Of a stretch of 64,000 nucleotides of DNA, positions 1 through 64,000 are shown one piece after another. The notes under the pieces are model-generated. The model worked only from the letters and a program-made list of their open reading frames with translations, was not told the DNA's origin and made no database searches. Source of the stretch: Chiloscyllium plagiosum (lineage: Eukaryota); assembly GCF_004010195.1 (NCBI RefSeq), contig NC_057746.1, positions 13,413,058 through 13,477,057 of the forward strand, in the 5' to 3' direction. The translations under genes were made by a program, and so were the position numbers. The number at the start of each line of letters is the position of its first letter. The first letter of the stretch is position 1.

Positions 1-464
1 ACAATGGACCCAGCAATGACCAGACTATCTGATCCATTTTATGTGAGATTTCTGCAGTGTCATGGTAATATCATTCATAACCCCAGATTGAGAATAGTGA
101 GCAGTTGACTCTCGGGTCTTGATAATTGACTGGTCAACACTGGCTAACAATGACATCAGTGTTGCTTGTAATCATTGTAACACGAATGTATAAAAATATT
201 ATATTGAGCAAGGGAACCCAGCCTCACAGACATCTGACCTGAGCTGTTATTAAGAGAGTAACTGCGTCCAATGTGAATTTCAGATTCGGCGTGGTGTCTG
301 GCCTCTCCCACATATGTGGCAGAAGACCTCTGAAAAAAGATAATTTGTACTCCACAACACAGAACTCAAGACTCCTCTTTGTTATTTATCCCTACAACAC
401 AGGCACAACACAAGCAGGAATGATGATGGAATATTAATTCCAAAGAAGAATCATGGGACTGAAA

Positions 465-700
465 TCACCACCACCTGCAAGTTCCCCTCCAAGCAACTCA
501 CCATCCTGACTTGGAAATGTTCCTTCAATGTCGCTGAGTTAAAATCCTGGAATTCCCTCCTGAATGGTATTGTGCTTCAACCCACAGCAGGTGGACTGCA
601 GTGGTTCAAGAATGCAGTTCACCAAGACCTTCTCCAAGATAACTAGAGACAGCAATAATTGCTGGTCAGTCAGCCATGCTCATATCCCGTGAACGATTAA
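465..700 (+). mobile_element. 3' end of a CR1/L2-group LINE
   Basis: caccacctgcaagttcccctcc...tcctggaattccctcc...gcaataattgctgg...catatcccgtgaacga; the same tail recurs at ~56060-56285 and inverted at ~59465-59600. Confidence 0.6.
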
Positions 701-769
701 AAGAATATGTTAACTCTGTTTCTGTCTCTGAAGATGCTGCTAAACTTCTCTCTAGCAAGTTCTGTCTTT

Positions 770-1310
770 ATTATGAATGGGATGCTGTTCTTCATTGCAA
801 GAAATTTAACATAAAAATAAGGATGTTATGATTCTGTCATCTAAATCATGGGTGACACCCCATCTTTAAAATTGTTTGTAGAGATGTAAATGTGTTGGGG
901 ACACTTCAGAGGGGGTTTAATATATTGATACCCGAATAGAATTCCTTGTTTCATGAGAATAGTTAGGGCAGGTTGGACTTGTTTTCAATGAAATTTGGAA
1001 CAGCAGTGGGTGACTTCATTGAAGTGTATAAAGATCCCAAAAAATCTTAACAGAATGGAAAGGATATTTTCTCTTAATTGTGTCTGGAACTAGGTTTGAA
1101 AATTAGTCATTTCCCTGTCAGGACAAAGATGAGTTGTTTTTTTCTTTCTCAGATGGTTGTGCAGTTTTAGAACAATCTGCCTCAGGTAATTTGGCAAGTT
1201 GGGTGAGAAAATATTTTTAGTAGAGGTAGACAGCTTTTTTAGGAAAGGGAAGCAAAGGGCATCAGTGTAGATTGGGAAATAATGGCATAGAAGGAAGGTC
1301 ACTAGATTAT
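770..1310 (+). mobile_element. Degraded CR1 3' ORF2 fragment
   Basis: Colinear with the 3' parts of younger CR1 copies in the window. Confidence 0.6.
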
Positions 1311-1319
1311 TGCAGAAAC

Positions 1320-1640
1320 CAATTGTAATGTTCTGGGGTACATAGCTAAATATCTCACCATGGCAGCTCATGAACTTTGAATCCAATATTGAAACCAAAT
1401 CAACAATTGAAAGCTAGCCTAACAGTGGTGATGCAATCACGATTGACTCTTGTAAAAATTGATTGATTTACCTGATGTCCTTTAGGGAAGGAAATTTGCT
1501 GTCCTAACCTCGTCTGACCGACATATCTCTCCAGACCCATAGCAAGGTGATTAAATCTAAACTGCCCTCTGGGTAATTAGGGATGGGCAATCAATGCTGC
1601 CCTAGCCATTGATGCCCACATCCCATGAATAAATATTGAA
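1320..1640 (+). mobile_element. SINE with LINE-derived 3' tail
   Basis: gtaatgttctgggg...caccatggcag...tcctttagggaaggaaat...gatgggcaatcaatgctg...gatgcccacatcccatgaat; tail shared with the LINE end at 465-700; a related head lies at 14461-14595. Confidence 0.6.
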
Positions 1641-2249
1641 ATAGTTTGGAAAGTAGAAATTGAAGCAGCCATGATATTATTGAATGGTTTTGAGGATTCA
1701 AAAGGCCAATAGCCCGCATAATGTTAACAAATATGTTATCCTTATTGGACTTTATTGTGAAATAATCATGATTGTGTTCAAAATGATACCAAGAACCAAT
1801 TTAAGATCGTTAGTTGGCTGATGATGTGGTACTTACACTCATTAGAATCCACATTTATTAGTGCACAGAGCCCCGTTCTTTCCAGACAGAAAGAATGTCA
1901 CGTACTCTACTATCTGTTTCAACAAAATAGATGAAAGCTATTCTTTAGTTTATTCATCAGAGTAAGGCTTTGATGAAAGAGAATCAATCTATTTGATTTA
2001 TATTTCAACAAAGCTTGGCTGTTAACTCTCAGTCGTCATTAAATTTGTGCATTTTCAAATAGCAACAACTTTACTCATCAGAATCCACCTGCTAACCCTC
2101 TCCATAAAGCATTTCAATGTTTTCCCCATTTTCATTGGTATTCCTGAAAATTATTCTGATAATTTTAAGACAAAAGCTTATCCATGTAACTGCTCTTAAC
2201 AATATTAAAAAAGTTCTTCTGTAGTCACAATGAAAGGATTATCAATTGC

Positions 2250-3725
2250 TATACAAACCCATGGCGCTCATTAAACCCATCTTGGGTAAGGGATCAAGGT
2301 GTCTGCTAACTTCTGCTGGTTTAGCCTACAAATAATTCTGAGCATCTAGCTCTGGGAATGGCTCTGAATTACCACTTGAAATGACCTAACAAGCTACCTA
2401 AAATCCAGAACAAAATTTGGAGGAAGTAATAAAATTGGATGTGACATCTTAGGTTGAATTGGGCAGCAGAAATTACAATTTTGAATCCAGCTGTATTCAC
2501 ACTACAAAGTCCTCCTTACTAATATCTGGGGATTTGTGCCAAAATTGGGAGAGCTGTCTCAGAGACTGGTCAAGCATCAGCCTTCTATAGTCTCACTAAT
2601 GGAATCATACCTCATGGACAATACCCCAAGCACCACCATTACAGTGCCCAGTAGTCCAAATTCACTGTGAGGACAGGTGTGCAAGAGTGGCAGCATTGTG
2701 TAATACAATGGGTCGAAATTCCATTAAAAACCCATTCCAGATCTGCTGAAGTATCATGGTGTAAATTAAAACAAGAGCAGGAAAATGTCCTGCAGATTGC
2801 CACCAACCACTGAGGAATCAATGCTCCTCCATGTTGAAAGCAATTCCATGAAGCACTAAGAGTCACAAGAACATGGAATGACCATCAATGTTGAACACTA
2901 AGAGTGGACCAGTAATACAACAACGTACATAAACTGACCAAGTCTTAAAAGACATAATTTTCACAAGTGGTGAGGAAGCTACCAAAGTGAAACAAGAACT
3001 TATTTAATCTCATTCTCACAAACCTACCTGTCACATATGCATCTGAGCATAATAACTTTGAAATGAGTGGCACTGTGCACTCATTATGGAGATGAAGTCC
3101 CATCTTTGCTTTGAGAGTATCCACCCTAGTGTTTTTTTTTGCATGACCACCAGGCTAACGGGGACAAACTTTGAACATATCTAGCAACTCCACACTGCAA
3201 ATCCATGAAGAACTGCAAACCATCAAGAACAACGGAATTATTTGAAACACATTCTCTGAAACCTCATGTCTCGCATATCTCCCATTCTAAAACTGCTTCC
3301 AGACAGGAGATTCACCATGGTTTAATGAGGAATGTAGGGAGGAAGTTGAGGTACACGTAAAGATGAGGTGTCAACCTGGTGAATTTGCAAGACATGACTA
3401 CTTAGATGTCAGACAGCTGAAGTAAGACACTATAGACAAAGCAAGGCTCTCTCAAAACTAATTGATCAGATGCAAGCTCTGCCATCCTGCCACACCCAGT
3501 CATGACTAGTAGTGACAATTAAACAACTAACATGGAGGGGAGATTTGACAAATATTGCCACCCTCATTTCCAAGGAAGCCCAGCACACTAGTGCAAAAAC
3601 TGGCTGAAGTATTTCCATAAATATTTAGCTAAAAAGATTGAGTGGATGATCTGTATTGGTTTCCTACTGAGTTCCCACCTCACAAATGTCTGTCTTCAAC
3701 TAACTTGGTTCACTGTATGTGACAT
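2250..3725 (+). mobile_element. Degraded 5' half of a non-LTR retrotransposon (APE endonuclease region)
   Basis: LLTNIWGFVPKLGELSQRLVKHQPSIVSLMESYL at ~2512-2613 resembles an APE N-terminus; many disablements downstream. Confidence 0.65.
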
Positions 3726-3739
3726 CAATAAAAAAAAAG

Positions 3740-6147
3740 CAAAATCAATGCCTCTCGTACATCGGATGGATCAGTTTTTGTCCAATGTGTGCAGGAGGGT
3801 TTCCTGACACAGTATGTCGAAGGGTTAGCAAGAGGGGAGGCCACACTGGGTCTGGTGTTTGATAATGAACCAAGACAGGTGTTTGATTTAGTAATAGGTG
3901 TGCAATTTAGAGAAAGTGACCATAATTCCATTACATTTAGTTTAGCGATGGAAAAGGATATGTACATGCCACAGAGCAAGAATTATCGATGGGGGAAGGA
4001 CAATTATAATGCAATTAGGCAAGACTTAGGATGCATAAAATAGGGTAACAAAATGCAGGCGATGGGGATAATCGAAATGTGGAGCTGGTTTAAGGAACAG
4101 GAATTGCGTGTCCTTGATAGGTATGTCCCTGTCAGGCAGGGAGCAAGTGACAGGCAAGGGAACCGTGGTTTACTATAGAAATTGCATCTCTTGTTAAGTG
4201 GAAGAAGGAGGCTTATGTGATGATGGGACGAGATGGTTCAAATCAAGTGATGGAGAGTTACAGATTAGATAGAAAGGATTTAAAGAGAGAGTTAAGAATA
4301 GCAAAGAGAGGACATGAGCAGTCCTTCGCAGGAAGAATAAAGGCGAACCCTAAAGCTTTCTATAGGCATGTGAGGAATAAAAGGATGACTAGGGTAAGAA
4401 TAGGGCAGTCAAGATAGATGTGGGAAGTTGTGTGTGCACCCTGTGGAGATTGGAGAGGTGCTAAATGAATATTTCTCATTGGTTTTCACTAAGGAAAAGG
4501 AGAATATTTTAGAGGAGAAGAATGAGATACAAGATATTAGATGAGAAAGGATCTAGGTTAGTAAGGAAGAGGTATTATCAATTCTAGAAGCAGTGAAAAT
4601 AGGTCCCATGGGCCAGATGCGATTTATCTGAGGATTATCTGGGAAACTAGGGAGGAGGCGTTGGAACCTTTGACTTTGATCTTTGAGTCATCATTGTCTA
4701 CATGTTTAGTACTAAAGGAATGGAGGATTGCAAATGTGCCATTCTTCAAGAAGGACAATACAGATGACCCAGGAAGTTACAGACCAGTGAGCCTCACATG
4801 TATTCTCGGAAAAATTGTAGAAAGGATTATGAGAGATAGGATTTATAATCATCTAGCAAGCAAGAATTTGATTACAGATAGTCAACATGGTTTCATCAAG
4901 GGCAGGCCATGTCTCACAAACGTCATTGAGTTTTTTGAGAAAGTGACCAAGAATGGATGAGGATAGGGCTGTTGATGTGTTGCATATGGACTTCAGTAAG
5001 GCCTTTGATAAATGGTAGGCTGTTAGAGAAAATGCAGAAGCATGGGATTGTGGGTAATTTAGCAGTTTGGATGAGAAACTGGATTTCTGTAAGAAGGTAG
5101 CAAGTGGTGGTTGATGAAAAATATTCAGCCTGGAGTCTGGTTACTCATGGTGTGCCACAAGGATCTGCTTTGGGACTACTGCTCTTTGTCATTTTTATAA
5201 ATGACTTAGATGCAGGCATAGGTGGATGGATTAGTAAGTTTGCAGATGACTCGAAAGTCAGTGGAGTAGTGGACAGTGTCGAAGAATGTTGCAGGTTGCA
5301 GGGCGACTTGGTTAAACTACAGAATTATACTGAGAGGTGGCAAATTGAGTTCAATGCAGATAAATGTGAGGTGATATACTTTGAGAAGAATAACCGAAAG
5401 GTAGAATAATGGGTCAATGGAAAAATTCTTGTTAGTGTGGATATTCAAAGGGATTTTGGAGTCCATGTAGATAGATCCCTGAATGTTGTCACCCAGGTTA
5501 ATAGTGCTGCTAAGAAGGCATATGGTGTGTTAGTTTTTTTTGGTAGAGGAGAAAGTGAGGGCTGCAGATGCTGGAGATCAGAGCTGAAAATGTATTGCTG
5601 GAAAAGCGCAGCAGGTCAGGCAGCATCCAAGGAACAGGAGAATCGATGTTTCGGGCATAAGCCCTTCTTCAGGTAGAGGGATCGCATTCTGGAGCCTTAA
5701 TGTCATGCTACAACGCTAGTGTGTCCCCAGTTGGAATATTATGTACAGTTCTGGTTGCCCCATTACAGGAAGGATGTGGAAGCATTGGAAAAGGTGCAGA
5801 GGAGATTTACCAGGATGTTGCTTGGTCTGGAGTGAAGATCTTATGAGGAAGGGCTGAAAGATTTGGGTCTGTTTCATTAGAAAGTTGAAGGCTAAGAGGG
5901 GATTTGATAGAGACATACAAGATGATCTGAGGATTAGATAGGGTAGAGAGTGAAAGTCTTTTCCCTCGGATGATGACGTCAGCTTGTATAAGGGGGTATC
6001 GCTACAATTTGAGGGGTGATAGGTTTAAGACAGATGTCAGAAGCAGGTTCTTTACTCAGAGAGTGGTAAGGGTGTGGAATGCCCTGCCTGCCAATGTAGT
6101 TAACTCAGTCACATTAGGGAGATTTAAACATCCCTTGGAAAAGCACA
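3740..6147 (+). mobile_element. CR1 LINE ORF2 (APE end, RT, C-terminus), disrupted
   Basis: ORF fragments FLTQYV..ATLGLV, YRPVSLT, SQHGF.KGR.CLTN, GVPQGSALG.LLFVIFINDL, SKFADD, RFFTQRVVRVWNALP. Confidence 0.95.
5550..5673 (-). mobile_element. Solo Penelope terminal repeat (family A) with minimal hammerhead motif, inserted in CR1
   Basis: Flanked by ggtagagg duplication (5542-5549 / 5672-5679); minus strand CTGAAGA-A-GGGC-TTAT-GCCC-GAAA-CATC. Confidence 0.8.
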
Positions 6148-6355
6148 TGGTCTCTTTGTTCAGCAACACTCCCTGGACCTTTCCATTAAGTGTATAAATC
6201 CTGCTAAGATTTGCTTTCCCAAAATGCAGCACCTCGCATTTATCTGAATTAAACTCCATCTACCACTTCTCAGCCCATTGGCCCATCTGATCAAGATCCT
6301 GTTGTAATCTGATGTAACTCTCTTCGCTGTCCAGTACACCTCCAATTTTGGTGTC
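6147..6355 (-). mobile_element. CR1 RT fragment, inverted
   Basis: MEFNSDKCEVLHFGKANLSR on the minus strand. Confidence 0.9.
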
Positions 6356-8150
6356 AATTCTCAGCAGTATTTAGTGTGGAGAAAGACATGAAAATTGGGG
6401 AATTCAGGGAAGTAAATAATGATGATGTCTTGAAAAGAGTCCACATTACAGAAGAGATAGTGCTGGGAACCTTGAAATATGTGACTTTTGATAAAACCAT
6501 GGGACCTGATGATGTATACCGTAAGGTATTGTGGGAAGCAAGGGAAGAAATAGCAGGACCTCTAGCAGAGGTAATATTGTCATCAACAGCCACAGGCAAG
6601 ATGCTAGAAGTCTGATTGGAGGCTAATGCTAGATTACTTAAGAAAGCCTGCAAGTCAAAGCCAGTGATCTACAGAGCAATTAACCTAATGTTAGTGGTGG
6701 ATAAGTTGTTGGAGGGTATTCTCAGCACCAGGGTTTGCATGCACTTGGGAAGGCAAGAACTAGTTAGGGATAATAAGCATGGTTTGTGTATAGGAAGACT
6801 TGGCTCACATATTTGAGACTTTTGAAAAGGTTATCAAGATGATACATGAGGGCCATATGGTACACATTGTATGCATGCACTTTAGCAAGGCCTCCATCAA
6901 GACACTACACACTAGACAGGCTAATAAGATTAGATCACATTAGATTCAGGGAGACCTAGTCATTTGGATAAAAATTGGCTTTTTGGCAGGAGACAGAGAG
7001 TGGTGGTAAAGGGTTGTTTTTCAGATCAGAAGCCTGTGACTAGTGATGTTCCGTAAGGATCATTGCTGGTTCCAGGACAGGACTTACACTGCTAATGGTA
7101 GGGAACTGTGGAGTTTTGTCAAACAGAGAGTTCCTTGAAAGTGGTGTCACAGGTAGACAGGGTGGCAAAGAAGCTGTTTGACATGCTTGCCTTCACCATT
7201 GAGAGCACTGAGTACAGGAGTTGGGACACCACGCTGTAGCTGTACAAAACATTGATGACACCATATTTGCTTACTGTACGGAATTCTATTTGCCCAGTTA
7301 TAGGCAAATTTTATGAAATGGAAAAGTATTAAAAAAAAGATTGACAAGAATGTTGTCAAGACTGGAAGGTTTGAGTTATAAGGAGAGACTTGATTGACTG
7401 GGACCTTTTTCCTTGGAGTGCAGGTGGCTGAGGGGTGGCCTTAAAGATGTGTAAAAGATCATGAGGGGCATGGATAAGATGAATAGCCAAGGTCTTTTCC
7501 CCCAGAATAGAAGAGTCCAAAACGTGAGGGCATATGTATTGAGTACAAGAGTTGAGAGTCACATTGCGGCTGTACAGGACATTGGTTCGGCCACTGTTGG
7601 AATATTGCATGCAATTCTGGTCTCCTTCCTATCAGAAAGATGTTGTGAAACTCGAAAGGGTTCAGAAAAGATTTACAAGGATGTTGCCAGGTTTGGAGGA
7701 CTTGAGCTATAGGGAGAGGCTGAACAGGCTGGGGCTATTTTCGCTGGAGCGTCAGAGGCTGAGGGTTGACCTTAGAGAGGTTTATAAAATCACGAGGGGC
7801 ATGGATAGGGTAAATAGGCAAAGTCTTTTCCCTGGGGTCGGGGAGTCCAGAACTAGAGGAAATAGATTTAGGGTGAGAGGGGATAGATGTAAAAGAGACC
7901 TACGGGACAACATTTTCACAAGAGGGTGGTACATGTATGGAATGAGTTGCCAGAGGAAGTGGTGGAGGCTGGTACAATTGCAACATTTAAGAGGCATTTG
8001 GATGGGTATATGAATAGGAAGGGTTTGGAGGGATATGGGCCGGGTGCTGGCAGGTGGGACTAGATTGGGTTGGGATATCTAGTCGGCATGGATGGGTTGA
8101 ACCGAAGGATCTGTTTCCATGCTGTACATCTCTATGACTCCATGAGTCTA
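6356..8150 (+). mobile_element. Two adjacent CR1 fragments; the younger 3' end (7534-8150) has a CTATGACT-type tail
   Basis: GPDDVYRKVLWEAREEIAGPL; LYRTLVRPLLEYCMQFWSP...LERVQKRFTRMLPG; tail ctctatgactccatgagtcta. Confidence 0.9.
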
Positions 8151-8456
8151 TTTAGGATTTCATCCATCTTCTCTAGCTCCAGATAGAGAAAAATTCTGAA
8201 TCTTTAAGGGGGTCTGTACAGTTCATTGTTCATCTTTAACATCACAGGCTTGCTTGAATGCTTTATTTTTTAGCACATTATTAGTTCTAATAGTAATGCT
8301 TTGAAATATCTGGAGGTGCAAAAAATAATATCCTAGACTAGCTTACAAACAAATTCATCAAATAATATGGAACAGTTCCATGAACTTAATTTCATTGCGT
8401 ATCTGGGTGATATGAAAAAAGAAAAAATGCTTTACAAGAAGTATTGCCAACCAAGG

Positions 8457-8878
8457 AAGTACTAACCCTCTGACTTCCTGAGTACTGACCCTCTAACAGT
8501 GCAGCACTTCCTCAGTACTGAGGCTCTCACAATGTGGCACAGCTTCAGTACTGACCCTCTAACTGTGCAGCATCTCCTCTTTAATGACCCTCTGACAGAG
8601 CGGCAGTCCCTCAGTACTGACTCTCCGACAATACAGTACTTCCTCAGTACCGACCCTCTGACAGCGCAGCATTCCCTCAGTACTGACCCTCCAACTGTGT
8701 GGCACTCCCTTAGTGCTGTACCCTTGATAGTGCAACAATCAGTACTGACACTCTGACAGTGCAGCTCTCCCTCAAAACTGCCCCTCTGGTAGTGCAGGCA
8801 GTCCCTCAGTATTGACCCTCTGACATTGAAGCACTCCCTCAGTATTGACCCTCTGACAGTGCCACACTCCCTCAGTAC
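8457..8878. repeat. 33-bp minisatellite, about 13 units, consensus CAGTACTGACCCTCTGACAGTGCAGCACTCCCT
   Basis: Direct tandem repeats; explains the 11-aa periodic ORF 8499-8756. Further units at 10145-10166 and 14398-14455. Confidence 0.95.
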
Positions 8879-8882
8879 TCGG

Positions 8883-10142
8883 CAAAAGTGAGGATTGCAG
8901 ATGCTGGAAACCAGAGTTTAGATCAGACAGGTGCTGGAGAAACACGGCAGGTCAGGCAGCATCCAAGGAGCAGGAACATCAATGTTTCGGGCAAAAACCC
9001 TTCATCAGGAATAGAGGCAGGAAGCCTCCAGGGTGGAGAGATAAATGGGGGCTGTGGGGCTGGGGAGAAGGTAGCAAAGAGTACAATAGGTGAATGGGGG
9101 TGGGGATGGAGGAGATAGGTCAGAGGGGAGGGTGGAGTGGATAGGTGGAAAGGGAGATTGGCAGGGAGGACAGGTCATGAGGACAGTGCTGAGCTGGGAT
9201 ACATGTTATGTCTAAAGATGAAAAACTATGAAATATTACAACAGTGCAAAATATTAGAGTGATCCAAAATACCATGTGGGTGAGAGTTAAGAAGGTTCTA
9301 CCTTACGCAGTAGAAAAGAAGGTAGACATCACTGAAGAAATGCTAACTGATTGATCAAACTATTGTTTGACCCTATCCAATCTACACACCTGGACAAGCC
9401 ACATGCAGTTTTAATTCCAGCTGTATTGAAACAGTTAAGTACACTTTCACAATTTCAAGTACCACTCAGGAAAATGCAATTAGAACTGGATATGCAGGTG
9501 AAGCAGAATATTGTATCATAACAGCCTTGAAAGGCCAGAAGTCACAACATTAGATTATAGTCCAATGCATTTTTTTGCAATCACAAAATGTCGGCGGATG
9601 ATGCGGTTTATGCGAAGGTTGGTAGGGTGGAAAGTGCGGACCGGGGGGCGGGCGGGGGAGGGGTTCTGTCCTTGTTACGATTGGAGGGGTAAGGTTTGAA
9701 GTCGGAGGGACGGGATGTGTATGAAATGCGTTGGAGGGCATCTTCAACCATGTGAGAAGGGTAATTGCAATCTCTAAAGAAGGAGGCCATCTGGTGTGCT
9801 CTGTGGTGGAACTGGTCCTCCTGGGAGCAGATACAGCAGAGGCGGAGGAATTAAGCATACAGGATTGCATTTTTGCAGGAGATAGGGTGGGAAGAGGTGT
9901 TACCCAGGTAGATGTGGGTGTCGGTGGGTTTGTAAAAAATGTCAGTGTCAAGTCGGTCGTCATTAATGGAGATGGAGACGTCCAGGAAAAGGAGGGAGGT
10001 GTCAGAGATGGTCTAGGTGAATTTAAGGTCGGGGTGGAATGTGTTGGTGAAGTTGATGAACTGCTCAACCTCCTCACAGGAGCACGAGGTGGCGCCAATG
10101 CAGTCATCAATGTAGCGGAGGAAGAGGTGGGGAGTGATGCCG
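8883..10142 (-). mobile_element. Penelope-like element fragments (RT segment plus family A terminal repeat)
   Basis: LFLRYIDDCIGATSCS.EEVEQFINFTNTFHPDLKFT (PLE-type RT) ending near 10013; terminal repeat at 8883-9010 with CTGATGA-A-GGGT-TTTT-GCCC-GAAA; ~9200-9570 is unrelated intervening sequence. Confidence 0.88.
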
Positions 10143-10169
10143 GTCTCAGTACTGACCCTCTGACAGGGT

Positions 10170-13100
10170 AGAATGGATGTGATTCCCTTATTATTAAGAA
10201 ATGAAGTTAACTCAACAGTAAGCAATGATGTAGGGTCGGATGGTGTAGAATTTGTGAGGGTAGAAATGAGAATCTGCAAAGATGAAAAAACACATTTGGA
10301 GTTATGTACAGGCCTCCCTTAGGAGCTGTGCCTCAAGGTACATGAGCAGATAGAAAAGATGTGTAGGAAAGGCAAAGTTACAGTGATCATGGGGGATTTG
10401 AATATGAAGGTGGAATGGGAAAGTCAAGTTGGTAGTGGATTGCAAGAAAAGGAATTTGTGGAATGTCAACTAGATGGCTTTTTGGAGCAGCTTATTGTGA
10501 AGCCCACTTGGAAATAGGCAATACTGGATTTAGTGTTATGCAACAAGGCAGACATGATAAGGAAGCTTAAGGTGAAGGAACCCTTAGGAGGCAGTGATTA
10601 TAATATGATTCAATTTAATCTGCAGTTTGAGAGGGTGAACATAAAACAGAGGTAATAATTTTACCGCTTAATTTAAGGCATGAGGAGGAACTGGGTAGAA
10701 TTGACTGGGACAGGAGTCAAGCAGGAAATACAATGGAAATACAGTGGAAATACAGTGGAAAAGCAATGGCAGGAATTTCTAGGAGTAATTCAGGAGACAC
10801 AGCAGAGATTCATCTCGAGGAAAAAGAAGCATAGTGCAGGGAGGCTGAGGCAACCACGGCTGATTAGGGAAGTCAGGGAAGAATAACAGCAAAAAGAGAA
10901 AGCACATTGGGCAAGTTGTTGGAGAGAATCCTGAGGGATGGGATGTACATGTATTTGGAAAGGCAAGTAAATATTAGGGAGAGTCAACATGGCTTTGTGC
11001 ATGCGAAATCATGTCTCACAAACTTGATTGAGTTTTCTGAAGAAGTAACAAAGAGGATTGATGTGGGCAGAGTGGTAGATGTGATCTATATGGACTTCAG
11101 TAAGGCGTTCGACAAAGTTTCCCATGGGACACTGATTAGCAAGGTTAGATCTCACGGAATACAGGGAGAAGTAGCCATTTGCATACAGAACTGACTCAAA
11201 GGCAGAAGATAGGGTGGTGGTGGAGCGTTGTTTTTCAGACTGGAGGCCTATGACCAAGGATCAGTGCTGGTCCTCTACTTTTTGTCATTTACATAATAAT
11301 GTGGATGTGAGCATAAGAGGTACAGTTAGTAAGTTTGCAGATGACACCAAAATTGGAGATGTAGTGGACAGCGAAGAAGGTTATTTCAGATTACAACAGG
11401 ATCTTCACTAGATGGGCCAATGGGCTGCGAAGTGGCAGATTGAGTTTAATTCAGATAAATGTGAGGTGCTGAATTTTGGGAATGCAAATCTTAGCAGGAC
11501 TTATACACCTTATAGTAAGGTCATAGGGAGGGTTGCAGTACAAAGACACCTTGGAGTGCAGGTTCATAACTCCTTGAAAGTGGAGTCGCAGGTAGATAGG
11601 ATAGTGAAGAAGGCGTTTGGTATGCTTTCTTTTATTGGTCAGAGTATTGAGTACAGGAGTTGGCAGGTCATATTGTGGCTGTACAGGACATTGGTTAGGC
11701 CATTGTTGAATATTGCGTGCAATTCTGGTCTCCTTCCTATCGGAAATATGTTGTGAAACCGGAAAGGATTTAGAAAAGTTTTACAAGGATATTGCCAGGG
11801 TTGGAGGATTTGAGCTATATGGAGAGGCTGAACAGGCTGGGGTTTTTTTTCCCTGGAGCATTGGAGGTTGAGGGGTGACCTTACAGAGGTTTACAAAATT
11901 ATGACAGGCATGGATAGGATAAATAGACAAAGTCTTTTCCCTGGGTTGGGGAGTCCAGAACTAGAGGGCATAGGTTTAGAGTGAGAGGGGAAAGATATAA
12001 AAGAGATCTATGGGGCAACAAAGTCAGCATGGTTTCATCAAGGGGAGGTCATACTTGACAAACATATTAGAATTCATTAAGGAGGTAATGAGCAGGTCCG
12101 ACCAAGGAGAGCCAATGCATGTTTTCTACCTGAACTTCAAGAAGGCCTTTGACAAGGTGTCACACAGGAAGCTACTGAGTGAGATGAGGGTCATGGTGTT
12201 CAAGGCAAGGCGCTCACTTGGATAGAAACTTGGCTGTCTGGCTAAAAGCAGAGAGTGGGGATAAAAGGGTCCTTCTTAGGATGGCAGTCAGAGAGAAGTG
12301 ATGTTCCACACGGCTCAGTGTTGGAACACAACATTTCACTTTATACATTAATAGAGTCAGAGATGTACAACATAGAAACAGATTCTTCAGTCCAACTCGA
12401 TCATGCTGACCAGATATCCTAACCTAATCTAGTCCCATTTGCCAGCACTTGGCCCATATCTGTCTAAATCTTTCCTATTCATATATCCATCCAGATACCT
12501 TTCAAATGCTGTAATTGTACCAGCCTCCACCACTTCTCCTGGCAGCTCATTCCATATACGCATCACCCTCTGCGTGAAAATGTTGCTCCTTAGGTCTCTT
12601 TTATATATTTCTCCAGTCAGCCCGAACCTATACCCTCCATTCTGAACTCCCCCAATCCAGGGAAAAGACCTTGCCTATTTACCCCTATCCATGCCCCTCA
12701 TGATTTAATAAACCTCCATAAGGTCACCCCTCAGCCTCCAACACTCCTGAGAAAACAGCCCCAGCCAATTCAGCCTCTCTCAATCGCACAAATCCTCTAA
12801 CGCTGGCAACATCTTTGTAAATCTTTTCTGAATCCTTTCAAGTTTTATAACATCCTTCCGATAGGAAGGAGACCAATATTCCAACAGTGGCCTAACTAAT
12901 GTCCTGTACAGTCGCAACATGATCTCCCAACTCCTCTCCTCAATACTCGGACCAATAAAGGAGAGCATAACAAACGCCTTCTTCATTATCTTATCTATCA
13001 GCAACTCTACTTTCAAGGAGCTATGAGCCTGCACTCCAAGGTCTCTTTGTTCAGCAACACTTCCTAGGACCTTGCTATTACGTGTCCAAGCCCAGCTATG

Positions 13101-14395
13101 CTATGATCTGCTTTTACAAAATGTAGCACCTCGCATTTACCTAAATTAAACTCCATCTGCCACTCCTCAGCCCATTGGCCCATCTGATCAAGATCCCGCT
13201 GTACTCTAAGGTAACCTTCTTCACTGTCCACTACATCTTCAATTTTGGAGTCCTTTGCAAACTTACGAACTATATTTCCTGTGTGCATATCCAAAGTATT
13301 TATAACATTGACAAAAAGCTTTGGATCCAGCACGATCCTTTGGCACTCCACTGGTCACAGGTCTCCAGTCTGAAAAGCAACCCTCGTCCATCACTCTTTG
13401 TCCTTTACTTTTGAGCCAGTTAAGTCTCCAAATGCTAGCTCTCCCTATAGACCTAGTTGAAGGAACTGAGGGCATTCTGGCTAAGTTTGCAGACAATACA
13501 AACATAGGTGGAGGGACAGATAGTATTTAGGAGATGGGGAGGCTGCAGAAGAATTAGGACAGGTTAGAAAAGTTGGGTGATGACATGGCAGATAGAGTAA
13601 AACATGGGAACGTGTGAAGTCATGCACTTTGTTTGGAAGAATAGAGGCATTGACTACTTTCTAACTGGGGAGAAAATTCAAAACTTTGAAGTGCAAAAAG
13701 ACTTGGGAATTCGAGTCCAGGATTCTCTCAAGGTAAACTTGCATGTTGAGTCAGTAGTTAGGAAAACAAATGCAATGATGGCATTTATTTTGAGAAGTCT
13801 TGAATATAAAAGCAGGGATGTACTTCTGAGTCTCTATAAGACTCTGGTCAGACTACAATTGGAGTATTGTGTGCAGCTTTGGTCCCCCTATGTCAGGATG
13901 GATATACTAACCCAGTAGCGTATTCAGAGGAGGTTCACGAGAATGGTCCCAGGACTGAAAAGCTTAACAAATGAGGAATGTTTGAGGATTCTGGGTCTAT
14001 ACTCAATGGAGTTTAGATGAATGAAACGTACAGAATACTGAATGCCCTGGACAGAGTGGGAAGATATTTCCATTGGCAGGAGAGACTAGGACCTGAGGGC
14101 ACAGCCTTAGAGTAAAACGAAGACCTTTTCGAATGGAGATAAGGTGGAACCTCTTTAGCCAGACAGTGGTAAATCTATAGAATTCAGTGCCACAGCAGGT
14201 TGTGGAGGCCAGGTCATTAAGTATATTTAAGACTGAGATAGATAAGTTCTTGAGTATCAAGAGGATCAAGGATTATGGGGGAAATGTGGGAGAATGGGCT
14301 TTAGAAACATATCAGCCATGATTGAATGGTGGGGCAGACACGATGGATTGAATGGCCTAATTTCGGGCTCTTATGTCTTATGGTCTTACTGTCTT
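10170..14395 (+). mobile_element. Composite CR1: host copy (10170-10905, 12014-12352, 13450-14395) interrupted by other CR1 copies
   Basis: APE (IMGDLNMKVEW), RT (SQHGFIKGRSYLTN...KAFDKVSH) and TCTTATGG-type tail stay in order across the interruptions; a different subfamily occupies 10906-12013. Confidence 0.85.
12353..13420 (-). mobile_element. CR1 3' fragment, inverted, nested
   Basis: Minus-strand ORFs DQMGQWAEEWQMEFNLGKCEVLHF and LYRTLVRPLLEY. Confidence 0.9.
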
Positions 14396-14599
14396 ATTCC
14401 CTCAGTACTGACCCTCTGACAGTGTGACAGTGTCCTCTCTCAGTAGTGACACTGTGGCAAGAGGAAGTAATGGTGCAGTGATCTAGTCGCTGGCCTGTTC
14501 ATCCAGAAACTCAGGTAATGTTCTGGGTCCTCATGTTCAAATCTCAGGTGATGGTGGCATTTGATTGGAAAGCATTGTTGGCCATTATCGATTGTCATA

Positions 14600-15300
14600 A
14601 GTCCTTTGAGTCTTCCAACACGGCGTCATGCCAGTGATCTTCCCAAACTGAGCTCATCCCACCTGCTTGCATTTGGCCCACATCCCCCCCAGACATTTGT
14701 TATTCATGTACTTATCGAAATGTTGTAATTGTACCCACATCCACCACTTCCTCTGGAAGTTCATTCCACGTACAAACTCTTCTGTGTCTAAAAAATGTTT
14801 TCCTGAATGTCTTTTTTCAATATTTCTCCTCTCACCTCAAAAGTATGTCCCCTTGTCTTGAAATTCCTACCAGAGAGAAACTCTACCTCCTGTAGACCTT
14901 ATTTATATCCCTGATGATTTTATAAAAGTCTATAATGCCACTCTAAACCTTCTGTGATTGATTTAAAACTTCCTAGCTTGTCCAGCCTCTCCTTAGAATT
15001 CAAACCCTGCAATCCCAGGAACATCGTGGGAAATCTCTTCTGAACCCACTCAGTTTAAATATATCCTTCCTACAACAGGGTGACCAGAACTGGGCACAGT
15101 ACTCCAGAAGAGGCTTCACCAATGTCATGTACAACCTCCACATGACTTCCCAATTCCTATACTCAAAGGTCTGGGCAATGAAGACAAGTGTGCCAATTGC
15201 CTTCTTGCCACCCTGTCGACATTTGATACAAGCTTCAAATTATATACATGAACCCTGAGGTCTTTCTGTTCTTCCTAAAGCCTTACTTTTAATTGTATAC
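14600..15300 (-). mobile_element. Degraded CR1 3' fragment
   Basis: Reverse complement matches the CR1 3' region (cagaactgggcacagtactcc). Confidence 0.8.
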
Positions 15301-15339
15301 TGTTCAGAAAAGATTTACAAACAAGCCATTCAGTTTTAA

Positions 15340-17545
15340 TAATGGCTACAAAGTGTCAACAGTGAAATGAAACCAAAGAAATGGCTGAGGAACTCAATAA
15401 GTACTTCACGTCAGTCTTCACGATGGAAGGCAGAGTAATATCCCAAACATTCAAGAGAGTTTATTCGATAATCTGGATAAAGGAACCAAGGGTATTCTGG
15501 CTAAGTTTGCATTTGATACAAAGATAGGTGGAGGGACAGGTAGCATTGAGGAGGCGGAAAGGTTGCAAAATGATTTGGAGAGGTTAGGAGAGTGGGCAAA
15601 GGAGTCGCAGATGGACTACAATGTGGGAAAGTGTGAGGGCATGCACTTTGGTAGGAAGAATAGAGGCATGCAGTATTTTCTAAATGAGAAAATTCAGAAG
15701 TCTGAAGTTGAAAGAGATTTGGAGTTCAGGATTTTCTCAATGTAAACTTGTAGGTTGAGTCAATAGTTAGGAAGGGAAATGCAATGATGACATTTATTTT
15801 GAGATGACTTAAATATAGAAACAAGGATGTACTTCTGAGAATCTATAAGGCTGTAGTCAGACCACATTTTGAGTATTGTGTGCAGTTTTGGGCTCCGTAT
15901 CTCAGGAGGGATGCATTGGCCCTGGAGCATGTTCAGAGGAGGCTCACGAAAATGATCCCAGGAATGAAAAGCTTAACATATGAGGAACGTTTGAGGACTT
16001 AGGGCCTGTATTCAATGGAGTTTAGAAGGACAAGGGATGTTCTAATTGAAACATATAGAATACTGAATGGCCTGGACAGAGTAGATGTTGGGATGATGTT
16101 TACATTGGTAGGAAAGACTAGGATCCGAGGACTCAGCCTTAGAGTAAAGAGAAGACCTTTTAGAATGGAGATAAGGAGAAACTTCTTTAGTCAGAGGGTG
16201 ATGAATCTATGGAATTCACTGCCACAGAAGGCTATGGAGGCCAGGTCATTGAGTATACTTAAGAATGAAATAGATAGGTTCTTGAGTATCAAATGTTTCA
16301 AGGGTTATGAGGAGAAGGCGGGAGAGTGAGGTTGGAAAACTGATCAGCCATGATTGAATGGTGGAGCAGACTAGATGGGCCAAATGACCCGATGTCTTCT
16401 GGTCTTATGGAAATCAGATGAATCAGCTTGCATTCGCTAAGGCACTAAAAAAGACAATGGTAGAAACAGTCCTGTCAACCTTGCAAAGTCCTGCCTTACT
16501 GCCATTTCTTGGGGTGGGGTGGGGAGGGGGAATGGAATAAAAATAATGCCTCCAAGTTTGCAGATGATCAAAGCTGGGTGGGAGGGTGAATTGTGAGGAG
16601 TATGCTGAAAAGCTTCAGTCTGATGTGGACAAGTTGAGTGAGTGGGCAATGCATAACAGATGAAGTATAATGTGGGGATAAATGGGAGGTTATCCATTTT
16701 CGGAACATATAGGAAGACAGATAACTATCTGAATGTGTTGATAAATTGGGAAAGGGGGTCTTGGTGACCTTGTACACCAGTCGCTGAAGGTAAGCATGCA
16801 GGTGCAGCAAGCAATGAAGGAGGAAATGGTGTTGGGTTTCATTGTGAGGGGTTTCAGGTTAATGAGCCTTGATGAGACAACACCCTGGAGTATTGTGTCT
16901 CATTTTGCACTCCTTACCTGAGGCAGGATGTTCGGTATGTGGAGGAAGTGTAACAAAGGCTTACCAGACTGATTCCTGGGATGGCAGCCTAATGTAAGAA
17001 GTGATGTTGGATTGGTTAGGATAATATTTCCTGGAGTTTTGAAGAATGGGCGGGGCTTAAAATTCCAGACCAAAGTTAGCTATGGATCAATTTCAGGTAC
17101 GTGGGTTTAGTGTAGTTTGATATTCATTGGTTCACAGTGACATAATGGGCTGCAGGGCTTGCTCCTCTGCTGTGTGACACTGGGATTCCACATCATAGAA
17201 GTTTATAAAGTTCTAACAGGACTAGATAGGGTAATGTGGGAAGGATGCCACCAATGACCAGAACAGGGGTCACAGTCTAACAATATTTAGGGACTAAGAT
17301 AAGGGGAAATTTCTTCACCCAGAGAATGGTGAGAATGTGAAATTCTCAGCCACAGAAAGTGATTGAAGCCGAACATTGAATGTTTTCAAGAAAGAGTTGG
17401 GTATCATTCTTAGGGTGAAAGGGATGAAGGGAAATGGGGAGAAATCAAAAACAAGGTACGGAATTGAATGATCATCCATCATCATAATAAATAACAAAAC
17501 CGACTCAAAGGGCTGATTGGCCTATTCCTGCTTCTATTTTCGACG
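15340..17545 (+). mobile_element. Two successive CR1 3' fragments
   Basis: LQNDLERLGEWAK..QM.YNVGKC..MHFGRKN; RRNFFSQRVMNLWNSLP; a second, older copy at 16550-17545. Confidence 0.85.
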
Positions 17546-17715
17546 TACTTGGGTAAAGAGGGAGAAAATATATTTTGAGGGTAAACTAGCAAGTAGTGTA
17601 AAAATGGATAGTAAGGTTCTTTAAATATATAAAAGACTCAAGCCAAAATTGGTGCCTTAGAGAATGAGGCTGAGGAAATAATATTTGGGAAACAGGAAAT
17701 GGTAGAGGAGTTTAA

Positions 17716-18000
17716 TACAGAGGAATCTCGATTATCCAAACGAGATGGCGGGCACAATTTCATTCGGATAATTGATTATTCGGTTAATCAATTCAATGCC
17801 GTTCCTCTGGGGCTCAGAGTTTTCTCTGAAGTCTGCTGCCTGTTCAGGAGACTAGCAGCAGCACAGTGCGCGTGAGGTCCCGCCCACCCCAACACTGTTC
17901 AACACCGCCCCACTGCCTGCTCCCCCGTCTGCCTCCAACACGGCCCTCCTCACCCACCACCAAACCCCATCCATAAGCCCTTCATCACAGATTGAATACT
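17716..18000 (+). mobile_element. Tc1/mariner-pogo (Tigger-like) non-autonomous element, left end
   Basis: TA + CAGAGGAATCTCGATTATCC terminus with internal GGATAAT/ATTATCC repeats, interrupting a CR1 that resumes near 19217; right end uncertain (aggttcctgta at 18531-18541 is a candidate). Confidence 0.55.
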
Positions 18001-18734
18001 GTGTGCATTACTGGTGTGGGAAAAGATCTGCCACCCTGCCTACCCATAATAGGCCCACACAGAACATAGGAAAGTAAACTTGGCCAAACTATACCAAAAA
18101 TACCACCTAGAATGCCTCAGCAGGGATCAAACAGGCTGACAATTGAAACCAGACAGCACTCGCAGACAAGGGAACACACTTCCCAAAACCCACTAACAAT
18201 ACCAGATCAACCACAGCTGTCCCAAAGCCCTGAGGGCAGTCTCATAACACAGCAGTACCAAAGCCACACAAAGAACAGGTCAGACAGAGAGGCACCACCA
18301 AGGACATTGCTCCCTGGACAAGACAATGGGAGCACCTTACTGTTTCAAAACAGACAGTCTCACCTACCTGCAAAGAGAACTGGAATGTCCTGATCCCATT
18401 GATACTGTCAGGATGTTGCATTGTATCGAGAATCAGGATATTCATCCGATAACTGTTTTTCAATTATCATCATTGTAACTATATTACTCCATTTCCAAAC
18501 ACATTGTATCTTTCCACATTTTAATGTACAAGGTTCCTGTAAAAGCTGGCTTCATCCTCAACTCGAAGAGGAGAACTCTTGAACTACCCGTACAGACTGC
18601 AAGTTCTGTGTCAGCCTAGTCAATTTCTCTTCCAGCAATATCCCTAGTACTAAATAGCATGTCAATTTCACCCGATCTGCTTTGTGTGGTCTCTGCTGTA
18701 TTGGGCTTATTTTTCCGATAACTGGTCACCACAC

Positions 18735-20745
18735 TATTAGTCAGATATGATTACACTGGATGGGATGCAAAGAAGATTCACCAGAATGTTGCCTGGGATG
18801 GAAAGTTTCACTTATAAGGACAGACTGGATAGGCTGGGATTGCTTTCCCTGGAGCAGAGCAGGCTTAAATGAGTATCTCAAATTATGAGAGGCATACAGA
18901 GGGTAGATTGTGAGAGCCTTTTCCCAGTAGCAGATGTGTCTCAAACCACAGGGCACAGATTTAAAGTGAGAAGCAAGTGGTTTAGAGGAGATCTGAAAAC
19001 ATTTCTTTTTCACACAGAGGGTGGTAGATGGAACATGCTGTTAAGAGATTGCTGGTACTCTTGCAATATTTAACCAACATCTGGTTGAGCACCTAAAATG
19101 CCAAGGCATAGAAGACTGTGGACCAAGTGCAAATAATTGGGATTAGTGTAGTTTGGTGTCTTTTGGTTAGCATAGACCTGGTGGGCCGAAGGACCTGTTT
19201 CTCTGTGATATGACTCTAAGTGCACTGCATCAGTTTTAACAGTAGAAAATGAAATGGCATTTTTAAAAAAAAGGGATAAAAGAGCAGCCAAGGAAATGAA
19301 TTCAATAACTATCACTACAGAGCGAGTGCTAGGAAAACAAATGGCTTTAAAGGCTAAACAGTCTTCTGGATCCAATAGGTTGTATCCAAGGATATTCAAG
19401 GGCGAACTCCAATATAACACCCTTATTCAAAAAGGGAGGAAGAGAAGAACACAGGTAACTATAGATCAGTTAGCTTTACATTTGTTATTGGGAAAATGTT
19501 CAAGTCTGCTCTAAAGGATGTATTAGCAGAGCATTTTGAAATGCAAAATATAATCAAGTGGAGTCTTCATGGTTTCATGAAGGAGAAATCCTACTAGGAT
19601 TCTTTGAGGAGGTAACAAGAAAGATAAATAAAGGAGGAGTAATAGATTTAATATATTTGAATTTCCATAAGTTTTTCAATAAGACATTGTATATAAGGAG
19701 TATTAACACAATGGCTTCAGATTCTGGTGTTGGAGATAGGATAGTAGCATAGACAGAGATTGGCTAACTAATAGAAGACAGATAGTTCAGATAAAGGTGT
19801 CACTTTCAGGATGGAAACCTGTAACTACAGATGTGCCATCGGGCTCAGTGCTGGGACCATAATTATGAGCTGATGCCTTAATTAATGAAAGTGAATGTAC
19901 TATAGCCATGTTTGCAGAATATACAAAAATGGGTGTGGGGGAGGCAAGTGATATGAATGACACAATGAGTCTGTAGGGGACGTAGACAGATTAAGTGAGT
20001 GGGCCGAATTGGCAGATGGGGAAATGTGAGATTGTGCACTTTGTCATACGAATAGAGAGTCTAAATATTACTTAAATGGTAAAAAAATTCAGAAAATTCC
20101 AGCTTAGAGGGATTGTGAGTTCTTGGATATAAATTACAAACAGCTAGCATCCAAGTTCACTGGGAAATAGGGAAAGCAAATTAATACATGCCTTTACTTC
20201 AAAGGGAATGAAGGATGATTTAGCTAAAACAATACAAGGCACTAGTCAGACCTAGAGTATTGTGAACAATTTTGGTTCCCTTTCAAAGGAAGTCTAGAGA
20301 AGGTTCACTACGTTGATCTAGATATGGAGGGGCAGTCTTACAACAAGAGATTGAGTAGGTTTGGTCTGTACTTATTTGAGTTCAAAAGAATGGGAGTTAA
20401 CCTTACGAAACATATAAGATTTTTAGAGCACCTTACAGTGTAGATGCGAAAAGATTGTTTCCACTTGTGGGAGAGTGTCGTATCGGGGGCAGCATCGCAA
20501 ATTAAAGAGTTTCTTCTCTCAGAGGATCATGGATATATGATAGTCTTTACCACAGATGTCTGGCGAAAATAGATCATTCAAGTGTATTCAAGGCTGCAAG
20601 AGGCAGGCTTTTAAACAATAAGTGAATGAAGAGCTATGGGGAAAGGGCAGGAAGATGCAGCTGAGGATTCAGATCAACCACGACGTCATTGCATGGCAGA
20701 GGAGACCCACTGTTCCAAATGATCTATATCTTATCGTCTTACATT
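18735..20745 (+). mobile_element. CR1 fragments (3' end 18735-19216; older ORF2 remnant 19217-20745)
   Basis: Colinear with CR1 RT and C-terminal motifs; many stops. Confidence 0.8.
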
Positions 20746-20809
20746 CTAATATTGTGAGATAGTTTGCTGTGAAGGTCATATTTCTGCAATAGCCATTTAA
20801 GCAACTCTA

Positions 20810-21310
20810 TGATGGAACGGCAGTTGACCAGGTCGGATTCGTCCTCTTTTTTATTTAGAGGACGTGACTGGGAAATTTTCCACATTTTCAGGCAGATGCC
20901 AGTGCTGTATTGGAACAACTTGGCTACGGGAGAGGCAAATTCTGGAGCAAATGTATTTCAGTACTACTGATGGAATGTTGTCAGGGCCTGTAGCCTTTGC
21001 ATTATCCAGTGTCTCCAACTGTTTCTTGTTGCTGGTAGGTTGGACAAGATTGGGTTGGGATATCTGGTCGACATGGACGGGTTGGACCGAAGGGTCTGGT
21101 TCCATGCTGTACATCTCTATGACTCTATGACTCTATATCACATGGAGTGAACTGAATTGGCTGAAGACTGGTATCTGTAATGCTGGATCATCTATTCAGC
21201 ACTACTGACTGAAGATTGCTGTGAATGCTTCAGCCTAGTCGTTTGCACCGATGTGCTGGGCTGTTCCACCATTGACTTTGGGGATATCTGTGTAACCTCT
21301 TCCTCCAGTG
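20810..21310 (-). mobile_element. LINE pre-RT fragment with a CR1 3' tail (21030-21135) inserted
   Basis: KQLETLDNAKATGPDNIPSVVLK on the minus strand. Confidence 0.75.
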
Positions 21311-22313
21311 TTCATAAGAGTTCATAAGATTTAGAAACAGAATTAGGCCATTCAGTCCATCGATCCAGATCTGCCATTTGATCATGGCTGATATACTCTT
21401 CACCCACATTTTCCTGCCTTCTCCCCATATCCCTTCACCCCATTACCAATTAAAAATCTGTCTAACTCAACCTTAAATTTACTCACTGTCCCAGCATCCA
21501 CCACACTTTGGGGTAATGAGTTCCACAGATTCACAGATACTTGGGAAAAGTAGTTTCTCCTCAACTCTGTTTTAAATTTGCTACTCCTTATCCTAAGTCT
21601 ATGACCTCTCATCCTAGGATGCCCCACAAGAGGGAGCATCCACTCCAAGTCTATTTTTATCCACACCTTTTATCATCTTGAATTTGATCTCTCCTCATTC
21701 TTCTAAATTTCAGAGAGTATAGGCCTAAACAGTTCAATCTCTGGGATCAATCTTGTGAACCCTCCTGGGAACTGCCTCCAATGCCACTACATCTTTCCTC
21801 AAATAAGGACAACAAAACTGTGCACAGTAACTCCAGGTGGAGTCTCACCAATACCTTGTACAGTCACAACAATACTTCTTTCCCTTTATATTCTATTCCC
21901 TCAGCTATAAAAGCCAATAATCTATTTGCTTTCTTTATTATCTGCTATACCTGCACATTAGTTTTCCATGACTCGTGAACGAGTATACCTCGATCTTTTT
22001 GCACTGAAGCACTCTAAAATCTTTCCCCATTTAGATAATGATTTGCTTTCCCATTTTTTTGACTAAAATGTATGATCTCACCCTTATCCATGTTAAACTC
22101 CATCTGCCTAATTTTGGCCCACTCTCCAAACCGATCTATATCCATTTCTAAGGTTCTTATTTCCTCACTGCAATTTACCATCCTGTCTATTTTTGTATCA
22201 TCTGCAAATTTGACTATAAAGCCTTCTATCCCTTTATCCAAGTCATTAATATAGATTGTAAATTACTGAACCCTGTGGCAGGACTGAACCCTATGGCACC
22301 CCACTTCTTATAT

Positions 22314-22562
22314 AGATTACTTAGATTACTTACCGTGTGGAAACAGGCCCTTCAGCCCAATAAATCCACACCGACCCGCCGAAGCGCCACCCATCCAGAC
22401 CCATTCCCCTACATTTACCCCTTCACCTAACACTACGGGCAATTAGCATGGCCAATTCACCTAACCTGCACATTTTTTTGTATTGTGGGAGGAAACCAGA
22501 GCACCAGGAAACCCACGCAGACACGGGGAGAATGTGCAAACTCCACATAGAGTTGCCTGAGG
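22314..22562 (-). mobile_element. HE1-like V-SINE, 5' truncated
   Basis: Reverse complement of the central domain gtggagtttgcacattctccccgtgtctgcgtgggtttcc and of the CR1-like tail. Confidence 0.88.
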
Positions 22563-23464
22563 TGGGAAAGAAACATCTTACCATCCAGAAAAAAAAACAT
22601 TTATCCTGACTCTCTGTTTTCTGTCCATCAGCCAGTCATCTATTCAGGCTAATAAATTACCCCTAATCTTATCTGATTCAACCTTGTGAATTAAACTTTT
22701 GATATATTACATCTGCAGCATCCCCATTATCCACCTTGCCTGTTTCACCTTTGAAGAACTCTAGCAAGTTAGTCAAACATGATTTGCCCTTCATAAACCC
22801 ATCCTGACTCTGATGGATAGCATTTTGACTTTCCAAATGTTTTGATATTGTTTCCTTGATAATGATTCTAACACTTTCCAACAACAGATGTTAAACTAAT
22901 TGGTCTGTAATTTCCCACATATTGCCTCCTTCCTTTTTGAATAAGGACGTTATATTAGCCATTTTCTAATCCACTGTATCCTTTTCTGTGTCCAGAGAAA
23001 TTTTGGAATATTGTAATCAATGGATCTACTATCTCTGCTGCCACCTCCTTTAATAACCTAGGATGTAGGCCATCAGGCCAGGGTGACTTGTCTGTCTCCA
23101 ATCCTAATATTTTGGTAAGTCATTTTCCCTGTCAATGTTGATTGTTCTGAATTCTACCTTATCTGTTGCCTCTGACTTGCCTGTTCCACCAGGAATGGTA
23201 TGTTTGTCCTCCACCATGAAAACTGAGGCTAAGTATTGATTTAGAATCTCTCCCATTTCAGTGTTCCCCACTATTAACTCTCCGGTTTCATCTTCCAAGG
23301 GGCCAACATTTGCATTAGCATTCTCTTTCCTTTTATATACGTATAGAAACTTTTGATACCCTTTTGTGCTAGTTTTTTTGTAATTTATCTTAGGTATCGT
23401 TATTAAGTTGTTAGTATCCCTTTGTTTATATTTGAAAGTTCCCAATCATTCATCCTACCATTGG

Positions 23465-23575
23465 TAAAGAGTGTGGTGCTGGAAAAGCACAGCTGGTCAG
23501 GCAGCATCCTAGGAGCAGAAGAATCGACATTTCGAGCATAAGCTCTTCATCAGGAGTGGAGTCCTCACTTTCTCC
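23465..23575 (-). mobile_element. Penelope terminal repeat (family A) with hammerhead motif and short inverted end
   Basis: 14-bp duplication catcctaccattgg (23451-23464 / 23576-23589); CTGATGA-A-GAGC-TTAT-GCTC-GAAA-TGTC. Confidence 0.85.
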
Positions 23576-25064
23576 CATCCTACCATTGGCCTTTGCTATC
23601 TGGTACACTTTAGTTTTGACTATATATTGTCTTTGACCATCTTGTTTAGCCATGGATATTGGTTAACCCCCTTACCATCTTTCTTTCTCACTGGGACACA
23701 TTTTAGTTGTGAGGAATTGAGTAGCTCCTTAAACAATTGCCACTGTTCATCCACTGTCTTACCTTTTAGCCCTGCCACCCAATCTACTCAGGCCAAATTT
23801 GTCCTCAAGCCTATGTAATTTCCTTTGTAAATTCCAGAACACTATTGTGGGACTCCACTTTTTCACCCCCAAACTGAATTTAGAATTCTATATTATTATG
23901 GTCACTACTCCCTCGCGGATCTTAACTATGATGTCATCAATTGATCTCTCCTCATTATACAATACCAAATCCAGAGTACCCTGCTCCCTGGTTGGTTCCA
24001 CTGCTCCAAGAATCAATCAGTATCAGATGCATCAGTAACAGGTGGATAAATAAGGGCATGGTATATCGGTACCAGAGAATTGGAGGAATGTTTAGAAAAG
24101 GGGTGCAGTGATAAATATGACCATTTCAGGACATTCAGTCAGCCTTAAAATACATTTTTAGAGTCTGTAATCTGGAACCAAAACTGTTCACAGTATTTCA
24201 GCTGTTGACTGACTATTGTCTTGTACATTTGAGCCAAATCTCCCTACTTTTACACTGCACTTCCTTTGAAAGAAAATGTCACAATCTTCATTAACCTCTT
24301 CCACCATATTTCCTTCTATCTATTACTACAACAAATCTTTTGCTAAATCACTCACATAAATCCTTACAAACTCCCAACTCCCCAGTCTTTACTTTCCATT
24401 AGTCATAGCATTTCTGTAACAGCTACTCTGTCTCATTGAAATTGACAGTAAATGCTTAGAGGATATTTTTCCTCTTGGGAGATTCTAGGACCTGAGGGCA
24501 TAATCTCAGAATAAAGCGGTGTTAATTTAAGACAGAGATAAGGAGGAATTTCTCCACTCAGTCATGCGTCTTTGGAACTTCTTTCCACAGAGAACTATGG
24601 GTGCAGTATCCTTCTAAATATTTAAGTCTGAGATAGATTCTAGGTCAGTTGGGGAAATTGAGAGTTATAGGGAAAGGGCAGGAGAGTGGATGCATGGCAT
24701 GTCAGATCAGCCACAATCCTATTGAGTGGTGGAGTAGGCTTAAGAGGCAAAATGGCTTACTCCTGTTCCTATTTCTTATAGTTTTATGGTCTTATTTTCT
24801 TTAGATAACGTCAGCTTCAGTAAATCCTTTCCTTCTTTCCTACCAGCAAATGATATCGTTATGATTTGTGTTCATTGAAGTCCAAGATCACATATTTGAA
24901 TGTTTCTGGTGCACAACTAGATCTTTTTTAAACCACTTCTCCTGCCGCTCCTCCCTTCAACCTGAACTGCAAATCAAGAATAAGCTCTCAATCCTTGCTC
25001 CATTATCTCATGAAACCCCTCTTGCCTGTTCCCTCAACAACAACAACTGTCAGGAGTTAAACAA

Positions 25065-25180
25065 ATAACCCAAAGAACTGCAGAGGCTGGAAATCCCAAA
25101 CAAATACAGAATGCTGGAGAAACTGCATCTGTGGAGAGAAAGCAGAGTTAACATGTTGAGTATAATGACACTTCTTCAGA
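25065..25180 (-). mobile_element. Penelope terminal repeat (family D), degenerate
   Basis: aactgcagaggctggaaatc...gagagaaagcagagttaacatg...cttcttcaga; related pieces at ~705-770, ~54335-54410 and ~54975-55085. Confidence 0.6.
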
Positions 25181-25189
25181 TACAAAGTG

Positions 25190-26880
25190 TAAGGAATTTA
25201 TGGATTCTCAGTCAATGCTATTCTAACTGCTGCCTCTACTACTTTCCACCTGCCCTCTAACCTGCCAGATAACACTCCTTCCCCAGCTCTAAATATGTAG
25301 ACTTCTCTAGACGCTCTCCATTTGCTCTAAACTTTTCTCCAAGTTTATCTTATCTATGTAATCCAATTTATGTTTATGTGACCCCATTCCATGAAACTGC
25401 TGACCATATGATAGTTTTCTAGATCCATTATCAACAAATATAATTCTCCTCTCAAAAATATGCAGTTATTATACTCCTAGTAACAAAACCAGTGCCCAAT
25501 GTCAAACCTCCCCTTTCTCTAAAATTGCTCAATGTATTGTAATTTCCCAAATTCAGGTACATCTTTTCACTAATTCCAGTTGGCTTCCTGCCCTGCCACA
25601 ATACTGAAATAGCCCATATTCTTGGTGTCTGAGTGGGCTACAATATTGCACATTATCCCCTTCATCACAGTTAATTGAACAGCCCTGCTCCAACACTTCT
25701 TATCTAATCACCATATCAGTCAGTGTGCCCTCACCTGTTTCACTCTTACCTGTCTGGTCACAGACCAATCTGACCTGTAGCACATTGTTACTGACCTATA
25801 CTCACTGAGAATCCCCAAAGAGACCTCCAAATGTATCTTTGAGCATGGAATTAGATTCAACAAAGATATAACACAAAAATCTCTGACATCTCTCTTGATC
25901 CATTACTGCTGATTTATTTATTAGACTGTTTCTCCAAGAAACATTCTTGGATCAGTAACAATTTCCTCCTGTTACATATTGGAAAGATCAAAGATATCAA
26001 TTCTTGGTCTTAAACACAATTCCTGGGCTTGTCACCAATTTTGTTCCCTTCCCTGACTGTGGTCTCAGGTTGAACAGGATTGTTTGTGGTCCTGTGTTGA
26101 GCATCTGAGTGACTCAGTTGTTTGTACTTGTACATTAAAGTTCAATTCCAGAATATCAAAAAACAGACACACCAGTGGAGTGTTGAAAAGATCTGCCGTT
26201 TGGATGTGATGTTAATGCCTGACCCCACATGCTTGACCAATTGAATGTAAAGATCCCAATGAACCACCTCAAAAATAAAACGTCAAAAGTAATTCCTGGT
26301 GTTATCCTTGGCCAATATTTATCTCTCCACCAACATGAAAAAAAAACACTACCAGGTCATGGTCACATTGCTATTTGAGAGTTTGCAGAGTGCAAATTGG
26401 TTTCACACAAATATAACAGTGTGATGGAAGTGGAGTATCTCCTGTTGGAAAGGGCCTCGTGGAGTCTCTTTCAGATTGCAATCATCACCCACTGGAATTG
26501 AGATACAAGTTTCAGCTCTTTTTAATACCACTTCATTTCAAATTAAGGCATCTCAGGCCTACAATATAACAGTGACTGCATATCGAACCTACTCCAATAG
26601 CTATAAAGCCTTTTGAGATGTCTGATGGCAATGAGAAGCACAATATAAATCTCATTGGCTACGTCTAACTACCAATACTTAGCTCATCTACCACTGAAAC
26701 CCTCACCTGTGCTTTCATCAGATTGGAGTATTTCATTGCTCTCCATCTTCCACTCTTCACAAAATGTCAGTTTATCCAAAATATAGCTGTCCTGAGGAAC
26801 CTTCCCAACAACTTCTGTTCCTGTTCCTTATTTCTGACACTTTCCAATAATGTATTCTTATTCTCCTATTTCTTATCGCT
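25190..26880 (+). mobile_element. Old L2-clade LINE RT remnant
   Basis: ttccagttggcttcctgccctgccacaatactgaaatagccc resembles QSGFRPCHSTETAL; pyrimidine-rich L2-like composition. Confidence 0.65.
26110..26650 (+). mobile_element. DeuSINE (SacSINE1/AmnSINE1-like), degraded
   Basis: tgtaaagatccca...ttggccaatatttatctctccaccaacat...ggtcatggtcacattgctatttg...tgcaaattgg...acagtgactgca...caatataaat matches the Deu-domain order as recalled. Confidence 0.7.
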
Positions 26881-27713
26881 ATAGAGAGCTTACCTGCAGA
26901 CACGTCTCTGACAACAGACCACGCTGAGCATCCAGACCATAGGTGTAATGGAGTGAAGCAGACGCACACAAGGTGGCGCAATGTTTTACAGTTGGGAGAA
27001 AAATGGCTTGCAAGTTGCCAACATTGAATAAGGATGCGGCTAAGCTTCAATACAATTCCATACACAAATATGCAGAAAATTGTCCAGCAAGTCTGTCCAC
27101 AAAACTGAGCTCATTTTAGGTTGTCAGGATCATTTGGCTCCAGACTTCATTACAGCCATGGTCCAGACATGGAAAGTAGCATCCCAAAAGGGAGAGGAGA
27201 GTGGTTAACATTTTCATTAAAACAGCATTTGACCAAGAATGGTATCAAGGGAACGGTAGTAAAATTTAAGTCAGTGAGCATCAATGGGAAAGCTTTGATT
27301 GCAGTCATTTCTAGCTCAAAGGAAGCTTGTTTTGTTGGAGGCCAATCATTTCTACCAGGGCAGGAGTTCCTCAGGTCAGTGTCCTCAATCCAAGCATCTT
27401 CAGCTGCTTCAACTGCACAGCTCACCTTGGAGAAATGGCACAAAAATGTTCATAGATGATCAAGAGAACACTGAAGGATTCATATTGAAACCTATTGGAG
27501 AAGCCAAGGTGATATAAAAAAGGAATAGCAAACAGCTTATAATGGAAGAGAAAATGCAGCAATTAAGAAAATCTTCCCTGGAACGGAATGTGGGTATAGT
27601 GGTGATTTAGGATTCAGTTGTAATTTGTATTTATTGATGATGGGTTAACCTGTTAATTCTGTTACTCTTTCAACATTGTATAATCAACATAATATTGCTT
27701 CAGAGTCTCTTAC

Positions 27714-27993
27714 CCCAGTCCACACTTTTGAATCCACTCAGGCTGCTGTGTTGCACACGACAGGTATTTATCCCCAGACACTGGCTGGTACTGGAGGAGA
27801 TCCTCCACCTGATAGGTCCAGTCACCATCTGATAACAAGACAGTGTTGATGACAGCATCAGGAATTGGTACTCCATTTTTTAGCCATGTGACTTTGATCT
27901 GGGGAGTGTAAAATCCAGTGACATGACATGAGAGCGGAGCTGACTGTGCAGAATGCTGAGATACTTTAGGTAGGAGAGTGACTGTCAGTTCAT
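27714..27993 (-). pseudogene. MHC class II beta chain, beta2 (Ig C1) exon, frameshifted
   Basis: Acceptor ttctgttccag|AT at 27993 and donor TGGG|GTAAG at 27714. Reads DELTVTLLPK...LSCHVTGFYTPQIKVTWLKNG...LLSDGDWTYQVEDLLQYQPVSGDKY, then in a shifted frame CRVQHSSLSGFKSVDW. The exon is 280 nt; restoring TAC[AC]C gives YTC and the usual 282-nt class II beta2 exon. Confidence 0.93.
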
Positions 27994-29049
27994 CTGGAAC
28001 AGAAAGAAAGTTCATAAAAAGTACAGGACAAGTTCAAATGTTTTCAGTTTATGTCTGACTCTCCCATCCCCATTTGTAATTCCTGAATAACCCCAATTGG
28101 ATCGGTTATGTCATGTTGGATGCCTATATTAGGCCTGGCCTTCATTCAGGTGACCAAGATTAAGATATGTTTTGGAAATTGAGAAATTGCAATAGAAAAA
28201 CAATACTTAAAACACCTCCAAATGTCCCCGATTGGACCACATTAAGATATAGTCTCATTCTAAATGGCTCAAACTCTCCAGAAGCCCTAGTGTAAACTGC
28301 AAGTCAGACTAGGTGAGAGCTCAAACAGCAAGAAGAGACAATGTTGGGTATTAACTGCAGTCACTTCTAAAACATGCTGAGTAAGGTCCAGGCAAACAGC
28401 ATAACGTACAGCAGTAGGACTAGCTGATTAGCATCAGCACAGAATACCTATTATTCAGTGTCAGGCATCATTATTTAGAAATGAGCAAGGTCAGATTTAA
28501 CTTTTAAATTTAATTTATTTCATTAATCAACCTGTTTGGACATTTTATTACACACCTTGGAGGTGGGGCTTAAACCTGCGTTTCAATCCAGGAGGGACAT
28601 TACCACGAGCAGAGCAGGAATATTTCTCTAACAATGACCACAATGTGATCAAAGTGCAATATTGTATTTAAACGACAGCAATATGAAACTCTCAAGGTCT
28701 TAGTTTTAGGCCAGGGTGGATGCAGTGAAATGAGATTGTGCGAGCTCATTGTAATTGGGTAAAAACAATAAATGTGTAAAATATAGACAGTGGGAAGTGT
28801 TGATGATATTGAACCAGTTTATACACCCATAGCAGGGAAGGGACCTCTATTTGTCTAAAACATCACAGACACTAAAGTAGAAAATAAATACAAAGTAACA
28901 GAAGGGTTCTTGAGGCACAGTGGTAGTGTCCCCACCCTTAAGTCCCACCTGTTCCAGAGGGATGTCATAACAGCACTGATTAGGTTGATTAGAAAACATA
29001 ATAGCGTCTGGTGAATGGAAGTGATAAGTAGCACATGACAAAACAGATG

Positions 29050-29534
29050 AGCCACAACCCAACTCCTGCACTCAAAGAACTGGCCAATGAAGGCAAGCGT
29101 GTCAGACACCTTTTCAAACACCCTGTATACATGTGAAGCAAACTTCAAAGATTTGTGCACCGGTACCCCTAGGTCCCTCTACTATAGAGCTATCTAAGGC
29201 TCTACCATTAATTGTATAAACCCTACCCCTGTATGTTGTACCAAAAGGCAATATCTCAACTTATCCAGATTGAACCCCACCTGCCATTTTTCAGCTGAAT
29301 TGATTAAGATCCCTCTGTATTCTTAGATAACTTTCTTAGTCTACTGTCATCAATTTTTGTGCCTGTAAATTTACTAACCATGCCCTCTTAATTCCCATCC
29401 AAATCAGTTTTATAAGTGACAAACAAGAGGACCCAGATTCATTCTTGTGGAACACCGCTGATGACAGGCTTCCAGTTTGAAAAACAACCCACCACCATTA
29501 CTGTCTCCTATCATTAAGCTAATTTTATATCCCA
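29050..29534 (-). mobile_element. CR1 RT fragment
   Basis: HKSLKFASHVYRVFEKVSDTLAFIGQ on the minus strand. Confidence 0.8.
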
Positions 29535-30905
29535 TTGGCAAGCTCTCTGATTCCCATGGAAGAGATTGCAGAGCCATTGGCCTTGATTTTTATGTCCTCG
29601 TTGTCTACAGGAGTAGTGCCAGAAGATTGGAGGCTAGCAAATGTGGTTCCCTTGTTCAAGAAGGGGAGTAGGGATAACCCTAGTAACTATAGGCCGGTGA
29701 GTCTCACTTCTGTTGTGGGAAAAATCTTAGAGAGAATTGTAAGGGATAGGATTTATGAACATCTGGATAGGAATAATGTGATCAAGGATAGTCAGCATGG
29801 TTTTGTGAAGGGCAGGTCGTGCCTCACAAACCTTATTGAATTCTTTGAGAAAGTGACTAAGGAGGTGGACGAGGGGAAAGCAGTAGATGTGGTATATATN
29901 NNNNNNNNNNNNNNNNNNNNNNNNNNNNNNNNNNNNNNNNNNNNNNNNNNNNNNNNNNNNNNNNNNNNNNNNNNNNNNNNNNNNNNNNNNNNNNNNNNNN
30001 NNNNNNNNNNNNNNNNNNNNNNNNNNNNNNNNNNNNNNNNNNNNNNNNNNNNNNNNNNNNNNNNNNNNNNNNNNNNNNNNNNNNNNNNNNNNNNNNNNNN
30101 NNNNNNNNNNNNNNNNNNNNNNNNNNNNNNNNNNNNNNNNNNNNNNNNNNNNNNNNNNNNNNNNNNNNNNNNNNNNNNNNNNNNNNNNNNNNNNNNNNNN
30201 NNNNNNNNNNNNNNNNNNNNNNNNNNNNNNNNNNNNNNNNNNNNNNNNNNNNNNNNNNNNNNNNNNNNNNNNNNNNNNNNNNNNNNNNNNNNNNNNNNNN
30301 NNNNNNNNNNNNNNNNNNNNNNNNNNNNNNNNNNNNNNNNNNNNNNNNNNNNNNNNNNNNNNNNNNNNNNNNNNNNNNNNNNNNNNNNNNNNNNGACTGG
30401 AGGTTGGCTAACGTGGTGCCACTGTTTAAGAAGGGTGGTAAGGACAAGCCAGGGAACTATACACCAGAGAGCTTGATGTCGGTGGTGGGCAAGTTGTTGG
30501 AAGGAATCCTGAGGGACAGGATGTATTTGGAAAGGCAAGGGCTGATTAGGGATTGTCAACATGATGATTTTACAAGATGATTAGGGGTTTAGATAGGGTC
30601 GACAGTGTGAATCTTTTTCCACGTATGGAGTCAGCTATTATGAGGGGGCATAGCTTTAAATTAAGGGGGGGGGGGGTAGGTATAGGACAGATGTTAGGGG
30701 TAGGTTCTTTACTCAGCGAGTCGTGAGTTCATGGAATACCCTGCCAGTAGCAGTGGTGGACTCTCCCTCATTATGGGCATTTAAGCGGGCATTGGATAGG
30801 CATATGGAGGATTGTGGGCTAGTGTAGGTTAGGTGGGCTTGGATCGGCGCAACATCGAGGGCCGAAGGGCCTGTACTGCGCTGTATTCTTCTATGTTCTA
30901 TGTTT
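29535..30905 (+). mobile_element. Young CR1 RT pieces on both sides of the gap, ending in a TTCTATG-type tail
   Basis: Uninterrupted EEIAEPLALIF...PEDWRLANVVPLFKKG...NYRPVSLTSVVGK...SQHGFVKGRSCLTNLIEFFE up to the gap. Confidence 0.93.
29900..30394. other. Assembly gap (495 N) inside the beta1-beta2 intron, flanked by CR1 sequence
   Basis: Run of N. Confidence 1.
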
Positions 30906-31391
30906 ACTAATTTAGTCTTTGACAAAGGTTCCACATGGTAGACTAAAGTCCACGTCCACCATGTCTAGCAAAGGTCATGTCAGAACACTTAAACACAGTG
31001 CATGTGGTTGAGGCAGGGTTCAATGGAGGCATACAAGGGGGACTGGGTTGATTATTTGGATAGAAATGGTATAGGGATATGGAATAAAGGCGGGAGATTT
31101 GTAGTAGGTCATGATGATTGAAGAGCTGGTACGTTCATAATGGGCCAAGTGGGCCTGTGCACCATAATCTTTTGAGGTTGCAGAGGGCTGATTGTGCAAT
31201 AGGGTTGGAGGAGTTTTAGGTAACAGGAACAGCGTGCGGGCTGAGGATCTCTAACTCAGACTCAGTCTGGGACCATGTTTCCAGTGCGGTGCAGTGTTGG
31301 GAAAGTGAGGAAAGCTCTCCCCTCAGACACACACTGGGGCGGGGGCACTGCTGATATCTCCCTGTGCCCCCACCCCACGGGCCGCTCTCAC

Positions 31392-31650
31392 CTTTCCAGG
31401 GCAGCACCTCTCTCCAGGATACCAATGGTAGCCGGACATGCAGCGAACACTTCTTGGTATATGGCTTCCCCTCTCTCTTTAATGAATCTCTCCGCATAAG
31501 ACTTCATCCAGTCCTTCACCGCAATGAACCTCTTCTGGTTAAAGTCGAAATACATGATCAGCTGTTGGTCATAGATGAACTGGTCAAAGTAGGTCCAGTT
31601 CCCGGAGCTGTTAAACTCACAGCCGGCAGCTATGCTCAAGGTGAGAGTCT
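31392..31650 (-). pseudogene. MHC class II beta chain, beta1 (peptide-binding) exon, frameshifted
   Basis: Acceptor tgcctctcag|AG at 31650 and donor AAAG|GTGAG at 31392. Translation (E)TLTLSIAAGCEFNSSGNWTYFDQFIYDQQLIMYFDFNQKRFIAVKDWMKSYAERFIKERGEAIYQEVFAACPATIGILER has the Cys pair, an NSS glycosylation site and the shark IIB-like YDQQ..Y.D.NQ..FIAVK.WMKS block. The exon is 259 nt; adding 2 nt in GAGAGAG (31414-31408) gives ...ILEREVLPWK and a 261-nt phase 1-1 exon. Confidence 0.92.
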
Positions 31651-32629
31651 CTGAGAGGCACAGAGACACAGATGGAGTTAGTGCAGGTCTGAGCCTGACG
31701 GTCATTTGTATTAAAATATCAGTACCGTCCACAGTAATCACAATGTAAGGTATGAAAACAAGCTGGAGGGAAAGACAGCGGCACATTTCCAAAGCCCCCT
31801 GAATACCCACTGGGGTGAGATACTTTGGGAAATTATTATCAAATTTCAAATATCAAATTAAGTCAACTTATTCAGACACAATTGCATCTCCCTGGCAGGT
31901 GGAACATGAACCCAGACCTTCTTGTTTATAGATAAGGACGTGACCACTAGGTGCAAGGCACACACACACACACCCCAAGAGGCAGGGATACTACCACTGC
32001 ACTACAAGAGCCCCATGATTTGAGATTGTTTAAGGTCAATCATCGCAGTCCATGGACATATCTGCAGGAGTTCCTCAGTCTAGAAATTTTCAAATTAACC
32101 TGTTCAAATATTTTCTTACTACCTCTAGAAGAGATGGGCTTAACTCCACACCTCCTGGCTCAGGTAGGGACTTTACCACTCTGCCATAACAGCCCTCCTA
32201 ATTTGGTTTTAACTTAAATATTTTGAATAGAGACAATATGACTAAGCATTCATTCCATGAAAACTAGGGGAATTAAGTCACATGCACATCAGATTAATGT
32301 CAAATGTTTGATTCATTATTGCCAACCAAACCAGTGAGTAAGTCTAATATTAACCAAAAGAGTATCTTTTACTTAATATCAACATTATAAAAAAAATTGC
32401 AGTACTTATCATAAAGCTTCACTGTCCTTAGATGGGGACATACACCAAACGGTTGAAGCTTGAGGAAGCATGAACCTCACACATTAAACACTTCAGATGT
32501 TCCAGACTTGGTTCAAAAACTCAAACACTGCTCAACATTTGTCGATGCCAGTTGTTTCTAATGGTTCTGCATTCTTATTAATACCAACATATCTTTTGTT
32601 TATTTACTTGCGTGATTACTACATACTCA

Positions 32630-33128
32630 GTCAGCTGTATAGCACAGAAACAGACCCTTTGGTCCAACTTGTCCATGCTGACCAGATATCCTAATCTAAT
32701 CTGTTCCCACTTGCCAGCACTCAGCCCACATCTCTCTAAACCCTTCCTATTCATATACCCATCCAGATGCCTTTTAAATGCTGTAATTGTATTAGCCTCC
32801 ACCACTTCCTTTGGCAAATCATTCTATACTCGCACCACCCTCTGTGAAACATTTGCCCTTAGGTCTCTTTCATATCTTTCCCATCTCACCCTAAACCTAT
32901 ACTGGACTCTGGACTCCCCCACCCCAGGGAAAAGACTGTACTTATCCTATCCATGCCCCTCAATTTTATAAACTTCTAGAACACTCAGCTTCCAATGCTC
33001 CAGGGAAAACAGCCCCAGCCTATTTACCTCTCCCTACTGCTCAAACCCTAGCAATATCCTTGTAAATCTTTTCGGAACCTTTCAAGTTTCACAACATCTT
33101 TCGGATAGACAGGAGACCAGAACTGCAA
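32630..33128 (-). mobile_element. CR1 3' end
   Basis: Reverse complement of the 33620-34150 region. Confidence 0.9.
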
Positions 33129-33164
33129 GAGACACTTCAATTGAACATAATCAAGAACAAACCC

Positions 33165-34150
33165 ACGCTGGGTCCTCTACTTTTTGTCATTTATATAAAT
33201 AATTTGGATAGGAGCATAAAAGGTATGGTTAGTAAGTTTGTGGATGATACCAAAATTGGAGCTATGGTGGACAGTGAAGAAGGTTACCTCAGATTACAAC
33301 AGGATCTGGACCAGATGGGCCAATGGGCTGAGAAGTGGCAGATGGAGTTTAATTCAGATAAATGAGAGGTGCTGCATTTTGGGAAAGCAAATCTTAGCAG
33401 GACTTATACACTTAATGGTAAGGTCCTAGGGACTGTTGCTGAACAAAGAGACCTTGGAGTGCAGGTTCATAACTCCTTGAAAGTAGAGTCCCAGGTAGAT
33501 AGGATAGTGAAGGTGGTGTTTGGTATGCTTTCCTTTATTGGTCAGAGTGTTGAGTACAGGAGTTGGGAGGTCATGTTGTGACTGTACAGGACATTGGTTA
33601 GGCCATTGTTGGAATATTGCGTGCAATTCTGGTCTCCTTCCCATTGGAAAATGTTGCGAAACTTGAAAGGGTTCGGAAAATATTTACAAGGATGTTGCCA
33701 GGTTAGGAGGTTTTGAGCTATAGGGAGATGCTGAAAGGCTGCGGCTGTTTTCCGTGGAGTGTCGGAGGCTGAGGGGTGACCTTATAGAAGAGCATGACAA
33801 AATTATGAGGGGCATGGATAGGATAAATAAACAAAGTCTTTTCCCTGGGGTGAGGAAGTCCAGAACTAGAGGGCATAGGTTTAGGGTGAGAGGGTAAAGA
33901 GACCCAAGGGGCAACGTTTTCATACAGAGGGTAGTACATGTGTGGAATGAGCTGCCAGAGCTGGAGGAGGCTGGTAAAATTGCAACATTTAAAAGGCATT
34001 TGGATGTGTATATGAATAGGAAGGGATTGGAGGGATATGGGCAGTTGCTGGCAGGTGGGACTAGATTGGATTGGGATATCTGGTCGGCATGGACAGGTTG
34101 GACCGAAGGGTCTGTTTCTATGCTGTACATCTCTATGACTCTGACTCTAT
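33165..34150 (+). mobile_element. CR1 3' ~1 kb
   Basis: LGPLLFVIYINNLD..SKFVDDTKIG; ctatgactctgact tail. Confidence 0.92.
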
Positions 34151-34159
34151 TCAGTACTG

Positions 34160-34310
34160 ATTTGGAGATGCCAGTGTTGGATTTGGGTTTACAAAGTTAA
34201 AAATCTCACAACACCAAATTATAGTCCAACAGGTTTAATTGGAAGCACTAGTTTTCAGAGTGCCGCTCCTTCATCAGGTGGTTGGACTATAACCTGGTGC
34301 GTGATTTTTA
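34160..34310 (-). mobile_element. Penelope terminal repeat (family B) with hammerhead motif
   Basis: 16-bp duplication actctattcagtactg (34144-34159 / 34311-34326); CAC-CTGATGA-A-GGAG-CGGCA-CTCT-GAAA-AC-TA-GTG; internal inverted repeat (tatagtccaac / gttggactata). Confidence 0.8.
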
Positions 34311-34759
34311 ACTCTATTCAGTACTGCAGACTTACAGCAAAAGTACACTTAAAAACTATGAACTCTGTTCCTGTGCTGGTTCCTCCAAGGTTAGCTGTGC
34401 ATTTCACTGTTAATCTTTTTCTAGATACACTCTGCTATCCAGAGAAACAAGAACTGAAACAGCAAAGGCAGTAATTGTGCAGATTCATTGTCAGTTAGCA
34501 GGTGTCTGTCTCCCTTTTGACTATGTGCTTGCTTTCTTTATCTGTCTTTCCTCCTTTTAAAGTGCCGTTGTTTAAACTTTTTCTCTCGAAACTCCAAAAC
34601 AATGGAACAGCATATGAAACAGTTATGAAATAGTTGCTCCTGTAATTCAAGGAAATCACCTCCAACACCTAGAAACCTCAAAAAGGAGCAGTTCTTACAG
34701 CCACAGTTTTCCCCTGTCCTCCATTTGGATTACCCAGAATACCAATGTACAATCATCAG

Positions 34760-35960
34760 AACAATTGTAGGTATTCAGCCCTTTAAGTCTGCTGTTCTAT
34801 TCAATAAAATCATGGCTGCTCTTGTGTGGTCTCACCTCTACTTCCCTTAACCCATGACTCTTTAGATTTTTTGATAAGCTTCAGTGAAATTGCCTTGAAT
34901 TTAAAGATCCAGCCTCCACCAGCTGCTGTGATTAAAATTCCACATTCTGATGGCCCTCAATATGTGTCAAGTCTTAAAAAGGAGACTTCCCCTAAAAAAT
35001 TTACTGAGCTTCCCCCATAAAAGAAAACACCCCCCCCCCCCCCCCACACATACACACACACACAGACACACACACACAGACACACACACCTGACATTCCG
35101 TTGTATTCTGTCCCTTCTTTGTGTTCCTATAAGGTCACTTAATGTTTCTCAACATCAACCAATATGGAGCTAACGGTTCAGCCTTCCCTCCCAAGATAAG
35201 TCCTTGACCCCAGGAATCAGTCAACTAAACATTTTCTGAGCTGTTTCTGAATCAGTTATCTCCCTGCACCCTAAGAACAAAATTATATACTACTCCAAAT
35301 GTGGTCTCACCAAAACCCTGAACAACTACCATGGAAGTTAATTACTATTCTCCTTGCCATAAGCAACATTTCTTTTGCCTTCTGAATCACTATTTCCAGT
35401 TCAATTTTCATTTATGCTCTAGCACATCCAGATTCCTCTTTACCACAAGTTCGGTTATAGTTCTTCCCATTTAAATTATCTATTATTCCATCCAAAATGG
35501 GAGTATTCACATTTATCCACATAATCCTCCATCTATCAAATTTTAACCATTCACTTAACTCCTTTGCATACTCACCTCTTAACTTGGTATCATTAAATTT
35601 CACTATCGTACATTCAGTCCACTCATCCAGCTTAAATCGTACATAATTGAGATTATCATCTCATCCCATCCCTGTGGCACTCTACAGAGACAGCTTGTCA
35701 TTTAGAGTTAGAGTCAGAAGTACAACACGGAAACAGACCCTTCAGTCCAACTCGTCAATGCTGACCAGATATCCTAACCTAATCTAGCCCCATTTGACAG
35801 CACTTGCCTCATATCCCTTTAAATCTATTCATATATCCATCTAGATGCCTTTTAAATGCTTCAATTGTACCAGCCTCTACCACTTCCTCTGGTAGCTCAT
35901 TCCATACACACACCTGTGCGAAAAAGTTGCCCCTTAGGTCCCGTTAATATATTTTCCCTC
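34760..35960 (-). mobile_element. CR1 3' fragments, with a poly-C/(CA)n tract at 35029-35089
   Basis: Reverse complement of CR1 RT and tail motifs; microsatellite seen directly. Confidence 0.8.
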
Positions 35961-35967
35961 TACTTAC

Positions 35968-37360
35968 GTGAGAGAAAAGAAGAACTTATATCACTAGCTC
36001 CAGTCGTAATTTTCATTTAATTAAATAGACTAGCCGCAGCGACCACAAGAGAGGTTAAGGTCTTCCAAACAGCACGTCTTTGCCTCTCTCCAGGGGGCAT
36101 GAATTGAAAACCTTTTTTTTCAAACACCAGTCTTTGAGCCAAATAACTAAGTAAATAAATCATAACCAATTAACTCAATTTTTGCTTTCAAATCATCAAG
36201 CCTTTTGCATATGCAACAAGCATCCTTCTTTCGTTTCTTTTATTCTGACCTTGAAACGCGATGCTTCATTTCAGTTGTATTTCTTACTCAACACTTGATT
36301 TCTACTTTTACTTCCCGTGAACCAGAGCTCCCACTCTTGCTCCAGCTCCAGATTAATCTCTCCAAACTATATTTGCAAATGTCCGTGTGAGCATGCTAAA
36401 GCCAGTCTAGCCAAGGTACAAGCAAACCATCTTTTTAATGTCTTTATCACTCATATACATGTCAATAGATTACAGCGGCCCAGCATGTTTTATGGGTAAT
36501 TGTCAGAGTATTACCAGGCTCAATGGAACTCAACTATTAGCGAAAGTGACTCAGAGAATATGGTGCTCTTTTTTCCATCCTCAGCAGAAGTCACAAAAAT
36601 AGTGACTTTAAGACACTTGTCATGTCAACAAATGTCACCTCTGTGTTCTTAAGTAATAAGTCGTTGTGCGGAATTGCCTAGATCACCACATGTATAGTTG
36701 CTCTCCATTTTTGGTTAATGTTTAACAGATGATCATTGCTCGGCTTATGGAGACACTAAAGTCCAAGAAAAAGTTCACTGTTAAGATCTTAGCTTCAGGA
36801 TTTTCACACAATCAGGATGAATGCATCATGTGCGAGTGAGGACTGCAGATGCTGGAGATCCGAGTCGGAACGTGTGGTGCTGGTAAAGCACAGTCGGCCC
36901 GGCAGCATCCGAAGAGCAGAAGAATCGAGGATTCGAGCGTAAGCTTTTCATCAGGAATTTAGTTCATTTTCTAAATTAGGATGATGTCTAATTTGAGAGG
37001 AAATTTAGACTGTTCCACTTGTCTGTTTAAGAGGTCGGAGAAAGCGATTTTACCCGTGAAACTTTGTGAAATACTTCCGATTCTCCTGTGGATACGAAAC
37101 ATTAACAATGCAGCGCCAATGATGGATGGAACAATTATTAAACTAGTCAATGCTGCTCAAGTGAGCGTTTTTGTCCTGATGGTTTCGAGAATTCAGATAT
37201 CATTCTGATTGCATACATACAGGCAGGCAGAAAGTATCGAATGTTACTCCCGCATTCTCTTATTCCTGCTTAAAATTATTGAGCTCACAGCAAGTACCAA
37301 GTGCATTGCGCTCATCTCTGCAGCCTCAAAGTCAGCATTTTGCAATCTAAATGACTGCTT
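35968..37360 (-). mobile_element. Very old CR1 5' portion (ORF1 end and APE start)
   Basis: Minus strand ICKRLDDLKAKIELIGYDLF resembles the CR1 APE start (compare RVNDLVASIEIGREDVVSIT in ORF 62392-62742); the upstream DGL...RTFA...GEINL resembles the ORF1 end. Confidence 0.5.
36835..36957 (-). mobile_element. Solo Penelope terminal repeat (family A), degenerate hammerhead
   Basis: Same ~125-bp unit as 5550-5673. Confidence 0.8.
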
Positions 37361-38296
37361 GCAATTTTGGAGAAGATTTGCAGCTCAGGTTGAGGTTCAG
37401 GTTGTACGTTTTGTCGCTAAGCTGGAAGGTTTGTTGTCAGATGTTTCATCACCATGCTAGGTAACATTATCGGTGAGCCTCCAGCGAAGCATTGATGGTA
37501 TGTCCCGCTTTCTATTTATGTGTCTTGATCTCTTAAAGTGAGTGATACCATTTCGGGTTATTTTCCTTAGGGATTGGTAAATGGGTTCCAAATCGATGTG
37601 TTTGTCAATGGAGTTCCAGTTGAATGCGAGCCTCTAGGAATTTCTGTTTATGTCCCTGTTTAGCCTCTCTTCGGATAGATGTGTTGTCCCAGTCGAAGTG
37701 GTGTGCTTCTTCACCTGTATGAAAGGATACTAGTGATAGTTGGTCATGTCCTTTGGTGGCTAGTTATCGTTCCTGTAGCCTGGTGGCGAATTTTCTGCCT
37801 GTCCGATGTAGTGTTTCTTACAGTCCTCACATTTCATTTAGTAAATTATATGGGTTTTAGTGCTTGTTTGTGTAGCGTCCTTTACGTTCATCAGCCACTG
37901 TTTAAACGTGTTGGTCATCAGCCGATGTTTAATTGTGTTGATAGGTTTGTGGGCTAACATGTTGCTTAGTGGACGAAGTTGTCTGGTAGAGATGTCGTTG
38001 ATGTGTGTTAATGTGGTTAGAATATCTAGGCGTGTTTTGTCTTCTTGTTTGGGTTTGTTGTTTAAGAATCAGATGACTGTGTTAATTGGGTGCCCGTTCT
38101 TCTTGAATAGGTATTTTTCTTCTGCGCGTAGTTCCTGGGTGTTGCAGTGTGCTGTGGCCTGTTTAAATAATGTCCTGATGCAGCTCCGTTTGTGGATGTT
38201 GGGATGATTGCTTCTATAGTTAAACATCTCGTCTGTGTGTGCGGCTTCCTGTAAACTCTGGTCGCACGGTCTTCATTTACTGTTCGTTCATGCACT
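37361..38296 (-). mobile_element. Penelope (Poseidon-like) 3' fragment: RT thumb, GIY-YIG remnant, family C terminal repeat
   Basis: TRVYRKP..., YRSNHPNIHKRSCIRTLFKQATAHC on the minus strand. Confidence 0.85.
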
Positions 38297-38826
38297 GTGT
38301 TGCAACTGTGATTCCAATATTAATTTCAGGATCACTTCACCGTTAATGGATGTTGTTTTTTTTTCATTTTTAATGTGCAAATAGTCGCAGGTTTAATAAT
38401 CTGCCACACAACATAATAACAGCTTTCTGTGACGGCAAAGCACTGAGGAAATATTTTATGGAACATTAAATTTTATCCGTTCAAAGCCGTTTGAGTTTAC
38501 TGACAAGCAGGAAACCTTCGATATCCAGTCAATGAGACGGAGAATTCAAGGGTCTGGAATGGTGATACAAAATTAATTACGGGGCCCATTAAACTTATCC
38601 ACCAATTTAGATTCACCTGCTTTCAACGTGCGTACAATCATACTGGTTTCAGTAGTTAACAATTGCATTCCGTAGAAAGTCCTTTCAAATTCAGAATAGG
38701 CGATAGAAACAAAAGACCTTAATTGATCAGGGAAATTATTTTTGTTCATAATTTATTGGCTTTTTATAAAATTTCTGTTTTCTTTATCATATGCCACGAA
38801 GTTTGCTAATCAGAGGGTTAGGGAGA

Positions 38827-39597
38827 ACTGGATGTAGGTTTGCTCGCTGAGCTGGAAGGTTTGTTTTCTCAGCAACAAACTCAACCAAGCAGACAAAACA
38901 CGTCCAGGCGGCCTAGTACTCTACATCAAATACATCTCGGAAATGCCTGCCAGACTACTCAGACCTCTTGGCAACATGGTAGCCCACAAAACCACCAACA
39001 CACTAACAAAACATTTAATGAACTTGAAAGACCCTATAAAGACCCGTGAAAGACAACAAACAAAACTAATGTCATTTACAAAATACCTTGCAAGAACTGT
39101 AACAAACACTACATTGGACAACCAGGTAGAAAACTAGCAACCAGGATACATGAACTAGCAACAAAATAACCATGATCCATTTTCACTGGTATCCTTACAT
39201 GCAGACGAGGAAGGACAGTACATTCAGTGGGACAACGCATCCATCCTAGGACAAGCCAAACAGAAACACGCACAAGAATTCCAAGAAGCATGACCTTCTG
39301 ACCGGAACTCTGTCAACAAACACATTGACTTCCATCCCATTTACCACCCCCTGAGAAAAAGTAAAGGAAAGGACATCAACACAGGAAATAACGTCACCAC
39401 ATGAAATGACACCACCAACCCAAGGAAACCTAAACACATAAATAGAAAGCGGGCCAGGCCACTAGTGCTTCCTCCGAAGCACTGATGATGTTAGCTAGTA
39501 TGTTGACAAAACGTCTGAAAATGAACTTTCCAGCTCAGCGAGCAAACCCAAATCCAGAACCTCAACCTGAGCTACACATTTTCTGAAAACTCGCTAA
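38827..39597 (+). mobile_element. Penelope (Poseidon-like) 3' fragment with GIY-YIG and family C terminal repeat; short inverted repeat copy at the 5' end
   Basis: NVIYKIPCKNCNKHYIGQPGRKLATRIHE at ~39068-39155; 38829-38869 is the reverse complement of ~39518-39557. Confidence 0.88.
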
Positions 39598-40040
39598 TAG
39601 GGTGGACAGTAATAGCCCTTTTCATCGGATGGCGATGGCTGGTATGAGGAGGCATAGTTTTAAACTCAGGGGTGGCAGCTAGATGACAGATGTCAGAGGT
39701 AGTTTCTTTACTCAGACAGTAGTAGGGGCGTAGAACTATCTTTCTGCAGCAATAGTAGGCTCACCAACTTTAAGGACATTGAAGTGGTCACTGGATTATC
39801 AAATGGACGAAAATGGAATAACATAGGATAGATAGAGTTATTTAGGAATCAGGAAGATATTCGTTCACAGAGTGATAAGTTCTTTTGGAGTTCATTATCA
39901 GAAGGTATTGTGAAGCTCATTAATAAAGTACACCAAGACCGAGGTTTATAGACTTTATATAGTTATTAATGACATCATGCAAATGGGACATGGTTTGGAA
40001 ACTTTGAATTGCAATAGATGGTCAGTTATGATCTTGGACG

Positions 40041-40846
40041 CATTAAGGAACAGACCAAACCCCTGCAAAATATATTAACAAGATAGCCCAGACCCTAACG
40101 TTTTATTTACTTTTAAGGTAAGTGTGTGGTGTTGTGTTCCAGATGCAATTCTATTGGTCAAACCACTCGTCTTTAAGCAAAACCTCCCATATGCTTACGT
40201 CAAAATTTGTGGCGCTGGAAAAGTACAGTAGTTCAGGCAGCATCCCAGGAGCAGGCTTATGCCCGATACGTCGACTTTCCTGCTCCACGGATGGGGCCTG
40301 ACCTGGTGTGTTTTTCCAGGACCACACTTATCCATTGTGATCTCCCAGCATCTGAAGTCCTCACTTTCTCTTAGACACTTTGCATTTACACCAAAGTTAA
40401 CCGACAACAGGAGAAGGAAACATTTGCAAACGTTAACTCGATTGGAAAACTGAAGTGAATAACAGATTATTTAACTACAAAACAGCAAATATTCCATTGT
40501 TGTTACATCCCACAAACACACCCTTGGTAAAGACAAATTGAGAAAAATAGATGGTATCACACGTAATTCTAATAACATGAAGAGAACCCCAACAGTTAAC
40601 TGGAACAAAAAGAGCAAGACATAACAGCTTTAACAACCCCAACATATAGTGCTGTTAGCTAAAGTTACAATCTTGGTTGTTTGGAAGCTTGAACCCGCAC
40701 ATTCATCCTGCTTCTAGTGTTCCACCTTTAATTTTTAAAAATCCTGAAGCCTCATTAGCTGTTTTGCTTTATTGGCTTTGAGCATATCACTCGGCAACTC
40801 TCTCTCAATCTTATGAGGAGAAAATACACCTCATAATGTTGTCACA
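40041..40846 (-). mobile_element. Solo LTR with an inverted pair of family A Penelope repeats inserted (40203-40368)
   Basis: Homologous to the other LTR copies; ends ...tgttgtcaca; strand assigned from the AATAAA position in sister copies. Confidence 0.7.
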
Positions 40847-41525
40847 AATGGCAGAATAGGCTCTAAGGTTTGAATACTGTACTCCTGCTTCTATGTTTTG
40901 GGAGAATTGAATAATGATTAAATGATAAAGTATTTACCTGTAAAAATGGGGAGTTCCATTGTGCTGGAAAGAAAAGAAAACGAAAGGCTTGTTCTATAGT
41001 TTAAAGTATTTCAGTCTGCAAAAAGAGTGTTTAGACAAGAAGTGTTTAAGTGTATTTGTAACACGTAAATAATTTAAAATAAACATAATTAAGATGCAGA
41101 TGATATATGGTACATTTAATGCCATATTAATAGCTAGCACAAGAATTGAAAGCAAAACTGAGTTGCCTATGCTTCTTTACACAGGGAACTGCTGAAGCAT
41201 ATCTAAATTACTGTGCACAAGACGTTTCACATTATTTCACCTTATTCAATGATGAATGTAAATGAGCTGGAGACATTTTGATGCTGATTTCGTAGAGTTA
41301 TGCCTGGATTCGAGTGATTGCTTTTTGATCCAAGCTCGGACTGTTTACAGTAGAGCTGAATAAGTTGTGTCTTGGTTGAAACACGTATGAAAATGAAGGA
41401 CATTTCAACTAATGGGAACATCTGGAGTTCGAGTGTCGCTGTTGAAAAATGAATTATCACCCATTTAAAAATAATCCTAATTCCAACCTGGAATTAGAGA
41501 CTTGTTCCCAGAAAATTCCACAATT

Positions 41526-41870
41526 TGTTATGGCCCAGAACTGTCTGCACCACCACCCCAACTATACACTGCAAAGCACATCATGAAGATAACCTCGAAA
41601 TTAAATTATTTATTTTTTTCAATTCGTTTGATCGACAGCTAAGCTTTAATGAAAACACACTTTTTTCTTCCCAAACAGTTAAAATCCAACAAAAAGGCGA
41701 ATTTAAATAACTTTACCAAATAAAAGAATTAACAATGCAATGCCTTATTTAACAATTAATCATCAACTGTTCCAGTGTAGGCAGCCTCCCACAAACATAC
41801 CCTAGTCAAAGGCAATTCAAAAAGTTATTATTCTCACGCACTGTTTATCTACATCTATCAGAAAGAAACA
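41526..41870 (-). mobile_element. Partial solo LTR
   Basis: Begins tgttatggcccaga; shares caactgttcc...cccacaaacataccct with the other copies. Confidence 0.55.
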
Positions 41871-41998
41871 CCGAAAGTAGCATTCTTACCTCTTTGATTT
41901 TTAAGTGGAACCTTCAGTGACCATATTATCAGTTTAACAAGTGCATTCTGTCTTCGATTTATTTCAAAGGGATCGTATAGGTAGCCTATTCTGCCATT

Positions 41999-42645
41999 TG
42001 TGACAACATTATGAGTTGTATTTTCTCCTCATAAGATTGAGAGAGAGTTGCCGAGCGATATGCTCAAAGCCAATAAAGCAAAACAGCTAATGACCGGACA
42101 TGGCGAACAGAAGTTGCCTAAGTCAACAATCAGAGGAGTCCTTCAGTTTTTTTTAAAAATACATTTGTGCAATTAAAGGGAAGCGGCCAGTTCTCCCAGA
42201 TCAGATTCATCCTCATTTGGTTTTATTTTAGCAAGAAAACTACTGGTAGCAGAGAAGCAGCTGCAGCGAATAGAGGGACTCCATGCTTCAACAGAGGTCT
42301 TGCCAGAACTTTCTCTCTGAAATCTGTTCTTCCTGTAAAGCCTGTGTTCGAATTTTCTATTTGCTAAGAGGTGTATTTATATGATGTTGCGGTAATTGGA
42401 GCAGTCATTAAGTTGTGTTAGGTTCGGTCAGGTTTTCAAATAAGTTCATTTATTCTATTTTTTTTCTTTGAGTCACAATCGCGTGTGTGAATAAAATCTG
42501 TTTTGCTTAAAGCCAAGTGGTTTGGCTAGCTGTATCACGCCTGGAATATTTACTCTGCACCTGTCATTTAAATAAACAAAACGTCCGTTGGTTTCTGGGC
42601 TATATTCTTAAAACGTTTTGAGGGAATCTGGCCTGGTGCAAAACA
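41999..42645 (+). mobile_element. Solo LTR (chimeric 5' end)
   Basis: TG...CA termini; AATAAA near 42490; ends ggcctggtgcaaaaca. Confidence 0.7.
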
Positions 42646-42869
42646 CGTCACTGTTTAAGACTTTACTGTTGCAGCAGATAACTCAAACGTTCTCGTCCCG
42701 CACCTAGACAAAAAGCCCTATTCAACTAACTGAAAGAAGAACTGAAGTCAAGACATGTATCTGCCTTACCCTGCCACTCAAACCTCTTTTGTCTTTCTTT
42801 AAGATATTCAGCCACGGAGAACCCAAAGCTGTTTACCATTTGATTGATGAATGAGGCATTTTTTCACCA

Positions 42870-43270
42870 CTGTGGCAGCATCTCTTAGGAAGAAAAACAG
42901 AACGGAGCATATCTCTTCAAGGCACAGTATCATCACAGTTGAAATGATATTATTTCTTTCAGTAGAAGTCTTTGCAAATCGTTCTTGCAAAGGTTGTTGA
43001 AACGGAGCCCTTGAACATTTCTTGGTTGGTATTTCGAATGTATGTAGGGAGATTCGGGAACAAGAGGGACAGGACAGTGTGGAGATAAGTTCATTGAGGC
43101 AGGAGTCGGCTGAGACGACGGGTTGAACGGTTTGTAAATGTTTGGTAATAGGTAAAATCAGGCAGTACGGGGTTCCTAGACACTGAGGTTGGAGGGCTGT
43201 TGGTGGAAGATCCGTTGAGGTGAATAGATTGTGGATGGATTTCCGGAATTGTGGCTGCAGTTGCAAAATG
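42870..43270 (-). mobile_element. Penelope RT N-terminal fragment, degraded
   Basis: IHNLFTSTDLPPTA...ILPITK...PVVSADSCLNELIST resembles PLE LLPKIHK...RPIVS..SCPTELIS. Confidence 0.7.
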
Positions 43271-43719
43271 AAGAATCAGTCATTTAAGTCGCTGAGAAGG
43301 GTGAGCTTATTGTGGTCAGATAATGATTCTTTGAAATTTTCTATCTCAAGTAGCAATGAATTGACTTTCGTTGAGAATTTCTAAGATCAATACCTGCACA
43401 TGTTTGGAGAATGGATGCTAAGAGAAATTTGAATAAAATATGAATGTATCTTTCATCCACCAGATCTGTCATCACCTTAATTATTGACGAAGGAGACACA
43501 CTGATCCAATTTCTGTATTCCTTCTATTCATTAGTATGTTAACTACACGCACAATCACTTCAAATTTAGAAGAGGCAGGGGAAGCAGCACATATAAGTCA
43601 ATGAAGGAGTTTATTTATTGCTTATATTTCATACTTTTCTTTGGTTCTGCTTCTGTACCTTTTTCATTAACATCTCATTAACATAGCTAATGAATTAAGC
43701 AATTATCACAATTAACCAT

Positions 43720-44351
43720 GGACCAGACCAGATCCCCTCAAAACATTTCAAGAAAGTAGCCGTGACCCTAACTTTACTAATTCTTTAAATCAGGTTTAAC
43801 ACAAATATTCCAGGAGTGATGCAGCTGGCCAAACCATCTAGTTTTGAACAAGACAAAATTTATTTAAAAGATTACCAATTTAAGCACAAACAAAAGAGAA
43901 CAGAACACGGAATAACTTAACCTATCCGAAAGCTCAACAGATTTTTCCAACTTAATGATGCTGTACCAAACACTTCAATCTCCACAAACATTGCTTGGCA
44001 CAACAATCCCCATAAACATTGCTTGGCAGAAAACGTAAAATCAAACACAGTGTCTTACAAGAGATCAGCATGGACCTGCTTCTTTGAGACCAGCAGCTTT
44101 TACAGCACTACAGTGCTAAAACCAAACCAAACGAGTGAAAGCTGAGTTGGGAGCACTGGCCACTCCTCTTTCATTGTACAAGTGATTATTTTTTAAAACT
44201 TAAAAGGCTTTGTTCTGAGGCAATATCTGTTATCCACAATCGAAGTGTCCCGAAACCCTTCAACTTAGACTTTTCGGAGTCTGTGCCTTCTATGACCTCT
44301 CTGAACAAAAAAAGGACAACATAGCCTTGTTAAAGGAACAGCCTTGCCACA
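43720..44351 (-). mobile_element. Solo LTR
   Basis: Colinear with 51169-51784; ccat on both flanks; empty paralogous site near 51066. Confidence 0.8.
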
Positions 44352-44499
44352 CCATCAGTACAGACGAAAATGACTTCACCATGGAAATCCCAAATCTGAT
44401 ATGCTACGGCAAAGTTTGTAAGATTTCTACATAATTTACTTAAATTTACTTAATTTACATTTTAGTGAAATAAATCGTTGTTCCTGTTCTAATGTAAAG

Positions 44500-44967
44500 G
44501 CTAGTATGCTTTATTAGTCAGAACATTAAGTATGAGAATTGAGAAGTAATGTTACGGCTGTACAGAAGAATGTTTCGGTCACTTTTGGATTATTGTATGC
44601 AATTCTGGTCTCGTTCACATGGGAGGGATGTTGTGAAACTTGGAAGTGTTCAGAAATGACTTGCAATGATCTTGTCAGGATTGGAGAGTTTAAGCTACAG
44701 GGAGAGGCTGAGTAGGCGAGGGCGGTTTTCCTTAGAGTGTTGGATGCTGAGGCGTGACTTTGCAGAGCTTTAAGAAGTCATCAAAGGCAAGGATATGGTA
44801 AATAGAAAAAGGTTTTTCCCTGTTGTGAGTCGACCAGAACTCGAGGGCATAAGTTGAGGGCGGAAGAGGAAAAACTTATAAGGGATCTAAGCAGCATTTT
44901 TATCATGCAAAGGTTGGTGCGCATATGGAATGTGCTGCCAGAGGAAGTGGTGGACGTTGGTACAATT
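44500..44967 (+). mobile_element. CR1 3' fragment, interrupted by an LTR start (tgtaacgaagctactcc) at 44968
   Basis: QRLVRIWNVLPEEVVDVGTI. Confidence 0.85.
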
Positions 44968-45000
44968 TGTAACGAAGCTACTCCTTTAAGAAGTCTTTGC

Positions 45001-45459
45001 CGGAGTGGGACCGACCGGCGCAGACATATTGGCGTGAGTGATTCAGCACGGCCAGTTTGGCGCGACCCATTTCAGTGCAGACCCATTTCGGGGCAGAACT
45101 GTTTTGTAGTTATTCAGTAGTAGTTATTAAACTACTATTATTAAAATATATAAAAATAAAATATATTAATATCCAAATTATTAAAATAAAATAAAACCCG
45201 TTAAAATGCCATCAACAATTTTGTATTTGCCTTATTTCTTTCATTTTTATTTTCTTTTTAACATTTTTACTGAAGAGGATAAACATTATTTTTCTTTTTA
45301 TTGCTTTCATTAATGCTTGTAAGTAAGCCTGAAAAGGAATAATTAAGAGCTGCACCAAATCGCTCGCTCCACAGTGGGTCTGCACCGAAATGGGACACGC
45401 CAAACTGGCCGCGCCGAATCGCTCACGCCAAAGTGGCTGCTCCCAATGGTCCTACACCC
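45001..45459. mobile_element. MITE with ~85-bp imperfect, internally repetitive TIRs and 9-bp TSD (Mutator/Foldback-like)
   Basis: TSD agtctttgc at 44992-45000 and 45460-45468; left cggagtgggacc...ttggcgtgagtgattcagcacggccagtttggcg...cccatttcagtgcagaccca is mirrored at the right end; AT-rich core. Confidence 0.85.
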
Positions 45460-45812
45460 AGTCTTTGCTACCCTTCTTTCTTCAGATACTGATCATAACC
45501 TCCTAAAATTATTGGAAAAAGAAACGAGAATTAAAATGATAGGCTATTTAGGCAGAGATTATTATTTCAGCTATTTAATATGAAAATTATGCAGCTGTCA
45601 AGGCGAGAGAACGTAATTACTGATACATTGTCATGTCTTTAATTAGTGAAGACAAAGATATTTGACAATGGAAGAAATGGATTGAAATGAATTACAATTT
45701 TGAATGTCAACTTGACTGAGTGTATTAACTTACATTATAGTGTATTAATCACGTAAGAGCAAGTTTTTTTTAATGAAGACATCTTTGTATATATTTTTTT
45801 TAAAGGTGGAGT

Positions 45813-46519
45813 TGTGACGATTCTGTGGCTTTAAGAGATGTATTTTGTCCTTTTTTCGTGATGAAATGTTGAGACAGACTCACGGATTGGTCTGCTTCAG
45901 GTTAACAAAGTAAACAGCTTGTAAGTCGTTGAGTTTTTACTCTAATGTTGGAACAATAAAGCAGCATTAAGGAGTAGGGCTAATCTCCCACAAAACCCGG
46001 ATTTTAGTTAAACATTCAGTAGCTGATGGAATTTGTAAGCTGCAAAACATCCCCCCCCCCCCCCCCCCCCCTCCCCGGTCACTGCAGAATGCTTGAGTTC
46101 TCTTTCTCTCTCTGTCTCTGTCTCACTCACTCTACCTTTCAGAATTTTCTACTGATATTCTTCCCTTCTGGACTGGAGAATTTCATGTCATATAATCTAT
46201 TTCATTGAAATTGCCTTTGCTAAAGGTGTGTTTATGGAATGTTGCTGCATGGTAGGAGTTGCTGTTTAGTCGTGAAATAATAAATTATTCTGTCAAGCTT
46301 TTCAATAAAATTAGGTTAACCAGATTCTTCTCTCTGTTTGGGTTTTAACTGTAGTGCTAAAATAAAGTGTGTTTTGCTTCAAGCGTTGTGGTTTGACCAA
46401 TCAAATTGCATCCAGAACATAACACAATTCAATTGCCTTTAAAAATACGAGGAATTTGGCTTGTAGGCTAACTTCTTCACTTATCTTGAGAGGTTTTGAT
46501 CTTAAATAATAGCGCAACA
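45813..46519 (+). mobile_element. Solo LTR
   Basis: tgtgacga...aataaagtgtgttttgcttcaag...gcaaca; internal poly-C. Confidence 0.7.
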
Positions 46520-48250
46520 TCAGTTATAGACCAATCTTCCAACACCTCTTTCGTGGCTTTTGATGACAAAATTGACTTGCCATCAGCATCGCGAAATCCT
46601 GCCTGGCTTCACACAATGTCCTGGAATATGTCCCGAGTTTTATCAACCTATAAGCATTTTAAGACCTCCAGCACGTTATCTTCTGTCATGTGTACTCTTT
46701 TCAAACGTTACTATTTATTTCCCTGAGTTCTCCAGCTTCCATGTCGTTCTCCATTGAAAATACTGAGAAGGAATATTCGTTTAGAATTTCTATAATCTCC
46801 TGTGGCTCCTCAAATAGATTTTCACTTGATCTTTAAGAGGCTCGAGTCTCTTTCTACTTATCCTTCTACCCCTAATAATAGCAGAATATCTTTGGATGCT
46901 CCTTAATCTTATCTGCCAAAGCAATCTCAAGTCCCCTTTGTATTACTACTTTCCAGATTTCCCTCTTAAGAATACGTCGACATCCTGAGATTCCTCAGGG
47001 CGTTCAGGTGATTCCAGCCTAATCGTTTCTTCTTTTTGACCTCAATATCTCCAGTCACCCAGTGCCGTTTACTCCTGCCACACTTGCACTTCTCATCAAC
47101 AGGAACACGCTGGCCCTGATTTTACTTTACCTCGTTTCTGAAATCCACCCACAAGCCATGTATCCATTTACCAGCGAACAAACTCCCGCAGTCAATTTTG
47201 ACAGTTGTAGTTTAACGGCATCAAAATTGGCCTTGCTACAATTTAGAACTTTACCTTGTGGACCATACCAATCCCTTTCCAAAACTAGATCAAAGCTAAT
47301 AGAGTTATGGTCAAAGTTCCAAAGTGCTTCTCCAATGACATCTGAATACATGTACTGTTTATTTCCCAAGTGAAGATTGAACTTTATTCCTTCTGTTGGT
47401 GGTGCACCTATTGCGAAACGTTTTACTGCAAACCCTTCAAAAAATCTTGCATTTGCAAAATATTAACTGTATGGCAGTTCAAATCAATATTTCGAAAGTT
47501 GAAATCGCCAACTAATAAAATGCTGTTCCTTCTTATAGTTATCTGTTGTTTCCTTACATATTTGCTCCTCATATTTACGATAACGATTATAGGTCTACTG
47601 TACAATCACTTCAATGTGACAATCCCCTTTTTATTTCTCAGTTCCACATGTAGAGCCTCACGAGACCACCCTTCTGGAATAACCTGCCTAAGTACTGTTG
47701 TGGTCCCTCTCTTACCTCCATTCTATCCGACCTTTAACATCTGATCTCCTGAGCAAGGCTGTCCCTTAATCATGTTTTCCTAATGGCAGCAATATCAAAG
47801 CTCCGTGTTGCCATCCATGCCCTGAGTTCGTCTGCCTTACCTCCCAGGCCTCTTGCTTGAAATACATACAATTTTATTCATTATTTAGCCCTGTGCACCG
47901 CTATGCTGTTGCTTGCTTTGTTTATTTTGCTTGATGTCTTTAACTTCTGTACTATCCTCAACCGTCACTGCTGTTTATGATGTTCCCCTCCCCCGAACCT
48001 CGCACTCCCCCACCCCGCCGCCTCCTGTGCCAGAGTAGGGTAACGAGTTGAGCGCAATTCCAGCAAATCTTCTCAAAATGATATTGGTCCGTCACCAGTT
48101 GATGTATACATTTTCCCACCTTACAGGTCACTATGCCCCAGAAAAGATTTCAAAGATCCAAAAATCTGTATCCCTGCTTTCTGCTCCCTGCTCCACATTG
48201 ATCTGCCCAGTCCTCATATACCTTAACACCTTAACAGTATTCCTGCTTTC
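46520..48250 (-). mobile_element. Degraded CR1 5' ORF2 (APE) fragment
   Basis: ILLVGDFNFRNID and NFDHNSISF on the minus strand. Confidence 0.8.
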
Positions 48251-48621
48251 ATGCAGACTTGATATGTTATGGCAGTACAGTGTACGTTGAAAGATTATGG
48301 CGAGTGCCTCGGTGATATTTGCCTTCACTTCCTGGAAAAGTTTTGAAAATACTTCATCAGATCTTTTGCTTTCCCATTATGAAGCAAGTCCACTCGTGTA
48401 AAATATGATGAAACACTACAAATAATAACAAGAGCTACTTCTGTGAAACAATGGAAGGAGGGCAAAATGGGCAAAGCTTTAATAAGACATGCTTACTTGA
48501 ATGTCTGGATTTTTTACACGTTCTTATTTTCAATTGTGCAGGGAAATGCTAGGACATTCTTGTAGGAGCTATAAAATATTCTTTAAAGACAGATTAGTAA
48601 CAATTGATCATGCAATATGTA

Positions 48622-48910
48622 AGAGTCAGAGAGTCATACAGTTGAACAACACGAAAACAGATCATTAAGTCCAACTGGCCTCTGCCGACCAGGTATTTTA
48701 CGTTAACCCAATCCCATTTGTTAGCGTTTGACACATATGCCCCTAAACCCTTCCTTTTCATGTACACATCCAATTCCCTTTTCAACGTTGTAGCTGTACC
48801 GGCCGTCACCACTTTATCTGACAGCATATTCCATGCACACAACATTCTCTGCACGAAAATAAACATGCCCTTTAGGTCCCTTTAATGTCTTTCTCCTCTC
48901 ACCGTAAATC
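48622..48910 (-). mobile_element. CR1 3' end
   Basis: FVQRMLCAWNMLSDKVVTAGT; tail. Confidence 0.8.
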
Positions 48911-50024
48911 CCAGAATAAATTATGGTGACACTGAAACTGATCTACAAATTTACCTTCACCTGTTCTGAAAATGCGTGCAGTCATACTAGTTTCATTGGT
49001 TTGTGTAGCATTCACCAGTACAAACTGACAATTGGGATTTTAATGCCGTGTAGGTCTTGGAACCAAACACATAGAATCTCCTTATGGTTCCAATCCTGCT
49101 GAAGGACTTGCCGCCCACATAAGATGCGTTCACAAATGGCCAAACATGTTGGCTACCAGCCTCTTTCATTTGAAGTTTGAAAATTAAACTGCAAACGACC
49201 CCAAAACCTTTGTGTGGTAACTGTGGGATGGAACCTTAACATGGAATGACGCCCCTCACACTGCAACGAATTCAGGCTGGCAAACTATCTAGTTTTGACA
49301 GTTATCTGTCATATTCCTCCATTAAGTGAAACGATGGAGTTGTCTTAAATAACATCTTGTCTCCTGGCGTTTCCCACAAACTGAAATGATGACCAATTTG
49401 ACTATTCTCCCAAAATCGCCAGTGGGATAGTTGAAGAAGTAAAATCATCAGCAGGGAAAAAGAAAAAAGCAAACCAATGTTCAAAATTCTAGAATGATAT
49501 CGATACAGAATATAAGAAGAACAGAATACCCACACCAAGGCAAAAAGATCCTTCTCCTCCACTAAATGTATCCCACTGAATTTTACACATTACAATCACT
49601 TCGCGAATCAGTCTCCACTCTCCACAGCAAACAACACTCAAATGTCCAATATCAATTCATAAATATAACTCTTCAACCCAAGCAATGTTAATGGAAATCG
49701 CATCTGCACAGTCTCCACTGCAATCACGTCCCTTTTTGGAATGTGAATTTCGCAGCTGCAAACAATATTCTGGTTCTGGCCCAATGAACATTTTCTACGG
49801 TTTCAACACAACCTCTGGCTGTTCAATCGTTAACAGTCTGAGCTGTTATCGTATCCCACATGCTGTCTTAAGCACGTTATGCAACTGTCCAAGAAACAGA
49901 AGGGACCAGTGGACAATAACAGTAAAGTCCCTTTGGTCTTCGTTCTTTTCCAGGCAGCAGCAATATATCAAGTGTTCCATTGCCTTGTTTGCCCTGCCAA
50001 ATGCATCACGTGTCCATTTTTAAT

Positions 50025-50340
50025 GGGTGGTACGGATTCTCAGTGGTTAGCACTGCTGCCTCACAGCATCAGGGACCCAGGTTCGATCCCAGCCTCGGGC
50101 GACTGACTGTGTGGAGTTTGCACATTCTCCCCGTGTTTGCGTGGGTTTCCTCCGAGTGCTCCAGTTTCCTCCCACAATCCAAAGATGTGCAGGTTAGGTG
50201 AACTGGCCATGCTAAATTACCCAAGTTGTTAGGTGCATTAGTCAGAGGGAAATTGGTCGAGGTGGGTTACTCTTCGGAGGGTCAGTGTGGACGTGTTGGG
50301 CCGAAGGGCCTGTTTCCACACTATAGGTTATCTAATCTAA
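50025..50340 (+). mobile_element. HE1-like V-SINE, near full length (tRNA-derived head, Pol III B box)
   Basis: cagtggttagcactgctgcctcacagc...GGTTCGATCCC (50080-50090), central V domain, CR1-like tail gggccgaagggcctgtttcc, TCTAA repeats. Confidence 0.92.
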
Positions 50341-51168
50341 AAGAAACAGTAGGTGACAACACACTAATCACTGCGGAAACCCATTGGATTTACATGTCCC
50401 AGTCAAAAAAAAGACACATCGAAAACCATGCTCCGTAATTCTAATTCTGGATTAATGTAGCCAATTTTGCTTGGCTCTGAACTTCTCTATCAATCGCCCA
50501 TGAAGGATTTTATCAAGAACCTGTCTGAAGTCAAATTAGATTACGTCAATTTCATTTTCCATCAGAAATACAGAGAACCTTCGTTGGGTGTTTGGCAAAT
50601 ATTTACTCTTGCTTGGATGTCCAGAATTGTGACTGCAGTAATTTAAGCCAGTGCAAAGGTTAAGTTTTTTCATTTAAGGTAACGCTTTTTAAAAGAATTG
50701 GATTGTTTCCAGTTGAGAGTACCTAAGACCAATATATGCATTTATTTGGAGAATGAATGTTAAGAGACATTTGGATACTGCAGGAGTGTAAAGTCACCTA
50801 CCAGATCTGACAGGACCTATTGACTGCTTAAAGAGATTAATCATTTCCATTTGTCTATTTTTTATATTGTGCGAACTGCGCACAAAATCCTTTAAAATGT
50901 GGAAGACACACTCTAAGTAGCTTATCTAAATTGACGAGGAAATTATTTTTACTGGTGTTTTTTATGCTTTTATTTATTTCTGTTTCATGTGTTTTGTCAT
51001 TAGGACCAATACCAAGCTGGCTTCTCATTAACATTTAGAGTAAATTATGTAAATTACCGCAATTACCATCACGTCTGAAGCAGAGGACTTCACCATGGAA
51101 ATTCCCCATCTGATATGTTAAAATTGTTAGATTTATAAGCTTGCTATATAAGGGGACTGCGTACTTAC

Positions 51169-51784
51169 TGTTATGGACCAGGCTCGACCTCCTCAAAATA
51201 TTTCGAGAAAGTGGCCCAGGACCTATCTTTGAACGTTGTTTTAAGCGGGTGAACAGTGAGTATTCCAGGAGAGATGCAGCTTGTCAATCACTTATTCTCA
51301 ACAAAATAGAATTTATTTACAATATCACCGAATGAAACACAAAAAAGCGATTAGAATACCGAATAACTTACTCTATTTGTAAACAGACTGTCCAACATAA
51401 TCGTACTGTTCCACAAACTTGTAACAAGCCCCATAAACACCGTGTGAAACAAAAGGTAAAATCAGACACCCATTCGAACAGGAGAGAAGTCAGAGAGAGA
51501 TATGCATAGACATGCTTCTTTGGGTTCAGCATCTTTTTCACCACGACTGCTGAGGCCAAACCAAACCAGAGAACAGCTGAGCTGGAAGCACTGGTTATTC
51601 TCCTTTCATTGTACAATTTAAAAAAAAACGTAAAAGCCTTTTGCCTGAGGCAGTATTTGTTAGCTATAATCTAACTGACCCGAAAAACCTTCAACTTAGA
51701 CTTTTCAGAATCGTTGTCTTTTACAACGTCTCTGGAAAAAAAAAGAAGACAACATAACCTTGTTAGAGGAGCAGCTTCGTCGCA
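51169..51784 (-). mobile_element. Solo LTR
   Basis: TGTTA...TCGCA termini; flanks cttac / gttac (5-bp TSD, one mismatch). Confidence 0.8.
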
Positions 51785-53107
51785 GTTACTCACCTGTCCT
51801 AAACGGTACAAGATGAAAACTTGGATGAGGTAGCTTTTGAAAATTCAAGGAGGGCTCAGGCTATTTTGTCGCAAAATATTTGTGAGATATTCATACTAGA
51901 ACTCATTAGTAACTGAATCATAACTGCGTTTCTCGTGATCTGAGTGCTGTCACGTTCCAAGTGGTTATATTTTGAAGGCTTTTTGTTGACTAACCGAGAA
52001 GGGTTCCAAATTAACGCTAATCAGCACACTAACTGTTTGCAAGAGGCATGAGATTTGTTCTGCCATGAAGGTGTGCTTGCGGCATGGATTGTTTTTCAAT
52101 GCACTTGAAATTCAGACACAATTCAGTCTTTTAGATCTGAAACAAGCTGTGGGAGCAAATGGAAGCCAAAAATCTCTGTGGTACATCAAACAGAAATCTG
52201 AACTGAAGTTTGTATGCGACTTTACTTCATTTAATTTACTCAGGAGTTGGAAAAAACCTGTAAAATTAGCTAAATTTATCTCAGAGAGCATATCTATAGG
52301 AAATGTCTAACTGTTCTGCCCTTAATGCTTACCACACCAAGGACGGAAACTAGTACAGGTAGCACCTTGGTGGTTCAGAATCAATTTAGACTGGAAGTAA
52401 GTGAGGATTGGTTAATAGGTAGAAATTGGAGAGTTTGAATAAATGCACTATTCTCAGGTTGGTAGACCATGAGCAGTAGATTGCCATCAGGATGAAGGAA
52501 CAAAGATGAAGCAGAGTTTTATTTTAATGATAGGTTATATGAAAGGATGGATATCCACACGAAAATTATTTGTCCTTGTTCTTAAGGCACTGAAAGATAG
52601 CATGCAAAGATAACAAGGAAGTTATGTTCGGTTTTATGTCAAGGCAATTTGAATACAGGAGCAAAGAGATTGCTAGAATTGTATGGAATACTGTATAAAC
52701 CATAGCTGCAGTCCTGTGGCTAGTTGTGAACACAATGCCAAAGGGAGAGTGCATTGGCCATGGAGGAAATGCATCAGAATTTCGGTGGACAGATTCCTGG
52801 GATGCTGGAATTGTCCTCTAAGGAGAGATTGAGGACATGTGGCAAGACTGCCTGAATTTAGAAGATATGAGTCAAACTATGAAACATAAAAAAATTGTAA
52901 AAGAGAGAGAGAGAGAGTAGGTATCAAAAGCAAATACTTCCATTAGTTCTCGACGCCAAAATCAATGAAATTATTTAGGAAGAACTAAGAGAGCAGCATA
53001 TTTGCTTACAGGCGAATATGCTTTTTTGGAATTCTTTAACTGAGATTGCAGTGGAAGCTTAGATATTAAGTCCATTCAAGACAAAGATTTGAAGATTTTA
53101 ATTTATT

Positions 53108-53335
53108 AATTAGATTCTCTACTATGTGGAAACAGGCCCTTCGGCCCAACACGTCCTCACTGTCCCTCCGAAAAGAACCCACCCAAATCCATTCCCTTAC
53201 CCTACAACTAGCCAATTCACCTGACCTGCACAGCTTTGTGATTGTGGGAGGAAGCCCACGCAAACACGGGGAGAGTTTGTACACTCCACACAGATAAGCC
53301 GGAGTCGAACCCAGGACTCTAGCACTGTGAGGTCA
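53108..53335 (-). mobile_element. HE1-like V-SINE
   Basis: Reverse complement of the 50025-50340 family. Confidence 0.85.
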
Positions 53336-53857
53336 GCAAGAAATTGGAGATGGTTTGGGAATACGGATAGTGGTCGATATTAAGCTATGATGTAGAATGG
53401 CACAGTAGACTCTATGTATTGACTCGCCTCATGTTTCTGTGGTTTAAGCAGAACTGAATGTTGAGTGAACGATGCAGTTTATGCCTATAAAAATGGAAAA
53501 TTTTACGCTGCTGTAAAGAACAACGTGTTCTGTTACTTTGAAATATGAACAAACTACAAAAAAGAGCGCTTAGACAATAAATGTTTTTGTCTGTTTTGAC
53601 AGTTTATGTTTCAAGTATGAAATATTGTTGCGATATTCCTTTTAACATTAATTGGTTGAATTTTATTTTGAGACATTGCTAGTCTCTAGGCGACTTGTAA
53701 CAAATTCTATTAATATATTTTAGTTACAAAACAACTCAGTCTTCAGAAGAGATGCTCTATGCTCCCTACTCCTGTTTGTTTTATTACATTCATAAGCAAA
53801 AAAATAATAATACCTCATGTTGTCAAATGGATAGCATTGATGAAATTCTTATTTCAG

Positions 53858-54150
53858 TGGGTGGCTCGCTGTGTCAGTGGTTAGAACAGCTGCCTCACAA
53901 AACCAGGAACCCGGTGTCTGTGTTGGTTTCTGCCAGCTTTTCCGAATTCCTACCACAGGACAAAGATGTTAGATGTATTCGTCGTTGCAAATTTCTCAGT
54001 AATGTCCATGCAAACGTAAATTAATCGGATTAGCCATGGTAAGTGCGGGGTTGTGTAGACAGGGTCATGGGCTATGTTTGTCTGGGGTGCTCTTGGGAGA
54101 GGGGGTGCTGACATAATGGGCCATGTGGTTTATTCCTGCAAGTTAGGATT
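53858..54150 (+). mobile_element. HE1-like V-SINE, degraded
   Basis: tcagtggttagaacagctgcctcaca...caaagatg...tagccatggtaa. Confidence 0.7.
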
Positions 54151-55270
54151 TTTTAACATGAAGGCTTTACATCAATCATGGATGGACAGTTAACATATGT
54201 TGGCAATCTCTAATAGTTTCAGATATTTTTTCATTTATTAGGTTTGGATCACTAACTGGGGTAGTGTAAAAGAAAGCTTGACAAGATGATGGATAAAGCC
54301 ATTACTAAATTGACAACAGAACTTTCTGTAAAAAAAAACTCAGCACACTTAGCCACATCTGTGATGAGAACGCAGAGCTATCTTTTCAGCTCCAGTCAGC
54401 ATTCATCAGCACTCTCCCCAAGTATGTGGAAATGTTTCTGTAGATGTTATTCACCTATTAATTAAGAAGATTGCGAATTTGCTTCTTATTGTCTTGTTTG
54501 TATGATATATTGTTACAAGGCTTTAACAGGCTGTAGACATGGTGGACATTCAAAGTGTTCTTTTGTCTTTGACGACCATCCTGTTACTTCTTGCCATTTC
54601 TTGCTATGAATGTTAATTCCTTTCTGTCATATATCTGTCCCATTTACAGAGAATCCATTTTACCAAACTGATTATATTAATCCTTTGATAATTATGGACG
54701 ACATTAGATACGTGCTTCAACATTTTTGAGTTCCTGCTCCAATACGGTCCTTTATGCAATGACACAAGCTAATTTCCAAAATGTGATAAAGAAAATGCTT
54801 GATATTCAAAATTATTGGAAGGTATAGAAATAATAATTGCCGCTTCTTGCAGGTTCACCCTCCAGCACAAGACAAGCTAGTTACTCAGAATTTGTGAATG
54901 ATACAAAAATAATTTTCTAGTCCGACGATCTTTCACCTGAGTATTTTGAGTGGAAAATCCTTTACCTGAAAGGTGAGCGTTGTGTTTCTTTCCTGATGCT
55001 TCCTGGTGTGCTTAGATTTATAATTTTTCTTTCTTTTTAATTTGCACCTATTTCAGATTTCAAGCATCTGCAGTATTTTGATTTTGGCGAATCTGTTGTT
55101 AAATAGCCGTGATGATAATGCAAACTCCTCACAACATTTGTTCGAAATTTTGCCAAATAATTGCTGCCCTTGCTGACCAATATCGTCCTTGTAGACCTTT
55201 AATACAGACAGCGTTCATAATTGGAAGTGTGAGATCAATGAATGGATGCTGAATGGGAATGTGTGAATTT

Positions 55271-55330
55271 GTCACTTTTGGCAGGAAGAATAAAAGTGCG
55301 GTCACTTTTGGCAGGAAGAATATAAGTGCG
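55271..55330. repeat. 30-bp tandem duplication inside a CR1 remnant
   Basis: gtcacttttggcaggaagaata(a/t)aagtgcg twice. Confidence 0.95.
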
Positions 55331-58159
55331 GTATTGTAGGCAACATTTAACATTGCATGATGGGAAAAATGGTGAATTCTCGAGTTATAATTTAGTAAAT
55401 TAAAAAACTGTTTAAAAAAACATATCAGAAACAGTAAACATGACACAGGCTGCGTTCTTAAGCTTGTAACGGCTCCTTGTACATTTCAAACTGCAGTCTT
55501 AGCCAACACAACAGGTCCGTATAATAGAAACAGAGTTATGCAATGCTGCAAATGTTGAAATTTTTTGACACTAAGGTTCAGTTGCGTTACAGGTGACGCA
55601 CATTTCATGATAATCTGTAATTGCTGAGCATATTTTAAAGTAGATAATGTGTTCCTTTTCTTTTGCAAATGCACGAAACCTGGAAGGGAAACAGGGAATG
55701 TTCTGGATCCCATTTCTTTTCAAGTCTCAGCCAAACTGCTGAAGTATTTACAATAAATGCTGATTATTGTCAGTTTAGTTGATTTTTGAGTATACTTGAT
55801 TTCTTTTGCTTTTGCAGATCCCTGCTGATTCAATTCTGCTTCAACAAAAGAAAGTAACATTTTGAATGAATGATCATTCATCATTCAATAAATAGACAAA
55901 TACGTATTTAATATGTTCAATAAATGAGAAGACTTGCAGACATCTGAGATGAACAGGGATCCACATGACCGCACGCACGAACATTTCAAAGCTCGTTCCA
56001 CAGAACCATGACCATTAAAAGGTCAAGAGCGGCATATACCTAGAGAAAGCAGCACCTCTAGATTTCTCCTTCATATCACGTATTGTCTGAGTGGGAAATT
56101 CGTTGCCATTCCTTCAGTGGCCTCGGGAAAAAATAATGGAATTCGCTCAGCTACGGTATTGTGTGACGACTTACAAAATTTTGACTGCAGCAGTTCAAGA
56201 ATGCAGTGCACCAGCATCTTCTCAATGGCAATAAATGACTTGCAATAACTGCTGATCGAACCAGCGATGCCCACATCCCAAATGAGTGTTTGTTTTTTAA
56301 AGATAGCATTCAGGTGCAGAGGATATTTAAGAAATCGAAAGACATATTAATAGTTATCACAACGGAAATTGAAAACAAAACAATGTACGCTCTGCTTCAT
56401 TTATACAGGATGTGAGCACATCTTGTGTAGTGTGCACATATACACTTCACCCTATTTCAGAAAAGATGAAAATGTGCTAGATGCATTTTGGTGCAGGTTT
56501 ATTCGACTTCTTCTGCAATGTGATGTTTGACATTTCAGAGAATATTAGACAAGGTAAGCTTGTAATCTCTGTAGTTTAGAAGATTAAGGTGTCTATTGTT
56601 TGAAATACGCAAGAACCTGAAGGATCTTTCTTCTGATAGGAACATATAGAATTCGGGGGCCCAAAAATCATGTATCACCTATTTAAAACTGAGATAAGAT
56701 GATTTTCTTGCTTTTGATTATTTCGAATTTTTGTAAATCTGCTTCTGTAAAGCTGCTTGAAACATGGCCCGTTGCTTTTCTTAAGGCAACGTTAGATATG
56801 TTCTTGTTAGAAAAGGGATTGATTTTTTAAATATCAGGGATCGTCAGAAAGGTAGATTTGAGGGTGAATCACATTAATTGTATATTTTATTTCAATTGAC
56901 AGCGCAAAGTCTGAACGTCTTATTGTCATTCTTTATTCTATTCACGCTTGCATTCTTTTCTCACATGCCAACACCGCCACCCCATTCCATTATCAGATAT
57001 TAACCTAGTGACATTATACTGTATTCTTCCTTGGGCAATATATCCTTTCTCTTTAGGCAGAGGGACGAAATCTGCTCACAATACTTGGCAATGGCTTCAG
57101 CAATGTTTCTCTAATTACTACAAACCCCTTCTACGGAAAAATTCCAGGTTGACACATATATTAAAACGCTGTTTGATATCCTACGTGCGGGTTCTGATTT
57201 TACATTAACATTCTGTTTTATTCACAAAGCCCCAGGACACCTCCAAATCGTTCCCAGATCCCAAATATTCCACAAAATTCTAGTTGCCTGTTATTTTTGC
57301 TGATGATCTGGATAGCATCGCCAACCATACTCTAGTTCTCATTTTCTTGCTTAATTTTGCAACCTATCTAAAACTGATAAAATTATTGTGTCCTCATGCT
57401 GAATTCTTTCCCCACCACACCTCCTGAAGTGTATATGTGTAAAAATGGCAACTCCAAGCCAGATCATCTGACTCTATGATTCTATGATAATAAGCAATTG
57501 GTGAAGAAAAGAAAAATCGGTGAGAATAGGCATCTTGCAAAATAAAAGGACTTCCTGTAAGAACAAGCTGTATTGCAATGACACATGTACTTATTTTTGA
57601 CCGCCAAACACAGAGGAATTCTTGTGAAAAGTACTCAGAGGACGCGATTCAGCAAAGAACATCAACTACACCATGCTATTAATGTCGGGACTTTCACAGT
57701 TCGTTGGACCATGCGATTTGGGTTCACGACTGATACTGTGCAAATTGAGGCTGAGCTCCAAATGCTAGCCGTTGCTGAGGAGTCCCTATAGGCGAAAAGA
57801 TGTGAGACTCATTTGATTGAATATATCTATGTACCTTAAACTAACCGTGTTATTGAAATATATCTAAAGTAGTGTTACCTAATATTTTTAAAATATGCCT
57901 AAGGAAAGAAATTTACATTATATCGGAACTTACATGTTTTCTTGCATTCATTTTGATAATGTCTGAAAGACTAGTTAGGACATTTCATCCTGTCACTGCA
58001 GATAGCATCACAAGAAATGTTGGAAACTGAGACTGAGGCCCTCAGTGAGGTCATCAGCGTATACTAAACAGTAAAGTTAAAAACAAGGGCTGCAGATGCT
58101 GGAAACCAGGTCTGGATTATAGTGTTGCTGTAAAAGCACAGCAGGTCAGGCAGCTTTTG

Positions 58160-58697
58160 TCCTTTTCTTTTCTGAAGAAACGCTGAGGCAGACATATCGA
58201 ACGATCTGCTGAAAACTGTTAGGGTAAACAGCTTCTGAGACCTTAGGTTGATTTTCACGTTTGAACAATAGAAGCAACCCGAATGGGGAGGGTCAAGCTG
58301 CCAGAGAACCAAAATTTTTAATTTAGCTTTAAGCAGTAGTTATTGTAGTTGTGAAAACTGCGACGTCTGACTCTCTTTGTTACAGTTAAAATCTAGGTTC
58401 CTCTTCCTGCTTGTAGAATTACATGCGAGAGAATCTATTTCACTGAATTTGCCTTTACCTTTGTGGTATGTTACTATACTCGAGCAGTTAATTAGTAGTA
58501 GTTAGCATATACATTATATTGTTAAGCATTTAGTAAAGTAACAATGAAGCGAATTATTTTCTTTTATTTGTATTATGTCTGTATTTTAACTGTAGTGTAA
58601 AAATAAATGTCTTACACTTACCTTTAAAAGATAAAACGGTCATTTCTAGTTTGTTTCCTAGATATATTTTAATGGGGGCTTGATCTGATCTATAATA
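58160..58697 (+). mobile_element. Solo LTR, degraded, preceded by a partial family A Penelope repeat (58085-58153)
   Basis: tgaatttgccttt...ttttaactgtagtgtaaaaataaatg shared with 45813-46519. Confidence 0.65.
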
Positions 58698-59844
58698 TCC
58701 TTACAATCTCCATATTTTCTTGATTGCTGGTGAAATATTCACAGACGTTCAACCACCCGGGGTTGTTCCAGAACATGGGAAATTTTAGCAGATTACAGTC
58801 CATGCATCTATTACTTTCCTAGATATTTAGCTGATAAACCGAGATGCATCACATCCGTTTATGTCAACGTGTCAGTAGTTTCCTTCTCAAGAAATCATTA
58901 CTGATTTACTTTCTGCCATTCCTTTTGACTTTGATTGCCCATTAATTTTGGGATCGTTATCTGTGAGACTACGTCACTAAATTTCACAAGATTGTTCCTT
59001 TTCAAATTGACGCTTTAGTTCAGCATAGACAATGTATCATTCACAGATCATCTGAAATTAGTACATTTGTTGCAGAATAAGGGATTGTTTCATTAAATGT
59101 GCATCACTGCTTCTTGATAGTAAGACTTGAAACCTGAATTATCACTTGCGTCACATTGTGCTCCTTTCTTCAATTTAATATGCAAGTTCCAAAACTACTT
59201 CCCTCACCTTCAAGCTTAAAATACATACCATCATGTCTCAGTCACAGTTTACGAGAACACCACTTACCATGAAGTCATCAATTCATCCTGTCTCATTACT
59301 CGTTGCCAATTCCAAAATAAGCCGTTTCATTTATTGGTAGAAGGATGTATTATTCGGGAAAGAAAAGTCCTCAATTCTGTCTATGAACTCATCCTCTGCT
59401 CCACTTAGGATTAATTCATGTCTTCAATTTGCATGAAAATGACAATTTTCCTTTATTCTTTTCTGAGACATCAGCATTGCTCGCTGGTCCTGCAATTATT
59501 GCCTGCCTGTAGGTTTTCTTTAGAAGTCGGTAACGGGCAGGCTTCTGGAACCTCTGCAGTCCATCTGCACTTAATAGACCCACAATGCTGTTTGTGAGGG
59601 AATTCCAAAATTTGAAGTTAGTGGCAGTGAAAGAATAGTCATATATTTGAAGTCCAGAAGGAGAGGAATGTGCAATTGGCGGTTTTCACAGGGATCTAGT
59701 GCCCTTAACCTTGCACATGGAAATGTTTGTGGCTTCGGATGGAATGGTCTAACGATCTTCCATGAATTTCTGCAGTGCATCTCATAGATAGTGCATATTT
59801 TCTGCTTATGAATATTGATGGTGGCACAAGTGGACCTAGAAGAA

Positions 59845-62760
59845 TAGATCATACGACTATAAGACATAGGAGCAGAAATTAGGGCATTTGGCGCACCTAG
59901 TCTGTTCAACCATGGCTGATAGGGGTTTCAATCCCATTTTCACTTTTACTTCCCATATTATTTGATCTCCTTGACAAATACTAGCTTGTTTCCCTCTGTC
60001 TTAATTATACTTAATGATCTGGCTTTCACTGCCTTCTGTGGCAATGAATTCTATAGATTCACCACTTTCTGGCTGAAGAAGTTCTTCATTACTTCCGTTC
60101 TAAAGGGTCTTCCCTTTACTCTAAGGCTGTGCCCTCAAGTTGTCCTCTCTCCTGTCAATGGAAACAAATTCCGAACGTCCACTTTGCCCAGGCTGACCAG
60201 TGATCTGCAAGCTTCAATCATATCCACTTTTCATCCTTTTAAACCCCATTGAGTATAGTCCCTGAGTCCTCAAACATTCCTCATCTGTTGAACCTTTCAT
60301 TAACTTTATTCTCGTTAACCTCCTTTCAACCTGTTCCGGGACCAATGCGTCTCTGCTGAGGTATGGGGCCCAAAATGTCTCACTATACTTAAAATGTGGT
60401 CGGATCAGAGCCTTATTAATCCTGAGAAAGACATCCTTGCTTTTCTATTCTAGTCCTATCGAGATGAATGACAACAGTAAATTTGCCTTCCCAAGTAATA
60501 ACTCAACCTGCAAGTTTACATGAAGGTAAACCTGGACGAGGACTCACAAGTCCATTTGCACTTCAGGTTTCTAAAATTTCTCCACATTTAGAAAATAACC
60601 CATACCTTGATTCTTCCGATCAACGTGCATAACCTCACACATTTGCGGCGTTGCATTTCATCTGCCACTTCTTCGCCCATTATACCAACCCTGCCTAAAA
60701 CTTTCTGCAGCCTCCTTGCCCCCCTTCAATACTACCTGTACCTTCACGTATTTCTCTCTCATATGAAAACCTCACCACAATACCCTCAGTTCCTTCATTT
60801 AGATCATTTATGTATAAAGTGAAGATTTGTGGTCCCAACACTGCGACTTGTGGAACAACACCAGCCACCAGTTTGCAACAGAAAGATCCTTTTAACCGCA
60901 CTTGCTGCCTTCTGCCAGACGGCCAATCATCTGGCCAAACAAGTACCTTGCCTCTGACAACATGGTCCCTTACCTTACTCAGCAGTCTCCTGTACAAAAT
61001 CTTTTAAATGGCCTTCTGGAAGTCCAGGTAGATAACATGCATTGGATCTCCTTGCTCTAACCTGCTCGTTACCTCCTCAAAGAATTATAACAGGTTTTTC
61101 AGGCATGACATTCCCTTGATGAAACCATGCTGATTTTCCCTATTTTACCATGCATTTCCAAGTATTCAGAAGTCTCATCCTTCATAATGGACTACAAAAT
61201 CTTAGCAACGACTGAGGTCAGTCTAATCAGCCTATAATTTCCCATCTTTTGCTTTACTCCCGTTTTAATTAGGGGGTTACGTTTTGGATTTTCCAGTCCT
61301 CTGGGACCGTTTGTCACTCCAATGATATCTGAAAGATCACTGCTCAGGTCTGCACTGTCTCTTTAGCTATCTCCTTCGGAACTCTAGGGTATAGCCCATC
61401 TGGTCCAGATGATTTATCCACTTTCAATTCTTCTAGTACCTCCTCCTTGATGATGTCTATCACAGTCATCTCTGCTCCCGAATCTCTTGAACGTTTGGGG
61501 TGTTACTCACGTCTTCCACTGTGAAGACTGCCACGGGGTACTTGTGTAGTTTCTTAGCCATTTCTTTGATCCTCGTTTCTACTTCTCAAGCATCATTTTC
61601 CAGCTGTAAATGTCCATTTTAGCCTATCTTTTGTCCTTTATGTATCTAAAGTATTTCTTGCAATCTTCCCTAATATCAGCTAGCTTACTCGCATATTTAA
61701 TCTTCTCCCTCCTTATGTTTTTCTTCATTGTCCTCTGTTGGGCTTTGTAGAAATCCCAATCCTCTGACTTCCCAACTGCCCATCACTGTATCATGTACTT
61801 TCTCTTTTGCTTTTATGCTGACCCTGGTACACTGTTTAGCCATGCTTGCCACATCCTCTTTGTAGTATGCTTGTTTTTCCTCAGGATGAAGTTTTGCTCT
61901 ATCTCCCGAGCTTCTCCACAGGAACTCCTGCTAATGCTGTCCCACCATCTTTCCTATTTGGCTCCTGACCCGATAACTCTGGTCAGCTCCTCTGTCATGA
62001 CTCTGCACTTGCCTTTCTTCAGCTGCAACACAGTTACACCTGATTCCATCTTCTCCCTCTCAAATTGCAAAGTAAATTCTATCATATTATGCCTCATACG
62101 GGTTCCATCATCTTAAGATCCTTCATCAAGTCTGCCTCACTGTACAAATTTCAATCCAGCATTGCCGGTTCCCCAGTGGGCTCCACCACAAACTGCTCCA
62201 AAAAGCCATCGCATCGACGTTCCCCAAATTTCTTTTGCACTTCACTACCAACCTGGTTTTCCTAGTCCACCTGCAAATTGAAATACCCATAATCAATGTA
62301 ACCTTGACTTTCTTGCATGCTAGTTCTATCTCTTGGTGTATCTTATGTCGCCAAATCCTGACGACAGTTTGGGTGCCTGTAGGTAACCCCCTTATGTTTT
62401 TATTTTACCAATGCGGTTCCTCAACTCTACCCACACAAATTCTATCACATCTGATCCTACTTCACTTGTTGCTATTGCTTTAATCTCAGTCTTTACTAAC
62501 AAGGCAACCCCCTCTGCTCTCCTTCCTGTTTTTTGATAGGTTGTATATCCTTGGATATTTAACACCCAGTCCTGACCCCCTTGCAGCCACATCTTCGTGA
62601 TGCTGACTACATCTTCTCTGCCAATTTCGATCGATGCAACAAGGTCATTTACCCTATGTTGCATATAGTGTGCATCTAACATCATCATTCCTGTACTAAC
62701 TGTTTCGCTTCTCATTGGTATTCGTTTATGCAGTGTGTTCAAAGTTTGATTCCTTACCTT
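59845..62760 (-). mobile_element. CR1 LINE, nearly complete ORF2 (APE to tail), disrupted
   Basis: DVVSITKMWLQGGQDWVLNIQGY (APE), VPQVAVLGPQIFTLYINDL (RT), tail near 59850. Confidence 0.93.
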
Positions 62761-62899
62761 TTACAAACATTCAGTCCTCATTTCTGTGCCGGAGACTTCA
62801 ATAATCTCAACTGACTTCTCCTTTCTTTTCATTTTATCATATTTTCAATGCAATTGAATCCATCACCGCAGGCGTTAACTTGAGGTTTGTTTCATCTTG

Positions 62900-63350
62900 G
62901 TTATTATACTTCTTGGAGTTATTTTTCCACGACAGCTCTTTTCGACAGACATCGCTCTTGCAGGTGGGACACATTATCTTCAGAGTCTTCTTGGGCTGCC
63001 ATGTAGTTTTCACCCTCAAGTCTTGCTACGAATGTTCTCTGCATTCTTCACTGAGGGCGTGACTTCCAGGTTTATGTATTTTTTTCGCCTCGCCCCAGGC
63101 TTTCCCAAATAGTTTGGTTGTTGTGATGCCATCGTCATCCAAAGTGGTCCTGCCATCAGTGTTACCATGTTGGGAAGGTATAAAGTGGATATCTTCTTGC
63201 ACTGGGTAAAGGTCAAGGTAACAGGACGTCTTGTCAATGATTTTCCAATGCACAAACGTCGGGCTGGTTGTAAGTCATTAATGCTGAAACTTTGTGAATG
63301 CATTGATCTTGATTTCCACTGTTGTCTGTCGCCAACAACTGTTGTTTAAT
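62900..63350 (-). mobile_element. Probable old RTE-clade LINE 3' remnant
   Basis: DDGITTTKLFGKAWG and terminal MCPTCK resemble RTE MDD.RIPK.LL.GEL and the C-terminal CxxC. Confidence 0.4.
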
Positions 63351-63889
63351 CTAGTTTGTCAAACTTGCTGTCAAGCCCAATTTTCCACTTAAGATCAATT
63401 GAGAATATCTAATTTTTAGCTTGTAATAGCTTTGCCACTATCCCTTCTGTTGACCTCTTGAAGCATCGAGTGAAAATAGGATCTTTGTCGCGGGCCACGC
63501 AGTTGGCAGGCCCGAATCAAGTCTCCGACATAAAGACCAAGTGCCTGAGAAACTGGGTTCCCATTTGTACATAATTATTAGTACCCGATACACTAAGTAA
63601 CTTACTTTGCAAATCAGTAAGCAGAACAGGGCTATATATAAAAAAAAACTGAAGAAATAAATTGATAATCAGGTACTCCATACGTGCACTGTGTCGGTCT
63701 CTACCCTCTTTGTCTGTTTGCAGCACTTAGTAGAGTAGAATTTAAATTGTGTTTTCTTGTGTCAGTCCAGGTTTATTAATATTTAGGCTTCCACTGCAGG
63801 AAAATCGAGCCCACTGTTAATTTCTGTGTGTGTTTATTCTACAACCAAATGAAATTAACGGTGAGAATAATGAGGTCAACTAAAGTAAA

Positions 63890-63998
63890 ACTGATGCTCG
63901 AAAAGCACAGCAGGTCAGGCAGCATTTGAGGAGCAGGAGAATCGACGTTTCAGTAAAAAAATTCGACGTTTTTCCAACGCAACACGATCCTCACTTTT
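63890..63998 (-). mobile_element. Partial family A Penelope repeat with inverted end
   Basis: gaaaagcacagcaggtcaggcagcat...aatcgacgtttc, then tcctcactttt. Confidence 0.75.
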
Positions 63999-64000
63999 GT

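Follow-up and report, generated by a model that had tools for sequence, protein, structure and literature searches.

A very probable, apparently truncated class II beta pseudogene in the bamboo shark Chiloscyllium plagiosum

On its minus strand, the stretch of Chiloscyllium plagiosum DNA analysed here (64,000 nucleotides of contig NC_057746.1, hereafter the window) carries a beta1 and a beta2 exon of MHC class II beta type, each 2 nt short. We conclude that they very probably belong to an old, unprocessed and truncated DBB-like class II beta pseudogene that yields no working protein. The locus is most likely ordinary MHC debris, and neither a novel gene nor a fault of the assembly. The original prediction had offered two options, a pseudogene or an intact gene damaged by consensus errors. 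The first is favoured by the two frame shifts, to which other samples also point, and by the loss of invariant residues.

The exon pair proposed in the original prediction, with the lengths given in Table 1, was confirmed by protein alignment and by a spliced contig from another run (X17). Alignment to intact proteins requires exactly one frame shift per exon. Beta1 and beta2 are separate exons with phase-1 introns, and their junction agrees with that of the X17 contig, which derives from a paralog. The canonical phase-1 splice sites and the stop at the start of beta2 were both found on the sequence, the as-assembled splice reading ...ALER* with the stop as first codon of beta2. All four splice dinucleotides are intact and, as had been claimed, neither exon contains a nonsense codon in its class II frame (about 176 codons). 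A processed (retro-)pseudogene was ruled out by the kept 3.4-kb GT..AG intron and by flanks homologous to a second genomic copy. On the same strand, a chance ORF of 132 codons (31786-31391) starts at an intronic ATG, continues into beta1 in its frame and might be annotated as a gene by mistake; among 12 candidates, none was a relative of its 132-aa product.

Table 1. Features of the class II beta locus, in window coordinates
Feature	Position	Strand	Remarks
Beta1 (peptide-binding) exon	31392..31650	-	259 nt; phase 1 acceptor; AG before, GT after
2-nt deletion near end of beta1	31408..31411	-	frame shift leading to a stop at first beta2 codon; X17 paralog 2 letters longer
Intron 2	27994..31391	-	3398 nt; GT..AG
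Decayed LINE remains in intron 2	29523..30950	+	RVT_1 at 29523-29897; very high copy
Beta2 (Ig C1-set) exon	27714..27993	-	280 nt; AG acceptor and GT donor
2-nt deletion in two-unit AC repeat	27762..27765	-	just before second Ig cysteine; paralog contigs 2 letters longer

The class II beta identity was upheld by a match of beta2 to Pfam C1-set (E 5e-16) and of beta1 to Chiloscyllium plagiosum class II beta (E 5e-28, 70% identity). The two domains named beforehand were C1-set, which was recovered in beta2, and MHC_II_beta, which was not: beta1 matched no Pfam family, MHC_II_beta being absent at E 0.1. The precomputed domains of intact shark class II beta proteins also lack MHC_II_beta. Against solved structures, beta1 gave weak matches only (E 0.16 or worse). 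From 47 candidates, 25 class II beta proteins of sharks and rays passed the cut-off of E 1e-12 with beta2 (best match 86%; 86% over 76 aa for Chiloscyllium proteins), and all 25 beta2 matches, together with the three named beta1 matches, are called class II beta. Identity to the closest bamboo-shark proteins, P0001 and P0002 (UniRef I7A066 and I6ZPJ1), was 68-69% in beta1 and 80-83% in beta2. A tree was built on 24 rows, namely the window copy, with an X at each break, and 23 of the 25 proteins, P0013 and P0024 being excluded because of aberrant N-termini. The window copy came out as sister to P0001 and P0002 with support 98/92 in this tree, which contained no DAB sequence. Residue numbering was taken from PMC8010645 and placed by manual reading of the alignment. 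According to the same source, Asp at beta150 marks DBB and Asn marks DAB; the window copy has Asp, and two whale-shark kin carry Asn. Compared by eye, the DBB forward primer of PMC8010645 matches the window at 16 of 20 positions and the DAB primer at 12 of 20. On these sequence features, the copy may be DBB-like.

Several landmark residues are kept. In beta1 these are the cysteine pair (Cys15 and Cys79, at 31621 and 31438) and the glycan site at Asn19 (N-S-S at 31612), and in beta2 the first cysteine (27928), the tryptophan (27886) and the S-D-G-D-W motif. Others are lost. Asn-beta82, a conserved peptide-binding residue (PMC8010645) and Asn in 23 of 23 intact relatives, is changed to Thr (31429), and Trp occupies the position of Arg-beta93 (31398), as it also does in one horn-shark protein. 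In beta2, the invariant Pro of E-P became Leu (27988), the Leu before the first Ig cysteine strand became Pro (27937), and GFYP reads GFYT by a change of Pro to Thr (27907).

Eight runs (five samples from two studies, one organism) contain half or more of the sampled words. Four of the 24 runs listed, X3, X5, X10 and X17, were compared as contigs at 86% likeness, and these included two DNA-bearing samples of the same species. The RNA-type run X17 yielded one spliced contig of 1604 nt at a distance from the window of 11.5% in beta2 and 15.9% in beta1, which is an intact expressed paralog with both dinucleotides. In X17 this paralog contig alone covers the exons; contigs drop rare variants, hence this is no sign that the window copy is silent. 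Contigs of single-copy depth, including intron, revealed a second genomic copy in the same species at about 10% from the window (8.8% over beta2 plus intron, 9.8-10.6% in the intron). This second class II beta copy was observed at 27828-28100, 28646-29098 and 31451-31898 in contigs of X3, X5 and X10. Its beta1 is nearer to the window relic than to the expressed gene: at seven printed beta1 sites the window, the second copy and contigs of a related species agree, whereas the expressed gene differs. The related species is that of X10, of which about 85% of the run was read; its copies are 8-13% away from the window and, where beta1 sites were printed, agree with the second copy. X10 has no coverage at 27763, where absence is uninformative. 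In X5, exon depth reached thousands over an intron background of 4-40. This run may be RNA with genomic background, and its intron contigs were not counted as transcription. Two high-depth beta2 types, both with the 2 letters, were present in X5 at 27753-27962, against one high-depth beta1 type at 86%, which suggests that another class II beta gene or allele, its beta1 very different, is expressed. The species thus has at least three class II beta copies, the expressed gene, the second genomic copy and the window relic.

The spliced X17 contig carries two extra letters at 27763, and its beta1/beta2 junction region counts 21 letters against 19 in the window. For beta2, the proposed loss of one dinucleotide unit at 27764/27763 agrees with these data, AC slippage being consistent with the longer paralog contigs. 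The slippage within GAGAGAG (31414-31408) proposed for beta1 is doubtful, since the expressed paralog reads E-S-E at this site and its extra letters are not a GA unit. P0001 and P0002 likewise read E-S-E, so that the deletion itself may have created the GA run. GA slippage could nevertheless have acted here, because E-R-E is the reading in some sharks that are more distant. Among small indels, the loss of two bases within short repeats or microhomology is a common class, and two 2-nt deletions thus need no special mechanism.

Could an intact gene have been harmed by consensus errors of the assembly? Both lesions sit in short repeats or microhomology and no nonsense codon is present, as would be expected in that case. 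At the beta1 site, however, two locus-identical contigs with one mismatch each were recovered, X5 contig 30 (31095-31493) and X3 contig 21 (31054-31478), both with a net 8 extra letters. The mismatch-position column counts gap letters, as seen in 4 of 4 calibration rows crossing an indel (two indel-free rows also fit). For X5 contig 30 the mismatch at 31308 is given as 186, which is the distance to 31493 without inserted letters. The 8 letters therefore lie in the intron, within 31095-31307, and X5 does carry the beta1 deletion. A net gain of 8 nt restoring the beta1 frame was accordingly rejected for X5, and we infer that the 8 extra letters of X3 occupy the same intron place. These two other samples thus share a stretch of intron 2 (31095-31307) that differs from the window by 8 nt in length. 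At the beta2 site, X3 has a depth of 6.8, in which a depth-2 contig with many other differences contains the 2 letters. The remaining 4.8, without them, equals the single-copy depth of the flanks, a value obtained by subtraction in one sample, the piece itself being absent from the printed ones. X5 shows only insertion-bearing contigs at this site, which would fit consensus errors, but these have depths in the thousands and many other differences from the window; they are paralog sequence and uninformative on the window copy. Across ten locus-identical pieces from two samples we counted 10 substitutions in 4388 nt (0.2%) and no gaps other than the 8-nt difference (2 of 10 pieces), and the assembly is therefore not indel-prone here. 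Consensus error, the other option of the original prediction, is thus contradicted by X5 at beta1 and by the X3 subtraction at beta2, with independent contigs without the extra letters at each site. Nor can two errors account for the missing exons and the changed invariant residues. Assembly error is an unlikely cause of the frame shifts, and an intact gene disguised by such errors is scarcely credible.

The pseudogene does not appear to be young. A recent inactivation had been proposed, and three observations speak against it. In a leave-one-out comparison, the window copy was changed at 5-6 of 50-54 invariant columns and the intact proteins at 0-4 (none in 12 of 23). In beta2, its end branch measured 0.23, about ten times longer than those of five carpet-shark sequences of the same clade (0-0.024). 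The distance to the nearest paralog was 9-11%, alike in exon and intron; measured against the second copy, the exon has been preserved little better than the intron. On the other side, both exons would be free of nonsense codons with a probability of 0.29 after 5% neutral change and of 0.10 after 10%, and their absence therefore mildly favours a shorter dead period. Between beta2 and the expressed paralog, 9 of 16 changed codons were synonymous (18 of 32 differences printed), and part of the distance to the expressed gene therefore arose under selection. The mutation rate of the epaulette shark is 7e-10 per generation (PMC10587355). At this rate, a change of 5% per lineage corresponds to tens of millions of generations, a figure too rough for an age, which nevertheless argues against a recent event. 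Several percent of neutral change at so low a rate likely represents many millions of years.

Searches for the rest of the gene point to a fragment. With the 25 relatives as queries, tblastn of the window at E below 0.03 returned beta1 and beta2 only. Profiles of the CP/TM exon from 23 relatives scored at best 3.3 bits in the window, in which 27.7 kb downstream were covered, whereas 100 controls with 30% of residues randomised gave a minimum of 6.9 and a 5th percentile of 17.4 bits. For the leader exon, the best score in the 32.3 kb upstream was 6.5 bits, against a 5th percentile of 4.9 and a median of 23.5 in controls, which makes this a weak test. The decayed controls of these exon profiles carried no frameshifts. 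Leader, CP/TM and cytoplasmic exons were thus not found in the window, a result that is firm for CP/TM only. Seven annotated shark and ray IIB genes span, by subtraction, 15.3, 16.5, 18.8, 26.9, 40.8, 50.1 and 64.0 kb (PMC10751288). Given such spans, truncation on at least one side is likely, while one long intron on either side is possible. We are probably dealing with part of a gene rather than with a complete gene that bears two lesions.

The same spans bear on a different reading, in which the pseudogene or null allele is whole but has very long introns, with its leader and/or transmembrane exon outside the window; it would be dead in the animals sampled yet untruncated, or would have intact alleles in other animals. 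Annotated shark IIB genes of 41, 50 and 64 kb (PMC10751288), the intact splice sites and the comparison of two DNA-bearing samples of the species are compatible with this, as is the class II beta copy-number variation reported in sharks (PMC9992475, PMC8010645). With both ends outside the window, however, the gene would exceed 64 kb, at or above the largest of the seven. Five to six invariant changes would be unexpected in an allele with intact sisters, and the locus-identical contigs are only 0.2% from the window. We regard this reading as unlikely, and retain a truncated pseudogene as the better description.

The locus had been called an orphan. This holds in so far as no other host gene, and no alpha gene, was found within the 64 kb: among 262 ORFs of at least 62 aa, the only matches were the C1-set and six to RVT_1, a search that shorter exons would escape. 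It does not establish a position outside the MHC, as in white shark and catshark the distance from one class II gene to the next ranges from 14 to more than 200 kb (PMC10751288). Given this wide spacing, often above 100 kb, an empty 64 kb does not place the locus outside the MHC. The window has no second copy of the class II beta exons and no Rfam match. About 25% of it is repeated within itself. Decayed LINE remains are dense at 3600-16300, 21300-23900, 32600-34200 and 60700-62800, and the sole assembly gap (495 N, 29900-30394) falls inside the LINE remains of intron 2. Fragments at 9550-10320 and 37400-39600 resemble a second class of retroelement, without a Pfam match at E 0.001; by their motifs they look Penelope-like. 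A degenerate tandem array at 8460-8920, with Cys-rich repetitive translations, resembles a minisatellite-type repeat of sharks.

A relic retained for a non-coding role, either as a beta1 donor for gene conversion or as a spliced non-coding RNA, would explain why splice sites and frames are otherwise clean. The seven printed beta1 sites that the window shares with the second copy and the related species, and not with the expressed gene, would also suit a donor, but descent accounts for this sharing. Moreover, the distance to the second copy is the same for exon and intron, which indicates no constraint, and no conversion tract was observed. Such a role is very improbable. In wider terms, it seems to us quite unlikely that the fragment is an ancient relic situated outside the shark MHC, or a conserved donor of beta1 sequence to expressed class II genes by gene conversion. 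If one of these were true, the view that sharks have a compact class II region made of classical genes only would need qualification.

The following course of events would lead to the old, truncated pseudogene that we favour. A DBB-like class II beta locus would have been duplicated at the DNA level, with at least the part between the end of intron 1 and the beginning of intron 3 included. This copy may have been without leader and promoter and without transmembrane exons from the outset, or may have lost them later. Released from selection, it would have accumulated point changes and suffered two 2-nt deletions, independent of each other, that would now be fixed or common. A transcript, if made, would stop at the beta2 start. 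Splicing from cryptic donors close to where beta1 ends could undo the first shift, yet with the second one the strand of the second Ig cysteine loses its register and the Ig domain is disrupted. The window copy has no open frame through beta1 and beta2.

We found no description of a shark class II beta pseudogene in the literature, although the gene list in Table S12 of PMC7677710 could include the locus. None is described in the accessible parts of the shark class II literature, including PMC8010645, PMC10751288, PMC9992475, PMC7677710 and PMC6523485, and the word 'pseudogene' is absent from the main text of PMC8010645 and PMC10751288. The method of PMC8010645 retained only sequences with full translated domains, and catshark alleles carried no frameshifts (PMC9992475). 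The relic thus seems to be an undescribed shark example. Its significance is modest, class II beta pseudogenes and fragments being a standard outcome of the birth-and-death evolution of the MHC. It raises the class II beta copy count of the species. Because no stop occurs in its first 79 codons, exon-2 amplicon typing of bamboo sharks could also pick it up and score it as an allele.

A beta chain design with two ectodomains is common to the relic and to the W-type (WB) shark genes (PMC10751288), from which it is set apart by its named matches rather than by direct comparison. Human HLA-DRB2, -DRB6, -DRB7 and -DRB8, the fragment HLA-DRB9 and HLA-DPB2 are also dead class II beta duplicates or fragments that keep genomic introns. 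DRB9 is a single beta exon, whereas the relic has two and is of independent origin, in a cartilaginous fish. The HLA nomenclature report (PMC12936402) lists these human pseudogenes as well as DRB9, an isolated fragment. From shark DBB class II beta (PMC8010645; P0001 and P0002 in C. plagiosum) the window copy differs by its two frameshifts, by the change of Asn-beta82 and other invariant residues, and in that no leader, transmembrane or tail exon and no alpha gene was found with it in the window. It is like DBB in its exon lengths, apart from 2 nt, and in its intron phase, and has the same beta1 cysteine pair, glycan site, C1-set core and Asp of the S-D-G-D-W motif.
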